54,993 bases of DNA from NCBI GenBank assembly GCA_964438715.1, contig CAYTLQ010000324.1:1-54993 (forward strand). Direction: 5' to 3'. Below, piece by piece: positions 1 to 54,993 of this stretch (position 1 is the stretch's first letter; the number at the start of each line of letters is the position of its first letter). The notes beneath the pieces were generated by a model, which was given only the letters and a program-made list of their open reading frames with translations, had not been told where the DNA came from and did no database searches. The translations under genes and the position numbers were made by a program. Source of the stretch: an uncultured Ignavibacteriaceae bacterium. Lineage in GTDB: Bacteria > Bacteroidota > Ignavibacteria > Ignavibacteriales > Ignavibacteriaceae.

Positions 1-989
1 ACCCAATCCATCGGCAGAGATTTTTGCATTAGCGGCGAACGGGAAATAAAATTATGTTCAAACGATATGGAAAACATAAGCAGAGAAAAAAACGGCGGCC
101 GGTATGTCAGCGAAACAAATAATGCGGGATTTATAGTATTGTGAGTTAACGACTCTCTTAAATAAGAAGTTCCTCTATAAAAGCCATTAAAATATGTATC
201 TCTTTCAAAATCAGAATGCTCCCCAATGGTATTAAATGTTGCCAATGCGCCCGCGCCAATGCCGAATTCCGCTCCGGAAAATGTTTGTTTCCGGTAAAAA
301 TAGCCCATCCCGAATTTCACAGTTGTGAAATACAATTCTGCATTGTTTATATAATCAAAATATTCTGTTATATCGCCATTTGCTGACTCTATGGTGGTGG
401 TATAATCCGATGCAAAATTTGTAGATGCACCACTGCGTTGTACTCCTGCAATAAATGCAAAGTTATCGTAAAGAATCAAAGCAGAAAGTCCAAGACCCGA
501 TCCGGCATGTGTGTAATCTGTTCCTCCTCCGGGAATTGACTGAAAATTAATATCCAGAGAAAGATATGCCGAAAACCCGGTATTAATGCTGGAAAAATCA
601 TTGTTTTCTTTCTGACCAGAAGTCTTATGTTCTGAGTACCCGTTCACAACATCGGAAAAACTGCTTCCTGAGCTTTTATTTTCACTGCTATCAACTAAAG
701 ATTTACTTTCAATTTCTGCAATAGCCTCTGCGGCAGAGCTGAGTACTGTTGTTGTAAAATCGCTGAAACAGCAGGAGAGAATTGTTGACCAATCAGTATC
801 GTTAATAACTGTGCCGCTTTCATACCACCCACTACCCGATGAGGAGTCTTTTGGTCTCTTTTCTTTTGTTATCTTGTCTCTTGTTCTTTCTCTGGTTGAG
901 TCGGCAGGCGCCTGATTAGTTGCAGAAATAGCAGAGGAACAAAAAATACATATCAAAATAATAGTGGTAAAAAACTTCCGAACCGGCAT
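1..989 (-). CDS. Hypothetical secreted/outer-membrane protein; the C-terminus runs off the window start
   Basis: Hand translation of the minus strand from the ATG at 989-987 stays open to position 3 with no stop. The N-terminus (MPVRKFFTTIILICIFCSSAISA...) looks like a signal peptide. A Ser/Thr/Lys-rich linker follows, then Gly/aromatic-rich alternating segments (GLGLSALILYDNFAFIAG, FGMGYFYRK) reminiscent of beta-barrel proteins. It is missing from the ORF track, presumably because no stop lies inside the window. Confidence 0.55.
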   Translation of the reverse strand, partial: MPVRKFFTTIILICIFCSSAISATNQAPADSTRERTRDKITKEKRPKDSSSGSGWYESGTVINDTDWSTILSCCFSDFTTTVLSSAAEAIAEIESKSLVDSSENKSSGSSFSDVVNGYSEHKTSGQKENNDFSSINTGFSAYLSLDINFQSIPGGGTDYTHAGSGLGLSALILYDNFAFIAGVQRSGASTNFASDYTTTIESANGDITEYFDYINNAELYFTTVKFGMGYFYRKQTFSGAEFGIGAGALATFNTIGEHSDFERDTYFNGFYRGTSYLRESLTHNTINPALFVSLTYRPPFFSLLMFSISFEHNFISRSPLMQKSLPMDW

Positions 990-1192
990 ATATTTTACTG
1001 CATAAATTATCGCGTATTTCATAAAGAGTCGTACTTTTTCCGTTATACTCTTTAGAATCATAATTAGTGCCAAAAAGATGAAAACAAAAGAGAGAAAAAA
1101 GCTCAAAATCTTTTCAGATTTCGCAATGAGAAATTTTCAGAAAAGCTGGGAGGGATTGGTTGTATAGTTTATTCTACACAATGTACAGAAAA

Positions 1193-1226
1193 GATTGCCG
1201 GACTTCCGTCGGGAAATCCGGCAATC
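1193..1226 (-). terminator. Rho-independent terminator candidate after the 692-aa propeller gene
   Basis: Perfect 10-bp inverted repeat GATTGCCGGA (1193-1202) / TCCGGCAATC (1217-1226) with a 14-nt loop. On the minus strand it begins about 10 nt after the stop at 1237 and is followed by TTTTCTG. Confidence 0.6.
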
Positions 1227-1236
1227 AAAAAAGTAA

Positions 1237-3315
1237 TTATTTTATCAGCATTAATTTTCGAACTTTGGAAAATCCGTTTGCTGTAAGTTTATAATAATAC
1301 ACCCCTCCGGCAAAACCTGAGCCATTAAAATCAACGGAATAACTGCCTGCTTTTTTATATCCTTTTTCCAGCACCGCAACTTCATTACCCAGTGCATCAT
1401 ATACCATCAGAGAAATATCTGCATCGGCAGAGAGTTCGTAAGTAATTGTTGTCTGTGGATTGAAAGGATTAGGATAATTCTGCATCAGCCTGAAGTTTAC
1501 CGGTGATTTTTCCGATTCGCGTTCTATTGCAGTCACTACTTCGGTGTAAGGTCTTTTCAAAACACCCTCTAAACCTGTTCCTGCAAAAATATACTGGCTA
1601 TTGGCAGTAATAGCATAGACAAATAGTGAAGTAAGTCCATCATTTACAGCACTCCATGTATTTCCTGCGTCAGTTGACCGGAAAATTCCACTACCGAATG
1701 TACCCGCAAAAATATTAGAACCAAAAGCAGAGAGTTCTTCTACATAAAGATTTTCCAGTCCGGTATTTACCGCTACCCACGATGCTCCATCGTTTGTAGA
1801 TTTATATACACCATAACCAAAGAGTGAGGCAAAGATAGCATTTCCCGATGACGACAATTCCATTGCATAAGTTTGCGGTAGTCCATTATTTACGCCCACC
1901 CATGACTGTCCATCGTTAGTAGATTTAAACACTCCATACTGTGTCCCTGCATACAATACATCCCCAACCGAAAGTAGAGCTCGAACATCACCATCGCTTA
2001 AACCTGTTGCAACTTGCTGCCAGTTTTCACCATTGTTTGTAGATTTGAAAACTCCTCCTCCATAAGTTCCGGCAAAAATCACTCCGTTTTTGTTCAACAA
2101 TACCTTAACATCAATAACACTCAACCCATTACTTACGCTTTGCCACTCAATTATGTTTTTACCGGAACGCGCAACACCATCAGATGTAGCAACAAAATAA
2201 TAATTTTCTGTAACTATCATATCGGATACCGCTACAGAATTGAGTCCGTTGTTCGCCTGTAACCAATCTGCTCCATTATTTTGAGAAACATATAAACCCG
2301 CTCCGCCATCAACGCCGGCAAACACTCTGTTACCGTCAGTTTGAATGAACTGCACCGATGAATAACCGAGCCCTTCATTACGGGACTGCCAACTGTTTCC
2401 ATTATCAGGAGAAACAAAGATACCTCCATCCCTTGTACCGGCATAAATTAACCCTCCATTAACAAAAACATCATTTACTTCTTTATAGGGTACAACTGAG
2501 CTAATACCTGACCAGGTTTGTCCATCATCGGATGAGCGGAACAATCCCTTGCCGGTGGTACCCGCATAAAGTGAATTTCCATCCGAAGTTATTGAAACAA
2601 CAAATGTTGATGTTATTCCATTACCCGCAAAAAACCAACTAGCTCCGGAGTTTGTACTGCGATAGATACCGGAGAATGTTCCAAGGAATATATCCTGTTC
2701 CCTGACATATATTTCTTCAATGTACAATGTTGCCAATCCGCTATTAGAAGCATACCAGGTTGCCCCGTGATTATCGGATATATATAAACCATTAGTAGTT
2801 CCGGCAAATATCTGGCTATCCTTAATAGCCAATGCCTGAATATATTGCCCTGAAACCTCAGCTTCAACACTATCCCAGGTAGTGCCCTGATCTGTTGAGA
2901 TGTACATTGCTCCACCCGTTGCCAATACAATTTTCTCATCATCTGCCGCAAGCGCTGTTACAAAATCATTCCCAAAACCGGAGGTAACAGAAACCCATTC
3001 GGCACCTCCATTTGTGGTGCGAAAAACACCTGCTGTTGTTCCTGCAAACACTGAGTTTTGTGAAGTTACTATTGCTTCGATATATAAGGATAATAGACCG
3101 GCGCTTGCCCGATACCAGGTAAGTCCATTATCCTCTGTGCGAAAAACCCCTCCACCAGTTGTGCCGGCAAAAACAACGCCACCACTTTTTGTTAATGATG
3201 TAATTGTACTTCCTAGAGGACCTCCCGTTTCCTGCCACTGCGCTGTGAGTAGTGAGCTTAAGAAAATAAAGAGAAATATTGATTGTTTGATTTTCGATAG
3301 TATTTTACCTGCCAT
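1237..3315 (-). CDS. Secreted BNR/Asp-box-like beta-propeller repeat protein with T9SS C-terminal sorting domain
   Basis: Signal-peptide-like N-terminus. About 13 tandem ~45-aa repeats of the form AGT..GG(V/I)F(R/K)ST(D/N)xGxxW (GVFRTEDNGLTW, GVFKSTNNGENW, GIFRSTDAGNTW and others). The C-terminus (MQNYPNPFNPQTTITYEL...GVYYYKL) matches the T9SS/Por secretion-tail pattern. Confidence 0.85.
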   Translation of the reverse strand: MAGKILSKIKQSIFLFIFLSSLLTAQWQETGGPLGSTITSLTKSGGVVFAGTTGGGVFRTEDNGLTWYRASAGLLSLYIEAIVTSQNSVFAGTTAGVFRTTNGGAEWVSVTSGFGNDFVTALAADDEKIVLATGGAMYISTDQGTTWDSVEAEVSGQYIQALAIKDSQIFAGTTNGLYISDNHGATWYASNSGLATLYIEEIYVREQDIFLGTFSGIYRSTNSGASWFFAGNGITSTFVVSITSDGNSLYAGTTGKGLFRSSDDGQTWSGISSVVPYKEVNDVFVNGGLIYAGTRDGGIFVSPDNGNSWQSRNEGLGYSSVQFIQTDGNRVFAGVDGGAGLYVSQNNGADWLQANNGLNSVAVSDMIVTENYYFVATSDGVARSGKNIIEWQSVSNGLSVIDVKVLLNKNGVIFAGTYGGGVFKSTNNGENWQQVATGLSDGDVRALLSVGDVLYAGTQYGVFKSTNDGQSWVGVNNGLPQTYAMELSSSGNAIFASLFGYGVYKSTNDGASWVAVNTGLENLYVEELSAFGSNIFAGTFGSGIFRSTDAGNTWSAVNDGLTSLFVYAITANSQYIFAGTGLEGVLKRPYTEVVTAIERESEKSPVNFRLMQNYPNPFNPQTTITYELSADADISLMVYDALGNEVAVLEKGYKKAGSYSVDFNGSGFAGGVYYYKLTANGFSKVRKLMLIK

Positions 3316-3612
3316 GGTTGATCTTTCTGTTGTGTAATATTTAACTGTTATGCAAAATTCAATAAATACAGAAGTATTTTTTTCATAATCAAGTTAGGGG
3401 TATTTGCCCTGTTAAACCACAATTTGTACCTTCAAGGTTTTATTACCTGATAAACGGCACTGTAAGAGGATGAGAATGGGATAGATTATAAAAATACAAT
3501 TATCGAATAGTGTATTTTGTATGTTTTGCGCTGATTACTCAGCATTTTTAATCTTTTACAGAGATTGTCTTGTTTGAGTAAAAGAACAGGAAATACCCTC
3601 GGGGTTATGGGG

Positions 3613-4342
3613 AAATCGAAGATCCTCTGGATTGCAAATCCTCTGGATTTTAAATCCGTTCCATAACGGATCGGAGATCCTCTGGATAATATTATCACAG
3701 CACAAACAAAAGAAACCCTGACGGAGTGGAATTATAATTTCTCTTCACTCCGTCAGGGGATCCGTTGGCTAATCCGTTAGCTAACGGACAATGCCACTAT
3801 TATATCACCCTTTCAGGGTTTTATTTGGGTATTTAACGAATATTCTATAATACTTTCAACCCCTCGGGTTTAATGACACAGAAACATTTGTTCGTTCTAA
3901 AAAAATCAATCCTGAGATAAGACAAATTATATAGCAGGTGTATGCCAAATATCAAATAACAATCCTGAAGGGATGTTTTATTTATAGCGCAGATATACGC
4001 AACACCAAATAAAAATCCGAAGGGATGACATAATTAAATAATTGACTTGCTATCATAGTTCAATTTCGTCATAAGATCCGTTGGCTAATCCGTTAGCTAA
4101 CGGACGATGCCACAATTATATCACCCTTTCAGGGTTTTCAGGATAAGTAAGGATAGCTGTTGTTATAAAAATATCACCCTTTCAGGGTTGGGTGTATGAT
4201 AAAACTTTAAATCCTCTGGATTTTAAATCCGTTCCATAACGGATCGAAGATCCTCCAGATTGTTAAATCCGTTCCCTAACGGATGGACTTAGCTTTTGTA
4301 ATCTATCCGGAGGATTTACAATTCTCAAAATGTCGTACACCC
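3613..4342. repeat. Copy A of a modular hairpin-rich intergenic repeat family
   Basis: Long near-identical stretches are shared with 30466-31192 and 53059-53412. Shared modules include GGATCCGTTGGCTAATCCGTTAGCTAACGGACAATGCCACTATTATATCACCCTTTCAGGGTT and GGGTGTATGATAAAA...AATCCTCTGGATT. A perfect 13-bp stem lies at 3716-3728/3747-3759. The right end carries an inverted copy of the terminal motif GGGTGTACGACA (4331-4342). Confidence 0.85.
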
Positions 4343-4378
4343 GAAATAATTTAACAACGCAAAAACTTAATTTTTATA

Positions 4379-5572
4379 TTATCGTATCAGAGTCATCTTT
4401 TTTGTTTCCGTAAAATTACCCGCTTGCAATTTGTAAATATATACTCCACTTGGCAGATTTTCTGCATCAAACTCTACTGAATAACTGCCGGCTTCTTTGA
4501 TTTCACTTACTAATGTCTTCACTTCCGTTCCTAAAACATCATAAACTTTTAATGTTACATATTGTCTGCCGGCTATTGAATATTGTATCCTGGTTATCGG
4601 ATTAAATGGATTCGGATGGTTTTGATATAAAACGAATGAAGTAATTTTTGCAACATCTTTATCATCAATGCTTGTCAATTCTGATAGTGGTCTTTTCCAT
4701 ACCGACACAGGTACCTGTGCATAATCACCATTTCCTGCATAGATGTTATTGTTATACACCATGGTTGCCGTTATACTGCTTTTACCAAGATTATCATTTT
4801 TGCTAATAAATGTTTCACCATAATCAGAAGAAAAATAAAATCCCGAGTCTGTACCGGCAAAAACATATTGATTGTAGAGTAAAAGACTGTGTACATAAGC
4901 GCCGGATTTCTGAAATTTATTTTCCCAACTCTGTCCATAATTTGTTGAGCGGTATATTATACCATCCTGCGTACCAAAAAATATTACAGAGTCTTTTGCA
5001 GTAACTGACCAACCGGCAGAATTATTTATGACATTCCAACTATTTCCCATATCAGTAGTAACGGATAACCCTGAACCTGCTAAATAAATTCTGTTTGAAG
5101 AAACAAACAGATTACCAAATGCCGGATCTTTAATTATCGACCAGGACTGTCCACCATCTGAGGATAAATAAATTTTGTTAAACGCTATTGCAACAAGAAA
5201 ACTTTCACCCGCGGCCATTGATATAATAGCTGAATTCGATAACGATGTTAAACTCCAGCTTGATCCATTATCGGTTGATTTATAAACTCCCGGGGTGGGT
5301 GATGAGGTATAAGCTAGACCGCAATAAAGAACATTGTTTAACTTGCTTAATGACCACGCATAAGCAGGCATTGTAAAAAATGCATTCCAGACTGCCCCCT
5401 GATTACTGCTTCTAAATAAATATGCAGTACCACCCGCATAAAGAACCCCATCATGCTCAAGTAATGCCATTATATCACCCCCTAGATTAACATCATCTAC
5501 TTTTATCCATTGACTCCTGAAGTCTGTGTGAAATGCGAATAGCAAAATGAGGGTTAATACTATTTTTTTCAT
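4379..5572 (-). CDS. Secreted BNR-like beta-propeller repeat protein with T9SS C-terminal sorting domain
   Basis: Signal peptide. Repeats STDNGSSW, SSDGGQSW, TTDMGNSW, STNYGQSW and SSDYGETF. C-terminal YQNHPNPFNPITRIQY...GVYIYKL tail. Confidence 0.8.
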   Translation of the reverse strand: MKKIVLTLILLFAFHTDFRSQWIKVDDVNLGGDIMALLEHDGVLYAGGTAYLFRSSNQGAVWNAFFTMPAYAWSLSKLNNVLYCGLAYTSSPTPGVYKSTDNGSSWSLTSLSNSAIISMAAGESFLVAIAFNKIYLSSDGGQSWSIIKDPAFGNLFVSSNRIYLAGSGLSVTTDMGNSWNVINNSAGWSVTAKDSVIFFGTQDGIIYRSTNYGQSWENKFQKSGAYVHSLLLYNQYVFAGTDSGFYFSSDYGETFISKNDNLGKSSITATMVYNNNIYAGNGDYAQVPVSVWKRPLSELTSIDDKDVAKITSFVLYQNHPNPFNPITRIQYSIAGRQYVTLKVYDVLGTEVKTLVSEIKEAGSYSVEFDAENLPSGVYIYKLQAGNFTETKKMTLIR

Positions 5573-5827
5573 TCTTTTCTCCTCTGATTTTATAACTTTA
5601 CTACTCTATCATTCATTAAAAAATATTAATGATACGATATGTGAGCATAATAAAAATTTACCCTTTCTCATTTGTATCCATACAAATAAAAAGAACATGA
5701 AGTTCTTCAAAGGGAACATTGAAAAGTTTAAGTGAAGGTGTAAGAAATGTAGATTCCCATCTTATTCTAAACTATAACTGAGCAAAATTTAGACGAAAAA
5801 TCATCTATACAGATATAACCTAAGGTC

Positions 5828-8101
5828 TTATTTCAGCAGTAATAATTTTTTTGTAAGAGTATAATCTTTTGCCTGTAAAGTATAAAAATATACACCGCTT
5901 GCTATTCCGCTTCCATCAAATATTACACTATACCTGCCAGCTTTTCTAAATCCCTGAGACAATACCTGTACCTCTCTGCCAAGGATATCGTAAATTTTAA
6001 TGGTTAAGTCACCGTCTTCAGGAACAGAGAAAGAAATTATTGTCGTTGGGTTAAAAGGGTTTGGATAATTCTGATATAATTCCGGTTTTACGGGTAATGT
6101 GGTTTCATCGCCGGTATGGAGCAGAATATTTTGCTGTTGAGTTGAAAAATAAAATGTATCCTGTGGCGTAATTTTTCTTTGAGTTAATACAAAATTCGTA
6201 TCACCGAGACCGGGCAATATAATAGTGCCTGATGGAACTATGGATGTAAGTTGCGCGTGTGTATTAAATGGATTTACCTGATATGGAGGCGGTGTTATAA
6301 ATACAATATCTTCTCCCGCATCCCAGCGGTTGTTTTTTGTGGCATTGTTCTCTTTTACGAGAAGAGAAATTTTTTCACCGCCATCGGGATTTCTGGCTAT
6401 AAAAGGAGTAATTACATTTCGTATTCCTGTAACTCCAAGCGCAGTATCGAGCGGGGTAACATATCCACCACCGGGTAATGTATCGGTACTGCCCCAAATA
6501 AGTGCAACATCAATAGGAGCCAGAAGTTTAGAACCCGCAGTGGGTGGGGTTACATTGAAACGCAGATTAGAGCCGGAGTTATTCACAAAATAAGAACCCT
6601 CTGTATCCAGCGTCAGTTTGAATACCGGCAGAAATTCGACTGCAACTCCATCAAACTGGTTGGTAAAATAAAACACATTTGTGCCACGGTTAACAGGAAA
6701 ACGATTAACAGCAATAACATTAGTATTCGTGTTCCGTATGGTTGCAAATACCGTATCGGCTGTTGAAGCGGTATCGAAACTTACTTTATAGGTGTGACCC
6801 GTAACTGCGGTTGAGTCGAGTATGTGAACCAGAATCTTTGCGGTTGACTTTCCTGTAGGATGCAGGTACGATCCGGGAGATACAACCCCCTGAGGTTTAA
6901 GTGGAACAAATTTTCTGGTAACTATATCATAATCGCTTCCAAACTGTTTCCAGCTCGACCAAACTGCGGTAATTTCCTCATTGGGCATTATGATAAAATC
7001 CGGTTCCCACTGGAATGAGTTTGTTGTGACATTAACTCTGGTTTCAAATGTATATTTATAATTCGTTTCATCAAATAACGCGGTAAATATTCCCTCCCTG
7101 TCACCATCCTGTTTCCAGCTTGACCACATAACAGCAAACTTGTTGCCGCTAATTATTTTCACTTTTGGCAACCATTGGTAATACCGGGTTGAATAATTCA
7201 CCCTTTGTTCATTCATAAGTGGTGAGCCGCTTGAATCAAAACGGCGAAAATAAATACCACCATCATCGCCATCCTGTTCCCAACTGCACCACACTACCAC
7301 AAATGTGTTATCTTGAAATATAGCCGCATCACCCATCCATTGATAGTCTGCTGTGACTGAGTTAATCCTGAATTCGGGAGTAAGTGCGTTTCCCGTTGCG
7401 TCAAATATTCTTCCATAAACACCATATCCGGAGGGACTTCCGGCATCTTGTTTAAACGATTCCCAGATAAATAAAATCTTACCATCGGAGAAATATCGTA
7501 CTGTTGGCCTTGCCTGACTGTAAGCTGTTGTCTGATTTACCCGGAACTCGCTTCCTAATTTGTTACCGGATGCATCGAACCGTTGAGCAAAAACACCACG
7601 GTCACTGCCATCCTGGTACCAGGAATCCCAGGCAATTATAAACTCACCGCTTTCACTAATCGCAACAGAAGGATTACACTGAGACCATGCTGTTGTTGTA
7701 TTTGCCGTTTCTTCTGTTGCTCCCGCTCCTCCTTGTGTCGTTGCCAAATAACTAATATCATACAAATTTGTGCTTCCCTTCATCGATGTCCAGGCAATTA
7801 CGAATTTTCCCGACTTATTCATTGCGATAACAGGATATTCCTGATTTCCGGCTGTTACCTGGTTTACTACCTGAGGGCTTCCGTTTTTTGTGCCATTAGA
7901 AAAATATTTCTGTAAATAAATATCGTATCCCGATTGTGAGGAAACCTGATTAAGTGACTGCCATACAACAGCATAATTTCCAATTGAATCCTTTGCAATT
8001 ACCGGTGCTCGTTGCGTTGTATCGGTGTATTCATTTACAAGAAACTCTGACTGTGCAAGTACACAAAAGGACAGAAAAAAAATAAAGAATACCTTTTTCA
8101 T
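5828..8101 (-). CDS. Secreted repeat protein (seven W-x-S-W-x-QDG-type repeats) with T9SS C-terminal sorting domain
   Basis: Signal peptide. Seven ~50-aa repeats in the N-terminal half (IAWDSWYQDGSDRGVFAQRFDASGNKLGSEFRVN, VVWCSWEQDGDDGGIYFRRFDSSGSPL, AVWSSWKQFGSDYDIVTRKF and others). C-terminal YQNYPNPFNPTTIISF...GVYFYTL tail. Confidence 0.8.
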   Translation of the reverse strand: MKKVFFIFFLSFCVLAQSEFLVNEYTDTTQRAPVIAKDSIGNYAVVWQSLNQVSSQSGYDIYLQKYFSNGTKNGSPQVVNQVTAGNQEYPVIAMNKSGKFVIAWTSMKGSTNLYDISYLATTQGGAGATEETANTTTAWSQCNPSVAISESGEFIIAWDSWYQDGSDRGVFAQRFDASGNKLGSEFRVNQTTAYSQARPTVRYFSDGKILFIWESFKQDAGSPSGYGVYGRIFDATGNALTPEFRINSVTADYQWMGDAAIFQDNTFVVVWCSWEQDGDDGGIYFRRFDSSGSPLMNEQRVNYSTRYYQWLPKVKIISGNKFAVMWSSWKQDGDREGIFTALFDETNYKYTFETRVNVTTNSFQWEPDFIIMPNEEITAVWSSWKQFGSDYDIVTRKFVPLKPQGVVSPGSYLHPTGKSTAKILVHILDSTAVTGHTYKVSFDTASTADTVFATIRNTNTNVIAVNRFPVNRGTNVFYFTNQFDGVAVEFLPVFKLTLDTEGSYFVNNSGSNLRFNVTPPTAGSKLLAPIDVALIWGSTDTLPGGGYVTPLDTALGVTGIRNVITPFIARNPDGGEKISLLVKENNATKNNRWDAGEDIVFITPPPYQVNPFNTHAQLTSIVPSGTIILPGLGDTNFVLTQRKITPQDTFYFSTQQQNILLHTGDETTLPVKPELYQNYPNPFNPTTIISFSVPEDGDLTIKIYDILGREVQVLSQGFRKAGRYSVIFDGSGIASGVYFYTLQAKDYTLTKKLLLLK

Positions 8102-8108
8102 TTTCCCC

Positions 8109-8741
8109 TCACTTCATCTGAAAATCGACTAAAGGATATGATGAAGAGGGCGGAAATGTATAATGCCACCATTCGGCGCTGTAAAGCGAAAAACCAGCTA
8201 CCTGAGTCATCATATTTTTTAACAATGTTCTGTTTGCGATAATATTCGGCGGTAGATTTGTATAATCGTGCGAAGCTTCAATCCCGAACCAGTCGAAGGG
8301 AGTAGGCATTGGTAATTCCTGTCCTGTTGCATAGTCAACTAGTGAAACATCCACAGCGCCTCCTCTGTTGTGCACCGAACCGGTTGTCGGATCGGCTACA
8401 TAGATAGGGTTAGGAAATATCTCAAACATAAGATATTGTACTGCCCTTGGCCGATAACCATCAAATAACTTTAACCCTAACCCCTGCGGATAAGTAATTC
8501 CGTTATGCAGTGTAATTTTTCTCAGGCTATCCTGAACAAGCATAAGTTTTTGTATTGCGCCCAAAGCAAGATAGGGTTCATCAATAGTGTATAGTTTTTG
8601 GCCGCAAAAATTGTTCTCGCTGTTATAACGCAAATCAACAACTATGTCGGGTATGAATTGTTTTACGGGTACAATTTCATCGGGGGCTGTTTGAGCAAAA
8701 GCAACGGCGCTTAGAAAGAGGAAGAAAACCGGGATTTTCAT
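8109..8741 (-). CDS. ddpX: D-alanyl-D-alanine dipeptidase (VanX/DdpX, peptidase M15D) with signal peptide
   Basis: Family motifs are present in the right order: DLRYNSENNF, DGYRPRAVQ, SVHNRGGAVDVSL (Zn ligands) and AEWWHYT. Confidence 0.85.
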   Translation of the reverse strand: MKIPVFFLFLSAVAFAQTAPDEIVPVKQFIPDIVVDLRYNSENNFCGQKLYTIDEPYLALGAIQKLMLVQDSLRKITLHNGITYPQGLGLKLFDGYRPRAVQYLMFEIFPNPIYVADPTTGSVHNRGGAVDVSLVDYATGQELPMPTPFDWFGIEASHDYTNLPPNIIANRTLLKNMMTQVAGFSLYSAEWWHYTFPPSSSYPLVDFQMK

Positions 8742-8913
8742 TTTTGATCTGTTTTTGTTACTGAAAAATAAAAATTTCGCTTGTGAAAATCTACTTATCT
8801 CGCGTATGGTTTCAGAGTATTTATTCTGTTAAAAAAATCAAATTTTTCTCTTGAGGATTTTTATTGGAAACTTTTACCCGTTGCAAGGGGTTTTGTAAGA
8901 TAAAAAGGTCAAA

Positions 8914-9429
8914 ATGAAACTTTATACTTTACAAACCAAACAAACACTGCCGATGGATATTTCAACGGCATGGCGTTTTTTCTCAAATCCGGAAAATTTA
9001 CGCACAATTACGCCAGAATATCTTTCGTTTGAAATTCTTACAAAAAACCTTCCGGAAAAAATATATCCCGGTTTAATTATTGAATACACCGTTAAGCCTT
9101 TACTCGGACTACCTGTTGGTTGGGTTACAGAAATTACACAGGTAGAGAACGAGCGTTTCTTTATTGACGAACAAAGATTTGGTCCATACAAATTCTGGCA
9201 TCATAAGCACTTCTTTAAAGAAACTGAAGAAGGGGTAGAAATGACCGATATAGTGCATTATGCGTTACCTTTTGGCGCGCTTGGTCGTTTTGCACACTGG
9301 CTTTTTGTAAGAAACCAATTGCACGGAATCTTCCGTTACCGTTATGAAAAACTCGAAAAAATGTTTAACAATAAATCGGTACATTCTGAGAGAATTTCCA
9401 CAGATGAAATAGCTCTTCAGCAGAAGTAA
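8914..9429 (+). CDS. SRPBCC (START/polyketide-cyclase-like) family protein
   Basis: About 170 aa with the typical pattern: an N-terminal beta-strand followed by W.FF..PENL, then FGPYKFWHHKHFF and a C-terminal helix. Domain assignment is by pattern only. Confidence 0.6.
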   Translation: MKLYTLQTKQTLPMDISTAWRFFSNPENLRTITPEYLSFEILTKNLPEKIYPGLIIEYTVKPLLGLPVGWVTEITQVENERFFIDEQRFGPYKFWHHKHFFKETEEGVEMTDIVHYALPFGALGRFAHWLFVRNQLHGIFRYRYEKLEKMFNNKSVHSERISTDEIALQQK

Positions 9430-9523
9430 TTTGCGCCTATTTACGGATCTCCGGTCATAATACTTTATTTTTTAGGGAAGGGGCATTTTCTTAAATTATA
9501 AGCAAAATTAATAAATATATACT

Positions 9524-10534
9524 ATGACCGAAGACAATAAAGATCGGGGCGGTATAGAACCCGATGAAAACAATCAACCGGGTTTTGAGAGTAATTTCTC
9601 ATCCCCCGGTCAATCAGGGTTACACCCAAAGCTCTCTCCTGTAAAAGCAGGAATACTTGGACTGGCAGGAGGATTCTTCTTTTTTCAGATTCTTGGCTCA
9701 TTGCTCGGTTTAGCAATTTTTGGCAACAATAACAATATTGAAATAGAGAATTTAAACGCATTCCGACTGCTTCAAATAGCAACCCAGATTCTTTTTCTGC
9801 TTTTACCTGCACTTATTTTCTCGAAATTAATTTACGAGGATGTTAGTACAGTTATTCGCTTCCGATTACCGAAATTTGCAGAAATCGGGCTTTTCAGCCT
9901 TGGAATTTTTATTCTCACTATTTTCCTCAATTCGTTTGTTATTATTCAAAACTACTATGTAGATATTTGGGTACAATCCTCACCCTTTTTACAATCATTG
10001 AAATCTACATTCGATCAACTGTCTGAAATGGTAGAAAAAGCATATTCACAGTTGATGAGGATTGAAAATGGATTCGATGTAGTTATTGTAATTGTAGTAG
10101 TAGCTGTTACCCCGGCAATTTGCGAAGAGGTAATGTTTCGTGGTTATATACAGCGCAGTTTCGAACTTCGTTTCAAAAAGTTTGGCGGCGCGCTTATTAC
10201 TGCTTTGTTTTTTGGACTTTATCACTTTAATCCTTTTGCACTTATTCCATTAATCACTCTAGGGCTTTATTTTGGGTATGCCGCATATAAAACCGACTCA
10301 ATTTTTACCGCTATTATTCTTCATTTTATCAATAATTTTATGGCAATAATATTAATCATTATTTATGACGAAAGCCAACTCGACCAGAATTTTAGCGTTA
10401 ACGCCGACTATCTTAAACCGGCGATTATGAATATGATTTATACCGGTATTATGTTCTTGGCACTGATAGCGATGATTAATCTTTATTATAAGATTCAGGA
10501 TAATAATAAGCGCTCACAAAATATTTCAGAGTAG
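9524..10534 (+). CDS. CPBP (CAAX/Abi) family intramembrane glutamic endopeptidase
   Basis: Polytopic membrane protein with the three CPBP motifs: EEVMFRGY, FFGLYHF and HFINN. Confidence 0.8.
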   Translation: MTEDNKDRGGIEPDENNQPGFESNFSSPGQSGLHPKLSPVKAGILGLAGGFFFFQILGSLLGLAIFGNNNNIEIENLNAFRLLQIATQILFLLLPALIFSKLIYEDVSTVIRFRLPKFAEIGLFSLGIFILTIFLNSFVIIQNYYVDIWVQSSPFLQSLKSTFDQLSEMVEKAYSQLMRIENGFDVVIVIVVVAVTPAICEEVMFRGYIQRSFELRFKKFGGALITALFFGLYHFNPFALIPLITLGLYFGYAAYKTDSIFTAIILHFINNFMAIILIIIYDESQLDQNFSVNADYLKPAIMNMIYTGIMFLALIAMINLYYKIQDNNKRSQNISE

Positions 10535-10543
10535 GAGGTCATT

Positions 10544-10903
10544 ATGCCATTTTGCCCTATATGTAAAACGGAATATATAGTTGGAGCAGCTGTTTGTGAT
10601 GAATGCGGTTCAGAACTTGCTCCTGAATTAATGGAGGAAATTCATTTTTCCTCGGATGATTTTTCAATGGTTTATACCTGTGATACCCTCATAGAAGCAG
10701 AAATGATAAAGGCAAATCTTGAAAGCGCCGGTATAGAAACTTTTGTACTAAATCAACAAGATAGAAATTACCCTGGAAGCGGAAATATTGCACTGATAAA
10801 AGTTTTTGTTCGAAAGGACAACGAGGAAGATGCTGTCGAATTTCTTCAAACACTTAACTCCTCTGACCAACAAAATTCCGACGACACCCCAAAGGAGATT
10901 TGA
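10544..10903 (+). CDS. Zinc-ribbon plus DUF2007-like small protein
   Basis: N-terminal CPICxxxY...CDECG zinc ribbon. It is followed by the DUF2007-like segment EAEMIKANLESAGIETFVLNQQD. Confidence 0.55.
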   Translation: MPFCPICKTEYIVGAAVCDECGSELAPELMEEIHFSSDDFSMVYTCDTLIEAEMIKANLESAGIETFVLNQQDRNYPGSGNIALIKVFVRKDNEEDAVEFLQTLNSSDQQNSDDTPKEI

Positions 10904-11718
10904 TATTGCCTTTAAGTAATCGCTCCGTCAGGATTATTGTATCGGTTATATTTATTCCTCTCATCCTGACAATAGTTTACCAGGGGAGTTATGCATTTTT
11001 ATTACTCGTCACCGCCATTGGTCTGACAGCATACTTTGAGTATGTTAGAATGGCGAAGCAAAAAGAGGCAAATGCTCATAGAGTTATTGGTTTTTCGGGT
11101 GTTCTGGCAATTATTACTAATGGCTATTTTCACTATACAGAGCTTGAAGTTATTATTATACTTACTGTATCGGCACTGATGCTTGTGGAATTGTTTCGTA
11201 ATAAAGGGTCGGCAATTTATAACATCGGCAGTACAATGTTGGGTATTTTTTACATCGGTGTTTTTCTCAGTACCTTAGTAGAAATACGCGAAATGTTTTC
11301 AATTTATGAACAGGGCGCTTTTGTAATTTACTCCATTTTTGCTTCTATCTGGATTTGTGATTCAGCGGCATATTTCGGGGGACTCTCCTTTGGTAAACAT
11401 CGACTTTTTGAAAGAGTAAGCCCGAAAAAGAGTTGGGAAGGCGCTATTTTCGGTTTTGTATTTGCTATTACTACAATGTTGCTAGCCCGGTATTTATTGC
11501 TCGATTTTCTGAGTTGGAGCGATGCTCTTTTTATTGGCGCTATTGTGGGAATTTTAGGTCAGACGGGTGATCTTGTTGAGTCGTTACTAAAGCGCGATGC
11601 AGGTGTCAAGGACTCCTCGCAGATTATTCCCGGTCACGGAGGTATCTTCGATCGTTTTGATTCGTTGATTGCCGTTTCGCCTGTAATCTATATTTATATT
11701 AAATACATTGCTTTGTAG
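10900..11718 (+). CDS. cdsA: Phosphatidate cytidylyltransferase
   Basis: Multi-TM protein with the CdsA signature SPKKSWEGAIFGF ... KRDAGVKDSSQIIPGHGGIFDRFDS. It starts at a TTG (10900 or 10906); no in-frame ATG occurs before residue 51. Confidence 0.85.
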   Translation: MILPLSNRSVRIIVSVIFIPLILTIVYQGSYAFLLLVTAIGLTAYFEYVRMAKQKEANAHRVIGFSGVLAIITNGYFHYTELEVIIILTVSALMLVELFRNKGSAIYNIGSTMLGIFYIGVFLSTLVEIREMFSIYEQGAFVIYSIFASIWICDSAAYFGGLSFGKHRLFERVSPKKSWEGAIFGFVFAITTMLLARYLLLDFLSWSDALFIGAIVGILGQTGDLVESLLKRDAGVKDSSQIIPGHGGIFDRFDSLIAVSPVIYIYIKYIAL

Positions 11719-11751
11719 TTTACCGATACGATATTTGTGTTGTGATAATTT

Positions 11752-13047
11752 ATGAATGATAAAAGAAAAGTCAGTCTCATTACTCTTGGATGTTCGAAAA
11801 ATACTGTTGACTCGGAGCGGCTCTTAAAACAGATTTCTCTTAATAAAATAAAAATTGAAAATAATCCGGAGAATGCCGATACAGTAATCATCAATACATG
11901 TGGATTTATTGAAGCCGCAAAGCAGGAGTCGATAAATACTATTCTTAATGCTGTACGCTTAAAGGAAAGTGGTGTTATTCGTAAAGTAATAGTTGCCGGA
12001 TGCCTTTCTGAGCGCTACAAAGAAGAGTTAGAAAAAGAAATCCCCGAAGTAGATGTGTATTTTGGTACGGAAGCCTACGAAGGAATACTCCACGAGCTTG
12101 GGGGAGAGTTAAAATATGAATTACTTGGCGAGAGAATTCTTACCACTCCGTCGCATACGGCATATTTAAAAATATCAGAGGGTTGTGATCATCCTTGTTC
12201 ATTCTGTGCAATACCCTTGATGCGCGGAGGACATAAATCAAAATCAATAGATGAACTTATCCGCGAAACAGAGTTCCTTGCCGCCAATAATACCAAGGAG
12301 CTGGTCCTAATTGCACAGGACACTACCGATTACGGCAAAGATATTTATGGTCAGCGTGTTCTGGCAAAGTTACTTCGGGAATTGAGTAAAGTGAATGGCA
12401 TAGAGTGGATACGCCTGATGTACGCATACCCTTCGCATTTTCCGGATGATGTTATTGAGGAAATAGCGGTAAATCCGAAAATGTGTAAATATATTGATAT
12501 TCCTCTTCAGCATATTTCCGATAACTGTCTGAAGTCAATGCGGCGTGGAGTAACAAAACAACGCCAGATTGAACTCATAGAGAAATTCCGCACCCGCATA
12601 CCGGATATTGTTTTGCGAACAACATTTATTGTTGGCTATCCTGCAGAAACCGATGAGGATTTTCAGGAATTGTGTGATTTTGTTCGTGATACAAAATTCG
12701 ACCGTGTGGGGGTTTTTGAATTTTCTGTCGAGGAAAACACTACAAGTTTCATTCTTGGCGACCCCGTTCCTGCAAAGGTTAAGAAGGCTCGTCGGCATAA
12801 GCTGATGAAAATTCAAGAAGAAATTTCAAGAGAGAAAAATGCTATGCTTGAAGGCAGTACTCTCGAAGTGCTTGTTGAGGCTCGTGAAGGAGATTTTTAT
12901 GTAGCCAGAAGCTGGCGAGATGCTCCCGAAGTAGATGGAGAAGTACTTATCGATTCAAAGGATGCTAGGCTTATGCCGGGACAGTTTGCTAATGTGCGTG
13001 TGTATGATTATAATGAATATGACCTGTTCGCCAAATTAATTGAATGA
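11752..13047 (+). CDS. rimO: Ribosomal protein S12 methylthiotransferase (radical SAM, MiaB/RimO family)
   Basis: N-terminal TLGCSKNxVDSE, radical-SAM CDHPCSFCAIP, a C-terminal TRAM-like domain and a length of about 430 aa. Confidence 0.8.
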   Translation: MNDKRKVSLITLGCSKNTVDSERLLKQISLNKIKIENNPENADTVIINTCGFIEAAKQESINTILNAVRLKESGVIRKVIVAGCLSERYKEELEKEIPEVDVYFGTEAYEGILHELGGELKYELLGERILTTPSHTAYLKISEGCDHPCSFCAIPLMRGGHKSKSIDELIRETEFLAANNTKELVLIAQDTTDYGKDIYGQRVLAKLLRELSKVNGIEWIRLMYAYPSHFPDDVIEEIAVNPKMCKYIDIPLQHISDNCLKSMRRGVTKQRQIELIEKFRTRIPDIVLRTTFIVGYPAETDEDFQELCDFVRDTKFDRVGVFEFSVEENTTSFILGDPVPAKVKKARRHKLMKIQEEISREKNAMLEGSTLEVLVEAREGDFYVARSWRDAPEVDGEVLIDSKDARLMPGQFANVRVYDYNEYDLFAKLIE

Positions 13048-14329
13048 GTGCATGATGAAAATGTTACTTTCCTTGTTATTGTTCTGTGCGGCTCTTGTGG
13101 TTTCAGTGAATGGACAGAAAGACCGTTCTGAAACAGAAATATTTTCATTACCTGCTTTTTACTTCGATGTGCTGAATTTTTCTGACGGTGATTCCGCAAC
13201 TACCCGTGTCGATGTTTTTGTTCAGGTGCCGTTTAATAAAATACAATTCGTTAAGTCAGAAAACGGATTCAGGGGTGAATACTCTCTTACTGTTTCATTT
13301 TTGAGCGAAGATAAATCTGTTTTGTTAATGGAGAAGATGTGGAATGAAAAAGTAGAAGTCACAGACTTTAACCAAACAATGGCGAAATCGAATTTTAATC
13401 TCAGTCTTCGTTCATTTAAACTTAAACCTCAGTCAGCGGTTGTGCGCCTGGTTTTTGAAGATAAAGATTCCCGTAAAACTTATAGTTTTGAGTCGCCATT
13501 TACCATCAGAGATTTTAATACCCCAATTACCGCAAGCGATATTATTCTCATAACACCTTCTACCGGTGCCTCAAAGGGCGGTAAATTTATTCCGAATATT
13601 TCTCGTACTATTACAAACCACAAAATCGCAATGCCAATTTATTATGAGCTTTATTGTAAAGAAGCACGCGATGTTTCAATACGCTATTCGGTTATAAATC
13701 AGGAAAGTCAGGTAATACTTAGCAAAACGGAGGAGAAACATTTTAACGCCGGAAAAACACAGGCGTATTTTACTTTTGATAGTCTCGAATATACAACAGG
13801 AGAATATTATCTTCGTGTAACAGTTCTCGACGATAATCTTGATGAATTGGTTGTTTTACAGAAAAAGGTTACTTCCCGTCTTCCCGGTCTTTCGTTTATA
13901 ATAAAGGACCTCGATAAGGCTATTGATCAGATGGTTTATATTGCTACATCTGCAGAGTTACAGGAAATTAAAGACGGTAAAACCTATGAAGAAAAACTTA
14001 TTCGGTTTCTGAATTACTGGAAGAAAAAAGATCCAAGCGCCGCAACTGAGGAGAATGAAATATTTAATGAATACTACCGCCGAATAGAATTCTGCAATAA
14101 AAATTTTTCGCACTATATGGAAGGTTGGCGAACCGATATGGGAATGGTTTATGTCATTCTTGGCGCCCCGAATAATATCGACCGTCATCCATTCGATTAC
14201 AACTCGAAGCCCTATGAAGTATGGGAATATTACGACCTTAATAAAAAATTTGTTTTTGTTGATGCTACCGGATTTGGAGACTACCGTCTTGTTACACCGC
14301 TTTACGGCGATACTTACCGCTTCCGTTGA
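13040..14329 (+). CDS. GWxTD domain-containing secreted protein
   Basis: Signal peptide. The C-terminal domain carries the eponymous GWRTDMGMVYVILGAP motif followed by YEVWEY. Confidence 0.75.
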   Translation: MNECMMKMLLSLLLFCAALVVSVNGQKDRSETEIFSLPAFYFDVLNFSDGDSATTRVDVFVQVPFNKIQFVKSENGFRGEYSLTVSFLSEDKSVLLMEKMWNEKVEVTDFNQTMAKSNFNLSLRSFKLKPQSAVVRLVFEDKDSRKTYSFESPFTIRDFNTPITASDIILITPSTGASKGGKFIPNISRTITNHKIAMPIYYELYCKEARDVSIRYSVINQESQVILSKTEEKHFNAGKTQAYFTFDSLEYTTGEYYLRVTVLDDNLDELVVLQKKVTSRLPGLSFIIKDLDKAIDQMVYIATSAELQEIKDGKTYEEKLIRFLNYWKKKDPSAATEENEIFNEYYRRIEFCNKNFSHYMEGWRTDMGMVYVILGAPNNIDRHPFDYNSKPYEVWEYYDLNKKFVFVDATGFGDYRLVTPLYGDTYRFR

Positions 14330-14350
14330 TAATTTATTGCCACCGAAAAA

Positions 14351-15319
14351 ATGATTCTCACTGTTACACTTAATCCATTATTAGAGTTTAGATATTCCCG
14401 TAAATGTATTGAAGCGGGAAACACCTACCGCGATGCCGTCTATTCCGAGCAGGCAGGCGGTAAGGGAATCAATGTTTCGCGCCAATTACTGCATCTCGGC
14501 GTGCAAAGCTTTGTTTTCACATTTACGGGACCTCTCTACGGGAAAAAATTTAAAGAACTTATTGAAAATGAAGGAATAAAAAATACCGTTATTCGCACAA
14601 AAGCAGATACACGAACTGCATCCGTCTTTATTGATGAAGATAATTGTAAGGTTACCTCTTTTTTTTCTCCTGATCCGTTTATTCGTAGAGAAGAGGCTGA
14701 TGAATTTCTGCAGAAGTTGTTAAAGATTATTCAAAATTGCGAAATAGTAGTACTCTCCGGCAGTTCTCCTTCGGAAGAGACCGATTTTATTTTCTGTGAA
14801 GCTATTAAGGCGGCCGGTTCATACGATAAAATTTCCGTTCTTGACACTTACGGAAGACATTTTTCCTCTGCCGTAAAAGCTGGTCCGACCATTCTGCATA
14901 CCAATGTTTCCGAAGCAGAAAAATCTCTTGATATTTCACTCCAAACTGAAGAGGATATTAAAAAGTATCTTCTGACTATGTATGGGTATGGAATTAAACA
15001 GGTATATCTTACCAATGGCGGTAAGGATACCTATGCTTCTAATTTCGATTTTGTTTATAAAGTTTCTAATCCTGCAATACGCGTTTTCGATGAGACAGGC
15101 AGTGGCGATGCATTTACTGCAGGTATTGTATATGGTCTGTTTCACGATATGGTATTTGAAGACACACTGAAATTTGCTTCTGCGCTTGGAGCCGCAAATG
15201 CTGCTGTTTCGTCTGTCTGTGCAATTCAACCGGGTGTAGCTGAGCAATACTTTTCTGAAATTGGTATTACCACAATCGGCAAGAAGATGAAGCTTATCGA
15301 TGTTTCGTCGAATCATTAG
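14351..15319 (+). CDS. PfkB-family hexose-phosphate kinase (1-phosphofructokinase/tagatose-6-phosphate kinase type)
   Basis: TLNPLLE start, GGKGINVSR and a C-terminal GSGDAFTAG ATP-site motif. Confidence 0.75.
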   Translation: MILTVTLNPLLEFRYSRKCIEAGNTYRDAVYSEQAGGKGINVSRQLLHLGVQSFVFTFTGPLYGKKFKELIENEGIKNTVIRTKADTRTASVFIDEDNCKVTSFFSPDPFIRREEADEFLQKLLKIIQNCEIVVLSGSSPSEETDFIFCEAIKAAGSYDKISVLDTYGRHFSSAVKAGPTILHTNVSEAEKSLDISLQTEEDIKKYLLTMYGYGIKQVYLTNGGKDTYASNFDFVYKVSNPAIRVFDETGSGDAFTAGIVYGLFHDMVFEDTLKFASALGAANAAVSSVCAIQPGVAEQYFSEIGITTIGKKMKLIDVSSNH

Positions 15320-17042
15320 TATTCTGTTTTTTTTTACCTTCCCATTGTTTTCTCAAAACGGTTTATCTTTTTCTCTCCGGGGAAATACAATATTAAATGA
15401 AAACCAGATCAACACAATCATTCGGGTATTGCCTGAGTCCGCTACCTTCAACGATATAACGAAATTTTTAACTGACACATTACAATCATTTTTACGCGAG
15501 AGCGGTTTTTATTCTCCAACGATTGCAGTTAATCCTTCATCCGCAGAAGATAGTGCTTCCGGTAAGTACTATGTAACGGTGAATGATGGCGAGCCTTGCA
15601 TTATTGATACGCTTGAAATCCTTGTTCCAGACTCGATTGTAAGAAATATTCCTCTCCCCGATTATTCGTTTATTCTCGGCCGTACTTTTACAAAAAGCCG
15701 AATAGAAACATATATTGCCGGTCTTCTTTCTGAAATGCAGGAATATGGGTATCCGTTTGCAGAGGTTCATGTCTCGTCCGTAGCATTTCGTGATTCATTC
15801 CTTATTGCAGATATCCGCCTTGAATTAAAGCCGGGGCTGTTCTGTCGGGTAAATCGCATTGAAATTGAAGGCAATACCTCAACTGATGAAGAGGTTATCC
15901 TTCGCCAGATTCCGGTTAAGGTTGGTGATGTTTATACTTTTTCTAAGGTTCAACTCATTCCTCAGCAGTTAAATAAATTACGCTTCTTTGAGCCTGTTTC
16001 TTCTCCTGATTTTTATATAAACTCAAAAAATGAGGGTATCCTAAAAATTACTGTACGGGAAAAAAACACCAATAACTTCGATGGAGTACTAGGGTTTATA
16101 CCTTCACAAAAAAAAGGCGAATCCGGCTATCTGACAGGTTTAGTTACCATTTCAATGCGCAATCTTCTGGGCACCGGAAGAAGTGCAGGGTTCCGCTGGC
16201 AGAAAATTGATAAACTTTCTCAGGAACTAGAACTTCGATATCAGGAACCGTATGTTCTCGGCTATCCGGTAATTTTGGGAGGTGCATTTTTTCAAAAGCG
16301 GCAGGATAGCACCTACATACAGCTTAAATATGAGTTTTCTGCTGAATATATAGCTACTGATGACATCAGTTTTATTGCGTCAGCATCATTCGAATCGGTA
16401 ATCCCTTCTCTCCGAGAGGTTCCAGTGTTTACTGTTTTTAGTTCCGACCTGATTACAACAGGGCTTTCATTTAAAACAGATACGCGTGACGATCCTTACT
16501 CCAGCAGAAGAGGTCTATTTTTTCTCACCTCATATTCATTTAGCACAAAAAAGATCAGCGGACCGGCGGAATATATCTCACCCGGGTTACAGGTAAAAAA
16601 TGAAATTCAACGATATGGCTTGAGTTTTCGATATTTCATAGAAACTTTCAAAAATCAGGTGTTTACTGCTTCGCTGTATTTACGAGACACAAGGGGAGAT
16701 TTAATAGAAATAAGCGATTTGTATTCACTTGGCGGAACGACAACACTACGCGGCTATAGAGAAAATCAGTTTCTCGGTCAGCGAATAGCATGGTCTAATC
16801 TTGAATACCGTTTCCTGCTTGATGTACGATCGTATGCTTTTCTGTTTTTCGATTCCGGGTATTTTCTGCAAAAAGAAGATGTTACACGAAAGATAAAAGA
16901 AAATAAAGGTTATCCGAATGGTTTCGGCTTCGGACTTACCTTACAAAGTGGTCTCGGCGTTATCTCGGTGAGTTATGCTCTTGCGCGGGGTGATGCTTTA
17001 AACGAGGGAAAAATCCATTTTGGATTAATTAATGAGTTTTAG
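15300..17042 (+). CDS. BamA/TamA-family outer-membrane protein (POTRA plus surface-antigen beta-barrel)
   Basis: Signal peptide and POTRA-like segments (RVNRIEIEGNTSTDEEVILRQI). The C-terminal barrel shows GGTTTLRGY and a terminal aromatic residue (...GLINEF). Confidence 0.7.
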   Translation: MFRRIISILFFFTFPLFSQNGLSFSLRGNTILNENQINTIIRVLPESATFNDITKFLTDTLQSFLRESGFYSPTIAVNPSSAEDSASGKYYVTVNDGEPCIIDTLEILVPDSIVRNIPLPDYSFILGRTFTKSRIETYIAGLLSEMQEYGYPFAEVHVSSVAFRDSFLIADIRLELKPGLFCRVNRIEIEGNTSTDEEVILRQIPVKVGDVYTFSKVQLIPQQLNKLRFFEPVSSPDFYINSKNEGILKITVREKNTNNFDGVLGFIPSQKKGESGYLTGLVTISMRNLLGTGRSAGFRWQKIDKLSQELELRYQEPYVLGYPVILGGAFFQKRQDSTYIQLKYEFSAEYIATDDISFIASASFESVIPSLREVPVFTVFSSDLITTGLSFKTDTRDDPYSSRRGLFFLTSYSFSTKKISGPAEYISPGLQVKNEIQRYGLSFRYFIETFKNQVFTASLYLRDTRGDLIEISDLYSLGGTTTLRGYRENQFLGQRIAWSNLEYRFLLDVRSYAFLFFDSGYFLQKEDVTRKIKENKGYPNGFGFGLTLQSGLGVISVSYALARGDALNEGKIHFGLINEF

Positions 17043-17385
17043 TTTTATCGGTATTCGCCCTCTTCATATTTTTTATTACAAAAAATTATCTCGTTTGTGA
17101 GCAGAAAAATATTTTATATCTCACTTCCTAATAATATAACTCCTTATCTCCATCGTAGATAGAATCAATAATCCGTTAATTAGTTTACCGAAGTAATTAC
17201 ATTATTCTACAGCATTTTGTTCCGTACAATAAGTTACGGAAACCGAAATAGTCTGTTAGCAAATGTCTTTATGGAATTTGCTCCCTGCTCTAAGGAGAAT
17301 TTTTTTCCGAAGCACCAAATAGATGAACTTCTGAAAGTTACTTACCCGGTAGGGTATTTAATGAATTGAAAAATTAATAGGGAAT

Positions 17386-17420
17386 CCTGACACGGAAACT
17401 TAGAAAGTTTCCATGTCAGG
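17386..17420. terminator. Long hairpin between the convergent BamA-like and acs genes (possible terminator)
   Basis: CCTGACACGGAAACT (17386-17400) pairs with AGTTTCCATGTCAGG (17406-17420): 15 bp with one mismatch. It lies 13 nt downstream of the acs stop on the minus strand. The T-run is not immediately adjacent, hence the low confidence. Confidence 0.4.
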
Positions 17421-17432
17421 AAATAATAGCAA

Positions 17433-19325
17433 CTATTCCTCAAGAGTAGAAAGATTACCGGGATCCTGACCCAGCGCCCTTGCCTTTAAAACCCTCCGCA
17501 TAATCTTTCCGCTTCGTGTTTTCGGTAATACATCAACTATTTCAATATGCTCGGGTTTTGCAATAGGTCCTACCTCATGCCCCACATGGTTTCGAAGTTC
17601 ATCAACAAGTTTTTCAGATCGGTCAACGCCGGCTTTAAGAATAACAAAACAGTGAATGGCGTTACCTTTAATTTCATGAGGCAACCCAATTGCGGCGGCT
17701 TCTGCAACCGCCGGATGACTAACAAGCGCACTTTCAATTTCTGCTGTACCAAGTCGGTAACCCGAAACCTTAATTACATCATCAACTCTTCCGATAATCC
17801 AGAAATACCCGTCTTCATCTTTTCTGGCTGAATCACCGGTCATATAGTAATCTTTAAATTTGCTCCAGTATTGGTTAACATATCGTTGATCGTCTTTATA
17901 AATAGTTCGCATCATTGCGGGCCAAGGTGTTTTGATAACCAGATACCCCTCTTCATTGGCTTTTACGGGTTCACCCTCTTCATTTACTACTTCCATCTGA
18001 ACACCAAGAAATGGTCGCGTACCGGAACCCGGTTTTAAGGGTACAGAAGGAACAGGAGTAATCATAAACATCCCCGTTTCCGTTTGCCACCAGGTATCCA
18101 TAATCGGACATTTTTCCTTACCAATAACTTTATAATACCAGCGCCAAGCCTCAGGATTTATGGGCTCTCCCACACTACCCAGCAACCGCAAAGAGGAAAG
18201 ATCATGCCGGTTCGGCCACGCTTCGCCAAAGCGCATTAGTCCACGAATTGCAGTTGGTGCAGTATAAAGAATATTTATTCCGTATTTTTCAATCATCTGC
18301 CACCATCGGTTCGGGTAGGGATGATTTGGCGCTCCCTCATACATAAATGATGTAGCTCCGTTGAGCAGTGGTCCATAAACAATGTAACTATGCCCTGTTA
18401 TCCATCCCGGATCGGCAGCACACCAATACCGGTCTTCTTCGTGTATATCGAATACATATTTCAGAGTAGTGTAAGTGCCAACCATGTAGCCGCCATGAGT
18501 ATGCAAAATAGCTTTCGGTTTACCTGTAGTGCCGGAAGTATAAAGAATGAATAATGGGTCTTCTGCATCAAGTTCTTCTGCTGGGCAATGACTGTTCGCA
18601 ATTGGCAATGACATCAGCTCGTGATACCACATATCTCTGCCTGCTTCCATATTCACCGGTTCGCCCGTTCTTTTTACAACAAGAACACTTGAAACCGATG
18701 CGGCACGCTGTAATGCTTCATCAACAATAGCTTTTAACGGCACCACCTTGCCTCGCTGAAACGAGCCATCTGCTGTAATCAGAACTTTTGACTGACTGTC
18801 TTCAAGTCGCTCGTGCAAAGCCTCCACTGAGAAACCACCATAAACTACAGAGTGAATTGCTCCTATACGCGCACAGGCGAGCATTGCAATCATAAGCTCA
18901 GGTATCCTGCCCATGTAAATTGTAACGCGGTCACCTTTCCGGACACCAAGACTCTTCAGTACATTTGCTACTTTACTGGTTTCACGGTGCAAAGCAAAGT
19001 ACGAGAATCCTCTGAATTCCCCTTTTTCTCCCTCCCAGATAAGAGCCAGTTTATTTCTCCGGAAGGTTGAAGTATGAACATCAAGACAGTTATAACATAT
19101 ATTTGTTTTTCCCCCGGTAAACCACTTAAAGAAAGGCTTTTTACTATCATCTAAAACTTTATCCCATTTTTTAAACCAGTGAAGATTCTTTGCTTCATTC
19201 GCCCAGAATCCTTGTAAATCTTCTGAAGCAAATTTTAACATTTCTTCATAGTTTTTTGCGTTACTGTGTTTAACCACTTCTTTAGAGGGGTAGTAAACTT
19301 CGCCTGAAAGCTGTTGGTGTTCCAT
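17433..19325 (-). CDS. acs: Acetyl-CoA synthetase (acetate--CoA ligase)
   Basis: 630 aa with the AMP-binding signature YTSGTTGKPKA, WWQTETG, YMTGDSARKDEDGYFWIIGRVDDVIKVSGYRLGTAEIE and a C-terminal TRSGKIMRR. Confidence 0.95.
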   Translation of the reverse strand: MEHQQLSGEVYYPSKEVVKHSNAKNYEEMLKFASEDLQGFWANEAKNLHWFKKWDKVLDDSKKPFFKWFTGGKTNICYNCLDVHTSTFRRNKLALIWEGEKGEFRGFSYFALHRETSKVANVLKSLGVRKGDRVTIYMGRIPELMIAMLACARIGAIHSVVYGGFSVEALHERLEDSQSKVLITADGSFQRGKVVPLKAIVDEALQRAASVSSVLVVKRTGEPVNMEAGRDMWYHELMSLPIANSHCPAEELDAEDPLFILYTSGTTGKPKAILHTHGGYMVGTYTTLKYVFDIHEEDRYWCAADPGWITGHSYIVYGPLLNGATSFMYEGAPNHPYPNRWWQMIEKYGINILYTAPTAIRGLMRFGEAWPNRHDLSSLRLLGSVGEPINPEAWRWYYKVIGKEKCPIMDTWWQTETGMFMITPVPSVPLKPGSGTRPFLGVQMEVVNEEGEPVKANEEGYLVIKTPWPAMMRTIYKDDQRYVNQYWSKFKDYYMTGDSARKDEDGYFWIIGRVDDVIKVSGYRLGTAEIESALVSHPAVAEAAAIGLPHEIKGNAIHCFVILKAGVDRSEKLVDELRNHVGHEVGPIAKPEHIEIVDVLPKTRSGKIMRRVLKARALGQDPGNLSTLEE

Positions 19326-19639
19326 TTTATGCTCTTTGAATTATTATGTAATAATAATGATTGATTAGTACAACGAAATGACTATTCTAAAACTATTTAG
19401 GGAAAACCTTTCCGATAAAAAAAATTACTAAAAATTACTCTAAAATACAATCAGTCTGACATGTACACTTCATTGTTAAGTTATAAGGTATCAGGTATCC
19501 TCACCGCAATTATTCTGATTACATATTTAACCATTAAAAGAAGATAAAAACCGTCCTGAGAATTTTCTCAGGTTCAAATTAAACCAATTTCGTAATTTCC
19601 GTAACTAATATTAATACCTTCATCATAGTCAGGCCAGAA

Positions 19640-22444
19640 ATGAAATTTATTTTGTTGCTTGTAGTATTTTCCACCTCCGTTTTTTCTCAAAGTTTTACCT
19701 TAAAAGGTCAGGTTTTGGATTCGCTGGAGAAATCGCCGCTTCAGGGTGCAACTGTATTGATAACATCTCCTTCGGGTGGCATACCTACCGGCGCAACAAC
19801 ACGAAAAAACGGTTATTTCGAAATTACGGGCCTGGAGAGAAGAGGAAACTATACTCTAACAATTTCCTTTTTGGGATATAATAGTTATAGTTATCAATTT
19901 ACTGCGCGGGGCAAGGAATTGGATCTCGGCAGAATTTATCTGGTACAAACAAATATAAAACTTAAAGATATTGAAGTAGTAGGCGAGCTTCCACCGGTTC
20001 AGCAAAAGGGTGATACTACCGAATATGCCGCCGACGCCTTTAAAACCCGACCTGATGCAAATGCTGAAGATCTTGTTGCAAAAATGCCGGGTGTTACTGT
20101 ACAAAATGGTAAAGTACAGGCACAGGGTGAAGAAGTTAAGCAGGTACTTGTAGATGGTAAACCATTTTTTGGCGATGACCCGAACGCGGCATTAAAAAAT
20201 TTACCCGCCGAAATGATAGATCGAATTCAGATCTTTGATCAGCAGAGTGAGCAGTCGCAATTTACCGGTTTTGATGATGGTAACACCCGAAAAACGCTTA
20301 ACATAGTTACCCGTAACCGGGTGCGCAACGGAACATTTGGTAAATTCTTTTCGGGCATTGGTAATGAGGATAAATATAAAGTTAATGCGAATTTTAATTA
20401 TTTTAAAGACGATACCCGTTTTACCTTGCTGGCACTAACAAATAATATAAATGAACAGAATTTTTCATTTGATGATATTCTGGGCGTAATGGGTAGTGCC
20501 CCGGGGCCTATGCGAAGTTTAATGTCGATGGGTCAACGACTTGGTATAGTTCGCGTTGGAGGTGGAGGAGGCGGCAGAGGGGGTAATGATGCTTCTGATT
20601 TTATGGTCGGACAGTCGAAAGGACTGAATAAAACCCACGCAACAGGAATTAATTATTCTGACAAATGGGGTGAAACTTTGGAACTTACGGGGAGTTATTT
20701 CTTTAATTATACCCAAAATAATGCTGACTCGAGGATTCTCAGAGAGTATTTTCTCTCCGGTCTTTCCGGGCAAACTTATGATGAAACCTCTGCTTCGTCA
20801 TCAAAAAATATTAACCATCGTCTGAATTTCAAGATTGAATATACTATTGACTCTTCAACATCTATACTTTTCCGTCCACGACTTACCGCGCAGATAAATG
20901 ATGGCAGTAGTTTTTTTTACGGCTTAACTAACTCTTTACAGACACAATTAAACTCTGTCAGGAATAATTTTCGATCTGACCTTTCTGCAATAAGAAGTTC
21001 TAATGAACTTCTCATCAGGCATAAATTTGAAACAAGAGGCAGAACGCTCTCGCTTAGTCTTAATGGCGGGGTGAACAACAGCGATGGAAACAATAATCTT
21101 TTCAGTGAAAATATCTACTTTAGCAGTATTATTAACAGCGATACAACTGACCAATATGCCAATCTCGATAAAACCGGCAACGATGCTTCGGCAAGTCTTA
21201 ACTATACAGAACCCATCACCGAATCATCTTTGTTACAATTAACTACAGGGTTTTCTTATTCGGACGAAGACAGTGACAGGGAGACTTATACTTATCCCTA
21301 TTATTCGGCATCGCAGGCATATCTTGATACCGTTCTTAGTAATGTTTATACTAAATACTATCGAAGCCGATATATTGGTACGGGATATGTGTGGAGAACG
21401 GAAGATCTCAATATAACTGCCGGCATTAACTATCGAATGGCTGATTTACAAAACACACAAACATTTCCCCTTTCCGGTGTTATCAACAGATCTTTTGTAT
21501 CCTGGCAGCCGTCTTTTCAATTACGATGGAATATATCCCGTGATAAAAATCTTCGGTTTAATTACCGCACTGATAATAACGCACCCTCGGTTGATCAGTT
21601 ACAAAATGTGCTGGATAATTCAAATCCCGTACAGCTTTCTATCGGGAATCCAAATTTAAAACAAGATTACCGACATACATTAACCACCCGATTTTCAATT
21701 GTGGACTTTTCTTCAATGCAATACTTCTTTGTTGTTCTTGGCGGAACTTTCACGAATGACTATATCGGTAATAAAAAAACCATAGCAACAACCGATTCGC
21801 AGTATGTTGATGGTATCTTATTGCGTCGTGGGGCACAAATCACAAAACCGGTGAATCTTGATGGTAATTTTAATATACGGTCGTTTATTACATACGGATT
21901 ACCGGTAAGTTTTCTAAAATCCAATCTCAACTTCAATTTATCTCTAACCTATTCAAAGATTCCTACTATTATTAATGAACAATCTGGTTTTTCTAATTCT
22001 CTTAACTATAATATCGGAGTTGCACTTGTAAGCAATATTGGTAAAGAACTTGATTTCTCGGTTCTCTCAATAAATGGATTTAATAAAATTAAAAGCTCGT
22101 TGCAGGAAGATCTGAACTCAGATTATTTCACCCAAAATACCTCTGCAAGAATATATTGGCAGTTTTGGAAATCGTTTTTTATAAATGCTGATGTAGCCTA
22201 TCAGTACTATAATGGTCTTTCTGATGAGTTTAACAGGAGTTATACACTTGCATCAGCAGCGATTGGATTAAAACTATTTGAGAAAGATCGCGGGGAAATA
22301 CGCTTAACAATAAACGATATTTTTAATGAAAACACCAGCGTACAGCGTTCGGTAACAGATTCATATTATGAAGATTCCCGATCGAGTGTGCTGGGGCAAT
22401 ATTTTATTCTATCATTTATGTATAACCTAAGTAATTTTAATTAA
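19640..22444 (+). CDS. TonB-dependent-receptor-like outer-membrane beta-barrel protein with N-terminal CarboxypepD_reg-like domain
   Basis: Signal peptide. The segment LKGQVLD...PLQGATV...GYF is a carboxypeptidase-regulatory-like fold. A plug-like segment (DAEDLVAKMPGVTVQNGKV...VLVDGKPF) precedes a long Asn/Tyr/Ser-rich barrel ending in an aromatic residue. Confidence 0.75.
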   Translation: MKFILLLVVFSTSVFSQSFTLKGQVLDSLEKSPLQGATVLITSPSGGIPTGATTRKNGYFEITGLERRGNYTLTISFLGYNSYSYQFTARGKELDLGRIYLVQTNIKLKDIEVVGELPPVQQKGDTTEYAADAFKTRPDANAEDLVAKMPGVTVQNGKVQAQGEEVKQVLVDGKPFFGDDPNAALKNLPAEMIDRIQIFDQQSEQSQFTGFDDGNTRKTLNIVTRNRVRNGTFGKFFSGIGNEDKYKVNANFNYFKDDTRFTLLALTNNINEQNFSFDDILGVMGSAPGPMRSLMSMGQRLGIVRVGGGGGGRGGNDASDFMVGQSKGLNKTHATGINYSDKWGETLELTGSYFFNYTQNNADSRILREYFLSGLSGQTYDETSASSSKNINHRLNFKIEYTIDSSTSILFRPRLTAQINDGSSFFYGLTNSLQTQLNSVRNNFRSDLSAIRSSNELLIRHKFETRGRTLSLSLNGGVNNSDGNNNLFSENIYFSSIINSDTTDQYANLDKTGNDASASLNYTEPITESSLLQLTTGFSYSDEDSDRETYTYPYYSASQAYLDTVLSNVYTKYYRSRYIGTGYVWRTEDLNITAGINYRMADLQNTQTFPLSGVINRSFVSWQPSFQLRWNISRDKNLRFNYRTDNNAPSVDQLQNVLDNSNPVQLSIGNPNLKQDYRHTLTTRFSIVDFSSMQYFFVVLGGTFTNDYIGNKKTIATTDSQYVDGILLRRGAQITKPVNLDGNFNIRSFITYGLPVSFLKSNLNFNLSLTYSKIPTIINEQSGFSNSLNYNIGVALVSNIGKELDFSVLSINGFNKIKSSLQEDLNSDYFTQNTSARIYWQFWKSFFINADVAYQYYNGLSDEFNRSYTLASAAIGLKLFEKDRGEIRLTINDIFNENTSVQRSVTDSYYEDSRSSVLGQYFILSFMYNLSNFN

Positions 22445-22590
22445 GACCTGATATACATAAGAAAAACCCGACGATCGCATATTGTTGTCGTTGAATAAAT
22501 GCGTAAATTTCAGGTTGAAATTCAGGGGATCCCGTAAGCAATACGGAGCTGCATAAAGCATTACATTAACAAACTATAATAGGAGAAAAT

Positions 22591-23937
22591 ATGAAAAAGT
22601 TTGTTTATCTTACTATTATTCTTTTCGGCGTTTGCTTCTACACTCGGGCACAGCATAAAGCCGGTGACGCAGCTTTTGGCACATATAAATATGAAGATTT
22701 TCAGACCCCGGAATTTTGCGGAGCTTCCTGCCACACCGATATTTACCAGCAATGGAAACAGTCAATGATGTCACAATCTTATACACACAAATGGGATGAA
22801 GTCGAATATTTCAAATTAGCTGTGCCCCACGCCGAAAAGGACCCTGTTGTTGCAGGGGTTAAAGCCGGATGCAATGGCTGTCATGCTCCTATATCATTTC
22901 TCGCCGGTGATGTTCCACCTCCACTTCCCGAGAAAATGTCGCGCGCAAACGAATCAGTTTCTTGTGAAGTATGTCATTCTATAAGCGGGTTTGAAGGAGA
23001 TACCCCATATAATTATAATTATATAATAAAACCCGGATTTGCAAAATACGGTATTCGGGGGCAGAATGTTTCACCCGCTCACGAAATCGTGGTTTCTGAT
23101 TTTCTTAAATCAGGAGACTTTTGCGGTACCTGCCATAATGAAAAAAGTCCTTATGGTGTATGGGTTAAATCTACCCATCTTGAGTGGAAGGAAGGACCTT
23201 ATTCTAAACAAGGTGTACAATGTCAGGATTGCCACATGACAAGCGCCGAAGGTTACACTGCCTCAATGGGTAACAAATATTCCGATGCAAAACAACATCT
23301 GTTTCATGGAGCCCATGATGCAGGAAAAATACGCGGAACAATCGAACTGCGCATACATCCGGATATTCGTGAAGCTGAACCGGGAGAAGCAGTCAAGTTC
23401 ACCATTGCGTTATTTAATCAAAAAACCGGACATAAATTTCCGACCGGTTCTGTTGAAGACAGAATAGTTTGGATGCATGTTGAAGCTACTGATGCCAAGG
23501 GTAATGTTTACCACCTCCCTGTTGACAAAAAAGGATTTGAAGGAGAAGAATATACTATTGGCGCTGATGTACTCGCATATTCAGATATGGGTATTGCTCT
23601 AAATGATCCCGGATTTAAGGGTGTACAACGAGACGGTATTCCTGTGGGCGATAGAATCTTCCGCATGGCATATTTCGATCCCAATGGTGTTATGACAATA
23701 CAGCAGTGGAATACTAAATCACTTGGGGTGGACTATCGTATAGGACCTCGCGAAACGAAACTCGAAACCTGTACATTTCGGATACCCGATAATGTTCCAC
23801 CGGGACCTCTTACGGTACGAGCCGTTTTGAATTATCAAAAGCTCGTAAAACCAGTTGCCGATTTTCTGGGAGTTCCTGAAGAAGCAGAAATCATTCAGGT
23901 TAACGAACATTCAACTACAATTACGATACTCAATTAA
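22591..23937 (+). CDS. Secreted multihaem c-type cytochrome (four CxxCH plus one CxxxCH)
   Basis: Signal peptide. Haem motifs CGASCH (three residues between the Cys), CNGCH, CEVCH, CGTCH and CQDCH. The C-terminal beta-rich domain contains GHKFPTG. An AGGAG RBS lies 6 nt upstream of the ATG. Confidence 0.85.
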   Translation: MKKFVYLTIILFGVCFYTRAQHKAGDAAFGTYKYEDFQTPEFCGASCHTDIYQQWKQSMMSQSYTHKWDEVEYFKLAVPHAEKDPVVAGVKAGCNGCHAPISFLAGDVPPPLPEKMSRANESVSCEVCHSISGFEGDTPYNYNYIIKPGFAKYGIRGQNVSPAHEIVVSDFLKSGDFCGTCHNEKSPYGVWVKSTHLEWKEGPYSKQGVQCQDCHMTSAEGYTASMGNKYSDAKQHLFHGAHDAGKIRGTIELRIHPDIREAEPGEAVKFTIALFNQKTGHKFPTGSVEDRIVWMHVEATDAKGNVYHLPVDKKGFEGEEYTIGADVLAYSDMGIALNDPGFKGVQRDGIPVGDRIFRMAYFDPNGVMTIQQWNTKSLGVDYRIGPRETKLETCTFRIPDNVPPGPLTVRAVLNYQKLVKPVADFLGVPEEAEIIQVNEHSTTITILN

Positions 23938-23951
23938 GGATTCTTGCTCTT

Positions 23952-25100
23952 ATGAAACATTTTCTACTTATCGTATTATTTATGATTGTAAATGTTGCGG
24001 AAACTGCAGCAATTCCCGCTTTTGCGCGAAAATACAATATGACTTGTAAAACTTGTCATGCACCGTTTCCGAAGCTTAAGGCTTATGGTGAAGAATTTGC
24101 CGCTAACGGTTTTGCTCTTAGGGATAAAGATGCGCCCCGTTATTTTATGGATACCGGCGATGATAAGCTCTCTCTTATACGCGACTTTCCGCTTGCGGCC
24201 CGCATCGAGGGATATCTGACTTATAAAAACAAAAAATACGACCAGACAGGACCAAGTGCTTTGAAACTTCTCAGCGGGGGACTTATTTCCGATAATGTTT
24301 CTTATTATGTTTATTATATTTTGGAACAGGGAGAACCCGGTAAGATTGAGGATGCCTATATAATGTTTAACAATATTTTTAAGCAGGAACTCGATCTCTA
24401 TGTCGGGCAGTTTCAGGTATCGGATCCTCTCTTCAAAAGAGAACTTCGTCTTACTTCTGAGGATTATCTCATTTATAAATACGCTCCGGGATATTCAAAG
24501 GCTAGTCTTACTTACGATCGTGGTATAATGCTTAATTATTCTTTACCTTCTAAAACTGATTTATTTTTTGAAGTACTTAACGGCGCAGGTATAGGAACTA
24601 CCTTTTCCGGTAATGGATATGACAACGATAATAATAAAAATTTCTTAGCGCGTGTTAATCAGGATGTTGCTGAGTTTCTCTCAATTGGTGCTTTTGGTTA
24701 TGCAGGCAGGGAAAACCTTGATCCGGATTCTTCTGCACTAAACAAAACTAGCATGTTCGGTATAGATGCTGTTGTTTCCGCAGGACCTATAGAGCTTAAT
24801 CTACAGTATATTTCCCGCAATGATGATAACCCAACATTTCTTAACATCGGAGCCACAGAAATAAAGGCAAACGGCGGTTTTGCTGAGTTAATTTATCTGC
24901 CCGATGGTGATGACAGTAAATGGTATGGTGTAATGCTGTACAATATCATAGAATCAGACGATAATACTCTTGATAAAAAGTCAGTTGCAATGCATCTGGG
25001 ACATATTATCAGAAGAAATCTTCGGTTTGTTGTTGAATATGGATACGATTTGAAAAATAAAGCGGGCAGATTCGGAGCAGGATTTGTAGCGGCATTTTAA
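23952..25100 (+). CDS. Monohaem (CKTCH) N-terminal module fused to a putative outer-membrane beta-barrel
   Basis: After the signal peptide comes FARKYNMTCKTCHAPFPKLKAYGEEFAANGF. The rest shows alternating-hydrophobic, Gly/Tyr-rich strands and ends ...GAGFVAAF, a porin-like terminal Phe. Confidence 0.65.
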   Translation: MKHFLLIVLFMIVNVAETAAIPAFARKYNMTCKTCHAPFPKLKAYGEEFAANGFALRDKDAPRYFMDTGDDKLSLIRDFPLAARIEGYLTYKNKKYDQTGPSALKLLSGGLISDNVSYYVYYILEQGEPGKIEDAYIMFNNIFKQELDLYVGQFQVSDPLFKRELRLTSEDYLIYKYAPGYSKASLTYDRGIMLNYSLPSKTDLFFEVLNGAGIGTTFSGNGYDNDNNKNFLARVNQDVAEFLSIGAFGYAGRENLDPDSSALNKTSMFGIDAVVSAGPIELNLQYISRNDDNPTFLNIGATEIKANGGFAELIYLPDGDDSKWYGVMLYNIIESDDNTLDKKSVAMHLGHIIRRNLRFVVEYGYDLKNKAGRFGAGFVAAF

Positions 25101-25136
25101 GTCAAACCGCCACGGGGTGATAGTACTTGTATATTT

Positions 25137-25195
25137 AAACCGGGCAGTGTAGTGTTATACTTAATTGATTGAATATTTCACTACCTGTCCGGTTT
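25137..25195 (+). terminator. Rho-independent terminator candidate after the cytochrome/barrel pair
   Basis: AAACCGGGCAGTGTAGTG (25137-25154) pairs with CACTACCTGTCCGGTTT (25179-25195): about 17 bp with one bulge and one G.U. The stem ends in a TTTT run. It sits 37 nt after the stop at 25100, between convergent genes. Confidence 0.55.
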
Positions 25196-25285
25196 TGTAA
25201 ATACTCTTCTTATAAATTTCTTATTTTTATTTTCACAACAATCTGAAATTTCAGATTTTGAGAACCACTCTCTCTATCATTTCTC

Positions 25286-27196
25286 CTAATCTGTTAGTCC
25301 ATAAGATTGTTTCAATTGCTGATAAAACCCAATAGCAAGTTTATTCTGGGGATTAATCTTAAGGCATCTTTTAATAGCAGTATATGCCTTGTTAATATTG
25401 CCGTCACGGAAATAAGCTCCTGAGAGATTGTACCAAACCTGTGGATCGGCAGAATTATAGGCAACACTTTTTTCAAGATATTCTATTGCCCTCTTCACAT
25501 CCCCTAATTGAAGATAGACGGAGCCCAGCCACTTTGTTGAAAAATCGTTCGGAGTAATTTTATTCATCCTGTGAAGCACTACGATGGCTTTTTCAAGCTG
25601 TTTTGATTCTACCAGAAAATTGACTAAGTTTTTGTGGTTTTCCGGATTAATTGGTCTATCTTCGACCAGCACATTAATTTCTTTCACCGCCTCTTCGGTT
25701 AATCCAAGAGTCCAATATCTTTCAGCCATTTTATAATGTGCCGACTCCCATGTAATGATATTATCAATAACCTGCATTGCCAGAGTATCCTGCAGTGATG
25801 AAGGCTTGAAGTTTGCAACCAGCATATTGGGTGTTCCCCTTGGTACAAAAGGATATGCACCGAGTAATATATTAAGACGAAGTCGTGCTATTACGGAGTC
25901 GAGAGATGTAAACGGAAAAGAAGATTCCAAAAGACTATCTGCAAGAGTATCGGAAATCTCTTTTTTACCGGAAGGCAGTAATCCATATTTTTCCATTACG
26001 CTATAGAATGTTTTTCCAATTAGCGAATACCCCTGAGTGTTTGGGTGCAGATGATCGACCATCAGATTGCTGCCAACAATTCCCTGGGGGCTTACAGCAT
26101 TCAAAGTTGAGTCGATATCAGCATAATATGCAGAATATTCGAGACAAAGTTTTTTTATAATATTATTGAGATCGGATGATGCGCGAAAACGCAATGCATC
26201 ATAATCCTTTGCTTCGTAATACAGGCGTTTTGCGCTGATAGTATCTCCTTTTTCCAGTTTTTCTCCCGCCTGCCTGAACAACTCATCTGCTGACTTATCC
26301 GCACCCTGAACGGAAACAAAAGGTTTTTGATCTTTAAGATTAGAGACAACTGTTCCAAATATTATGGGTATATTATTTTCCCGAAATAATTCCAAAATAT
26401 CGCGCATATTTCCTTCAAACTGTTCTAGACCTTTATGATAGGTTTCCGAACCATAAGGAATACTGCTTTCCCCGATTACCCGTGCCATTAAAGTTTCGTT
26501 TTGTTTCTCGGAATCTGCATCAGATGAACCAAAAGCACCCCAAACGGTTTTAATAATATCCTGAAGCAATTGTACTATGCGAATATTTTGTAAAGAAAGC
26601 AGAAGATTAATTAGTGTGCGGGATTGCCCCAAGGATTGAGTGGAGGCAACTCCCAATGCGCCGTAAAATTCATTATGACCTGTATAAATAATCACAAGGT
26701 CAGGGCTGTGTTTTACGAGCTCTTTGGCAAAGTCGCGGACTGTATATGAGCATATTGCAGCGACACCAAGGTTCACCACCTCTATTTCTTTTTCCGGGAA
26801 GAAAAGCTCAAGTCGTCGTTTTATATATCGCGGGAAAGATGCATTTGCAATGTAAGGCCAACCTGCTGTACTGCTTTCACCCAGAACAAATACTCTGTAA
26901 CTACCCTCTTTTTTTCTGGCGCGAAAACCATCAGGAATTGTTGAGGGCGGGCTGGCAATACTTGTAAAATATTTCGGGAGTACATCTCTGTCAAGGAAGA
27001 GCATACCGGGATACGAAGAAGATATTTCGTTAAAAATTTTATACTCCTTTCCATAACCGGCAAAACGAAGTCCCGCCTCAAGCAAAACAAAGAATAAAAC
27101 AGGTTGAATGATTAATATTCCATAAAACCACGCAGGATATATCTTCGGTATTGTTGAATTCTGTTTGTTTTCGGTTTCATTTTGTTTTTTAGGCAT
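25286..27196 (-). CDS. SGNH/GDSL-type hydrolase domain protein with C-terminal TPR repeats
   Basis: N-terminal TM anchor. SGNH-like blocks VLGESSTAGWP, GHNEFYG and VDHLHPN. The C-terminal ~200 aa contain TPR-like repeats (AIEYLEKSVAYNSADPQVWYNLSGAYFRDGNINKAYTAIKRCLKINP). Confidence 0.65.
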   Translation of the reverse strand: MPKKQNETENKQNSTIPKIYPAWFYGILIIQPVLFFVLLEAGLRFAGYGKEYKIFNEISSSYPGMLFLDRDVLPKYFTSIASPPSTIPDGFRARKKEGSYRVFVLGESSTAGWPYIANASFPRYIKRRLELFFPEKEIEVVNLGVAAICSYTVRDFAKELVKHSPDLVIIYTGHNEFYGALGVASTQSLGQSRTLINLLLSLQNIRIVQLLQDIIKTVWGAFGSSDADSEKQNETLMARVIGESSIPYGSETYHKGLEQFEGNMRDILELFRENNIPIIFGTVVSNLKDQKPFVSVQGADKSADELFRQAGEKLEKGDTISAKRLYYEAKDYDALRFRASSDLNNIIKKLCLEYSAYYADIDSTLNAVSPQGIVGSNLMVDHLHPNTQGYSLIGKTFYSVMEKYGLLPSGKKEISDTLADSLLESSFPFTSLDSVIARLRLNILLGAYPFVPRGTPNMLVANFKPSSLQDTLAMQVIDNIITWESAHYKMAERYWTLGLTEEAVKEINVLVEDRPINPENHKNLVNFLVESKQLEKAIVVLHRMNKITPNDFSTKWLGSVYLQLGDVKRAIEYLEKSVAYNSADPQVWYNLSGAYFRDGNINKAYTAIKRCLKINPQNKLAIGFYQQLKQSYGLTD

Positions 27197-27449
27197 TATT
27201 CATCCAAAAGCTTAATATCGGAATGAGTGTAAATTGTACAATAACAATTTTAATAGTATTTCCATCTACAGAAAAGTTTTCGCAAATAAACTGCAGTCAA
27301 CTTTATGCTCAAGAAATTTGCGATATGCTTTACTGATAATATACGATTTAAAACTTAGTCGGGAGTAAAAAAGCAAGGAAAGAAATTACTGAGAGGTTGC
27401 ATGAATATATCACAATACAATATTCAGAACTTTAATTAATTATTTAACA

Positions 27450-28409
27450 CTAAAACTCTTTTGGGATATACATTTCTATAGGAGTCGGTGGTTCAACTTC
27501 AGTATCATCAAAGGTAAAATCTATCTTTGTTTGTTTTAGTATAGGTTCAACTCTTTTTTGTGCAAGCTCAATGTACTCTTTGAGTGTATCATATCCAACA
27601 AATTTTCTGTCCGACTTTAAAGCTGAGACAGCAGTTGTCCCACTACCCATAAATGGGTCAAGAATTATATCACCTTTAAATGAATAGAGTTGAATTAATC
27701 GGTAAGGAAGCTCTTCAGGAAATGGCGCCGGATGACCAATTCTTTTTGCACTTTCTGCATTCATTGTCCAGATCGATTTGGTCCATTCCATAAACTGTTC
27801 TTTGGTAATAGTGCTTACTTTGTTTCCCTTTTCTCTTTTATAATCGCCTTTAGAAAAGATCAGAATGTACTCATGTATGTCCCGTAAAATTGGATTTGCC
27901 GCACTTAGCCAGCTCCCCCATGCAGTAGAGGGACTTGCACTAGCAGCTTTATTCCATATTATTTCACCGCGCATATTATATCCAATATCTATCATCATTT
28001 TTGAAATATAGTCAGAGAGAGGGATATAAGGTTTTCGTCCGAGATTAGCTACATTTATACAAGCACGCCCACCATTAATTAATACTCTATAGGTTTCCCT
28101 AAATACCTGTTCTAAAAGCTGAAGATATTCCTTTAGCGATAAATCTTCGTCATATTCTTTTGAAACATTATAAGGGGGAGAAGTAATCATCAGATGAACA
28201 GAATTGTCCGGTAATTCTTTCATTTCGGCTGAGGAGCCACAGATAAATTGATTTTCCATTTCTTTTGGAAACTCATTTTCTTTTTTTTCAACAATAATTT
28301 TGCCGTCAAGTTCTTTATACAGTTTGGAATTATAAAATTTTGAACTATCGTGATTAATTCTCCCGTTCGTTCCAAATGCACTTGTTTCTGTACCTTTAGA
28401 TCTTTTCAT
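27450..28409 (-). CDS. Type II DNA methyltransferase, beta-class amino-MTase (N4-cytosine or N6-adenine)
   Basis: Catalytic motif IV, ITSPPYNV, precedes SAM motif I, DPFMGSGTTAV (beta permutation). GHPAPFPEELP is typical of the N6_N4_Mtase family. The gene starts 1 nt after the stop of the upstream ORF. Confidence 0.85.
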   Translation of the reverse strand: MKRSKGTETSAFGTNGRINHDSSKFYNSKLYKELDGKIIVEKKENEFPKEMENQFICGSSAEMKELPDNSVHLMITSPPYNVSKEYDEDLSLKEYLQLLEQVFRETYRVLINGGRACINVANLGRKPYIPLSDYISKMMIDIGYNMRGEIIWNKAASASPSTAWGSWLSAANPILRDIHEYILIFSKGDYKREKGNKVSTITKEQFMEWTKSIWTMNAESAKRIGHPAPFPEELPYRLIQLYSFKGDIILDPFMGSGTTAVSALKSDRKFVGYDTLKEYIELAQKRVEPILKQTKIDFTFDDTEVEPPTPIEMYIPKEF

Positions 28410-28410
28410 A

Positions 28411-29286
28411 TTAGCCTTGAATTAAGGTTAAAAATTTTTCAGCTTTGGCAATGCTTGTAGTTTCCTGACCCGCAATTCTAATGATCTCACCCAGCTTCTC
28501 TTTTGAGATCATGGATGAAAAATAATTCATATCATTATCTAATATTTCCTTACAAGTACTATACAACTGCTCTTCATTTTTTATTGTTTGAAACCCTAAC
28601 TTTGGAGTATCCTTAATAAAGAAAGTATTTGTTGGCTTCGGATTTAACGACCAAAAACCTTGAATAACCCCGGAGGTTTTAAGAAAATCTACCTTTTTTA
28701 TGTATGTATCAGTAATTGGACTGTTGCCTAAAATAATAATAGGAATTGTCGAAGAAGTAATGCTTGAAACACGAATGTTAATAGACTTACCTATCGCCTT
28801 GAGCATTGAATCGGAGCGAAGCAATGAGGGATTACCTTTATGCTGCTTATAATCGCCAATAACCTTTATTTTATTGGGTAGTGTAAATTCGTAATTCGAT
28901 ATTATGCTCATTTTTACTTCAAAAAGAAGTTTAATATTCTCTGCTTTTTGAGTTGTATTATTGGTAGTACAAATTGCCAGATCGGCGCTTGATTGCTTTG
29001 AAAGACCTATTTCTTCACATATAACACCGTTTATTGCATAGAGACCAAATTCATTTGCGATTGGTTCAAAAATGGTTTTACACCATCTTTCAGTATATTG
29101 TCCTATCAGCGAGTTTCTGCTTTGTAAAGTCTGACCATCTGCCTCGAACCCTTTTGGAACATAAGCATAAAAACCCCCTTGCAGATTATAAAACAATTGC
29201 TCAGGAGAAGCAAAATTTTTTAGCGCTTCTTTGAAAAATTTAACCTCAATATCGTTATTCCAAAGTTCCATTATTTTTCGTTTCAA
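28411..29286 (-). CDS. Putative type II restriction endonuclease (PD-(D/E)xK-like), cognate to the adjacent methyltransferase
   Basis: No family recognised. The candidate catalytic motif is SSADLAIC...(about 20 aa)...LFEVKMS (D ... E-x-K). It abuts the MTase tightly in the same orientation, and the segment looks AT-rich relative to its neighbours. Confidence 0.55.
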   Translation of the reverse strand: MKRKIMELWNNDIEVKFFKEALKNFASPEQLFYNLQGGFYAYVPKGFEADGQTLQSRNSLIGQYTERWCKTIFEPIANEFGLYAINGVICEEIGLSKQSSADLAICTTNNTTQKAENIKLLFEVKMSIISNYEFTLPNKIKVIGDYKQHKGNPSLLRSDSMLKAIGKSINIRVSSITSSTIPIIILGNSPITDTYIKKVDFLKTSGVIQGFWSLNPKPTNTFFIKDTPKLGFQTIKNEEQLYSTCKEILDNDMNYFSSMISKEKLGEIIRIAGQETTSIAKAEKFLTLIQG

Positions 29287-29682
29287 TGGAAATCAATTTA
29301 TAGTGTTTTGCTTTTCTTTTATTACTTTAACAGATCTATATCAATCAGAATATAAGGTTGCGTATTTGATTTTTACTTTACGATTAATATACTGTAATAT
29401 CTTGTAATTCGAAGATAGTAAGATTATTAAATAACGAAAAAAGCTGATTTTTTAAAAACTGAAAAATATAATAGTCCATATTCAATACCCCGACAAAATT
29501 TCTGTATCTATTTGTCAATTAGTTGTTGTATGTATAACTTTTCCTTCTGGGGCGATTTATAATTCTTTATTTTTTTTGCAACGAAATATTCAGCCAAGAG
29601 GAGGGTTTTAATTATGATTGCGCTCGTGAGAATAATCTGAGGACCAGCATAGAATCACTGGTCCCCATTACTTAAATTTCCA

Positions 29683-30381
29683 CTATTCGACTTTTAACAA
29701 CTCGACTTCAAATACAAGTGTAGCACCGGGAGGTATTGTTCCGCCAGCACCCTGATCACCATACGCGAGGTCTGAGGGAATCCATAAAATCCACTTGTCC
29801 CCTTCTTTCATTAACTGTAAAGCCTCCGTCCAGCCTTTGATTACTCCATTAACAGGAAATGTTGCAGGTTCACCTCTCTTATATGAGTTATCAAATTCAG
29901 TTCCATCGAGGAGAGTACCTTTATAATGTGTTGTTACATTACTTGTTGCTGTTGGTGTTTTACCTTTACCGGATGTAAGCACTTTATACTGCAATCCGCT
30001 TGGGAGAGTTTTTACACCTTCTTTTTTCGCATTCTCAGTAAGAAAGGCTCTGCCTTCAGCCTTAAATTTCTCGGCCTTTTCTCCCATTTCTTCCTGTTGT
30101 TTTGCCATCATATCCTGTTGAAACTGGGTCATCACCGCTGTAATTTCTGAATCGCTTAATACTGAAGCGCTATCCGACAATAAGCCGGCAACAATACCTT
30201 CTGCAAGCAGTTTTGTATCAACATCAATGCTGTTTTTCCGAAGGTTTTTTCCAATATCTACACCGATAATGTAACTAACTTTATCTTTCTGGGTTTTTAA
30301 ATCATTTTTTTCCACTTTACTCTGACACGATACCAATCCGGCAGTAAGTCCTGCCATTATAATTAAATTAAAGATTTTCAT
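29683..30381 (-). CDS. FKBP-type peptidyl-prolyl cis-trans isomerase lipoprotein (FkpA/Mip-like)
   Basis: C-terminal FKBP domain (GTLLDGTEFDNSYKRGEPATFPVNGVIKGWTEALQLMKEGDKWILWIPSDLAYG). The lipobox is LVSC. I place the start at the ATG at 30381 (MKIFNLII...), which has a GGAG 5 nt upstream, rather than at the track start 30414. Confidence 0.85.
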   Translation of the reverse strand: MKIFNLIIMAGLTAGLVSCQSKVEKNDLKTQKDKVSYIIGVDIGKNLRKNSIDVDTKLLAEGIVAGLLSDSASVLSDSEITAVMTQFQQDMMAKQQEEMGEKAEKFKAEGRAFLTENAKKEGVKTLPSGLQYKVLTSGKGKTPTATSNVTTHYKGTLLDGTEFDNSYKRGEPATFPVNGVIKGWTEALQLMKEGDKWILWIPSDLAYGDQGAGGTIPPGATLVFEVELLKVE

Positions 30382-30465
30382 TATTTCTCCGGTTAAGGGG
30401 TATTTTAAAAGCACAATTTTAAAGATAGCAAGAATTCAGCTGGAAAAAAAATTTTGGCTCTTAGC

Positions 30466-31192
30466 GGGTGTACGACAAAATGGTCGAAATTTAACAGATA
30501 TAATCGCAAATCGAAGATCCTCTGGATTGAAAATCCTCTGGGTCGAAGATCCTCCGGATTGTTAATTCCGTTCCCTAACGGATGGGACATCCTCTGGATT
30601 ACAAATCCTCCGAATTGTTAAATCCTCTGGATAATATTATCACAACACAAACAAAATAAACATCTACGAGGGGGACTAATATTTTCTCTTCACTCCGTAA
30701 GGGGATCCGTTGGCTAATCCGTTAGCTAACGGACTAACGGACAATGCCACTATTATGTCACCCTTTCAGGGTTTTCAGGATAAAAAGGATAGCTGTTGTT
30801 ACAAAAATATCACCCTTTCAGGGTTGGGTGTATGATAAAATTTTTAAATCCTCTGGATTGTTAAATCCGTTACCTAACGGATCGAAGATCCTCTGGATCG
30901 AACATCCTCCGGATTGTTAAATCCTCCGGATAATATTATCACAACACAAACAAAATAAACACCGACGAGGTGGAATAATATTTTCTCTTCACTCCGTCAG
31001 GGGATCCGTTGGCTAATCCGTTAGCTAACGGACTAACGGACAATGCCACTATTGTGTCACCCTTTCAGGGTTTTCAGGATAAAAAGGATAGCTGTTGTTA
31101 CAAAAGTATCACCCTTTCAGGCTTGGGTGTATGATAAAATTTTTAAATCCTATGGATTGCAAATCCTCCGGATCGAAGATCCTCTAGAATGA
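30466..31192. repeat. Copy B of the modular repeat family; contains two tandem ~300-360-bp units
   Basis: The unit-start motif GGGTGTA(C/T)GA(C/T)AAAA occurs at 30466, 30826 and 31125. The stretch 30588-30902 is nearly identical to 30903-31190 (offset 315 bp). It shares modules with copies A and C. Confidence 0.9.
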
Positions 31193-31751
31193 TGAAAGTC
31201 ATATACATTTACACGAGAAAGTGTTATTATTGTTACCGGGATTTGTCAAAGATAAAATTACTGTATCTCTCCGGGAAATACGCAGGAATTGAAATCATGT
31301 ATAAGTTTTTGCGGATTACTTACATATCGCCCTGGTAACAAATATGATCGGAAATTGAAATATTTCAGATCCTTTGTTTTCATACATTATTAATTGTGAA
31401 TAACTCCAAGTACAAAATAATAAAGCATATTTGTTTTTATTATGATAATTAATAAAAAAATTTTTGAGCTGACTTAAATGCTATTTTTCCCGGTTAATAA
31501 TTATTTAGTCTCATTCAACACGCTTATGGGATTTCTCATTTTCTGACAAGTACAATATTTAAAAAATGTTCCGGAATGGAGTAATAAAAACAAGAATATT
31601 TTTTATTAATTAATAACTGCAGTTTTTGATGGCGTACTTTATGAAAGTGTTTTCTATAAAGAACTTTTTCAGGCAAATAAAAAACAGTTGTGTTTATTAG
31701 ATATTCATATACTTTTTTTACTTATGCGGAAAATGCAATTGAACTTGTATT

Positions 31752-32228
31752 ATGAACTTTAAACCAAAAACAATACAAATAACTGGAACATCAACACTGC
31801 CTTCCGAAGAGATATGTGAACTTATTCTTGATGTATCCCTTTGGAGTAGCTTTAAAGGGTGTGGTCCTCTTCCGGGAATTCGCAGTGCATTCTATGATGT
31901 TCGATTTCCTTCCATTGTACATTCCAAAATCAGTGTTCAGAATACCGATGGCTCCATGCATATAGAAGAAATTATCGAATGGGATCCACAGCGGCGAATT
32001 GTATTTTTACTAAAGGATTTTACTTCGGTACTGAAAAATTTTGCAACGCATTTTGTTGAAGTGTGGGAGTTTGAACGCAAGGCTGAAATAACTCATATTA
32101 AAAGAACAATAGCCATGTATCCTTCAGGTATATTAGGTAGTTTATTACTTATACCTATATCTGCTCTGATGAAAAAAGCTCTTGAAAAGAACATAAAGGA
32201 AATAACTGCACAGAAAACAAAGCTATAG
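31752..32228 (+). CDS. Hypothetical protein, possibly SRPBCC/START-like
   Basis: 158 aa. The beta-alpha-beta(n)-alpha pattern (ICELILDVSLWSSF ... IEEIIEWDPQRRIVF ... a long C-terminal helix) suggests an SRPBCC fold. No diagnostic motif was found. Confidence 0.4.
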   Translation: MNFKPKTIQITGTSTLPSEEICELILDVSLWSSFKGCGPLPGIRSAFYDVRFPSIVHSKISVQNTDGSMHIEEIIEWDPQRRIVFLLKDFTSVLKNFATHFVEVWEFERKAEITHIKRTIAMYPSGILGSLLLIPISALMKKALEKNIKEITAQKTKL

Positions 32229-32261
32229 AAGTTTTCCCAAAATATAAATATTTCATCTGCC

Positions 32262-33653
32262 TTAAGAACAGGCGATTTCTATTTTCTTTTTAATCGCGTG
32301 AACCGTTTCTTTGAAATTATTATCAGTCTCTATCATATTCTGCACAGAAGTACATGCATGTATTACTGTTGAATGGTCACGACCGCCAAAGTAAAGCCCA
32401 ATATTTTTTAATGAAGTTGTCGTCATTTCCTTTGACAGATACATAGCAACCTGACGCGGAATTACAACTTCCTGTTTTCTTGTTTTATCACGCACTTTGT
32501 TTTCATCAATACGAAAATGCTCGCATGTAATTCGGGTAATACTATCCACAGAAATAACGATTTTTCTTGTTGTGGAAATATCGCGAACTGTATGTTTTAC
32601 AAGATCAAGGTCAACTGGCTTATTTGCTAACGACATATTTGCAAGCAGTCGGAGCAGACAGCCTTCTAATTCACGGATGTTTGAGGTAATATGTGTAGCA
32701 ATATATTCAAGCGCTTCCTGAGAAAGGGAGAGACCGAACTCATCCGTTTTCTTATTTAATATTGCAAGTCGTGTTTCATATTCCGGTGGTTCAATTTCAA
32801 CACTAAGCCCCCAATGAAATCTGGAAATAAGTCTTTCGGTAATACCTTTAATATCTTTTGGCGGCTTATCGCTGGTTAATACGATCTGTTTACCTTTTTG
32901 ATGTAGTGAGTTAAAAATATTAAAGAAAAGATCCTGCGTTTGTGTTTTTCCGGAAAGAAACTGGATATCGTCAAGTATGATGGTATCCATACTGAGATAA
33001 AAATTCTGAAACTCGTTAATTTTGTTGGAAAGAACATGCTCAACAAATTTAACAGTAAATTGATCGGTTGAAATATAAATAACCCTGTGGTCAGGGAAGT
33101 TTTCAAGAATTTTATTTCCAATAGCCTGAGCAAGGTGAGTTTTACCTAACCCAACTCCCCCATATACATACAAAGGGTTGAAGGCTGTTTTTCCGGGAGC
33201 ATCACCAATGGCAAATGCCGCAGCCGAAGCAAGCTGATTACCACCACCTTTAACAAAATTCTGAAAGGTATATTTTTTATTTAAATTTGACTCAAAAGGT
33301 GGAGCTTCGTTTACCGGCGATTTTGAAATCAGAGGTATTTGAATAAGAGGAGGTGGCGGTTCTTTTTCTTCGTATTTTTCGTTTATGACATATTCCAATG
33401 AACCATCCTGACCAATAACCTGCTCAATACAATCTTTCATCAGTCCCGAATAGCGCTGAGCTATCCAATCGTAATGAAAACTCCCCGGTAATTCAATCCG
33501 AAGCTTATTGTTCTCCAATGAAAGGGGATTTATTGGTTCAAACCATGTGCTGAATGTCATTGGGGTAACATTTTTTTTAATTATTTCGAGGCATTTACCC
33601 CAAACCATCACAAAATTCATATCATTTGTATAATTCTCTGCTTCAATCTTCAT
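32262..33653 (-). CDS. dnaA: Chromosomal replication initiator protein DnaA
   Basis: Walker A GGVGLGKTHL, Walker B ILDDIQFL, sensor motifs LTSDKPP and RLISRFHWGL, and the C-terminal DNA-binding domain (PRQVAMYLSKEMT..SLKNIGLYFGGRDHSTVIHA). Confidence 0.95.
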   Translation of the reverse strand: MKIEAENYTNDMNFVMVWGKCLEIIKKNVTPMTFSTWFEPINPLSLENNKLRIELPGSFHYDWIAQRYSGLMKDCIEQVIGQDGSLEYVINEKYEEKEPPPPLIQIPLISKSPVNEAPPFESNLNKKYTFQNFVKGGGNQLASAAAFAIGDAPGKTAFNPLYVYGGVGLGKTHLAQAIGNKILENFPDHRVIYISTDQFTVKFVEHVLSNKINEFQNFYLSMDTIILDDIQFLSGKTQTQDLFFNIFNSLHQKGKQIVLTSDKPPKDIKGITERLISRFHWGLSVEIEPPEYETRLAILNKKTDEFGLSLSQEALEYIATHITSNIRELEGCLLRLLANMSLANKPVDLDLVKHTVRDISTTRKIVISVDSITRITCEHFRIDENKVRDKTRKQEVVIPRQVAMYLSKEMTTTSLKNIGLYFGGRDHSTVIHACTSVQNMIETDNNFKETVHAIKKKIEIACS

Positions 33654-33659
33654 CAGCAG

Positions 33660-33906
33660 TTATCCACACTTGAAAATTCCGGAACTTCTTAAATTTCAAC
33701 TACTTAACAATTTATTAATATTACTCTAAAAAACTATCCACAAGTTATCCACAAATCGCGAGGGGCTCTTAACTTATTTAATTACAACATTTTACGGAAA
33801 ATTTTATAAAGTAATTTCACTTTGATAATTGATAAAAATGTTTATTTTGTCAAAGTCAAGCCGTGAAACATTTCCACAAACAAAAGTTATCCACACTTTA
33901 TCAACA
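33660..33906 (+). other. oriC candidate: DnaA-box cluster with an AT-rich stretch
   Basis: Perfect TTATCCACA at 33660-33668, 33745-33753 and 33887-33895. One-mismatch boxes are CTATCCACA (33734-33742) and TTATCAACA (33898-33906); a two-mismatch box is ATTTCCACA (33870-33878). All have the same orientation. A very AT-rich segment (about 33770-33850) lies between them, immediately upstream of dnaA. Confidence 0.8.
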
Positions 33907-34116
33907 ATTCTGTATAAGTCAAATCCTACTCAAAATTAATCAGCACTGGTATTTATAGCAAACTTTTTTTGCACTCTTCCAAAGAATTAATAATAGCGTT
34001 GACTTAATCATTTGTTCAAAAGAAAAAAATGTTAAATCTGCTTTAGAAGTTCGCATTTTATTGAAATTACGATTAGTTTTGGTGTCGTTTATTTTAATAA
34101 AAACTGAGGTGTTTGA

Positions 34117-35946
34117 TTGAAATCATTTCGTGAGAGGCTTGGTAATGAAGTTTTAGTGTTCGACGGTGGTACGGGTACTTATTTGTACGAAAAGGGAATT
34201 TATATAAACAGGTGTTTTGAAGAACTAAACCTCACAAATCCTGAACTTGTAACCGAGGTACACAGAGACTATATAAATGCGGGGGCGGATGTTATTGAAA
34301 CTAACACCTACGGAGCGAATCGATTTAAATTACAGCCTCACGGACTTGATGGAAAGATTTACGAAATTAATTTGAAAGGCGCACAATTAGCAAAAGCCAT
34401 TGCAAAAGATCAGGCGCTTGTAGCAGGTGCAGTTGGTCCTCTTGGTGTTCAGATTGAACCGTTAGGTAAAATTTCGTTTGATGAAGCACGGGATTACTTT
34501 AAGGAACAGATCAAGGGCCTTATTGACGGCGGTGTTGACCTTGTAATACTTGAAACTTTTGCTCTTGTGAAGGAAATGATTCAGGCAATACGCGCAACTC
34601 ACGAGCTTAACCCTGATATGCCAATTATTGCGCAGGTCACTATTAACGATCAGGGTACCTTACTAAGCGGGGCGCCGCTTTCCAGGATATTCGAAAAGTT
34701 GAAAGACTATAATGTTGATGCAGTGGGGCTAAATTGCTCTGTCGGTCCAAAACTTATGCTCGATGCACTCGAAGAGCTCCGTACGCTTACCGATTTACCG
34801 ATCTCTGTACAGCCAAATGCCGGACTTCCGCAGAATATTGGCGGAAGAAACATTTATCTTACATCTCCTGAGTATATGGCTGAATATGCAAAGCGGTTTA
34901 TTCAGACAGGTGCATCAATTGTTGGTGGCTGTTGCGGAACGAATCCCACACACATTAAAGCAATTCGACGCGCTGTAAAAGCATTACAGCCGGTTAAGCG
35001 TATTGAACCCGGAGAAATAAAAACTATCGTCGAAACCCCGCCCGAAGTTACTCCCTATGCCCGTAATGAAAAGTCGAGGCTCTCAAACAAATTATTAAAC
35101 AAAGAATTTGTTACGCTTGTTGAGCTTGTTTCTCCAAAGGGAGTTTCGCCGCAAAAAGAAATTGAGAAAGCTCGTCGCCTGCATTATTTTGGGATTGATG
35201 CAATCAATATTCCCGATGGACCCCGGGCATCTGCAAGAATGTCGGCTCTTGCATTAGCGGTTCTTATTCAGAAAGAAGTTGGCATTGAAACTGTTCTTCA
35301 TTTTGCCTGCAGAGATAGAAATGTTATTGGACTGCAAAGCGACTTGCTGGGTGCCTGGGCATTAGGTTTGCGCAACATTCTCGCAATTACCGGCGATCCT
35401 CCAAAATTAGGTAATTATCCCGATGCTACTGCTGTTTTCGATGTTGATGCGATCGGTCTGACAAATCTCATAACCCGGCTAAATAACGGACTTGATCTTG
35501 CAGGTAACCCAATTGGCGCTCCGACAGGGTTCTGCTATGGCGTGGGTGTTAATCCCGGCGCAATTAATCTTGATGAGGAATTAGCCCGGCTTGATTGGAA
35601 AATTGATGCCGGCGCTGAGTTCATGATAACTCAACCGGTTTTTGATATACGGATATTGGAGAAGTTTTTACGAAGAATTGAGCATATAAAAATTCCTCTT
35701 ATTTGCGGTATCTGGCCCTTAATTTCCTATCGTAATGCCGAGTTTATGAATAACGAAGTACCCGGAGCTTCAGTGCCGCCGGAAATAATGGAACGAATGA
35801 AAAATGCAAAAACAAAAGAAGAAGCTTTTGAAGAGGGTATGAAAATTGCTCACGAAACTTTCGTCTATATTAAACCACATGTCTCCGGTGTTCAGTTGGC
35901 GGCGCCACTCGGCAGAATTGAGGCAATTTTTTCTATTCTCGGTTAA
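34117..35946 (+). CDS. Bifunctional homocysteine S-methyltransferase / 5,10-methylenetetrahydrofolate reductase (YitJ-like)
   Basis: The N-terminal Hcy-binding domain (VFDGGTGT, ETNTYGAN, LNCSVGP, GGCCGT) is fused to a C-terminal MTHFR domain (DAINIPDG, LHFACRDRN, ITGDPP, MITQPVFD). It starts at a TTG at 34117. Confidence 0.85.
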   Translation: MKSFRERLGNEVLVFDGGTGTYLYEKGIYINRCFEELNLTNPELVTEVHRDYINAGADVIETNTYGANRFKLQPHGLDGKIYEINLKGAQLAKAIAKDQALVAGAVGPLGVQIEPLGKISFDEARDYFKEQIKGLIDGGVDLVILETFALVKEMIQAIRATHELNPDMPIIAQVTINDQGTLLSGAPLSRIFEKLKDYNVDAVGLNCSVGPKLMLDALEELRTLTDLPISVQPNAGLPQNIGGRNIYLTSPEYMAEYAKRFIQTGASIVGGCCGTNPTHIKAIRRAVKALQPVKRIEPGEIKTIVETPPEVTPYARNEKSRLSNKLLNKEFVTLVELVSPKGVSPQKEIEKARRLHYFGIDAINIPDGPRASARMSALALAVLIQKEVGIETVLHFACRDRNVIGLQSDLLGAWALGLRNILAITGDPPKLGNYPDATAVFDVDAIGLTNLITRLNNGLDLAGNPIGAPTGFCYGVGVNPGAINLDEELARLDWKIDAGAEFMITQPVFDIRILEKFLRRIEHIKIPLICGIWPLISYRNAEFMNNEVPGASVPPEIMERMKNAKTKEEAFEEGMKIAHETFVYIKPHVSGVQLAAPLGRIEAIFSILG

Positions 35947-36113
35947 GTAAATTCTATAAAGACTCAGCCTATCGACTCTTGCAGATTGTCTGCTTCGATA
36001 TAAATTTCGTACACAAAATACTGTTGAATTAATTAGATTTAATGATTACTGACAATATTTCGTCACAATAATGCAAGAGGTAGAAGCGTACAGAATCCAT
36101 CAGGGTAAGCGAA

Positions 36114-36581
36114 ATGAGTGATGTAATTAAACAGAAATTACTGGTGGCATACCGACATCTGCTCGATTTCAATGATACGCCGGAAAAATTTGCTCTTGCA
36201 ATTGCATCCGGACTTGTGGTTGGAATAGCTGTACCTGAAGGTTTTCAAACAGTAACTTCTGTACCATTGGCAATTTTTCTCCGGTGTAATATTATACTTT
36301 GTAATCTTGCCACATTTATTACAAACCCATTTACAGTTTTGCCACTCTACTTTGTTTCCTATCAAATTGGGAAATATGTCACAGGTCAGGCGCTTGAGTG
36401 GAATCAGTTGATAACTTTTTTTAACGGTCCCTCTTTATCTTCGGCTTATAACCTTCTTGTAAGTGGCTTTTATTCCTTTTTTATTGGTTCTGTTATTCAC
36501 GCTTTGTTATGGGGTATCAGCGGTTATATTATCTCTTATTATTTAATACTATTTATAAGAAAAAGAAAATTATCAAAGTAA
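36114..36581 (+). CDS. DUF2062-like small membrane protein
   Basis: 155 aa with the pattern TPEKFALAIASGLVVGIAVPEGFQT... and three to four TM segments. Confidence 0.5.
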   Translation: MSDVIKQKLLVAYRHLLDFNDTPEKFALAIASGLVVGIAVPEGFQTVTSVPLAIFLRCNIILCNLATFITNPFTVLPLYFVSYQIGKYVTGQALEWNQLITFFNGPSLSSAYNLLVSGFYSFFIGSVIHALLWGISGYIISYYLILFIRKRKLSK

Positions 36582-36631
36582 ACTAGTTTATAACTATTAA
36601 ATTTTTTGTAGTTGAGCATGCGTTATAAAAA

Positions 36632-37564
36632 ATGATGAATATTCTGGAAATTAATAATGTAAAAAAACATTTCAAGGAAGTTCGTGCCGTTGATGGTATT
36701 TCATTTTCGGTAGCAAAAGGTGAGTTTCTTGCAGTTCTTGGGCCAAACGGAGCGGGTAAAACTACTCTTCTTGAAATGATTGAAGGCATACAGAATCCCG
36801 ATTCGGGAAATATTACTATAAGCGGCCTCTCATGGAACAATAATGAAAAGCTGTTACGAAAAATTCTTGGTATCTGCCTGCAGGAGACTGATTTTATTGA
36901 GCGACTGAATGTAGAGGAAACTCTTGAATTGTTTGCTTCCTTTTATGACTTACCCAAAGAGCGCGCCCTTGAATCGATGGAGCTTGTTAACCTTGCGGAA
37001 AAAAGAAAAGCGCTTACAAAAAATCTGTCCGGAGGTCAAAAACAGCGTCTTGCGCTCGGTGTGGCATTAATAAATAAACCGGAACTACTGCTTCTTGATG
37101 AACCGACCACAGGACTTGATCCCGCAGCGCGCAGGGAAATATGGGAAATTCTTCGTCGGCTTAAAGAAGAGATAAACATGACTCTGATTCTCACAACACA
37201 CTATATGGAAGAAGCTGAATATTTATGCGAGCGAATTATTATCCTCGACAAAGGGAAAATACTAGCCTCCGGCACTCTTGATGAGCTTCTTGCAAAATAT
37301 AAAAAATATGAAATTATTGAATTCAGTATTTCTGCTTCCGATGAAGAGCGCTTTACTCTTCCCCGTAATAATGTTACTATTGAATTGACTGAATCAACTC
37401 GTCCCGGTAATATTGTCATCCGCGTGGATGATATTGTTGGGTATCTTCCTTTTTTTCTTGAACAAATTTCTCATCAAAATATCGAACTGACCTCACTTGA
37501 ATGCCGGAAAATGACGCTTGACGACCTGTTCATTTCGTTAACCGGGAGAAGTCTTCATGCGTAA
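36632..37564 (+). CDS. ABC transporter ATP-binding protein (ABC-2/DrrA-like exporter)
   Basis: Walker A GPNGAGKTT, signature LSGGQKQRL, Walker B LLLLDEPTTGLD and an H-loop TTHYMEE. Confidence 0.9.
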   Translation: MMNILEINNVKKHFKEVRAVDGISFSVAKGEFLAVLGPNGAGKTTLLEMIEGIQNPDSGNITISGLSWNNNEKLLRKILGICLQETDFIERLNVEETLELFASFYDLPKERALESMELVNLAEKRKALTKNLSGGQKQRLALGVALINKPELLLLDEPTTGLDPAARREIWEILRRLKEEINMTLILTTHYMEEAEYLCERIIILDKGKILASGTLDELLAKYKKYEIIEFSISASDEERFTLPRNNVTIELTESTRPGNIVIRVDDIVGYLPFFLEQISHQNIELTSLECRKMTLDDLFISLTGRSLHA

Positions 37565-38639
37565 TATCCTGAGACAAATTTTTCTTTTAACCGCGATACA
37601 ATTCAAAGAATTTGTGCGGGAACCTGCTATATTATTTTGGACTCTTGGTTTCCCCGTTTTAATGGCATGGGGATTAGGAATTGCATTTACGAAGCAAAGT
37701 GAAGCGATACATCACGCCGGATATATTTCGGATAAGCCTCTCAATGCTTCTCCTTTCAGTAATTTTCCCAATGCTATTATAAACGGTAACACTCTACGAT
37801 TTACTATTGGCGATTCGTTGAAAGGTGCTGATATTTTCACCATTCACAAAGTCACCGAAAAAGAATCTCTGCGAAAGCTTAAACGAGGTGAGATTTCACT
37901 AATTATTAAAGACTATAACAATACTCTTTACTACCATTTCGACCCCAAAAATCCGGAAGCCAAACTGACACACTTACTTCTTTCTACTGTCTCAGATTTA
38001 ATAATTAATAAACGCAATATTGTTCCGTTGAAGCAGACCGGACTTCGTTACATTGATTTTCTTTTACCGGGTTTAATTACTCTTAATATTATGTCATCTG
38101 CAATGTGGGGAATAGGCTATTATCTTGTTGAGAGGCGTTCAAAAAAGCTGAATCGGAGAATGGCGGCAACTCCTATGAATCGTTTTGGTTACCTAAGTTC
38201 TTTTATTATTTCCCGCATCTTATTAAGCTCGGTTGAAACTTTTGTAATTTGGGCTTTTTCATATTTCGTTTTTGATGTAAGCTTTACCGGTAGTTTCTTT
38301 GCATTGGTTCTTTTGCTAATTGCCGGAAACATCTGTTTTTCCGGTATCGCTTTAGTAACTACAGCCCGCGTTGCAAATGTACAGATTGGTAACGGAGTAA
38401 TTAATGCCGTAACTTTACCTATGATGGTATGTTCAGGTATATTTTTCAGTTATCATAATTTTCCTGACTGGGCCATAAGTATTATTAAGCTATTTCCCCT
38501 GACAATGTTGACTGATGGCACAAGGAGCCTCTTTATTGAATCTGCCGGAATTAGCGATGTTTTTTTCTCTATATTTTATCTTTTTATCGGTGGGGTATTG
38601 TGTCTCCTCGCCGGAGTAAAACTTTTCCGATGGTATTAA
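37557..38639 (+). CDS. ABC-2 type transporter permease
   Basis: Overlaps the ATPase gene by 8 nt. It has an N-terminal TM, a large loop and then five C-terminal TM segments, the ABC-2 permease topology. Confidence 0.75.
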   Translation: MRNILRQIFLLTAIQFKEFVREPAILFWTLGFPVLMAWGLGIAFTKQSEAIHHAGYISDKPLNASPFSNFPNAIINGNTLRFTIGDSLKGADIFTIHKVTEKESLRKLKRGEISLIIKDYNNTLYYHFDPKNPEAKLTHLLLSTVSDLIINKRNIVPLKQTGLRYIDFLLPGLITLNIMSSAMWGIGYYLVERRSKKLNRRMAATPMNRFGYLSSFIISRILLSSVETFVIWAFSYFVFDVSFTGSFFALVLLLIAGNICFSGIALVTTARVANVQIGNGVINAVTLPMMVCSGIFFSYHNFPDWAISIIKLFPLTMLTDGTRSLFIESAGISDVFFSIFYLFIGGVLCLLAGVKLFRWY

Positions 38640-38730
38640 AAGGATACCCTTTTAATCAGAGTATCTGCCTGAAACATAACCTTATCAATTTCTGCCTCAG
38701 CTTTTCCTTTTATCAAAGGTTTTTTTATTT

Positions 38731-39705
38731 CTACTCTATGCTGATACGATTTATTCGCTGATGTAACAACTCTTTATATTCGGCTTTCTTTATCGGGGAA
38801 AGAAAACTTTTTTCTATACATTCAATCAGAAATTTTTCTTTCTCAAGAAACTTCTTGTGAATATTGCGAACACTTTTACTATTAATTTCAAGGGATTCTG
38901 CAAAAGCCGCAAAATCACTTTTCTTTAGGTTGCTCTTTTTTCCATTTAACGGCAAAGCCAATTCTTCATTATCCTGAGGAATTAACAGTTTGGTTGAAAG
39001 CAGATCGTACGCCGGGGCTAATATCACTTCATTCTCATTCGTAGTCAATAATGAGAAATTCTTTAAATGCATATCTGCATTACCGGTAATGAATGAGAAT
39101 AATGTCAATTCATAAAAATTTATGAGATCAAACAGAGGATAGCTTGAGTATTGTTTGACTACCTTACCGATTTTTTCCATTGATCCGCGATATTTATTTT
39201 CAGTTAATGTTCCGGTCAGTTGTGCCATATCTTCACAAGCTAACTTTCCTGTCCCTATCCTGTCAAATCGTTTTGTGATATAAGAAATTTCACCCGACTT
39301 TAATCGTATAAGCGAGTGTTCAGCAGTTTTTATTTTTACTATTCGGGCAAGATGCATCGTCAGGTCTTCAATTTCAGGCATCTCGGGATATTCCTCCACA
39401 GGCGGTTTTAGTATAAAATTACCAAGCACCCCAATAATCGATAGTCTTTTTTTCTTTGTTTGAGCATATTGACTCTCAATTGATATTTTCGGCTGAACTC
39501 CGGTTACTGATACACTTTTTTCCAAACTAAGAATGGCAAATCTCTGAATTTCTTCTAAAGTTAAAGGGATTTTCGGGGGACTTTCTTTTCCGAAAAATTT
39601 TTTACTGCATTTGGGATGAAAATCTACTATTTCCCCCTCCAAAGGATTATAGCAGTATAGGCATTTGTTTTCATTGTTATTCATTGTTTTTTTCTTCGGA
39701 GTCAC
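38731..39705 (-). CDS. HipT-like Ser/Thr kinase toxin (HipA C-terminal kinase core) with N-terminal zinc ribbon
   Basis: Kinase catalytic motif GNADMHLKNFSL and LAPAYDLLST. N-terminal CLYCYNPL...HPKCSKKFFG. The track start is a GTG at 39705; an ATG at 39684 is an alternative giving an 8-nt overlap. Confidence 0.8.
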   Translation of the reverse strand: MTPKKKTMNNNENKCLYCYNPLEGEIVDFHPKCSKKFFGKESPPKIPLTLEEIQRFAILSLEKSVSVTGVQPKISIESQYAQTKKKRLSIIGVLGNFILKPPVEEYPEMPEIEDLTMHLARIVKIKTAEHSLIRLKSGEISYITKRFDRIGTGKLACEDMAQLTGTLTENKYRGSMEKIGKVVKQYSSYPLFDLINFYELTLFSFITGNADMHLKNFSLLTTNENEVILAPAYDLLSTKLLIPQDNEELALPLNGKKSNLKKSDFAAFAESLEINSKSVRNIHKKFLEKEKFLIECIEKSFLSPIKKAEYKELLHQRINRISIE

Positions 39706-40024
39706 TTAGTACACTTATGGCACCAATACAATCTTTACAAAACATTAACAATAACCCCATCCTGTCTTTTGGATCAATCTTCCAATTCTTCCTGGCAATC
39801 TCTAATAGCCATCCTTCCGGAATTATACCATCAAACACAGGAAGCATGGTTTTCGACTCATACGGTTCTTTTCGCAAAGGCATTGTCAGACTAATTGGTT
39901 GATTTTCAGTACTTGCTAAATAATCTTCATCATACTGAAATCTGAAACCTTCTTCAGTTTCTGAAACTATTCCGGCCAACAAATTCTTAAAATATACTTT
40001 ACCTTTACGAGCCATTTCATTCAC
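39677..40024 (-). CDS. HipS-like protein (stand-alone HipA N-terminal subdomain)
   Basis: 115 aa matching the HipA N-terminal pattern: VYFKNLLAGIV...FRFQYDEDYL...PISLTMPL...LPVFDGIIPEGW...DCIGAISV. It overlaps both neighbours. Confidence 0.75.
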   Translation of the reverse strand: MNEMARKGKVYFKNLLAGIVSETEEGFRFQYDEDYLASTENQPISLTMPLRKEPYESKTMLPVFDGIIPEGWLLEIARKNWKIDPKDRMGLLLMFCKDCIGAISVLSDSEEKNNE

Positions 40025-40229
40025 TTCTTTCTATTTTACCCGGTTTAAGCTCGTATCCAAACAATGCCAATACCTGATTAACTTTATCCATTCTCATAGA
40101 CTTTTTTCCTTGTTCAATTTCTCGTAATAACCTCAGTCCTATGCCTGCTTTTTCAGCGAGTTCAATTTGCGTGAGGTTAAGTCTTTTCCTTTTTTGCTTT
40201 ACAAACTGAGCTAATTCGTTTTTCACCAT
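40017..40229 (-). CDS. HipB-like XRE-family helix-turn-helix protein
   Basis: 70 aa with the HTH LTQIELAEKAGIGLRLLREIEQGK. It is the first gene of the three-gene locus. Confidence 0.8.
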   Translation of the reverse strand: MVKNELAQFVKQKRKRLNLTQIELAEKAGIGLRLLREIEQGKKSMRMDKVNQVLALFGYELKPGKIERSE

Positions 40230-40235
40230 AAGCAG

Positions 40236-40335
40236 TACCCTATTAGGTATAATTAAACTGTAATATATAAATATATACCTTTATAGGTATAATTTCAATA
40301 TAAAATCAAGAAATTATACCGTTTTTGGTATAATT
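40236..40335. promoter_or_regulatory. Three phased palindromic operators (TATACC-N6-GGTATA) upstream of the hipB-like gene
   Basis: TACC-N6-GGTA at 40236-40249; TATACC-N6-GGTATA at 40274-40291; AATTATACC-N6-GGTATAATT at 40312-40335. Centres are 40 and 41 bp apart. Confidence 0.6.
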
Positions 40336-40601
40336 TTATCGCATGATTCAATCTAATTACCGGAAATATATGTTTTTGAGGTATAAGGGGATTAAGTACT
40401 GCCCGTACTGAAAATGTTCAGACAGTAATAATGTAATATCTATTCTCGAAGTAAAACTTTTCCTATGGTATTAAGTTGCGGTAACAAAGTTGTATAACTC
40501 TTCCTGATGCATATCAGATTCGTAATATTTTTTCAAACTTTACTTACTTAAAATATTTCCACTCCTCCGGTTGTTACTTTCCGGAGGAGCGAACACAAAA
40601 G

Positions 40602-42962
40602 TCATTTAAGTAAAACTAATTTTTTAATTGCTTTATACTCTCCCGTTTCAAGAACATAAATGTACATTCCTCCCGGAAGTGTATATGCCTGAAACTCAAC
40701 TGTATGATTTCCCGCCTCGCGGTAAGAATTTTCCAATACGCTTACTCTTTCACCAAGCATATTATAGACCGCCAGTTTTACATACCCCGATTGCGGAAGC
40801 GTATAGTTTATTTTTGTTACCGGATTAAACGGGTTCGGGTAATTCTGCGAAAGTTCAAAACTAAACGCTGGTTTAACATTTACAACTATCGCATCGTAAA
40901 TTTTCATTGAACCATCATAATCAATCTGTTTCAAACGGTAATGATTTAATCCGGTGGCAGGATTTTTTTCCGTATATGAATAATTATGCGATGATGAAGT
41001 AGTTCCGTGCCCCGCTATAAATGCTATTGTTATCCAATGATTGCCGTCCAACGATTTTTCAACTTCGAATCCTTTGTTATTAATTTCGGAAGCTGTGGAC
41101 CATTCAACGAGCACGCTGTTATCAGGAGTTACAATTGCGGTGAATGATACAAGCTCGACAGGAACAATTGTGTATGATTTCAGCATAATATTATCAATAT
41201 ACCAGCCATCATACTGCAAACTTGCATCACTCCTGAAATAAAATCGTATTTTTATTACTTTTCCTGTATAGGCTGAAAGATCAATCCTTTCACGAACCCA
41301 CGAGGATTGTACTGCATCGTACAGTGGTTGTCCGTTTGGCTGAAAACTTCCTGTACCGGGATTCGTGTATTGTCCTGCAAGCGCTATCCATGTTGCACCA
41401 TTATCTGTTGATACCTGGAACATTCCATAATCGTAATTGTTTTCAATATTCCATTGAGCATCAAATTCAAGTTCAGCGCCAAGCACTGTTGTTAAATCAA
41501 TACTTTGATTATACATTAAATAACAATTCTCATTTGCTAAATAATTACCGGCGGGTGATTCAGTAAAAGAATATGGTGCTGAAACATATTTTCCCGTTGT
41601 AACATTCCAGTTGGCTGTTTTTGACCAGTCCGTAATTACATTAGCAGTGTCAGACATAAGTGTAACTGTCGGCGCAACATAAAATTGATGCAGAGATACC
41701 GGTGGAGTATGACCAGGTGGATTAAAACCACTTCCGCCTTCAGGACTTGTAGCAACAATGCTGGCGGCAGAATCCTGGGCGGCAATGTAATATTGTACAG
41801 CACTTCCAAGTGAAATATTCTGTATAGTAAAATTATATAATCCCGGCGTACCGGTGGGCTGACCAACAACATCGGTAAATGAAGAGAAACCTGAGCCGGT
41901 ATTAACGCGATACCACAGTCTTGGCGCTCCTGATCCGGTGCCAATTCCAAGTCCTGTTTGCACGGTTGCATTGAGTGTAATATTTCCGCCATTAACAGTA
42001 GATGCCATCGGCGTGTGCTGAATACGCATATTGAGATCTAAGGCGTATGTGGCAAGCGTGGCAATTGAAATCTTTGCGGCTTTGTGGTAAATTGTGTTAT
42101 TGAACCGCGAGACAATGTCGTTCGTGGTGTGATAATATGCATTGAAGTCGTTATCATCGTCTTCTATTAAAAGCACAGCAGAAATATTTTTATTCCAAAA
42201 GGAAGCATGGTCACTGGCTGTAATACCCGGAGTTTTTATTACCGGAACTATACCAATTCCATACATTGAATTAACCTCCAGCATCTTGGAGCTCAATGCG
42301 GGAGAATTTGCAATATTCCTGACATGAATATTCATTTTATTATCGTTGTTTGAGTCCCATGCAATCATATCAAGATTAATAACACCAAGAAGTGAATCAT
42401 TTGCGGTAAGTTGATTAGCATAATTGGCACTACCTACCAGTCCTTGTTCTTCTTCATCCCATAGTGCAAAAATTATAGTGTACGGAAAAGTATATTGAGA
42501 AAGCACTCTTGCGGCTTCTATAACAGCGGCTGTGCCACTGGCATTATCATCTGCTCCCGGCGCCAATGAACCACTCGGCATATCATCAAAGTGAGCACAG
42601 ATCATAAATTTTTGATTTGGATAACGGGTTCCCTGCTTAATTCCAATAACATTCTTTCCTGTCGAGCTCCACGCAATAATGGAAGTCGGAATTCCATAAC
42701 TTTCTAACTTTTGTTTTATATATTCACCTGCTTTATCATTTGCAGAATTGTTTTTATGGCGCGAAACAATTGTGTACGGTGTCCCTCCAATAGTGGTGGG
42801 AACATTACCTGAAAGTTCTTTAACGAAGAAAACCAAAGAATCAATATTTACCTGATTGATGATGTTCTGAATAAGTGACATTCGTTTTTGAGCATGGAGG
42901 GGAGCCGAAAGAACAAGAAGAATAAGCGCCAACCCACGGAAGTATAGATTAAGCCTCGACAT
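40602..42962 (-). CDS. Secreted M28-family metallo-aminopeptidase with extra beta-rich domains and T9SS C-terminal sorting domain
   Basis: M28 zinc-site blocks AHFDDM, GADDNASGTAAVIEAAR and ALWDEEEQGLVGS. C-terminal SQNYPNPFNPVTKINY...GMYIYVL. Confidence 0.85.
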   Translation of the reverse strand: MSRLNLYFRGLALILLVLSAPLHAQKRMSLIQNIINQVNIDSLVFFVKELSGNVPTTIGGTPYTIVSRHKNNSANDKAGEYIKQKLESYGIPTSIIAWSSTGKNVIGIKQGTRYPNQKFMICAHFDDMPSGSLAPGADDNASGTAAVIEAARVLSQYTFPYTIIFALWDEEEQGLVGSANYANQLTANDSLLGVINLDMIAWDSNNDNKMNIHVRNIANSPALSSKMLEVNSMYGIGIVPVIKTPGITASDHASFWNKNISAVLLIEDDDNDFNAYYHTTNDIVSRFNNTIYHKAAKISIATLATYALDLNMRIQHTPMASTVNGGNITLNATVQTGLGIGTGSGAPRLWYRVNTGSGFSSFTDVVGQPTGTPGLYNFTIQNISLGSAVQYYIAAQDSAASIVATSPEGGSGFNPPGHTPPVSLHQFYVAPTVTLMSDTANVITDWSKTANWNVTTGKYVSAPYSFTESPAGNYLANENCYLMYNQSIDLTTVLGAELEFDAQWNIENNYDYGMFQVSTDNGATWIALAGQYTNPGTGSFQPNGQPLYDAVQSSWVRERIDLSAYTGKVIKIRFYFRSDASLQYDGWYIDNIMLKSYTIVPVELVSFTAIVTPDNSVLVEWSTASEINNKGFEVEKSLDGNHWITIAFIAGHGTTSSSHNYSYTEKNPATGLNHYRLKQIDYDGSMKIYDAIVVNVKPAFSFELSQNYPNPFNPVTKINYTLPQSGYVKLAVYNMLGERVSVLENSYREAGNHTVEFQAYTLPGGMYIYVLETGEYKAIKKLVLLK

Positions 42963-43315
42963 ACAACACCGTTTAAGTTAAAAATACACTGTAAAATTAG
43001 CATTTTTTTGATGAAATCTTTTATGTTAATTTTTAACATCTATAAATACTATTCACATTCTCTCTTTTCTGCTTTTATATGAATTCTGTTTTACTATCAA
43101 CTTTTCGTATTCTTTTATACGGGAATTCCTTATCTTTCTATTATGACTCTGGCGCAATAAGTAACAGTTACGCAGACATTATTCTTATCTTTGTTCTGCC
43201 AACTTCACCCCTGTTGAACATTTCTCATTGAAGACACTTCTTTGATTCACCGGTTTTGACGCCCGCGTTAATTTTTTACAACATACTACTTTTAGAAAGA
43301 AAACGGTATTAGTTT

Positions 43316-44884
43316 ATGAAACATATTCTATTTAGTCAGCTTAACTTATCAAAAGAACAACTTAAGGCAATTGAAGATCTGGGCTATGAAGAGGCAACGC
43401 CTATTCAGACAGAGGCAATACCGGTTATTATGAGCGGAAATGATGTAATAGGGCAGGCACAGACCGGTACAGGTAAAACGGCAGCGTTTGGAATACCTGC
43501 GCTTGAAATGTTACCCTCCGTGGGGAAAACTGTTCATACATTAATTCTATGCCCGACCCGCGAACTCGCACTACAGGTTGCCGAAGAAATTTCTAAACTT
43601 GCTAAATACAAAAAGAACTGCTCATTGCTTCCCATATATGGAGGTCAGTCTATTGAACGGCAGTTTTCCGCATTAAAAAAGGGTGTGCGAATTATTATCG
43701 GTACTCCCGGACGCATTCAGGATCATATTGATCGCGGGACACTCAATCTTGGCGATGTAAGGCTTGTAGTGTTGGATGAAGCGGATGAAATGCTGAATAT
43801 GGGCTTTCGTGATGACATTGAAAAAATATTACGCTCCGTACCGAAAGAACGGCAGACTGTTCTCTTTTCAGCCACAATGCCTAAGCCTATTCTCGAGCTA
43901 ACAAAAAAATTTCAGAGAGATCCTGTACATATTAAAATTACTCACGAAGTTCTTACCGTACCTCTTACAGAGCAAGTGTATTTTGAGGTACGGGAACGAG
44001 ATAAAGTCGAGGCGCTATCTCGTTTAATCGACTTTCACGGGTTGAAACTTTCTATTGTTTTTTGTAACACGAAGCGGCGTGTGGATGAGCTAGTTGAACA
44101 TCTGCGCGCACGAGGTTATCAGTCCGAAGGTCTGCATGGCGACCTAAGCCAAAGTATGCGTGAAAAAGTACTTGGTCGGTTTCGTAAAGGAACAGTGGAA
44201 ATACTTGTTGCAACCGATGTTGCTGCCCGCGGGCTTGATATAGATGATGTGGATTCCGTATTCAACTATGATATGCCTCAGGATGAGCAAGCGTATGTTC
44301 ACCGAATCGGCAGAACCGGCAGAGCAGGAAAAACCGGAAAGGCTTTCACTTTTGTTTCAGGTTCAGAATATCAACAACTGAAAAGTATTCAGCGATACAT
44401 TAATCAAAAAATAAAATCGGGCACAATACCATCTTTCGACGACATTGAGGAATTACGGGTACAGGCGCTTATAAACAATATTAAAGAATTCTCCCGCAGT
44501 AAAAATGCAGAACGCTTTATCCATATTGTAGAGCGACTTATCGACGAAGAAATTTCATCTATTGATGTAGCTGCATTTCTGATGTATGAAAAAATTTCCC
44601 ACATACGAAATTCTGAAAGCAATAAAGAAGATCTCGTTTCCAATGGAGCTCTTGCTGTTCTTGCAATCAATCTTGGTCGTTATGACCGAATTAAACCCGG
44701 TGATTTATTAGGAGCACTTGCGGGTGAGTCGGGATTATCGGGGAAAGTTATTGGTGAAATTTCAATTCAGGATAAAATGACATTTATTGAGATACCCCTT
44801 GAATATAAAGAAAAAATCATGCGCTCAATGAGAGGAAAAAAAATAAAAGGTAAAAGAATTTCTTTGGAAATAGTTCGTCAGTAA
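43316..44884 (+). CDS. DEAD-box ATP-dependent RNA helicase with DbpA-like C-terminal RNA-binding domain (DeaD/CshA-like)
   Basis: Q motif (EEATPIQ), AQTGTGKT, PTRELA, VLDEADEML, SAT and HRIGRTGRAG. The C-terminus carries GDLLGALAGESGLSGKVIGEISIQDKMTFIEIP. Confidence 0.9.
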   Translation: MKHILFSQLNLSKEQLKAIEDLGYEEATPIQTEAIPVIMSGNDVIGQAQTGTGKTAAFGIPALEMLPSVGKTVHTLILCPTRELALQVAEEISKLAKYKKNCSLLPIYGGQSIERQFSALKKGVRIIIGTPGRIQDHIDRGTLNLGDVRLVVLDEADEMLNMGFRDDIEKILRSVPKERQTVLFSATMPKPILELTKKFQRDPVHIKITHEVLTVPLTEQVYFEVRERDKVEALSRLIDFHGLKLSIVFCNTKRRVDELVEHLRARGYQSEGLHGDLSQSMREKVLGRFRKGTVEILVATDVAARGLDIDDVDSVFNYDMPQDEQAYVHRIGRTGRAGKTGKAFTFVSGSEYQQLKSIQRYINQKIKSGTIPSFDDIEELRVQALINNIKEFSRSKNAERFIHIVERLIDEEISSIDVAAFLMYEKISHIRNSESNKEDLVSNGALAVLAINLGRYDRIKPGDLLGALAGESGLSGKVIGEISIQDKMTFIEIPLEYKEKIMRSMRGKKIKGKRISLEIVRQ

Positions 44885-45266
44885 GTAAAACGATTTGTTA
44901 TTTTGCAAAAGCGTATAGAAATCCTTAATAATCTCAGTAAATTTTTCTTAGGCTATAATCAGGCCATATTTGCTTACCCGAATTATTTTAGTGAACGATA
45001 TAATGAAGTAACTTCGAATAAACAATACGGAGTTTTCTCAATTCTTTGCTAACTACTTTCTCTGCCGGTATGGGAATATTGTTTACTCCGGTAACATTGA
45101 TTTAAATTGGTTGTGGAGGCGGTTTTAAAACGGAAATTACAACCCGGAGCAAGGAGCCGCTCCTCCGAAATTCAAACGGAATTTTTTTCAACTCACTACA
45201 TCTGAAATTTCCCGTATTTATTTATGCTGTATTCCGGGTAAGATACTTATGTGTTTATATTGTGTA

Positions 45267-45986
45267 TTACTCAACCTTGATTATATGTTCGTTCATCAGT
45301 TCGCCCATGCGTTTAAGAACAGTTATTCCTATTATTTCTGCCGCTTCCTCAAGTTTCAATACACCCATATTCAGTACAAGGTGGTATAAGGTTGGGTCAT
45401 CAATAGCGCGATTATAATTAATTCTTACATAATCAGCTCTGGCCGCATCTTCTTTTTTGATAAAATCAACGGCTTCCTTATGAGTCATATTATAAAACGA
45501 TTCCATATTTTTAATTCGTACTTCAAGTGGTGCAACCAGACGAACATGGATTGCATTTGGCAGTTTGGCAGAAATAACATTTGCAGCCCGACCTACTATT
45601 ATAACATAGCCCATCCGGCAAAGCTCAAGTATTGTTTCATTGGTTTTATGAAGTACTTTTACGACCGGCGGATGAATACCCAACATTTCATTCATCAGGG
45701 TTTTAATAGGCTTTAATTTTTCTTCCGGAAAATACTGGCTATACTTTAGCGGTAAATGGTTTTCTTCGAGAACTTTTTCAATAAGATTTTTATCAAAAAG
45801 GGTAAGAGAAATTCCGTGTTCATCAAAAAAGTGAATAATTTTTTCCCCTATTCGTTCCGCTCCGGATCCGGTTTCACGGGAGATAGTAATGCAAGGTCCC
45901 CCGGGTTTGCGTGCGCCTGTTTCTGAATCTTTTGCATGAGATTCGATGTATAATCTGGCTTTCTCGAAAGTTCCAAGTACTTTCAT
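45267..45986 (-). CDS. Cytidylate-kinase-like family (AAA/P-loop-like) protein
   Basis: 239 aa with the degenerate P-loop ITISRETGSGAERIGEKI, characteristic of the cytidylate kinase-like family. Confidence 0.6.
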   Translation of the reverse strand: MKVLGTFEKARLYIESHAKDSETGARKPGGPCITISRETGSGAERIGEKIIHFFDEHGISLTLFDKNLIEKVLEENHLPLKYSQYFPEEKLKPIKTLMNEMLGIHPPVVKVLHKTNETILELCRMGYVIIVGRAANVISAKLPNAIHVRLVAPLEVRIKNMESFYNMTHKEAVDFIKKEDAARADYVRINYNRAIDDPTLYHLVLNMGVLKLEEAAEIIGITVLKRMGELMNEHIIKVE

Positions 45987-46268
45987 AGCAGTAACTCCTT
46001 TCCGTTCTGCTTTAATTGAACCAAGAATAACAAACCGAACGCATTAATTCACTGTTCCCCTTACAACAGTGTTTATCGTTAGAAGAAATATAAATTATTC
46101 TAACATGAAGGTCAACAGCAGTAAATTGAAATTGTACCCGCTAACGATTGATAGAATTATTCTTAAAGACAGAGAATGTATAAACCAATCCATCCGATAT
46201 AGAAGTAAAGTATAGCATAAACAGACATACTTTATGGTTGCTTTTTAATTGTTGATGATTAGTGTTAC

Positions 46269-47186
46269 TTAATAATAATTCAATCGAGCAAAAAATCGAT
46301 CAATGAGTTTTTCGTTCAGCGATGGCAGATCGGTTTTCAGTATTTTATAGTTGTATTTCGGAACCTGCATTTCATCAAACCATTTGCTCCAGTATGCTTT
46401 CATAATATCATAATCGTCGGTGTATGGTCCCCAGGGAGCAAATTCGAGCGCAAGAATGTGGAGTTGTTTCAGCGTAACACCTGCCGAAAGAAAACCATAG
46501 TCACCATTAGTAAAATCCGATTGCCAGTTAGGATTTTTCCGAAATTTTGAAACATGGGGTGCATTAGGTCCAATAAAACTGTAACGATTTCCTTTCTGAT
46601 ATATACTGTTAGCAAAATACATATAGCCATCGGTAACAACTACCAGAACATTGATAGTGTTGGGTTCATCGGAAATACAGTCATCTGTGGCACGATGCCG
46701 GAAATAATTGAAAATGTCTGAACCATTAAAATAACCGGCGGATGAAGCAATATTGTACAATTGTGTCAAATTATTTCGGTAAATACTATCCAAAGCGGAG
46801 TGCATTTTTCTTTTTTCATCAATCTCCAATTCAGCAAAATCGATGTCAAGCGCTTTTGCAATAGACTGGATTGTGGAATTAAAATGGTTTGGATAAAAAA
46901 CAACCTTAATACAGTCGTTTGCGGCAAATACACCTTTTTTATCCATCCCTTTTTTCATTGCGTGTACAACTCGCAGAATGGCCGCTATATCTTTTTCGGC
47001 CTGATCGGGATTTTTTATGGCAGAAATTCTGTCCGAGAGGTCAAGTAGTATGGTAATGTTATAGTTAGTATGTAGAACCGTTTCAGAATTTCCTCCGGAA
47101 TCTTTTTTCCCATTTTTACATCCGGTCAGAATTGTTATTGCAATAAAAAAGAAAGAAAAAAATTGTATCGCACTTTTCATAAGCAC
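46269..47186 (-). CDS. Hypothetical lipoprotein with a Rossmann/vWA-like strand pattern
   Basis: Lipobox LTGC. The pattern ITILLDLSDRIS ... IKVVFY ... NVLVVVTDGYMY resembles vWA beta1/beta2/beta4, but the MIDAS DxSxS motif is not intact (DLSDR). Confidence 0.6.
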   Translation of the reverse strand: MLMKSAIQFFSFFFIAITILTGCKNGKKDSGGNSETVLHTNYNITILLDLSDRISAIKNPDQAEKDIAAILRVVHAMKKGMDKKGVFAANDCIKVVFYPNHFNSTIQSIAKALDIDFAELEIDEKRKMHSALDSIYRNNLTQLYNIASSAGYFNGSDIFNYFRHRATDDCISDEPNTINVLVVVTDGYMYFANSIYQKGNRYSFIGPNAPHVSKFRKNPNWQSDFTNGDYGFLSAGVTLKQLHILALEFAPWGPYTDDYDIMKAYWSKWFDEMQVPKYNYKILKTDLPSLNEKLIDRFFARLNYY

Positions 47187-47288
47187 TTTAATCCTTTGTT
47201 TTATTATCTAATCCTCGTAAAATTATTTCTGCCGCAGTCATAAACACTGCTTCCATTATCGTACCCGGGAATCCATTAATTGCTCTCA

Positions 47289-48509
47289 TCATAACTTTAT
47301 GCCTTTTTCTATGTAGAATTTCTCAATAGTATTTTGTATGGAAATTATATCCTCATCATTATATTGACCATTTTCGAGATATTGTATCCAGCCAATTCCA
47401 TATTTTGAGATAACATTTTTAAGTTTATTGGGGCTAAAGTACACTTTGTCCTGTGGATTCTGTAATGCTGCAGCTTGAAGCCGAAGGTCATTTATCAATC
47501 CATCAAGTCTTTCTATTTCATTCAGCAAAGCAGTTTCGGAAGCTTTCAGTGATGCTAAGTGTCCCTCCTTCTCGGCAATCATTCTCTCGTATTTATGACG
47601 AATGTTGCGTTCATTAAAAAACAAGTTCAGTACAAAACCAAAAATCAAATAGACAAAAAATCCAAAAGCAATTACAAACCAGAAGTTGGGATCGACTAAA
47701 GCATCAAAAACTGTAAATACTTTCTTTTCCTGGAAGGAATTCAGGCGTTCTATATCGCTCATTTTCTTTGATATATGAAAAGCCAGAAGAGAATCAATCA
47801 CGAAAGTAAAGATTATTAATCCATAATATTTAATTTTCTCTTTTCCTTTATAATCCCGATATGTGTGAATAAGAAATCCAAGAGCCAGAAAAATCCAAGG
47901 ACCAACAAGAACAAATAACAAAGTTTCTAAGCTTATTTCTAATGCTGTTCCGTAAACATTCGGAAAAAATATAGAATTAAATCTTGTGATTGACTCTGGT
48001 CGTATTTCTCTGAAGAAAGCAGAATAAATAACAGAACTGTAAAAAATATGCAAGAAAAGTGCCAGAAATATGACTACAAATAAATATATCCAATATTTTA
48101 ACGGATCTTTTTCTTTCTCAATATACTGATCAGGGTTTTGCTTTAATTTACGGAGTTCCTCCTCCACTTCATGCTGTCTCGCCCGGTTTTCTTCAAGTTT
48201 TCCTGTTTTTATCAACTCTATCGCTTTTTGATGGACGCTAATTTCAGCCTCTATTTTCTTCAGGGCAGTTTCAGCCTCGTGTTTCTTGGCATTATTTAAT
48301 TCCTCGTTTTTCTCGGCTTGTATCATTAAGTTGGTAAAGAATTTCTGAAGACTGATGTAAAAGGCTTCTATCTTACCACCAACACTTGCGGCATCGCGAA
48401 ATCCCTGTTTTTGGTAATTATGTTTATAGATCATACTGTTTGTGTGCCCGTTATTTGAAATAAATTGATTCTCATTATTTTCGCTTTTGTTGATATTCTC
48501 GTCAAACAT
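47289..48509 (-). CDS. Hypothetical membrane protein: four TM helices flanked by coiled-coil segments
   Basis: N-terminal heptad-like charged region (AKKHEAETALKKIEAEISVHQKAIELIK...EEELRKLK). Four hydrophobic helices follow (YWIYLFVVIFLALFL, LLFVLVGPWIFLALGFLI, YYGLIIFTFVIDSLLAF, FWFVIAFGFFVYLIFGFVLNLFF), then a second coiled coil (LASLKASETALLNEIERLDGLINDLRLQAAAL). Confidence 0.7.
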   Translation of the reverse strand: MFDENINKSENNENQFISNNGHTNSMIYKHNYQKQGFRDAASVGGKIEAFYISLQKFFTNLMIQAEKNEELNNAKKHEAETALKKIEAEISVHQKAIELIKTGKLEENRARQHEVEEELRKLKQNPDQYIEKEKDPLKYWIYLFVVIFLALFLHIFYSSVIYSAFFREIRPESITRFNSIFFPNVYGTALEISLETLLFVLVGPWIFLALGFLIHTYRDYKGKEKIKYYGLIIFTFVIDSLLAFHISKKMSDIERLNSFQEKKVFTVFDALVDPNFWFVIAFGFFVYLIFGFVLNLFFNERNIRHKYERMIAEKEGHLASLKASETALLNEIERLDGLINDLRLQAAALQNPQDKVYFSPNKLKNVISKYGIGWIQYLENGQYNDEDIISIQNTIEKFYIEKGIKL

Positions 48510-48651
48510 AGTGTAAATCTTTCTTCCTTAATTAATGTTATTGAAATTAGTAACGAATACTAATAATTATATTTTTCGTCTGCTGATCCTTTAAATACAA
48601 AAGTTCTATACTTTTTGTCTTCTGACCGGGTTGGTCATTGTATTATCCCTT

Positions 48652-48909
48652 TCATACTTTTATATCACTATTGGCTTCGCTCAAAGCTTCAGCTTTAATT
48701 CTCTCCCCATCGTAACGGACTTTGTTAAAGTCCCAATCGTGGAGGCTGAATGAGGTTTCCCACCGCCAGAATCCAACCTTAATGATACAATGTCCTCCTG
48801 CCTTTGTAGCAAGTGTTATATTGATTGAAAGTACATCGAATAGTGCGAGTCGGTATTCTTTACTGTTTATCTCTTGTGATGCACGGCTGCTAATCATTAT
48901 TACATTCAT
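48652..48909 (-). CDS. Hypothetical small protein (85 aa)
   Basis: The ORF has a purine-rich stretch (AGAGAGAG) upstream of the ATG. No recognisable motif; it could be non-coding. Confidence 0.4.
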   Translation of the reverse strand: MNVIMISSRASQEINSKEYRLALFDVLSINITLATKAGGHCIIKVGFWRWETSFSLHDWDFNKVRYDGERIKAEALSEANSDIKV

Positions 48910-49473
48910 CGTGTTACTCTCTCTTTTGTTATTAAATTTTCCCCTCTCATAATGTAACAGAGATCCACAAACCCTGAATTTCCAAAAAATTGTAAAGAAT
49001 TTTTAGTTTTTTTTTTCTGCTCAACGGGATTTTAGCAGATTACTATTTTCACGATGCCACCAGATAAATCGATAGAGCGTTAGTATGAATAACGATCTTC
49101 AGGCAGAATGCCAAACCTGTATATGCTGATTAAAACTGAGTTTTCATCCGAATAACTTTTGTGTTATGATAAAAACACAGGATCAAACTGTTTGATTCTG
49201 TTATATTTTAGTTTAACTCAAGGAGTGAAATTTAGTGCGATAGAGTTCAACAGAAATAATTAGACACTCCCCCATTATTAAACTATCAGATGCAATAATC
49301 TGATTTTCGAAGCGCAAAATTAATATTAATGAAATAAATAAACAAGAAAATACTGATTTTTGACGCAAAAAGTTTCGCTATGAGAACCCCGCTCAGCTAA
49401 CTGTGGTTGTACTCCTGTAAGTTCACCAAATGAAAAAGTTATTATTCCCGAATAAGTAAACAGCAAGAAGTTG

Positions 49474-50598
49474 TTACTTCAGAGTAGTTTTTGGCAAAAA
49501 ATATTCAAAAGACTCCCCAAGAGACCTGTTTGCTCCTCCCTGCGCTACTACAAAAACAAAGGCACGAGAGATGTTTTCATTCTTATCATCAGCATTGTAG
49601 CGACGAACAGCCATAAAATTACTTATATATTGTTCTTTTGCCAGAGAACCAAGCCTGGCATATAAGTATGCGGGACGCAAACCGTCCACAATCACGCCTT
49701 GTTTCGACGCCAATAAATCAAAAGCTCTTTGAAGATACTCACTCATTATTCTTTTGCTTTCGTCGTTCGTAAGATCTTCGGGGTGGCGAAAAAGGGCATA
49801 CGCGTGTTTCTTACCATCCCGTGCGGGTATATTCTTTAGTAATTCGACTGAAATTCGTCTTTTTCCCGGATTGTTCTTTCGCTTTAAGAAATCAATTATT
49901 TTTTTTCCGAATAATCTATCAAAAAAATTTGTGAGCGTTTTTACGGGAATAACTCTTTTCTGACCAAGATTGGTGCCTTCAGGAACAAAAAACTCCCACA
50001 GCTTCAGTCTTTCCGCCTTTATTATTTCCAATTTACTTTCAAGTGCGTCAACTTGAAAAATATTGGTATCGCCATCCCTAATTACGCCGGTAAATACCTT
50101 ATTAAAAGAGATTTTCTGACCGATAAGATAAGACATCGCAGCAGCCGCAACGGCAAGTAAATAGGATTTCCCATCCATCTTCTCAAGAAGAGGATTATTA
50201 TCAGGTAACCTAAAATTTACTGTAAGATTTTCTATGCCCCAGTCCAACACCATTATTTCGGGTTTAATATCTTTAAGTATATTATCAAGGTATTGTGCGG
50301 CTTGCTTCAAAATAAACCGGATATCAGAATCAACAGTACCTGGTGTGTTGGATTCCGTAACCACAACCTTACATAAAGAAGAAACATTCCTTTCCTTATG
50401 ATACACAGGGAAAAACGCTTCACCTGTTTGTAAATTTTGCTGTAGGGAGTAAAGAGTATGTACTCTTTCCAGTTCAGCCTCGAAATGTACTTTGTCTTCG
50501 AGATTATCTTTACTCTTTCGTATTAATTGTGAGTATATTTTTTTCGCCGTACGAAAATTGCAATGTTTTGTATGGAAAACCGCTAATTGCTCATCCAT
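49474..50598 (-). CDS. Lon (S16)-like Ser-Lys protease domain fused to a short C-terminal alpha/beta domain (CalpL-like architecture)
   Basis: Track ORF numbering. The segment MDGKS(164)YLLAVAAAAMSYLIGQKISFNKVFTG...VDALESK(208)LEIIKAERL...FFVPEGTN aligns to the E. coli Lon segment [32 protein letters not shown]...GGLKEKLLAAHR...VLIPFEN. The Ser-to-TG spacing is identical (26) and the Ser-to-Lys spacing is 44 versus 43. The likely start is the ATG at 50598 (M20 of the track ORF), giving a 16-nt overlap with the upstream gene; the ATG at 50655 would give 73 nt. Confidence 0.7.
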   Translation of the reverse strand: MDEQLAVFHTKHCNFRTAKKIYSQLIRKSKDNLEDKVHFEAELERVHTLYSLQQNLQTGEAFFPVYHKERNVSSLCKVVVTESNTPGTVDSDIRFILKQAAQYLDNILKDIKPEIMVLDWGIENLTVNFRLPDNNPLLEKMDGKSYLLAVAAAAMSYLIGQKISFNKVFTGVIRDGDTNIFQVDALESKLEIIKAERLKLWEFFVPEGTNLGQKRVIPVKTLTNFFDRLFGKKIIDFLKRKNNPGKRRISVELLKNIPARDGKKHAYALFRHPEDLTNDESKRIMSEYLQRAFDLLASKQGVIVDGLRPAYLYARLGSLAKEQYISNFMAVRRYNADDKNENISRAFVFVVAQGGANRSLGESFEYFLPKTTLK

Positions 50599-51476
50599 TC
50601 CAACATTACCTCGTGTTCTCTTTTTATACCATCGACATTGTACGAAATTTTCCATAAACCGTGTTTAAGAAGCTCTCTGTTAAATCTGGTAAAAGCTCGT
50701 TTTTCCTTTCCGGGGGAAATTTCCTGCTCAGTTGAATAAACCTCAGTTTCTTCATTTTTTAATAAAATATTATCGATCGTTTTTACTTTATCGCTTATAA
50801 TAACAAAATACATAAACCCATCTATGACCGATAACCTAATGATGATATGAGGTTGGTTAATCAGAGTAATTGAATTTTTTCTCTGCTCTCGTTCTTTTGT
50901 CCAGAACATAGCGGATTCAGTTTTAACCTTATTATCAGATGCTGCGATTTTTACCGGCTGATATTCTACCCCATTTGTATTTCGTGGGAGAAGGAGAATT
51001 AACGGAGATCTTAAAGATTCCTCATCAAGTGAATATTTCTCCTGATCTTCAAGAAGCGCAACCGCGCGGAAACGAAGCGGTTCAAGCAGAGAATTAATAA
51101 TACCAATATCCTGCAATTGTTCGGGATAATAGCCAAAATCCGTATTCTTCTCAGATTCTATCACTTTCTTTGTAACTGAATCAGAAAGGGTACCTAAAAA
51201 GTACTTTAATGAAGAAACCGGAAGGGGTCCCGCTGTTGCCCGGATTGCGACCCTTTTTGCCGCAAATATTCCTTTTGAAGCAGTTTTTGTAATAAGTACA
51301 TCACGATCATCGGTAATTGAGGTATAAAGCGAAACTACCATAGTCCTCACTGCGCCAAGTGAAGCAAATGTGGCATCGGTAATAATGACATCAATATCGT
51401 GTTCAAACAACCTCCAAACCTGCCCTTTACGATATTGAGTTGGGGTGTGCGTTAAATTATATAAAATATTATTCAT
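50583..51476 (-). CDS. Hypothetical 297-aa protein with a MazF/PemK-like N-terminal domain and a beta-rich C-terminal domain (CalpT-like architecture)
   Basis: N-terminal KGQVWRLFEHD...GAVRTMVVSL...DVLITK...VSSLKYFLGTLSDSVTKKVIESE follows the MazF/PemK strand order (GxxW..., R..VV, ...L...iG.ls......i). Its size of about 33 kDa and its position next to the Lon-like gene fit that architecture. Confidence 0.5.
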   Translation of the reverse strand: MNNILYNLTHTPTQYRKGQVWRLFEHDIDVIITDATFASLGAVRTMVVSLYTSITDDRDVLITKTASKGIFAAKRVAIRATAGPLPVSSLKYFLGTLSDSVTKKVIESEKNTDFGYYPEQLQDIGIINSLLEPLRFRAVALLEDQEKYSLDEESLRSPLILLLPRNTNGVEYQPVKIAASDNKVKTESAMFWTKEREQRKNSITLINQPHIIIRLSVIDGFMYFVIISDKVKTIDNILLKNEETEVYSTEQEISPGKEKRAFTRFNRELLKHGLWKISYNVDGIKREHEVMLEWMSN

Positions 51477-52530
51477 GATCGTTCACCGGAAAATGTTCGT
51501 GTATTCTGTATTCATCTGCGAGATACAAATAAAAATATTCGAGTGCATTACTGCTCTCCTCATTTACACCGGTAAGTACTTTCCCGATGAGCTGATTAAC
51601 TTTTTTAGAGTAATTTTCAGCAGAGCTTTTCTTAATATAGCGATGAGTGAGTTTCTCAATTTCCTCGAAGCCCAGGTTATAAACCCAATGTAAATACCAA
51701 GCTGTTGCAAATTTCGGCAATTTTTTACCTGTTTTGTCTAATTTGTTAAATCCATCTACCAATTCATGAAACAGAAATAAAACAGGTTCGGCAAGGGTTT
51801 TGTATTCTGTTTCACGAATTTTTTGAGTTCGGAGCAGATACGCCTCTTTCTCATCGGTGTCGTCAATTTCGTTAAAATCAACAACCGGATTATCAAGAGC
51901 ACCGTTAGCAATTTCTATCATCTCAATAATATCAGAGATGCGTACAGCTCTATTTTCCAAAATTTCGAAAATATTTTTTAAATAATTTTTTAATTTATTT
52001 TTTTTGTAGTCACCGGAAGTATCTCTAAACCTGTAGGAAGGAATTTCTGGCAGGGGAGAGGACTGAGAAAATTTCTTGTAAGCTGAATTGACATATAGAT
52101 AATCTTTGGAGAATTGACTCGGGATAATTTGAATCAGGTTTTCCTGTTGAAGCTCAGTACAAATTGACAATAAATGGCGTTTGAGAATCTTTTTCTCATT
52201 TGTTTGAAATTGACGCTCTAATAAATCTTTCACACTCACAATAATCTTTCTGAAATACCCAAATATTCTCTTTTTCGATTCTTCATCAACATTCACCACT
52301 GTTTCCCAAAAGTCATAATTTTTGTCAAACGATTTGTATAGAATTACGAAAAATTCACTTATAATCTGTTCTTTCAGGTTAGAGGATATTTGGGGAAAAT
52401 CTTTTGTGATATATCGTTTGATTTGATTAAAAAAGTTTTTTATTTCACCAGGCTTCGGTTGATCACCACGCTTGTGAGCAAGGTAGAATACCCTTAGTAA
52501 ACTCGAAATATTTTTGGATAAATCGCTCAT
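51469..52530 (-). CDS. Hypothetical alpha-helical protein; possible divergent sigma-70-family-like factor
   Basis: Predicted to be mostly helical. The segments EQIISEFFVILYKSF...RIFGYFRKIIVSVKDLLERQ (sigma-2-like) and ATAWYLHWVYNLGFEEIEKLTHRYIKKSSAENYSKKVNQLIGKVL (sigma-4 HTH-like) are only suggestive. An ATGA start/stop overlap links it to the upstream gene. Confidence 0.3.
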   Translation of the reverse strand: MSDLSKNISSLLRVFYLAHKRGDQPKPGEIKNFFNQIKRYITKDFPQISSNLKEQIISEFFVILYKSFDKNYDFWETVVNVDEESKKRIFGYFRKIIVSVKDLLERQFQTNEKKILKRHLLSICTELQQENLIQIIPSQFSKDYLYVNSAYKKFSQSSPLPEIPSYRFRDTSGDYKKNKLKNYLKNIFEILENRAVRISDIIEMIEIANGALDNPVVDFNEIDDTDEKEAYLLRTQKIRETEYKTLAEPVLFLFHELVDGFNKLDKTGKKLPKFATAWYLHWVYNLGFEEIEKLTHRYIKKSSAENYSKKVNQLIGKVLTGVNEESSNALEYFYLYLADEYRIHEHFPVNDHE

Positions 52531-52994
52531 AGTGAAGCCAATATTTTATTAAGAATTGCCTGTGCAGAGTCGGAAAGAACAAAAAATCGTTGGTTAAGAT
52601 TTTTCTGGACAGAAAACCACCTGTAGTAAATAAGAAAGTAGGTTGGTACTTTTACCTTTTCCTGAGGCGGCGCCGTCTTAAGACAAGGCGGATAATTTCC
52701 TCCAATAGGATGCGGTGTCGTTGTTCCCGGTGCAACATGTACAAGATCATAAGGTTTAAAGGTACGCGGAGTTTCTAAAACTACACATGGTCGTAAAGAA
52801 GACTTTATGTGAGAACTTTTTCTCTTGCTGTCAAATGGCACTGATTTATCTGCAATTCCCCAAACACTACCAAAATACAAGCCGTTTATTCGTTCCTCTT
52901 CTAAGGGATCGGTTTTTAATTTTCGGCGGGTAATACGAAGAGCTTTTCTTTTAACACCCGTTCTTTGAAGGAGTAGGGCAATCCGTTTTTCCAT
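52527..52994 (-). CDS. PemK/MazF-fold protein with a basic N-terminal extension
   Basis: GLYFGSVWGIAD...SSLRPCVVLETP...VHVAPGTTTPH...PTYFLIYYRWFSVQKNLNQRFFVLSDSAQAILNKIL follows the MazF/PemK pattern (GdiW, RPxVVl, v.PiTt, ...v...l...iG.Ls......i...l). Confidence 0.55.
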   Translation of the reverse strand: MEKRIALLLQRTGVKRKALRITRRKLKTDPLEEERINGLYFGSVWGIADKSVPFDSKRKSSHIKSSLRPCVVLETPRTFKPYDLVHVAPGTTTPHPIGGNYPPCLKTAPPQEKVKVPTYFLIYYRWFSVQKNLNQRFFVLSDSAQAILNKILASL

Positions 52995-53058
52995 AATACT
53001 TCTATTGTGGCAAAATTATTCTTTAAGTTAAATTTTTTTTTATCTCCTCAAAACAGAT

Positions 53059-53412
53059 GGGTGTACGACAAAATGGTCGAAAATTAACTTATCTAATAGC
53101 AAATTGAAAACCCTCTGGATCGAAGATCCTCTGGATAATATTTTTACTACACAAACAAATAAACACCGACAGGGTGGAATTATCATTTTAGTCAGGGGAT
53201 CCGTTGGCTAATCCGTTAGCTAACGGACAATGCCACTATTATATCACCCTTTCAGGGTTCTATTTGGGTATTTAACGAATATTCTATAATAATTTCAACC
53301 TTTCGGGTTTAATGACACAGAAACATTTGTTCGTTCTAAAAAAATCAATCCTGAGATAAGACAAATTATATAACTGGCGTATGCCAAGCATCAAATACCA
53401 ATCCCGATGGTG
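53059..53412. repeat. Copy C of the modular repeat family, truncated by the IS insertion
   Basis: It starts with GGGTGTACGACAAAATGGTCGAAAATTAAC, as copy B does. The stretch 53200-53400 is nearly identical to 3758-3958 of copy A. Similarity to copy A is lost at about 53405-53415. Confidence 0.85.
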
Positions 53413-54993
53413 GCTGTCGCATAAGTATAATAAAAAAAGAAGAGAAAAAGTGATAGCACCCTAATAAATACAGGCGGATAAGCGAATTAAAAGCAGTATA
53501 TTTTGCATACACATTACAAAGATAAAGACAAACCATGCCTGTACTCGCCCGGAGAAAAGCAAAGATACCACTTCCATTTGAGAAACCGGATTTGAATCAA
53601 TTGATCGATGAAAATTCGTTGCCAATGAAGCTTCACAAACTTATAAACCAATTGAATTTCAAGGATTTTTATGAGAATCTATCTGCTACGGGTGCGCCGA
53701 ATTATCCGCCCGAAGATATGATGTCAATCCTGATGTTGGCATTTAGTGAGGGGATATTTAGCACACGAAAGATAGAGGAGCGATGCAAAAGGGATCTGTA
53801 CTATTTATTTATAACGGAACAGAGGAAACCGGATCATTCGACGATAGCGCGATTTATCCAGAAGCATAAAGAAAGTATATCAAAACTTGGAGTACAGATA
53901 GTACAATTGGCTCGGGAAAAAAAGATAGCAAGTTTTGCAACCATAAGCATAGATGGAAGCAAAATAGCTTCATTATCCAGTAAGCGGCACAGCAAAAGAT
54001 CGGGTGGATTAGAGGCGCACAGGAGATATCTGGAAAAACAGATCGCAAAAGTATTAAAAAAAGTAGAAGTGACCGATAAACAAGAAGCCAAAGAAATACA
54101 GAAGTTGGAAAAAGAAGAGAAATGGTTACAGAAACGATTGGAGAAAACAAAGCAAGCACAGGAAGAACTGGCAAGAAGACAAAATGAGATACAACAGAAA
54201 GAACTTCGGGAGAGCCACCAGATAAACATAGAAGAGCCGGAAGCGCGGATGATGCCTATAATAGCCACAAATGGATATAATATTCAGCTCTCGACAGATA
54301 CAGCAACGGGAATAATAGCCGCACAGTCAGTAACGATTGCCCGTTCAGATAATAATGAATTTAAGCCGCAACATAAGAAGACCGAAGAGATATTAGGAGA
54401 AGATAGAAACCGGACATATTTAGGAGATTCCGGTTATAATAGCGAAGAGACCCTGGGATATGTGAAAGAGAATAATATCGATGCATACATCAATGATTCA
54501 AAAGAGAAAGAAAAGCAACCCGGTATCGAGGAGTTGAAAGCACGGGGGAAAAGATTAACGATTTATGATTTTGTATTTGATAAAGAAAAGAACGAATACA
54601 TTTGTCCGAACCGGAAAAGATTACGGGAGACAGAGACGCTGGTATATGAATGCGAACAGTGCGATGGCTGCGAAGTAAAAAATTTATGCTGTAGGACTAA
54701 GGAAAAAAGACGGATAACAAAGACAAGTTATACTATAATGCGTGAGGCTATGAGCGAGCGTGTAAGATCGAACAAAGAAAAGATGAAAGAGCGAAAATCA
54801 GTAGAACGAGTTTTTGGACAGATGAAGTGGAATTTGGGATTTAGAAAATTCCACCGAAAAGGAATAGACGGGGCGACGGTAGAATTGAATATTTTAGCTA
54901 TGGCAATAAATATGTTGAAAATATTCAACATATTATTGTGTTTTTATGAAATACGAGGTAAGAAAAACCGCTTACTGGTAAGACTGAAAGTAA
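53413..54993 (+). mobile_element. IS1182-family (IS5-like) insertion sequence; the left boundary is approximate and the right end lies outside the window
   Basis: The left boundary is inferred only from where homology between repeat copies A and C breaks. The element contains the transposase ORF. No terminal inverted repeat could be verified because the right end is absent. Confidence 0.6.
53535..54993 (+). CDS. IS1182-family DDE transposase; the C-terminal end runs off the window
   Basis: Hand translation from the ATG at 53535 is open to the window end; the terminal TAA is out of frame. The N-terminal transposase domain reads PPEDMMSILMLAFSEGIFSTRKIEERCKRDLYYLFI...PDHSTIARF. DDE-region segments are ISIDGSKI and YLGDSGYNSEE. 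A Cys cluster (CPNRKRL...CEQCDGCEVKNLCC) and the C-terminal VERVFGQMKWNLGFRKFHRKGIDGATVELNILAMAINMLK follow. It is absent from the ORF track because it lacks a stop. Confidence 0.85.
   Translation, partial: MPVLARRKAKIPLPFEKPDLNQLIDENSLPMKLHKLINQLNFKDFYENLSATGAPNYPPEDMMSILMLAFSEGIFSTRKIEERCKRDLYYLFITEQRKPDHSTIARFIQKHKESISKLGVQIVQLAREKKIASFATISIDGSKIASLSSKRHSKRSGGLEAHRRYLEKQIAKVLKKVEVTDKQEAKEIQKLEKEEKWLQKRLEKTKQAQEELARRQNEIQQKELRESHQINIEEPEARMMPIIATNGYNIQLSTDTATGIIAAQSVTIARSDNNEFKPQHKKTEEILGEDRNRTYLGDSGYNSEETLGYVKENNIDAYINDSKEKEKQPGIEELKARGKRLTIYDFVFDKEKNEYICPNRKRLRETETLVYECEQCDGCEVKNLCCRTKEKRRITKTSYTIMREAMSERVRSNKEKMKERKSVERVFGQMKWNLGFRKFHRKGIDGATVELNILAMAINMLKIFNILLCFYEIRGKKNRLLVRLKV

Follow-up and report, generated by a model that had tools for sequence, protein, structure and literature searches.

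The closest described counterpart of the locus analyzed here is CalpL/CalpT/CalpS, a type III CRISPR accessory module. The protease CalpL, of about 500 amino acids including a SAVED domain of about 250, is activated by filaments that cyclic tetra-adenylate (cA4) induces and cleaves in trans (10.1101/2024.05.08.593097). CalpT is a MazF-like anti-sigma factor, for which the reported cut sites are LAA↓A (10.1101/2024.05.08.593097) and VA↓ST (10.1101/2021.12.06.471393), and CalpS is an ECF-like sigma factor. CalpL has been reported beside a second cA4 effector (PMC11229360). The same logic, in which an infection signal causes a partner to be cleaved at a specific site and a regulator or toxin to be released, is found in SAVED-CHAT and in Csx29 (TPR-CHAT) with Csx30, Csx31 and RpoE. 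The known forms of Csx3 are a ring nuclease on its own and a fusion with an AAA ATPase (PMC6546367, PMC12409355, PMC12669027 supplement), and its binding of cA4 between dimers leads to filaments (PMC7371418). In the Lon-controlled type II MazEF/PemIK systems, a PemK/MazF-like protein and a Lon-family protease share one functional context.

In the window, i.e., the whole stretch of DNA analyzed (a complete contig of 54,993 bases), four minus-strand genes form a cassette that is probably a rare, unannotated relative of the CalpL/CalpT/CalpS switch, with the SAVED sensor replaced by a Csx3-like domain. Gene A (52527..52994), the first of the cassette, encodes a basic PemK/MazF-like protein of 155 amino acids (pI 10.2), gene B (51469..52530) a helical protein of 353 amino acids that may be a divergent sigma-like regulator, gene C (50583..51476) a 297-amino-acid protein (34 kDa) that is a candidate CalpT-like substrate and adaptor, and gene D (49474..50598) a CalpL-like protease with a helical N-terminal domain, a Lon S16 domain and a Csx3-like domain. 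Gene D is called from the start giving 374 amino acids, not as the 393-amino-acid ORF. The sequence-only reading had described four coupled genes, and all four ORFs and three overlaps matched it exactly in a sequence check: ATGA between A and B, ATGAATAA (8 nt) between B and C, and ATGGATGAGCAATTAG (16 nt) between C and D. The co-conservation that it had proposed to check was also found, as the A-B-C-D unit (approximately 150, 355, 290 and 370 amino acids) is kept across about 14 lineages. Order and sizes are held wherever a lineage has enough upstream sequence, distant members included; only in the short L014 locus are the upstream genes not clearly visible. Unlike the Calp module, the cassette always has a PemK-like fourth gene, A, at its head, as had been noted.

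Gene D encodes a Lon-fold Ser-Lys protease with a CalpL-like N-terminal half. The Lon-fold domain (approximately residues 60-230; 49909..50421, minus strand) was placed by profile, Foldseek and conservation; the best Foldseek match of the AF2 model (pLDDT 92) is the Lon proteolytic domain 1XHK (E=5e-9), and the profile match to 1XHK sits around the catalytic Ser. As in CalpL, a helical N-terminal domain precedes the Ser-Lys domain, and the PADLOC CRISPR-Lon HMM matches both (residues 1-200, E=8e-9), while Lon_C matches 8 of 51 D-family members. All 51 sequences compared share S145, S156 and K189, with the minus-strand codons of Ser145 at 50164-50166 and of Lys189 at 50032-50034. Numbered from the 374-amino-acid start, S145 and K189 are the S164 and K208 of the sequence-only reading, whose assignment of D as a Lon-like Ser-Lys protease holds on both fold and invariant residues. 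The HMMER relatives of D form 64 representative clusters, mostly of 357-395 amino acids, among which no match of about 500 amino acids was found, and the CalpL and D families were not linked by this search; D itself, at about 370 amino acids, is shorter than CalpL. The Lon S16 fold of D is unrelated to the caspase-like CHAT fold of SAVED-CHAT and Csx29, and Csx29 also differs in its trigger, which is target RNA on the effector complex and not a nucleotide that diffuses. In contrast to the MazEF/PemIK systems, D is a dedicated, ATPase-less, sensor-fused protease in the same operon as its partners, which have 297 and 353 amino acids, and the cassette is without a small antitoxin gene.

The C-terminal part of D (approximately residues 232-374; 49477..49905, minus strand) had been described as a small alpha/beta domain, not a full SAVED domain; the AF2 model contains such a domain, and its approximately 140 amino acids are Csx3/Crn3-like, compared with the approximately 250-amino-acid SAVED domain of CalpL. 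It is presumed to be a cyclic-oligoadenylate sensor. In the PDB search, Csx3/AF1864 takes all five top places for the domain profile (E=0.018-0.05), and Pfam Cas_csx3, the only recurrent family, matches 6 of 47 D members (best 4.5e-5). With hhalign, the domain aligned to the AF1864 fragment over 81 columns (95.5% probability, E=1.4e-8). The alignment takes in almost all of Csx3, including the (S/D)-G-x-x-P loop through which Csx3 contacts cA4 (PMC7371418), with G45 of Csx3 corresponding to G306 of D. However, the ring-nuclease His residues seem to be absent from the D of this contig, the residue-level alignment being uncertain, and this apparent loss counts against the interpretation favored here; the domain also differs from known Csx3 proteins in having a protease as its partner.

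Gene C is found directly upstream of the protease gene at all loci examined, although the upstream genes of L014 are less clear. Like CalpT, C (about 30 kDa) adjoins the protease gene and has an inter-domain motif with Ala at the predicted P1 position. The motif (L/I/V/A)AA(A/S)D occurs about 60% along the protein in 13 of 14 C orthologues; in this contig, orthologue conservation and likeness to the CalpT sites point to IAASD (residues 177-181; 50934..50948, minus strand) as the predicted cleavage motif. A cut at A179↓S180 would yield pieces with computed masses of 20.1 and 14.0 kDa. By analogy, the CalpT-like substrate role probably extends to C, which carries an Ala-rich motif where CalpT is cleaved. 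The MazF-like N-terminal domain proposed earlier for C was supported by no tool: Pfam and PDB profile searches were negative, no MazF or DUF2080 similarity was detected by any tool used, in which C differs from CalpT, and hhalign of A against C was non-significant (E=0.026, probability 1.9%). The analogy to CalpL/CalpT/CalpS is retained for the protease and the type III genomic linkage, and probably for the substrate, but not for a MazF-like domain in C.

Analysis of the relatives showed that in 8 of about 14 lineages the cassette has cas genes or CRISPR arrays from type III loci as direct neighbors; wherever effector genes can be seen, the subtype is III-A, III-B or III-D-like. These neighbors include III-A csm genes (L001), a III-D-like locus with a 16-repeat array (L005), III-B cmr genes (L015, L024/25 and L027), RT-Cas1 with an array (L013), and Card1 and Cas6 (L014). 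In two further lineages, including L026, the cassette adjoins only a Card1-type nuclease. Taking into consideration both kinds of linkage, the cassette family belongs to the type III accessory modules. The co-located effectors are of the cA4-activated Card1/Can2 and Csx1 types; the cassette thus often has a second cA4 effector, such as Card1 or Csx1, beside it, as has been reported for CalpL. As effectors sharing a locus normally share an activator (PMC11229360), cA4 is most likely the activator of the cassette.

In the window itself, Pfam scans of 20 ORFs, chosen as the largest or the nearest, found no cas genes, tblastn with the cas proteins of cassette relatives found no cas gene in the 55-kb contig, TRF and repeat searches found no CRISPR array, and Rfam gave no match. 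About 13 further ORFs of middle size, at distances above 20 kb, fall outside the Pfam set and may still include a distant cyclase. Within this scope, the description of this locus as stand-alone, with no cas10, array or cyclase in the 55 kb, agrees with these searches for the contig, but does not apply to the family. With no adjacent cas genes, the cassette here would have to take its signal from a type III system at another site in the genome, and we consider it likely that this copy is an orphan of a CRISPR-linked family and not a CRISPR-independent system. Because the contig is cas-free, the source of cyclic oligoadenylate in this genome rests on presumption, which weighs against this interpretation.

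The AF2 model of B has a pLDDT of 71 over its full length and of 80-94 in both end domains; these are a helical domain at the N-terminus (approximately residues 8-105) and, at the C-terminus, one that is helical/HTH-like (approximately 250-340). The PDB profile search matched B to region 2 of the sigma factor SigR alone (E=0.2), Sigma70_r4 matches one of nine orthologues (E=0.002), and Foldseek found nothing significant, sigma factors included, despite confident end-domain models. These hints, none of them significant, agree on region 2 and region 4/HTH, and B may be sigma-like. Of the earlier description, the helical character stands, whereas the sigma-2/sigma-4-like segments are only hinted at. 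At 353 amino acids and without a significant sigma match, B differs from CalpS; its size, about twice that of an ECF sigma factor, is as had been reported. Phage sigma factors are among the best BFVD Foldseek rows for B, which are non-significant.

In the mechanism that we propose, detection of foreign RNA would lead Cas10 to make cA4, which the Csx3-like domains of D would bind, sandwiched between dimers as in Csx3, resulting in head-to-tail oligomerization. Within the oligomer, the C molecule that one D holds would come under the protease site of the next, with cleavage at the conserved motif AA↓(A/S)D. Cleaved C could then free or unmask B and/or A for a transcriptional and/or RNA-cleaving antiviral response. 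The analysis shows the domains and folds of D, the conservation of the cassette and its CRISPR linkage in relatives, and the motif kept in C; from these, the ligand, the oligomerization, the position of the cut and what A and B do are inferred.

The cassette could also be a toxin switch without a transcription factor, in which A is a MazF-type endoribonuclease silenced by B and/or C, B is a scaffold or antitoxin-like inhibitor and not a sigma factor, and cleavage of C by D releases A to cut cellular RNA, causing dormancy or abortive infection. The evidence from A gives moderate support for a PemK/MazF-like protein: Pfam PemK_toxin matches 3 of 8 orthologues (best 3.5e-4), but the protein of this contig only with E=0.1, and the L023 orthologue has a weak precomputed PemK match. 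Orthologues of A share the motifs GS(V/I)W, RP and APGT(S/T), of which RP and PGT(S/T) may hold the catalytic Arg and Thr of MazF, respectively. A is the only partner with recurrent family matches, all to PemK_toxin, while B lacks a significant sigma match in structure or sequence. The initial interpretation of CalpT, too, was that of a latent MazF-like toxin (10.1101/2021.12.06.471393), but in the characterized Calp system, where a sigma factor is the output, the MazF-like domain had no RNase activity on the tested RNAs (10.1101/2021.12.06.471393; PMC11229360). As regions 2 and 4/HTH of sigma factors are also where all the weak signals of B point, a pure toxin switch seems rather unlikely, although it and the proposed mechanism are not mutually exclusive.

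Two further explanations turn on the cas-free setting. A CRISPR-independent defense or toxin-antitoxin module, with a sensor answering a non-Cas10 signal, would fit the lack of cas genes in the contig, the short L016 and L018 contigs on which no cas genes were seen, and the L026 locus, where Card1 and ABCD lie amid housekeeping genes and the surrounding 10 kb lack cas effector genes. Even this apparent orphan adjoins a Card1-type nuclease, however, and the type III linkage of the family, the relation of the D sensor to cA4-binding Csx3 and the possibility that diffusible cyclic oligoadenylate acts in trans make such a module improbable. Moreover, the contig breaks 0.5 kb upstream of gene A, inside an IS1182-family transposase ORF that runs off the contig end (53535..54992, plus strand; tblastn against annotated IS1182 transposases, E ~1e-35, 92-95% coverage), and it is on this side of gene A that L005 and L013 carry a CRISPR array with cas1/cas2 or RT-cas1. 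The same IS, together with the absence of an MJ1673-family neighbor gene of the 98% relative L004 through a 690-nt indel, could instead mark a decaying, non-functional type III remnant that lost its cas genes via IS activity. This is very improbable, given that the four ORFs are intact, the coupling overlaps and the catalytic residues of D are retained, and the same cassette was found in several samples. Compared with L004, pN/pS is 0.21 for the cassette (30 synonymous and 23 non-synonymous changes) and about 0.2 for each of the four genes, small counts as these are, which argues that the genes are still functional; purifying selection would also suit a CRISPR-independent module.

The IS and the repeat element that had been said to bound the operon are both present, while the AT-rich island was not borne out, with a cassette G+C of 0.36 against 0.33-0.46 across the whole contig. 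The repeat (53103..53223, no strand assigned; ATCCTCTGGATT / ATCCGTTAGCTA), located by TRF and repeat searches, was ruled out as a CRISPR array and is a copy of a short dispersed genome repeat, the motifs of which recur at 3622-4100 and 30513-31184.

The cassette comprises four ORFs on the minus strand, here called A, B, C and D in order of transcription, located at 52994-52527 (A, 155 aa), 52530-51469 (B, 353 aa), 51476-50583 (C, 297 aa) and 50598-49474 (D, 374 aa). The junctions between them, ATGA, ATGAATAA and ATGGATGAGCAATTAG, are overlaps of 4, 8 and 16 nt, and the four coupled genes thus exist as the sequence-only reading had described them. The public gene call for D is the 374-aa form and not the 393-aa ORF. 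Co-conservation of the four genes, which that reading had named as a check, was also found; wherever a lineage offers sufficient sequence upstream, the order A-B-C-D and the gene sizes are preserved (related loci L001/2, L003, L004, L005-10, L011/12, L013, L015, L016, L018/20, L023, L024/25, L026 and L027/28). On the short contig of L014, just C, D and an ORF of 262 aa are seen.

The protein encoded by D in the window did not match any Pfam or NCBIfam family. The PADLOC model for CRISPR-Lon (CalpL; PDLC01050) aligned to it with E=8.1e-9; in the numbering of the 393-aa form, residues 16-219 correspond to model positions 18-187 of 458. An AlphaFold2 model of D (pLDDT 92, pTM 0.89) consists of three N-terminal helices (residues 2-54) followed by two alpha/beta domains, one central and one C-terminal, and its top Foldseek matches in the PDB were Lon proteolytic domains, with 1XHK first (E=5e-9). 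The match of D to Lon 1XHK was also the sole useful one when single- or 4-sequence profiles of A, B, C and D were compared with PDB sequences. In an alignment of 51 D-family sequences the only invariant residues are S145, S156 and K189, with a spacing of 44 residues from S145 to K189, and Pfam Lon_C was matched by 8 of these 51 members. The Lon-like Ser-Lys protease proposed for this gene is therefore supported as a Lon fold with an S145/K189 dyad. D and CalpL both have the Lon S16 fold and a Ser-Lys dyad (S152/K193 in CalpL) and no AAA+ module, and the alignment with the CRISPR-Lon model indicates that the helical N-terminal domain and the protease of D are homologous to those of CalpL. In these two domains, D is genuinely related to CalpL. 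The best 50 Foldseek matches of the full D model were Lon/RadA protease domains only, with neither CalpL nor any match to the C-terminal domain among them.

An exhaustive HMMER search recovered 64 representative clusters of D, nearly all of 357-395 aa and matching from end to end; judged from these sequences, the D family is distinct from CalpL and shorter. It is without an entry of its own in Pfam, NCBIfam and PADLOC, and the source names retrieved, which were those of two L013 orthologues only, read 'hypothetical protein'. No relatives of D were found in phage, plasmid or viral-contig collections. The weakest matches, clusters P0052, P0053 and P0062-P0069 (358-426 aa), align only through the N-domain and the protease part, and their C-terminal sensor domains may be of still other kinds. 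P0053, from locus L027, still lies within a four-gene cassette, where C is longer (397 aa).

The domain that follows the protease is where D and CalpL differ. The CalpL and SAVED models showed no alignment to D past residue ~220, and the C-terminal cA4-binding SAVED domain of CalpL is not matched in D, which has instead a Csx3-like domain of 140 aa. With a profile of D residues 232-374 built from 47 relatives, the five best PDB matches were all Csx3/AF1864 (E=0.018-0.05) and the match spans nearly all of the C-terminal domain. Cas_csx3 was the only Pfam family to recur for this domain (6 of 47 members, best 4.5e-5), and hhalign aligned the D sensor profile with an AF1864 fragment over 81 columns (probability 95.5%, E=1.4e-8). 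Sequence-profile similarity to Csx3/Crn3 thus extends across nearly the whole Csx3 domain. The proposal that the sensor is not a full SAVED domain holds, the ~140-aa domain being one that matches Csx3. Ring nuclease catalysis by Csx3 depends on H57, H60, D69 and H80 (PMC7371418). At the aligned positions D of the window has no His and many of its relatives have N-H, in two alignments that differ by one residue and are not reliable residue by residue; with this reservation, the window protein seems to lack the catalytic His of Csx3.

In Csx3/Crn3, cA4 is sandwiched between two dimers, which form head-to-tail filaments (PMC7371418), and activation of CalpL occurs through SAVED filaments induced by cA4, which permit cleavage in trans (10.1101/2024.05.08.593097). 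From these two precedents we infer that the Csx3-like domain of D could supply the same activation principle as in CalpL.

The cassette adjoins cas genes or CRISPR arrays in 8 of ~14 lineages. Its neighbors are csm genes of type III-A in L001, cmr genes of type III-B in L015, L024/25 and L027, cas1-cas2 with a 16-repeat array followed by Card1 and a type III-D-like set in L005, RT-Cas1 with a 16-repeat array in L013, Card1 and Cas6 in L014, and cas1-cas2 in L023. The presence of several type III subtypes and of Card1-/Csx1-type effectors nearby is what characterizes an accessory module dependent on cOA, and indicates cA4 as the probable ligand of the cassette (PMC11229360). CalpL is likewise found in or next to type III loci, whereas the copy in the window is not. 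The window is a complete contig of 54,993 bases. Pfam on its 20 largest or nearest ORFs and tblastn with the cas proteins of relatives detected no cas genes, and TRF, repeat and Rfam searches no CRISPR array, so the description of the locus as stand-alone and free of CRISPR is correct for the window but not for the family. In L026 (6386-11086), a Card1-type CARF nuclease and the cassette lie amid genes for a Tricorn protease, NADH dehydrogenase subunits and an arginine decarboxylase; no cas genes were found within 10 kb on either side, and L026 represents an independent copy without neighboring cas effector genes. Other neighbors recorded in relatives include a cluster of CARF(NE0113)-RelA/SpoT and CARF-sigma54-activator fusions with the cassette in L027 (11181-14622), a DarT-NADAR (DarTG) pair beside the cassette in L011/L012 (L011 1001-2199), and a small MJ1673-family gene (PF27247) that recurs by the cassette or CRISPR locus (L004 4004-4369, L005 2050-2448 and L027 12588-12980).

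Upstream of A, the window carries a copy of a dispersed repeat and, beyond it, an ORF for an IS1182-family transposase (53535-54992) that is cut off by the end of the contig; this is the side on which a CRISPR array sits upstream of A in L005 and L013. Downstream of D are unrelated genes, at the place occupied by cas10 in several relatives. In L004, which is 98% identical, D is directly followed by an additional MJ1673-family gene that is absent from the window through an indel of ~690 nt, flanked by a repeat of AGTAACxACTTCTTGCxGTTTACTTATTCGGGAATAATAACTT. Between the window and L004, pN/pS is ~0.2 in each gene (30 synonymous and 23 non-synonymous changes), which argues that the cassette genes in the window are still functional. 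The cassette had also been placed in an AT-rich island; since its G+C of 0.36 falls inside the 0.33-0.46 range of the window, there is no such island.

For gene A, the proposed leading PemK/MazF-fold protein, the window protein scored 13.3 bits against PemK_toxin, under the curated cutoff of 23.1. The same model was matched by 3 of 8 A orthologues (best E=3.5e-4), and for the orthologue in L023 a weak PemK match had been precomputed. Conserved in A are the motifs GS(V/I)W, RP and APGT(S/T), the last two of which we take to be the regions of the catalytic Arg and Thr of MazF. Comparison of A with MazF by hhalign, with a single sequence as a weak template, gave no signal. MazF/PemK toxins have an adjacent small antitoxin gene, whereas none is present beside A, which is followed by B (353 aa) and preceded by non-coding or IS sequence. 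An extra gene with PemK-like orthologues thus does lead the operon, while the window protein itself falls short of the family cutoff.

The second gene, B, had been described as a helical protein with sigma-2/sigma-4-like segments. Its moderately confident model (pLDDT 71) has two confidently predicted helical end domains and a poorly predicted middle, so the helical part of this description stands; the sigma similarity did not reach significance in sequence or structure. The family scan gave no sigma-70 region match for the window protein, and the sole PDB profile match was region 2 of SigR (E=0.2). Sigma70_r4 and r4_2 were matched in one of nine B orthologues (E=0.002-0.005), and hhalign against an RpoE sequence aligned region 2.1/2.2 alone (E=0.034). 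Phage sigma factors were among the best BFVD matches of the model in Foldseek; neither the PDB nor BFVD yielded a match at E<=0.001, the sigma factors lying at E=0.4-2.8 only, and the sigma2/sigma4 structural match expected of CalpS, an ECF-like sigma factor, was not seen. As these four weak signals agree and none is significant, the sigma-likeness of B is a lead and not a finding.

Gene C, the candidate substrate, is similar to CalpT in size and, like it, is encoded beside the protease. It was not recognized in Pfam or PDB profile searches, and hhalign against B. subtilis MazF (again a single sequence and a weak template) gave no signal; against the PemK-like A family the alignment was in register but not significant (E=0.026, probability 1.9%). 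The C-terminal DUF2080/Ig-like protease-binding domain of CalpT was not detected in C by profile, with no DUF2080 match in 10 C orthologues at E<=5. The cleavage sites described for CalpT are LAA|A (10.1101/2024.05.08.593097) and VA|ST, where P1 must be Ala (10.1101/2021.12.06.471393). A motif (L/I/V/A)AA(A/S)D was found in 13 of 14 C orthologues at ~60% of protein length, and that of the window is IAASD (residues 177-181 of 297). IAA|SD in C is the candidate counterpart of the Ala-P1-type motif in the inter-domain linker about two-thirds along CalpT, and a predicted cut at A179|S180 would give fragments calculated at 20.1 and 14.0 kDa. The proposed CalpT-like nature of C is favored by size, position and the Ala motif; MazF-like similarity was not detected in profile and hhalign comparisons, nor DUF2080 similarity by profile.

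By analogy, the module is predicted to work like CalpL/CalpT/CalpS. It is set apart from that system by the missing SAVED match in D, the sigma comparisons of B, the MazF and DUF2080 profile results for C, and the extra gene A, which has no equivalent in CalpL/CalpT/CalpS. In a 2025 catalogue of type III signalling, SAVED+Lon (CalpL) is the one form in which Lon appears, and Csx3 is listed solely under ring nucleases (PMC12669027 supplement). The Csx3 fusions described to date are with AAA ATPases (PMC6546367, PMC12409355); otherwise the Csx3/Crn3 fold is known only as a ring nuclease that degrades cA4. Full-text literature searches returned neither a Lon-Csx3 fusion nor a CalpL variant family. 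We tentatively consider, with rather low confidence, that the Csx3-like fold is the activating sensor of the protease, through cA4-driven dimer stacking as for the SAVED filaments in CalpL, in a module with a double output, the release of B as a non-canonical sigma-like/HTH regulator and of A as an active RNase of the MazF type, possibly an orphan effector island that acts in trans with a remote type III system. The cassette would be a second, independently assembled cOA-activated Lon protease system, with the same protease and N-domain, another nucleotide sensor and other released partners, and the role of the Csx3 fold would be widened beyond termination of the signal to its detection. At ~370 aa, D would also be a compact protease, site-specific and gated by a nucleotide, for which a recognition motif is predicted; it may be of interest for tool builders.

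The remainder of the window contains several further features. A CRISPR array at the contig end was considered and rejected, the repeat there belonging to a dispersed family of short repeats at 3622-4100, 30513-31184 and 53103-53223, with the motifs ATCCTCTGGATT and the palindromic ATCCGTTAGCTAACGGAT. This family, which includes a 299-nt unit present 2.1 times ~1 kb from dnaA (32262-33653), resembles REP or MITE elements and has one of its copies immediately upstream of the cassette. Downstream of D on the minus strand (46269-48909) are three ORFs of 85, 406 and 305 aa; the 85-aa ORF has a gene call in L021 as well. The 406-aa ORF encodes a coiled-coil protein that by eye seems membrane-spanning, and the 305-aa ORF a protein with a lipoprotein-like N-terminus; these two had no Pfam match. 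From the T9SS sorting domains that it encodes, the window is Bacteroidota-like. At 38731-40229, also on the minus strand, three overlapping ORFs encode a 70-aa XRE-type HTH protein, a 115-aa Couple_hipA protein (HipA N-terminal) and a 324-aa HipA_C kinase, a split HipA that resembles the tripartite HipB-HipS-HipT toxin-antitoxin layout.

Follow-up and report, generated by a model that had tools for sequence, protein, structure and literature searches.

[quoted passage not shown]

The sensors through which type III CRISPR signalling is known to operate are CARF, SAVED and a small number of folds unrelated to them. In the CalpL-CalpT-CalpS system, described for Sulfurihydrogenibium sp. YO3AOP1 and Ca. 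Cloacimonas acidaminovorans, cA4 induces filaments of the protease CalpL, which cleaves in trans, and the SAVED domain of CalpL senses and also degrades cA4. CalpT combines a MazF-like part with a DUF2080 anti-sigma factor and has cleavage sites between VA and ST and between LAA and A, with the P1 Ala ~70% along the 271-aa protein; CalpS is an ECF-like sigma factor. A distant relationship to CARF has been described for Csx3, which binds cA4, and the characterised Csx3 proteins are all ring nucleases; free Csx3 holds cA4 between head-to-tail dimers and is found as head-to-tail filaments around cA4. The Csx15-Schlafen (Cash) proteins are reported to be cA4-activated; they carry Csx15, described as a Rossmann-like nucleotide-binding sensor, fused to the effector, and Csx15 is reported to oligomerise upon ligand binding.

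The window analysed here (54,993 bp, the whole contig record) contains a four-gene cassette whose last gene, g4, encodes a protein of three parts: a short N-terminus of helices, then a Lon S16 protease domain, then a C-terminal alpha/beta domain of 128 aa. As in CalpL, the N-terminus of g4 is helical and leads into a Lon domain that lacks an ATPase, and the dyad lies at nearly the same positions (S145/K189 vs S152/K193 in SsCalpL and S154/K195 in CCaCalpL), the CalpL positions having been given correctly in the preliminary description. Also like CalpL, it has a nucleotide-sensor-type domain C-terminal to the protease, and its relatives lie beside type III CRISPR-Cas genes, often with a second cA4 effector. 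Unlike CalpL, which has a SAVED domain of ~250 aa and six N-terminal helices, g4 has a 128-aa Csx3-like sensor and three N-terminal helices, and its cassette has three conserved partners (~155, ~355 and ~290 aa) instead of two. The C-terminal domain shares ~93 homologous columns, nearly the whole of Csx3, and the same strand/helix order with Csx3/Crn3 (A. fulgidus AF_1864; 3WZI, 6VJG, 6YUD), and both are tied to type III CRISPR; however, Csx3 is a stand-alone protein of ~100 aa, whereas the g4 domain is fused to a protease, its alpha1 helix is longer, and extra residues are inserted behind beta4.

Outside CRISPR signalling, the archaeal LonB/Lon domains (M. jannaschii 1XHK, A. fulgidus 1Z0E) are the best matches for aa 58-240 of g4, with the Ser and Lys aligned. 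In contrast to archaeal LonB, g4 has neither an AAA+ module nor a membrane anchor, and there is no sign of a hexameric chamber. Similarly to birnavirus VP4, an ATPase-less Lon-like Ser-Lys protease, three g4-family members match Birna_VP4 (best E 3.4e-4); unlike in LonB and VP4, a signalling domain is attached to the g4 protease, and its gene belongs to a defence cassette. Cash likewise has a small ring-nuclease-type sensor fused to an effector, but the sensor is Csx15 instead of Csx3 and the effector a tRNA nuclease instead of a protease. Since the small, ATPase-less Lon protease of g4 is joined to a fold with known cA4 binding, g4 probably is, like CalpL, a protease activated by a signal, but one built with another sensor. 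The proposal made here, with fair confidence, is that g4 is an analogue of CalpL associated with type III CRISPR and likewise activated by a signal, its cyclic-oligoadenylate sensor being a Csx3/Crn3-type domain in place of SAVED.

The g4 gene and its Lon-type protease domain

The g4 open reading frame covers 49474..50655 on the minus strand (393 aa) and gives 374 aa if started at M20 (50598). The M20 start is supported by the homologues, which are 357-401 aa long and align from M20, by the public gene calls, which contain the exact 374-aa product and not the 393-aa form, and by a GAGGT motif ~12 nt upstream of the M20 ATG. Residues are numbered here from M20, that is, the 393-aa numbering of the preliminary description minus 19 (S164 corresponds to Ser145 and K208 to Lys189). 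The gene and its parts are the following:

49474..50598, minus strand: g4, the Lon-Csx3 protein, 374 aa from M20, with the stop codon at 49474-49476
50434..50598, minus strand: N-terminal three-helix TPR-like region, aa 1-55 (model helices 2-11, 15-28 and 33-54)
49879..50427, minus strand: Lon (S16, Ser-Lys dyad) proteolytic domain, aa 58-240, without an AAA+ module (Foldseek and profile)
50164..50166, minus strand: codon of the predicted catalytic Ser145, Ser in 51/51 sequences and aligned with the Ser of the 1xhk GDS motif
50032..50034, minus strand: codon of the predicted catalytic Lys189, Lys in 51/51 sequences and aligned with the Lys of the 1xhk NEK motif
49477..49860, minus strand: Csx3/Crn3-like domain, aa 247-374, a putative cA4 sensor (Pfam, PDB profile and hhalign)

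The g4 family is a rare one, forming 64 clusters at 50% identity, and the MAGs bearing the cassette belong to Ignavibacteriota, Bacteroidota and Desulfuromonadales. Neither Pfam nor NCBIfam has a model for the g4 family or for any other member of the cassette, single-sequence searches of Pfam, NCBIfam and the PDB with the window protein gave no matches, and a word-indexed protein search with g4, profile included, returned 3 relatives. The family alignment comprises 51 sequences with a mean column identity of 26%, and a GEAFFPV-based subset of it was used to gather the related loci. The AlphaFold model of g4 built on the 51 sequences had a pLDDT of 92.2 and a pTM of 0.89, whereas an alignment of 4 sequences gave a pLDDT of 43.6.

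The preliminary description had read residues ~80-235 (393-aa numbering) as a Lon-like domain with its Ser-Lys dyad at canonical spacing, and both points were borne out by the model and the family profile. In Foldseek searches the model matched 1xhk at E 5e-9 (target-normalised TM 0.65 over 186 columns), and 167 matches at E <= 0.001 included LonA, LonB and the RadA protease-like domain; against a viral library, giant-virus Lon proteins and noise were retrieved. With the family profile, 157 of the 187 residues of 1xhk, the M. jannaschii Lon domain, were matched (E 2.4e-13), E. coli Lon 1rr9 was matched at E 0.0023, and individual members had weak Pfam matches to Lon_C, Birna_VP4 and ChlI. The profile alignment to 1xhk places the family GkS on GDS and the family EeK on NEK. 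Ser145, Ser156 and Lys189 are the sole invariant columns of the 51-sequence alignment. The remaining spacings that had been pointed out also hold, since, counted from the Ser of DGKS145, a Ser lies at +11, a Leu at +13 and a Gly at +15, TG occupies +25/+26, and Lys189 stands at +44; the dyad spacing in E. coli Lon is +43.

There are no matches to AAA families in g4 in either Pfam or NCBIfam, and only ~55 helical residues precede the protease domain; judged by sequence and model, g4 is not a canonical LonA/LonB ATP-dependent protease. Fold, profile and invariant residues agree with the earlier impression of an active-looking Lon domain, and they support the prediction of an active Lon-type Ser-Lys protease without an ATPase. 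In the defence library, g4 was matched only by the PADLOC models of the CRISPR-Lon and SAVED-Lon kind (E 8e-9). These matches are confined to the N-terminal and Lon part, falling within model positions 16-193 of 455-470 and, for CRISPR-Lon, ending at position 187 of 458 (18-187), and the CRISPR-Lon HMM alignment starts within the N-terminal helical region. The CalpL chains were not retrieved at E <= 1 when the family profile was searched against the PDB; therefore, the g4 Lon domain is no closer in sequence to CalpL than it is to archaeal LonB. The TPR matches of the N-terminus are weak (one TPR protein of the PDB, with E 0.017; for member P0020, TPR_8), and by analogy with the N-domain of CalpL this region is a candidate partner-docking domain.

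The C-terminal Csx3/Crn3-like domain

The separate C-terminal module claimed in the preliminary description is present in the model as aa 247-374, with the secondary structure beta-beta-alpha-beta-alpha-beta-beta-beta, which is close to the strand and helix pattern proposed earlier and has one extra leading strand. This domain could not be identified by the whole-model Foldseek search against the PDB, because the matches listed (the best 50) were Lon-type throughout. The profile of the C-terminal domain matched the AF_1864 structures 6vjg, 3wzi and 6yud at E 0.006, and Pfam Cas_csx3 (PF09620) was matched by 6/48 C-terminal domains (best E 3.5e-5); the window protein itself had no Pfam match to Cas_csx3, nor did any of the ten members picked as most Csx3-like when searched at full length. 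Aligned by hhalign with 29 genuine Csx3 proteins, the domain gave a probability of 97.1% and an E of 5.3e-11 over 93 columns. By these sequence comparisons, the g4 C-terminal domain is homologous to Csx3/Crn3.

What had been called a short unknown sensor can accordingly be named as Csx3/Crn3-like, and the earlier suggestion of a minimal CARF/SAVED-like or other ligand sensor holds in essence: a ligand-sensor-type domain is backed by the Csx3 homology, with binding presumed from it, and the CARF and SAVED versions fell away. A canonical CARF is ruled out, with no CARF Pfam family among the matches of the 48 C-terminal domains. A SAVED domain is ruled out as well, as the PADLOC matches end before the C-terminal domain and its 128 aa, about half the size of SAVED, are Csx3-like. 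The PADLOC model PDLC01159, described as CARF, 2 TMs, fused to Lon, matches residues 159-221 (393-aa numbering), which is the Lon active-site region only. The module is also not a well-known non-sensor domain, because its match, Csx3, is a cA4 binder and has been linked, as a distant relative, to CARF.

The best-conserved part of the C-terminal domain is a glycine loop, V-D305-G306-L-R308-P309-A-Y311, which corresponds to S44-G45-R46-G47-P48-I49-W50 of AfCsx3. The AfCsx3 residues contacting cA4 include those of the loop S44-G45-R46...I49, on the D69 face (PMC7371418). In the g4 family, G306 (AfCsx3 G45) is kept in 47/51 sequences, and position 305 (S44) is Asp in 35 and Ser in 13, together 48/51. 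The equivalent of R46 is Leu and the next residue is Lys or Arg in 29/51; the P48 equivalent is Pro in 27/51, and position 311 (W50) is aromatic in 40/51. Beyond the loop, the equivalents of A66 and G86-D87 of AfCsx3 are conserved, with G361 (G86) kept in 49/51, and Asn323, which hardly varies in the family, is replaced by Gln in the window protein.

In contrast, the catalytic and Mn-site residues of Crn3 are not conserved. H57, D69, R71 and H80 are each invariant in genuine Csx3, and H60 is invariant or nearly so; in the g4 family the H57 column has no His, D69 is replaced by Tyr, Asn or His, R71 by Gln, Asn or Gly, and H80 by a gap, Asn, Gly or Ser, while the H60 equivalent is partly kept (His in 21/51 members, Tyr in the window protein). 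In Crn3, D69A abolishes the ring-nuclease activity and R71A and H80A strongly reduce it, and H57A had lowered RNA cleavage in an earlier study. With the Crn3 catalytic residues lost, the g4 domain therefore probably senses cA4 and would not carry out a Mn-dependent degradation of the Crn3 type. The residues of the second face of Csx3, that of H60, with Asn323 counted among them, are only partly kept, and therefore the dimer-on-dimer stacking may not be conserved.

An alternative function for the domain is that of a ring nuclease that ends the signalling, by self-limiting or dedicated cA4 degradation, tethered to a protease regulated in some other way. The ring-nuclease activity of all characterised Csx3 proteins, the double role of the CalpL SAVED domain as sensor and degrader and the His retained at the H60 position in 21/51 members speak for it, but the loss of four residues that are invariant in genuine Csx3 and the Tyr of the window protein at the H60 position make it quite unlikely. 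A sensor that gates the protease is the preferred reading of the domain.

Partner genes and genomic context

The cassette has the order ~155, ~355, ~290 and ~375 aa, and the Lon-Csx3 gene is always the last. All four genes are intact in the window, with overlapping junctions; the three partners, in order of increasing distance from g4, are:

50583..51476, minus strand: g3, a 297-aa conserved partner and candidate substrate (CalpT analogue), overlapping g4 by 16 nt
51469..52530, minus strand: g2, a 353-aa conserved partner with a C-terminal helix-turn-helix
52527..52994, minus strand: g1, a 155-aa conserved partner with a possible MazF/PemK-like fold

In the g3 protein a variable linker separates the first two-thirds from the last third, and the linker contains A178-A179-S180-D181 (codons 50934-50945, minus strand). 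In the 12 loci in which g3 lies directly upstream of g4, Ala179 is invariant within the motif [AV]-A-[SAED]-[DN], ~60% along the ~290-aa protein. With ~290 aa, g3 is similar in size to CalpT, and its invariant linker Ala resembles the P1 Ala of CalpT; by this analogy it is likely the substrate of g4. Unlike CalpT, g3 has no detectable MazF or DUF2080 similarity, and it had no sequence match in Pfam or the PDB. A MazF-like or g1-related N-terminus of g3 was not supported (hhalign probability 0.2%), and neither g3 nor g2 gave a sequence match to a solved CalpT, CalpS or sigma structure in the PDB.

Single members of g2 matched HTH_WhiA (E 3.6e-4) and HTH_Tnp_4 (E 1.7e-3). The hhalign comparisons with RpoE gave weak colinear matches, at E 0.015 for region 2 and E 0.027 for region 4, and neither these nor the HTH matches are significant alone; g2 is possibly a divergent sigma-like factor analogous to CalpS, its assignment as a clear ECF sigma factor not being supported by such weak matches. 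The smallest gene, g1, is conserved in 9 loci and missing upstream of g2 in locus L007. It has weak PemK_toxin matches (3/5 members, best E 0.0058, profile positions 9-106 of 109), and its top PDB matches, also weak, are MazF structures (E 0.25 and 0.79), which makes a MazF/PemK-like fold possible.

The cassette adjoins type III CRISPR-Cas genes in 5/10 related loci, with Card1 in 3 of them:

L001/L010: the cassette is followed by Cas10, Csm2-5, a CARF protein and Card1
L003: a RAMP gene lies directly downstream of the cassette
L009: RT-Cas1 and a 16-repeat CRISPR array lie directly upstream of the cassette
L011: Card1 and Cas6 lie downstream of the cassette
L017: Cas1 lies upstream, and Card1, Cas10 and four RAMP proteins lie downstream

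In the literature, Can1-2/Card1 is given as activated by cA4, and effectors that occur together are said nearly always to share one signal. The remaining 5/10 related loci have no cas genes or array in their available flanks, which are mostly short. The window contig contains no cas gene or CRISPR array along its 54,993 bp, and no cas remnant near the cassette; the g4 copy of the window would thus need a type III system elsewhere in the genome. No Rfam RNA was found anywhere in the window, and the promoter and terminator scans of the window were no better than shuffled controls.

These contexts bear on whether the cassette depends on CRISPR signalling at all. It might instead be a stand-alone module, similar to toxin-antitoxin or abortive-infection systems, in which Lon breaks down or processes a partner (e.g., the antitoxin of a MazF-like g1) and the C-terminal domain is a STAS-like partner-switching module and not a nucleotide sensor. 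The window copy, without cas genes within 49 kb on one side, the flanks of L007, L008, L014 and L016, also without them, and the recurrent weak PemK/MazF matches of g1 would fit such a module, as would the absence of the Crn3 catalytic residues from a fold, that of Csx3, which has been likened to STAS and anti-sigma-antagonist domains. However, most of the flanks without cas genes are just 1-4 kb long, and five independent, diverged loci adjoin Cas10/RAMP, Cas1, Cas6, Card1 or a CRISPR array. The C-terminal matches are, moreover, specific to Cas_csx3 and not to STAS families, and it is the cA4-contact glycine loop that is best conserved in the domain. The stand-alone module is considered unlikely on this evidence, and an association with type III CRISPR is the reading retained.

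A separate question is whether the copy in the window is still functional. The gene of an IS5/IS1182-type transposase begins 540 bp upstream of g1 and is truncated by the end of the contig; with the cas genes missing from the contig and the nearly invariant N323 replaced by Gln, the copy might be an orphan remnant that has been parted from its CRISPR-Cas locus, perhaps by the neighbouring IS, and that has lost its function in defence. Nevertheless, none of the four genes is broken and their junctions overlap, both the dyad and the glycine loop are preserved, and another sample carries a 98%-identical copy of the whole cassette, which argues for a maintained sequence and against decay. Assembly breaks are typical at IS elements, and the contig ends at one, so cas genes may lie just beyond. 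A remnant is accordingly judged improbable.

Proposed mechanism and implications

For the g4 family, cA4 binding, oligomerisation and the choice of substrate are proposed by analogy with the systems described above. In this mechanism, cA4 made by Cas10 would bind the glycine loop of the Csx3-like domain, which without the Crn3 catalytic residues probably acts as a sensor, and ligand binding would drive the oligomerisation of g4, in the manner of Csx3 stacking and CalpL filaments. The oligomer would set the Lon site of one subunit beside a partner docked on the neighbouring subunit. This partner would most likely be g3, cut after the invariant Ala179 in the A-A-S-D linker, and the cut g3 would be left with an Ala-Ala C-terminus, which could serve as a degron. 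Cleavage would then free the output of the system, which may be g2 (HTH, possibly sigma-like) or g1 (a possible MazF-like toxin).

A wider proposal, offered more tentatively than the assignment of g4 itself, is that this would be the first Csx3/Crn3-fold sensor to act in activation, and that a Lon-Csx3 protein stacked head-to-tail by cA4 runs a four-component cascade apart from CalpL-T-S, formed by the protease, the cleavable adaptor g3, g2 as a large, sigma-like protein with an HTH, and g1 as a MazF-like protein in free form, which could couple transcription to toxin release. In the searchable literature, the only Csx3 fusions found were those with AAA ATPases and NTP-dependent conflict-system proteins (PMC7159879). 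No published description of a Lon-Csx3 fusion was found there, although the 2020 classification of CARF and SAVED proteins (PMC7498327) or its supplements might list one.

The analysis defines a previously unannotated four-gene defence cassette and leads to specific predictions, namely that the ligand is cA4, that Ser145 and Lys189 form the dyad and that g3 is cut after Ala179. At 374 aa, a site-specific protease gated by cA4 would be compact and could find use as a tool as well, a purpose for which CalpL has already been explored. To our knowledge, Csx3 is known as an off-switch (a ring nuclease) and otherwise only from fusions of unknown function, such as those with AAA ATPases. The conserved Lon-Csx3 fusion implies that an off-switch fold may have been turned into the on-switch of a protease, independently of the SAVED domain of CalpL, and, if this is true, the activation of effectors by ligand-induced stacking would extend to a second sensor fold.

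Organization and surroundings of the cassette

The Lon-Csx3 protein under study, g4, is encoded by the last gene of a four-gene cassette on the minus strand of the window, and this cassette is a member of a rare, unannotated and type III CRISPR-linked group. None of g1 to g4 has a Pfam or NCBIfam family.

Genes of the cassette
52527-52994, minus strand: g1, 155 aa, 4-nt overlap with g2
51469-52530, minus strand: g2, 353 aa, 8-nt overlap with g3
50583-51476, minus strand: g3, 297 aa, 16-nt overlap with g4
49474-50598, minus strand: g4 from the M20 start (nt 50598), 374 aa
49474..50655, minus strand: the whole g4 open reading frame, 393 aa

M20 is taken as the real start of g4 because the alignment of its homologues (357-401 aa) begins there, public gene calls record the exact 374-aa product and lack the 393-aa form, and a GAGGT motif lies ~12 nt 5' of the M20 ATG. 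Residues of g4 are numbered from M20, which is the number of the preliminary description minus 19. A g4 profile of 4 sequences, run exhaustively in HMMER, retrieved 64 representatives of 50%-identity clusters; the majority are full-length (roughly 360-400 aa), ~10 are shorter fragments and 4 are somewhat longer.

The order and sizes of the cassette genes recur at 25-45% identity in related loci from public sequence (L001, L004, L008, L009, L014, L016, L017 and L018), and partly in L003, L007 and L011; where the genome of a relative is named, it is a Melioribacter, Bacteroidetes or Desulfuromonadales MAG. In two Melioribacter-type loci, a called gene of 58 aa without a family match lies ~280 bp upstream of g1 (L001 7146-7322, L002 1309-1485). 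Five loci have CRISPR-Cas genes next to the cassette.

CRISPR-Cas genes beside related cassettes
L001/L010 (Melioribacter roseus MAG): Cas10/Csm1, Csm2, RAMPs, a CARF protein and Card1 directly downstream
L003: a RAMP gene directly downstream
L009 (Bacteroidetes MAG): RT-Cas1 and a 16-repeat CRISPR array directly upstream
L011 (Desulfuromonadales MAG): Card1 and Cas6 downstream
L017: Cas1 upstream; Card1, Cas10 and four RAMP proteins downstream

In L009 (2711-6638), the array (repeat core ATTTAAAATTGAATCGAACCATAGTGGGATTGAGAC) comes after an RT-Cas1 fusion in which reverse transcriptase and maturase domains are joined to Cas1, and this host could, judging by these domains, take up spacers from RNA. 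Card1 (Can1-2) is activated by cA4, and effectors at one locus nearly always share their messenger (PMC11229360); the presence of Card1 beside the cassette therefore supports cA4, a type III CRISPR signal molecule, as the probable signal for g4 and its cassette.

No cas genes were found in the available sequence of the window, L007, L008, L014 and L016/L018, four of these five having flanks of just 1-9 kb. That the copy in the window is an orphan remnant is unlikely, as its cassette genes are intact.

Other features of the window
53535-54993, plus strand: IS5/IS1182-type DDE transposase (DUF772, DDE_Tnp_1, DDE_Tnp_1_6), at least 486 aa
47289-48509, minus strand: coiled-coil protein with predicted membrane segments, 406 aa, unannotated
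46269-47186, minus strand: putative lipoprotein, 305 aa, unannotated, weak VWA match (E 0.037)
1237-8101 and 40602-42962, minus strand: four large secreted proteins with Por_Secre_tail, the type IX secretion C-terminal sorting domain
38731-39705, minus strand: HipA-like kinase, a toxin-antitoxin-type toxin (HipA_C, E 1.6e-43)
32262-33653, minus strand: full-length DnaA gene
27450-29286, minus strand: N6/N4 DNA methyltransferase (E 1.4e-47) and an abutting 291-aa protein without a family match

The transposase gene begins 540 bp upstream of g1 and extends past the contig end, the contig probably breaking at a repeated IS that conceals the sequence upstream of g1. Between g4 and the next gene there is a ~960-bp gap (48510-49473) with short ORFs alone and no convincing gene, which gave no repeat array and no Rfam hit; related loci have ~100 bp or less between the end of g4 and the first cas gene or Card1. 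The 406-aa and 305-aa genes downstream of the cassette are not conserved beside it in other loci, but the near-identical Logan contig L012 has them after g4 too. Further away, the HipA-like kinase gene adjoins an ABC transporter pair (36632-38639), the methyltransferase and the 291-aa protein may be a restriction-modification pair, and the coarse cumulative GC skew has no clear turning point near the DnaA gene. The window is a complete record of 54,993 bp, and its type IX sorting domains suggest a host from the FCB group (Bacteroidota or Ignavibacteriota).

Lon protease domain of g4

The preliminary description had placed a Ser-Lys dyad at Lon-like spacing in g4, and this spacing is exact: the DGKS145 motif is followed by a Ser at +11, a Leu at +13, a Gly at +15, a TG pair at +25/+26 and Lys189 at +44. 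The Lon-like domain proposed there is confirmed by the family profile, by the AlphaFold model with Foldseek and by the invariant Ser and Lys. Searches of Pfam, NCBIfam and PDB with the single g4 sequence gave no match. In an alignment of 51 family sequences, with a mean column identity of only 26%, S145, S156 and K189 are the only invariant columns, and G143 and the F169-[ST]-G171 motif are nearly invariant. The family profile matches the proteolytic domain of Methanocaldococcus jannaschii Lon (1XHK; E 2.4e-13, 157 of 187 residues), the Lon of A. fulgidus (E 6e-8) and of E. coli (E 0.0023), as well as B. subtilis LonBA and mitochondrial Lon; the conserved GkS and EeK of the family align with the GDS and NEK motifs of 1XHK, respectively.

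The AlphaFold model built from the same alignment has a pLDDT of 92.2 and a pTM of 0.89, and Lon proteolytic domains and the RadA Lon-like domain are among the Foldseek matches listed for the whole model (best E 5e-9, target-normalised TM 0.65), a fold match that implies closeness of Ser145 and Lys189 in three dimensions. Individual family members have weak Pfam matches to Lon_C, ChlI and birnavirus VP4, which is a Ser-Lys protease. The AAA+ module is absent from g4, and upstream of the protease domain there are just three helices (residues 2-54), which are weakly TPR-like.

C-terminal Csx3-like domain

Residues 247-374 of g4 are modelled as beta-beta-alpha-beta-alpha-beta-beta-beta, and a viral library search returned nothing for this domain. 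The domain was excised from 48 family members, aligned (alignment A7) and scanned member by member against Pfam; Cas_csx3 (PF09620) was the sole recurrent family (6 of 48, best E 3.5e-5), every other family occurring once. With the domain profile, the top PDB matches were structures of A. fulgidus Csx3 (AF_1864, AfCsx3) alone (E 0.006), with positions 18-121 of the 127-position profile aligned to residues 13-95 of the 110-residue chain. By hhalign, the domain matches the single AF_1864 sequence with a probability of 96%, and 29 genuine Csx3/Crn3 proteins with 97.1% (E 5.3e-11, 93 aligned columns). Csx3, or Crn3, is a type III CRISPR ring nuclease that holds cA4 between two head-to-tail dimers and makes filaments when unable to cleave it (PMC7371418); it has previously been called a distant CARF relative, or a STAS-like fold.

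AfCsx3 residues and their counterparts in the g4 family
S44 (cA4-contact loop): D in 35/51, S in 13/51
G45 (cA4-contact loop): G306, in 47/51
R46, G47 (cA4-contact loop): Leu, then K/R in 29/51
P48 (cA4-contact loop): Pro in 27/51
W50 (conserved aromatic): Y/F in 40/51
A66 and G86-D87 (conserved): retained
H57, D69, R71, H80 (invariant in Csx3): absent
H60 (Mn site): His in 21/51, Tyr in the window protein

The window protein has Gln in place of the nearly invariant Asn323 of the family. Among Csx3 mutants, D69A is inactive and R71A and H80A are strongly reduced. By these alignments the domain is a Csx3-fold module with a predicted ligand-contact loop and without the Crn3 catalytic apparatus; the loop being kept and the catalytic residues lost, it points to a putative sensor rather than a ring nuclease. 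These results support the preliminary description and give its short unknown sensor an identity, a catalytically stripped Csx3/Crn3-like domain. The missing catalytic residues rule out g4 as a Crn3 enzyme and leave little probability that the domain works chiefly as a ring nuclease. It is also unlikely, if somewhat less so, that the cassette works as a toxin-antitoxin-like module independently of CRISPR, with the domain serving as a STAS-like interaction domain: the type III CRISPR-Cas context of related cassettes speaks against the former, and the Csx3 specificity of the matches and the conserved ligand loop against the latter.

The closest known system to g4 is CalpL, the type III CRISPR SAVED-Lon protease. 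An ATPase-less Lon domain with nearly identical dyad positions is common to both, as are the CRISPR context, found in g4 relatives, and an adjacent candidate substrate in which one Ala is invariant, which beside g4 is g3; the PADLOC CRISPR-Lon model also matches g4 (E 8e-9). However, the defining SAVED domain was tested for and is absent, which rules out strict membership of the CalpL family, and a PDB search with the g4 family profile did not retrieve CalpL chains at E <= 1. The Lon-Csx3 architecture is undescribed in the full-text literature searched, where Csx3 fusions are with AAA ATPases and with an NTP-dependent conflict system; the 2020 CARF/SAVED classification paper may mention it.

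Partner proteins and proposed mechanism

The g3 protein is conserved in 12 loci, has no match in Pfam and PDB sequence searches and no detected similarity to MazF or g1. In a linker ~60% along, every homologue carries [AV]-A-[SAED]-[DN], with A179 invariant and its surroundings variable (I-A-A-S-D in the window). CalpL cleaves its partner CalpT (271 aa) behind an Ala within a flexible linker, between VA and ST in Sulfurihydrogenibium and between LAA and A in Cloacimonas, which lays bare an Ala-Ala degron, and its S1 pocket is thought to take Ala or Gly alone. From this precedent and the invariant A179, we infer that g3 is a candidate substrate of g4, with a predicted cut after A179.

Three of five g1 members match Pfam PemK/MazF recurrently and below threshold (E 0.1, 0.0058 and 0.16), and g1 also matches, likewise below threshold, MazF structures in PDB (E 0.25 and 0.79) and MazF in pairwise hhalign (E 0.011). 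In L007 (1-1200), no g1-like ORF precedes g2; some lineages may have lost the MazF-like first gene or may do without it. The C-terminal end of g2 is a helix-turn-helix (HTH_WhiA, E 3.6e-4 in one member; HTH_Tnp_4, 1.7e-3 in another), and its two ends show weak, colinear alignments to E. coli RpoE, one to region 2 (E 0.015) and one to region 4 (E 0.027). Each taken alone, the possible MazF-like g1 and sigma-like g2 assignments are not secure.

Here it is proposed that Cas10 of a type III system would produce cA4, which would bind the Csx3-like domain on the face that bears the glycine loop, with ligand-bridged stacking of g4 ensuing as in Csx3 and CalpL filaments. Stacking would set the Lon active site beside a g3 held by the neighbouring g4 subunit, possibly at the N-terminal helices, as CalpT is on the CalpL N-domain, and g3 would be cleaved behind Ala179. 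This cleavage would free or destabilise the complex and release g2, as a transcriptional output, g1, as a possible toxin, or both. As the Crn3 catalytic residues are lost, removal of cA4 would probably fall to enzymes other than g4. In this proposal g4 would represent a signal-activated CRISPR Lon protease with a Csx3-type rather than a SAVED domain.
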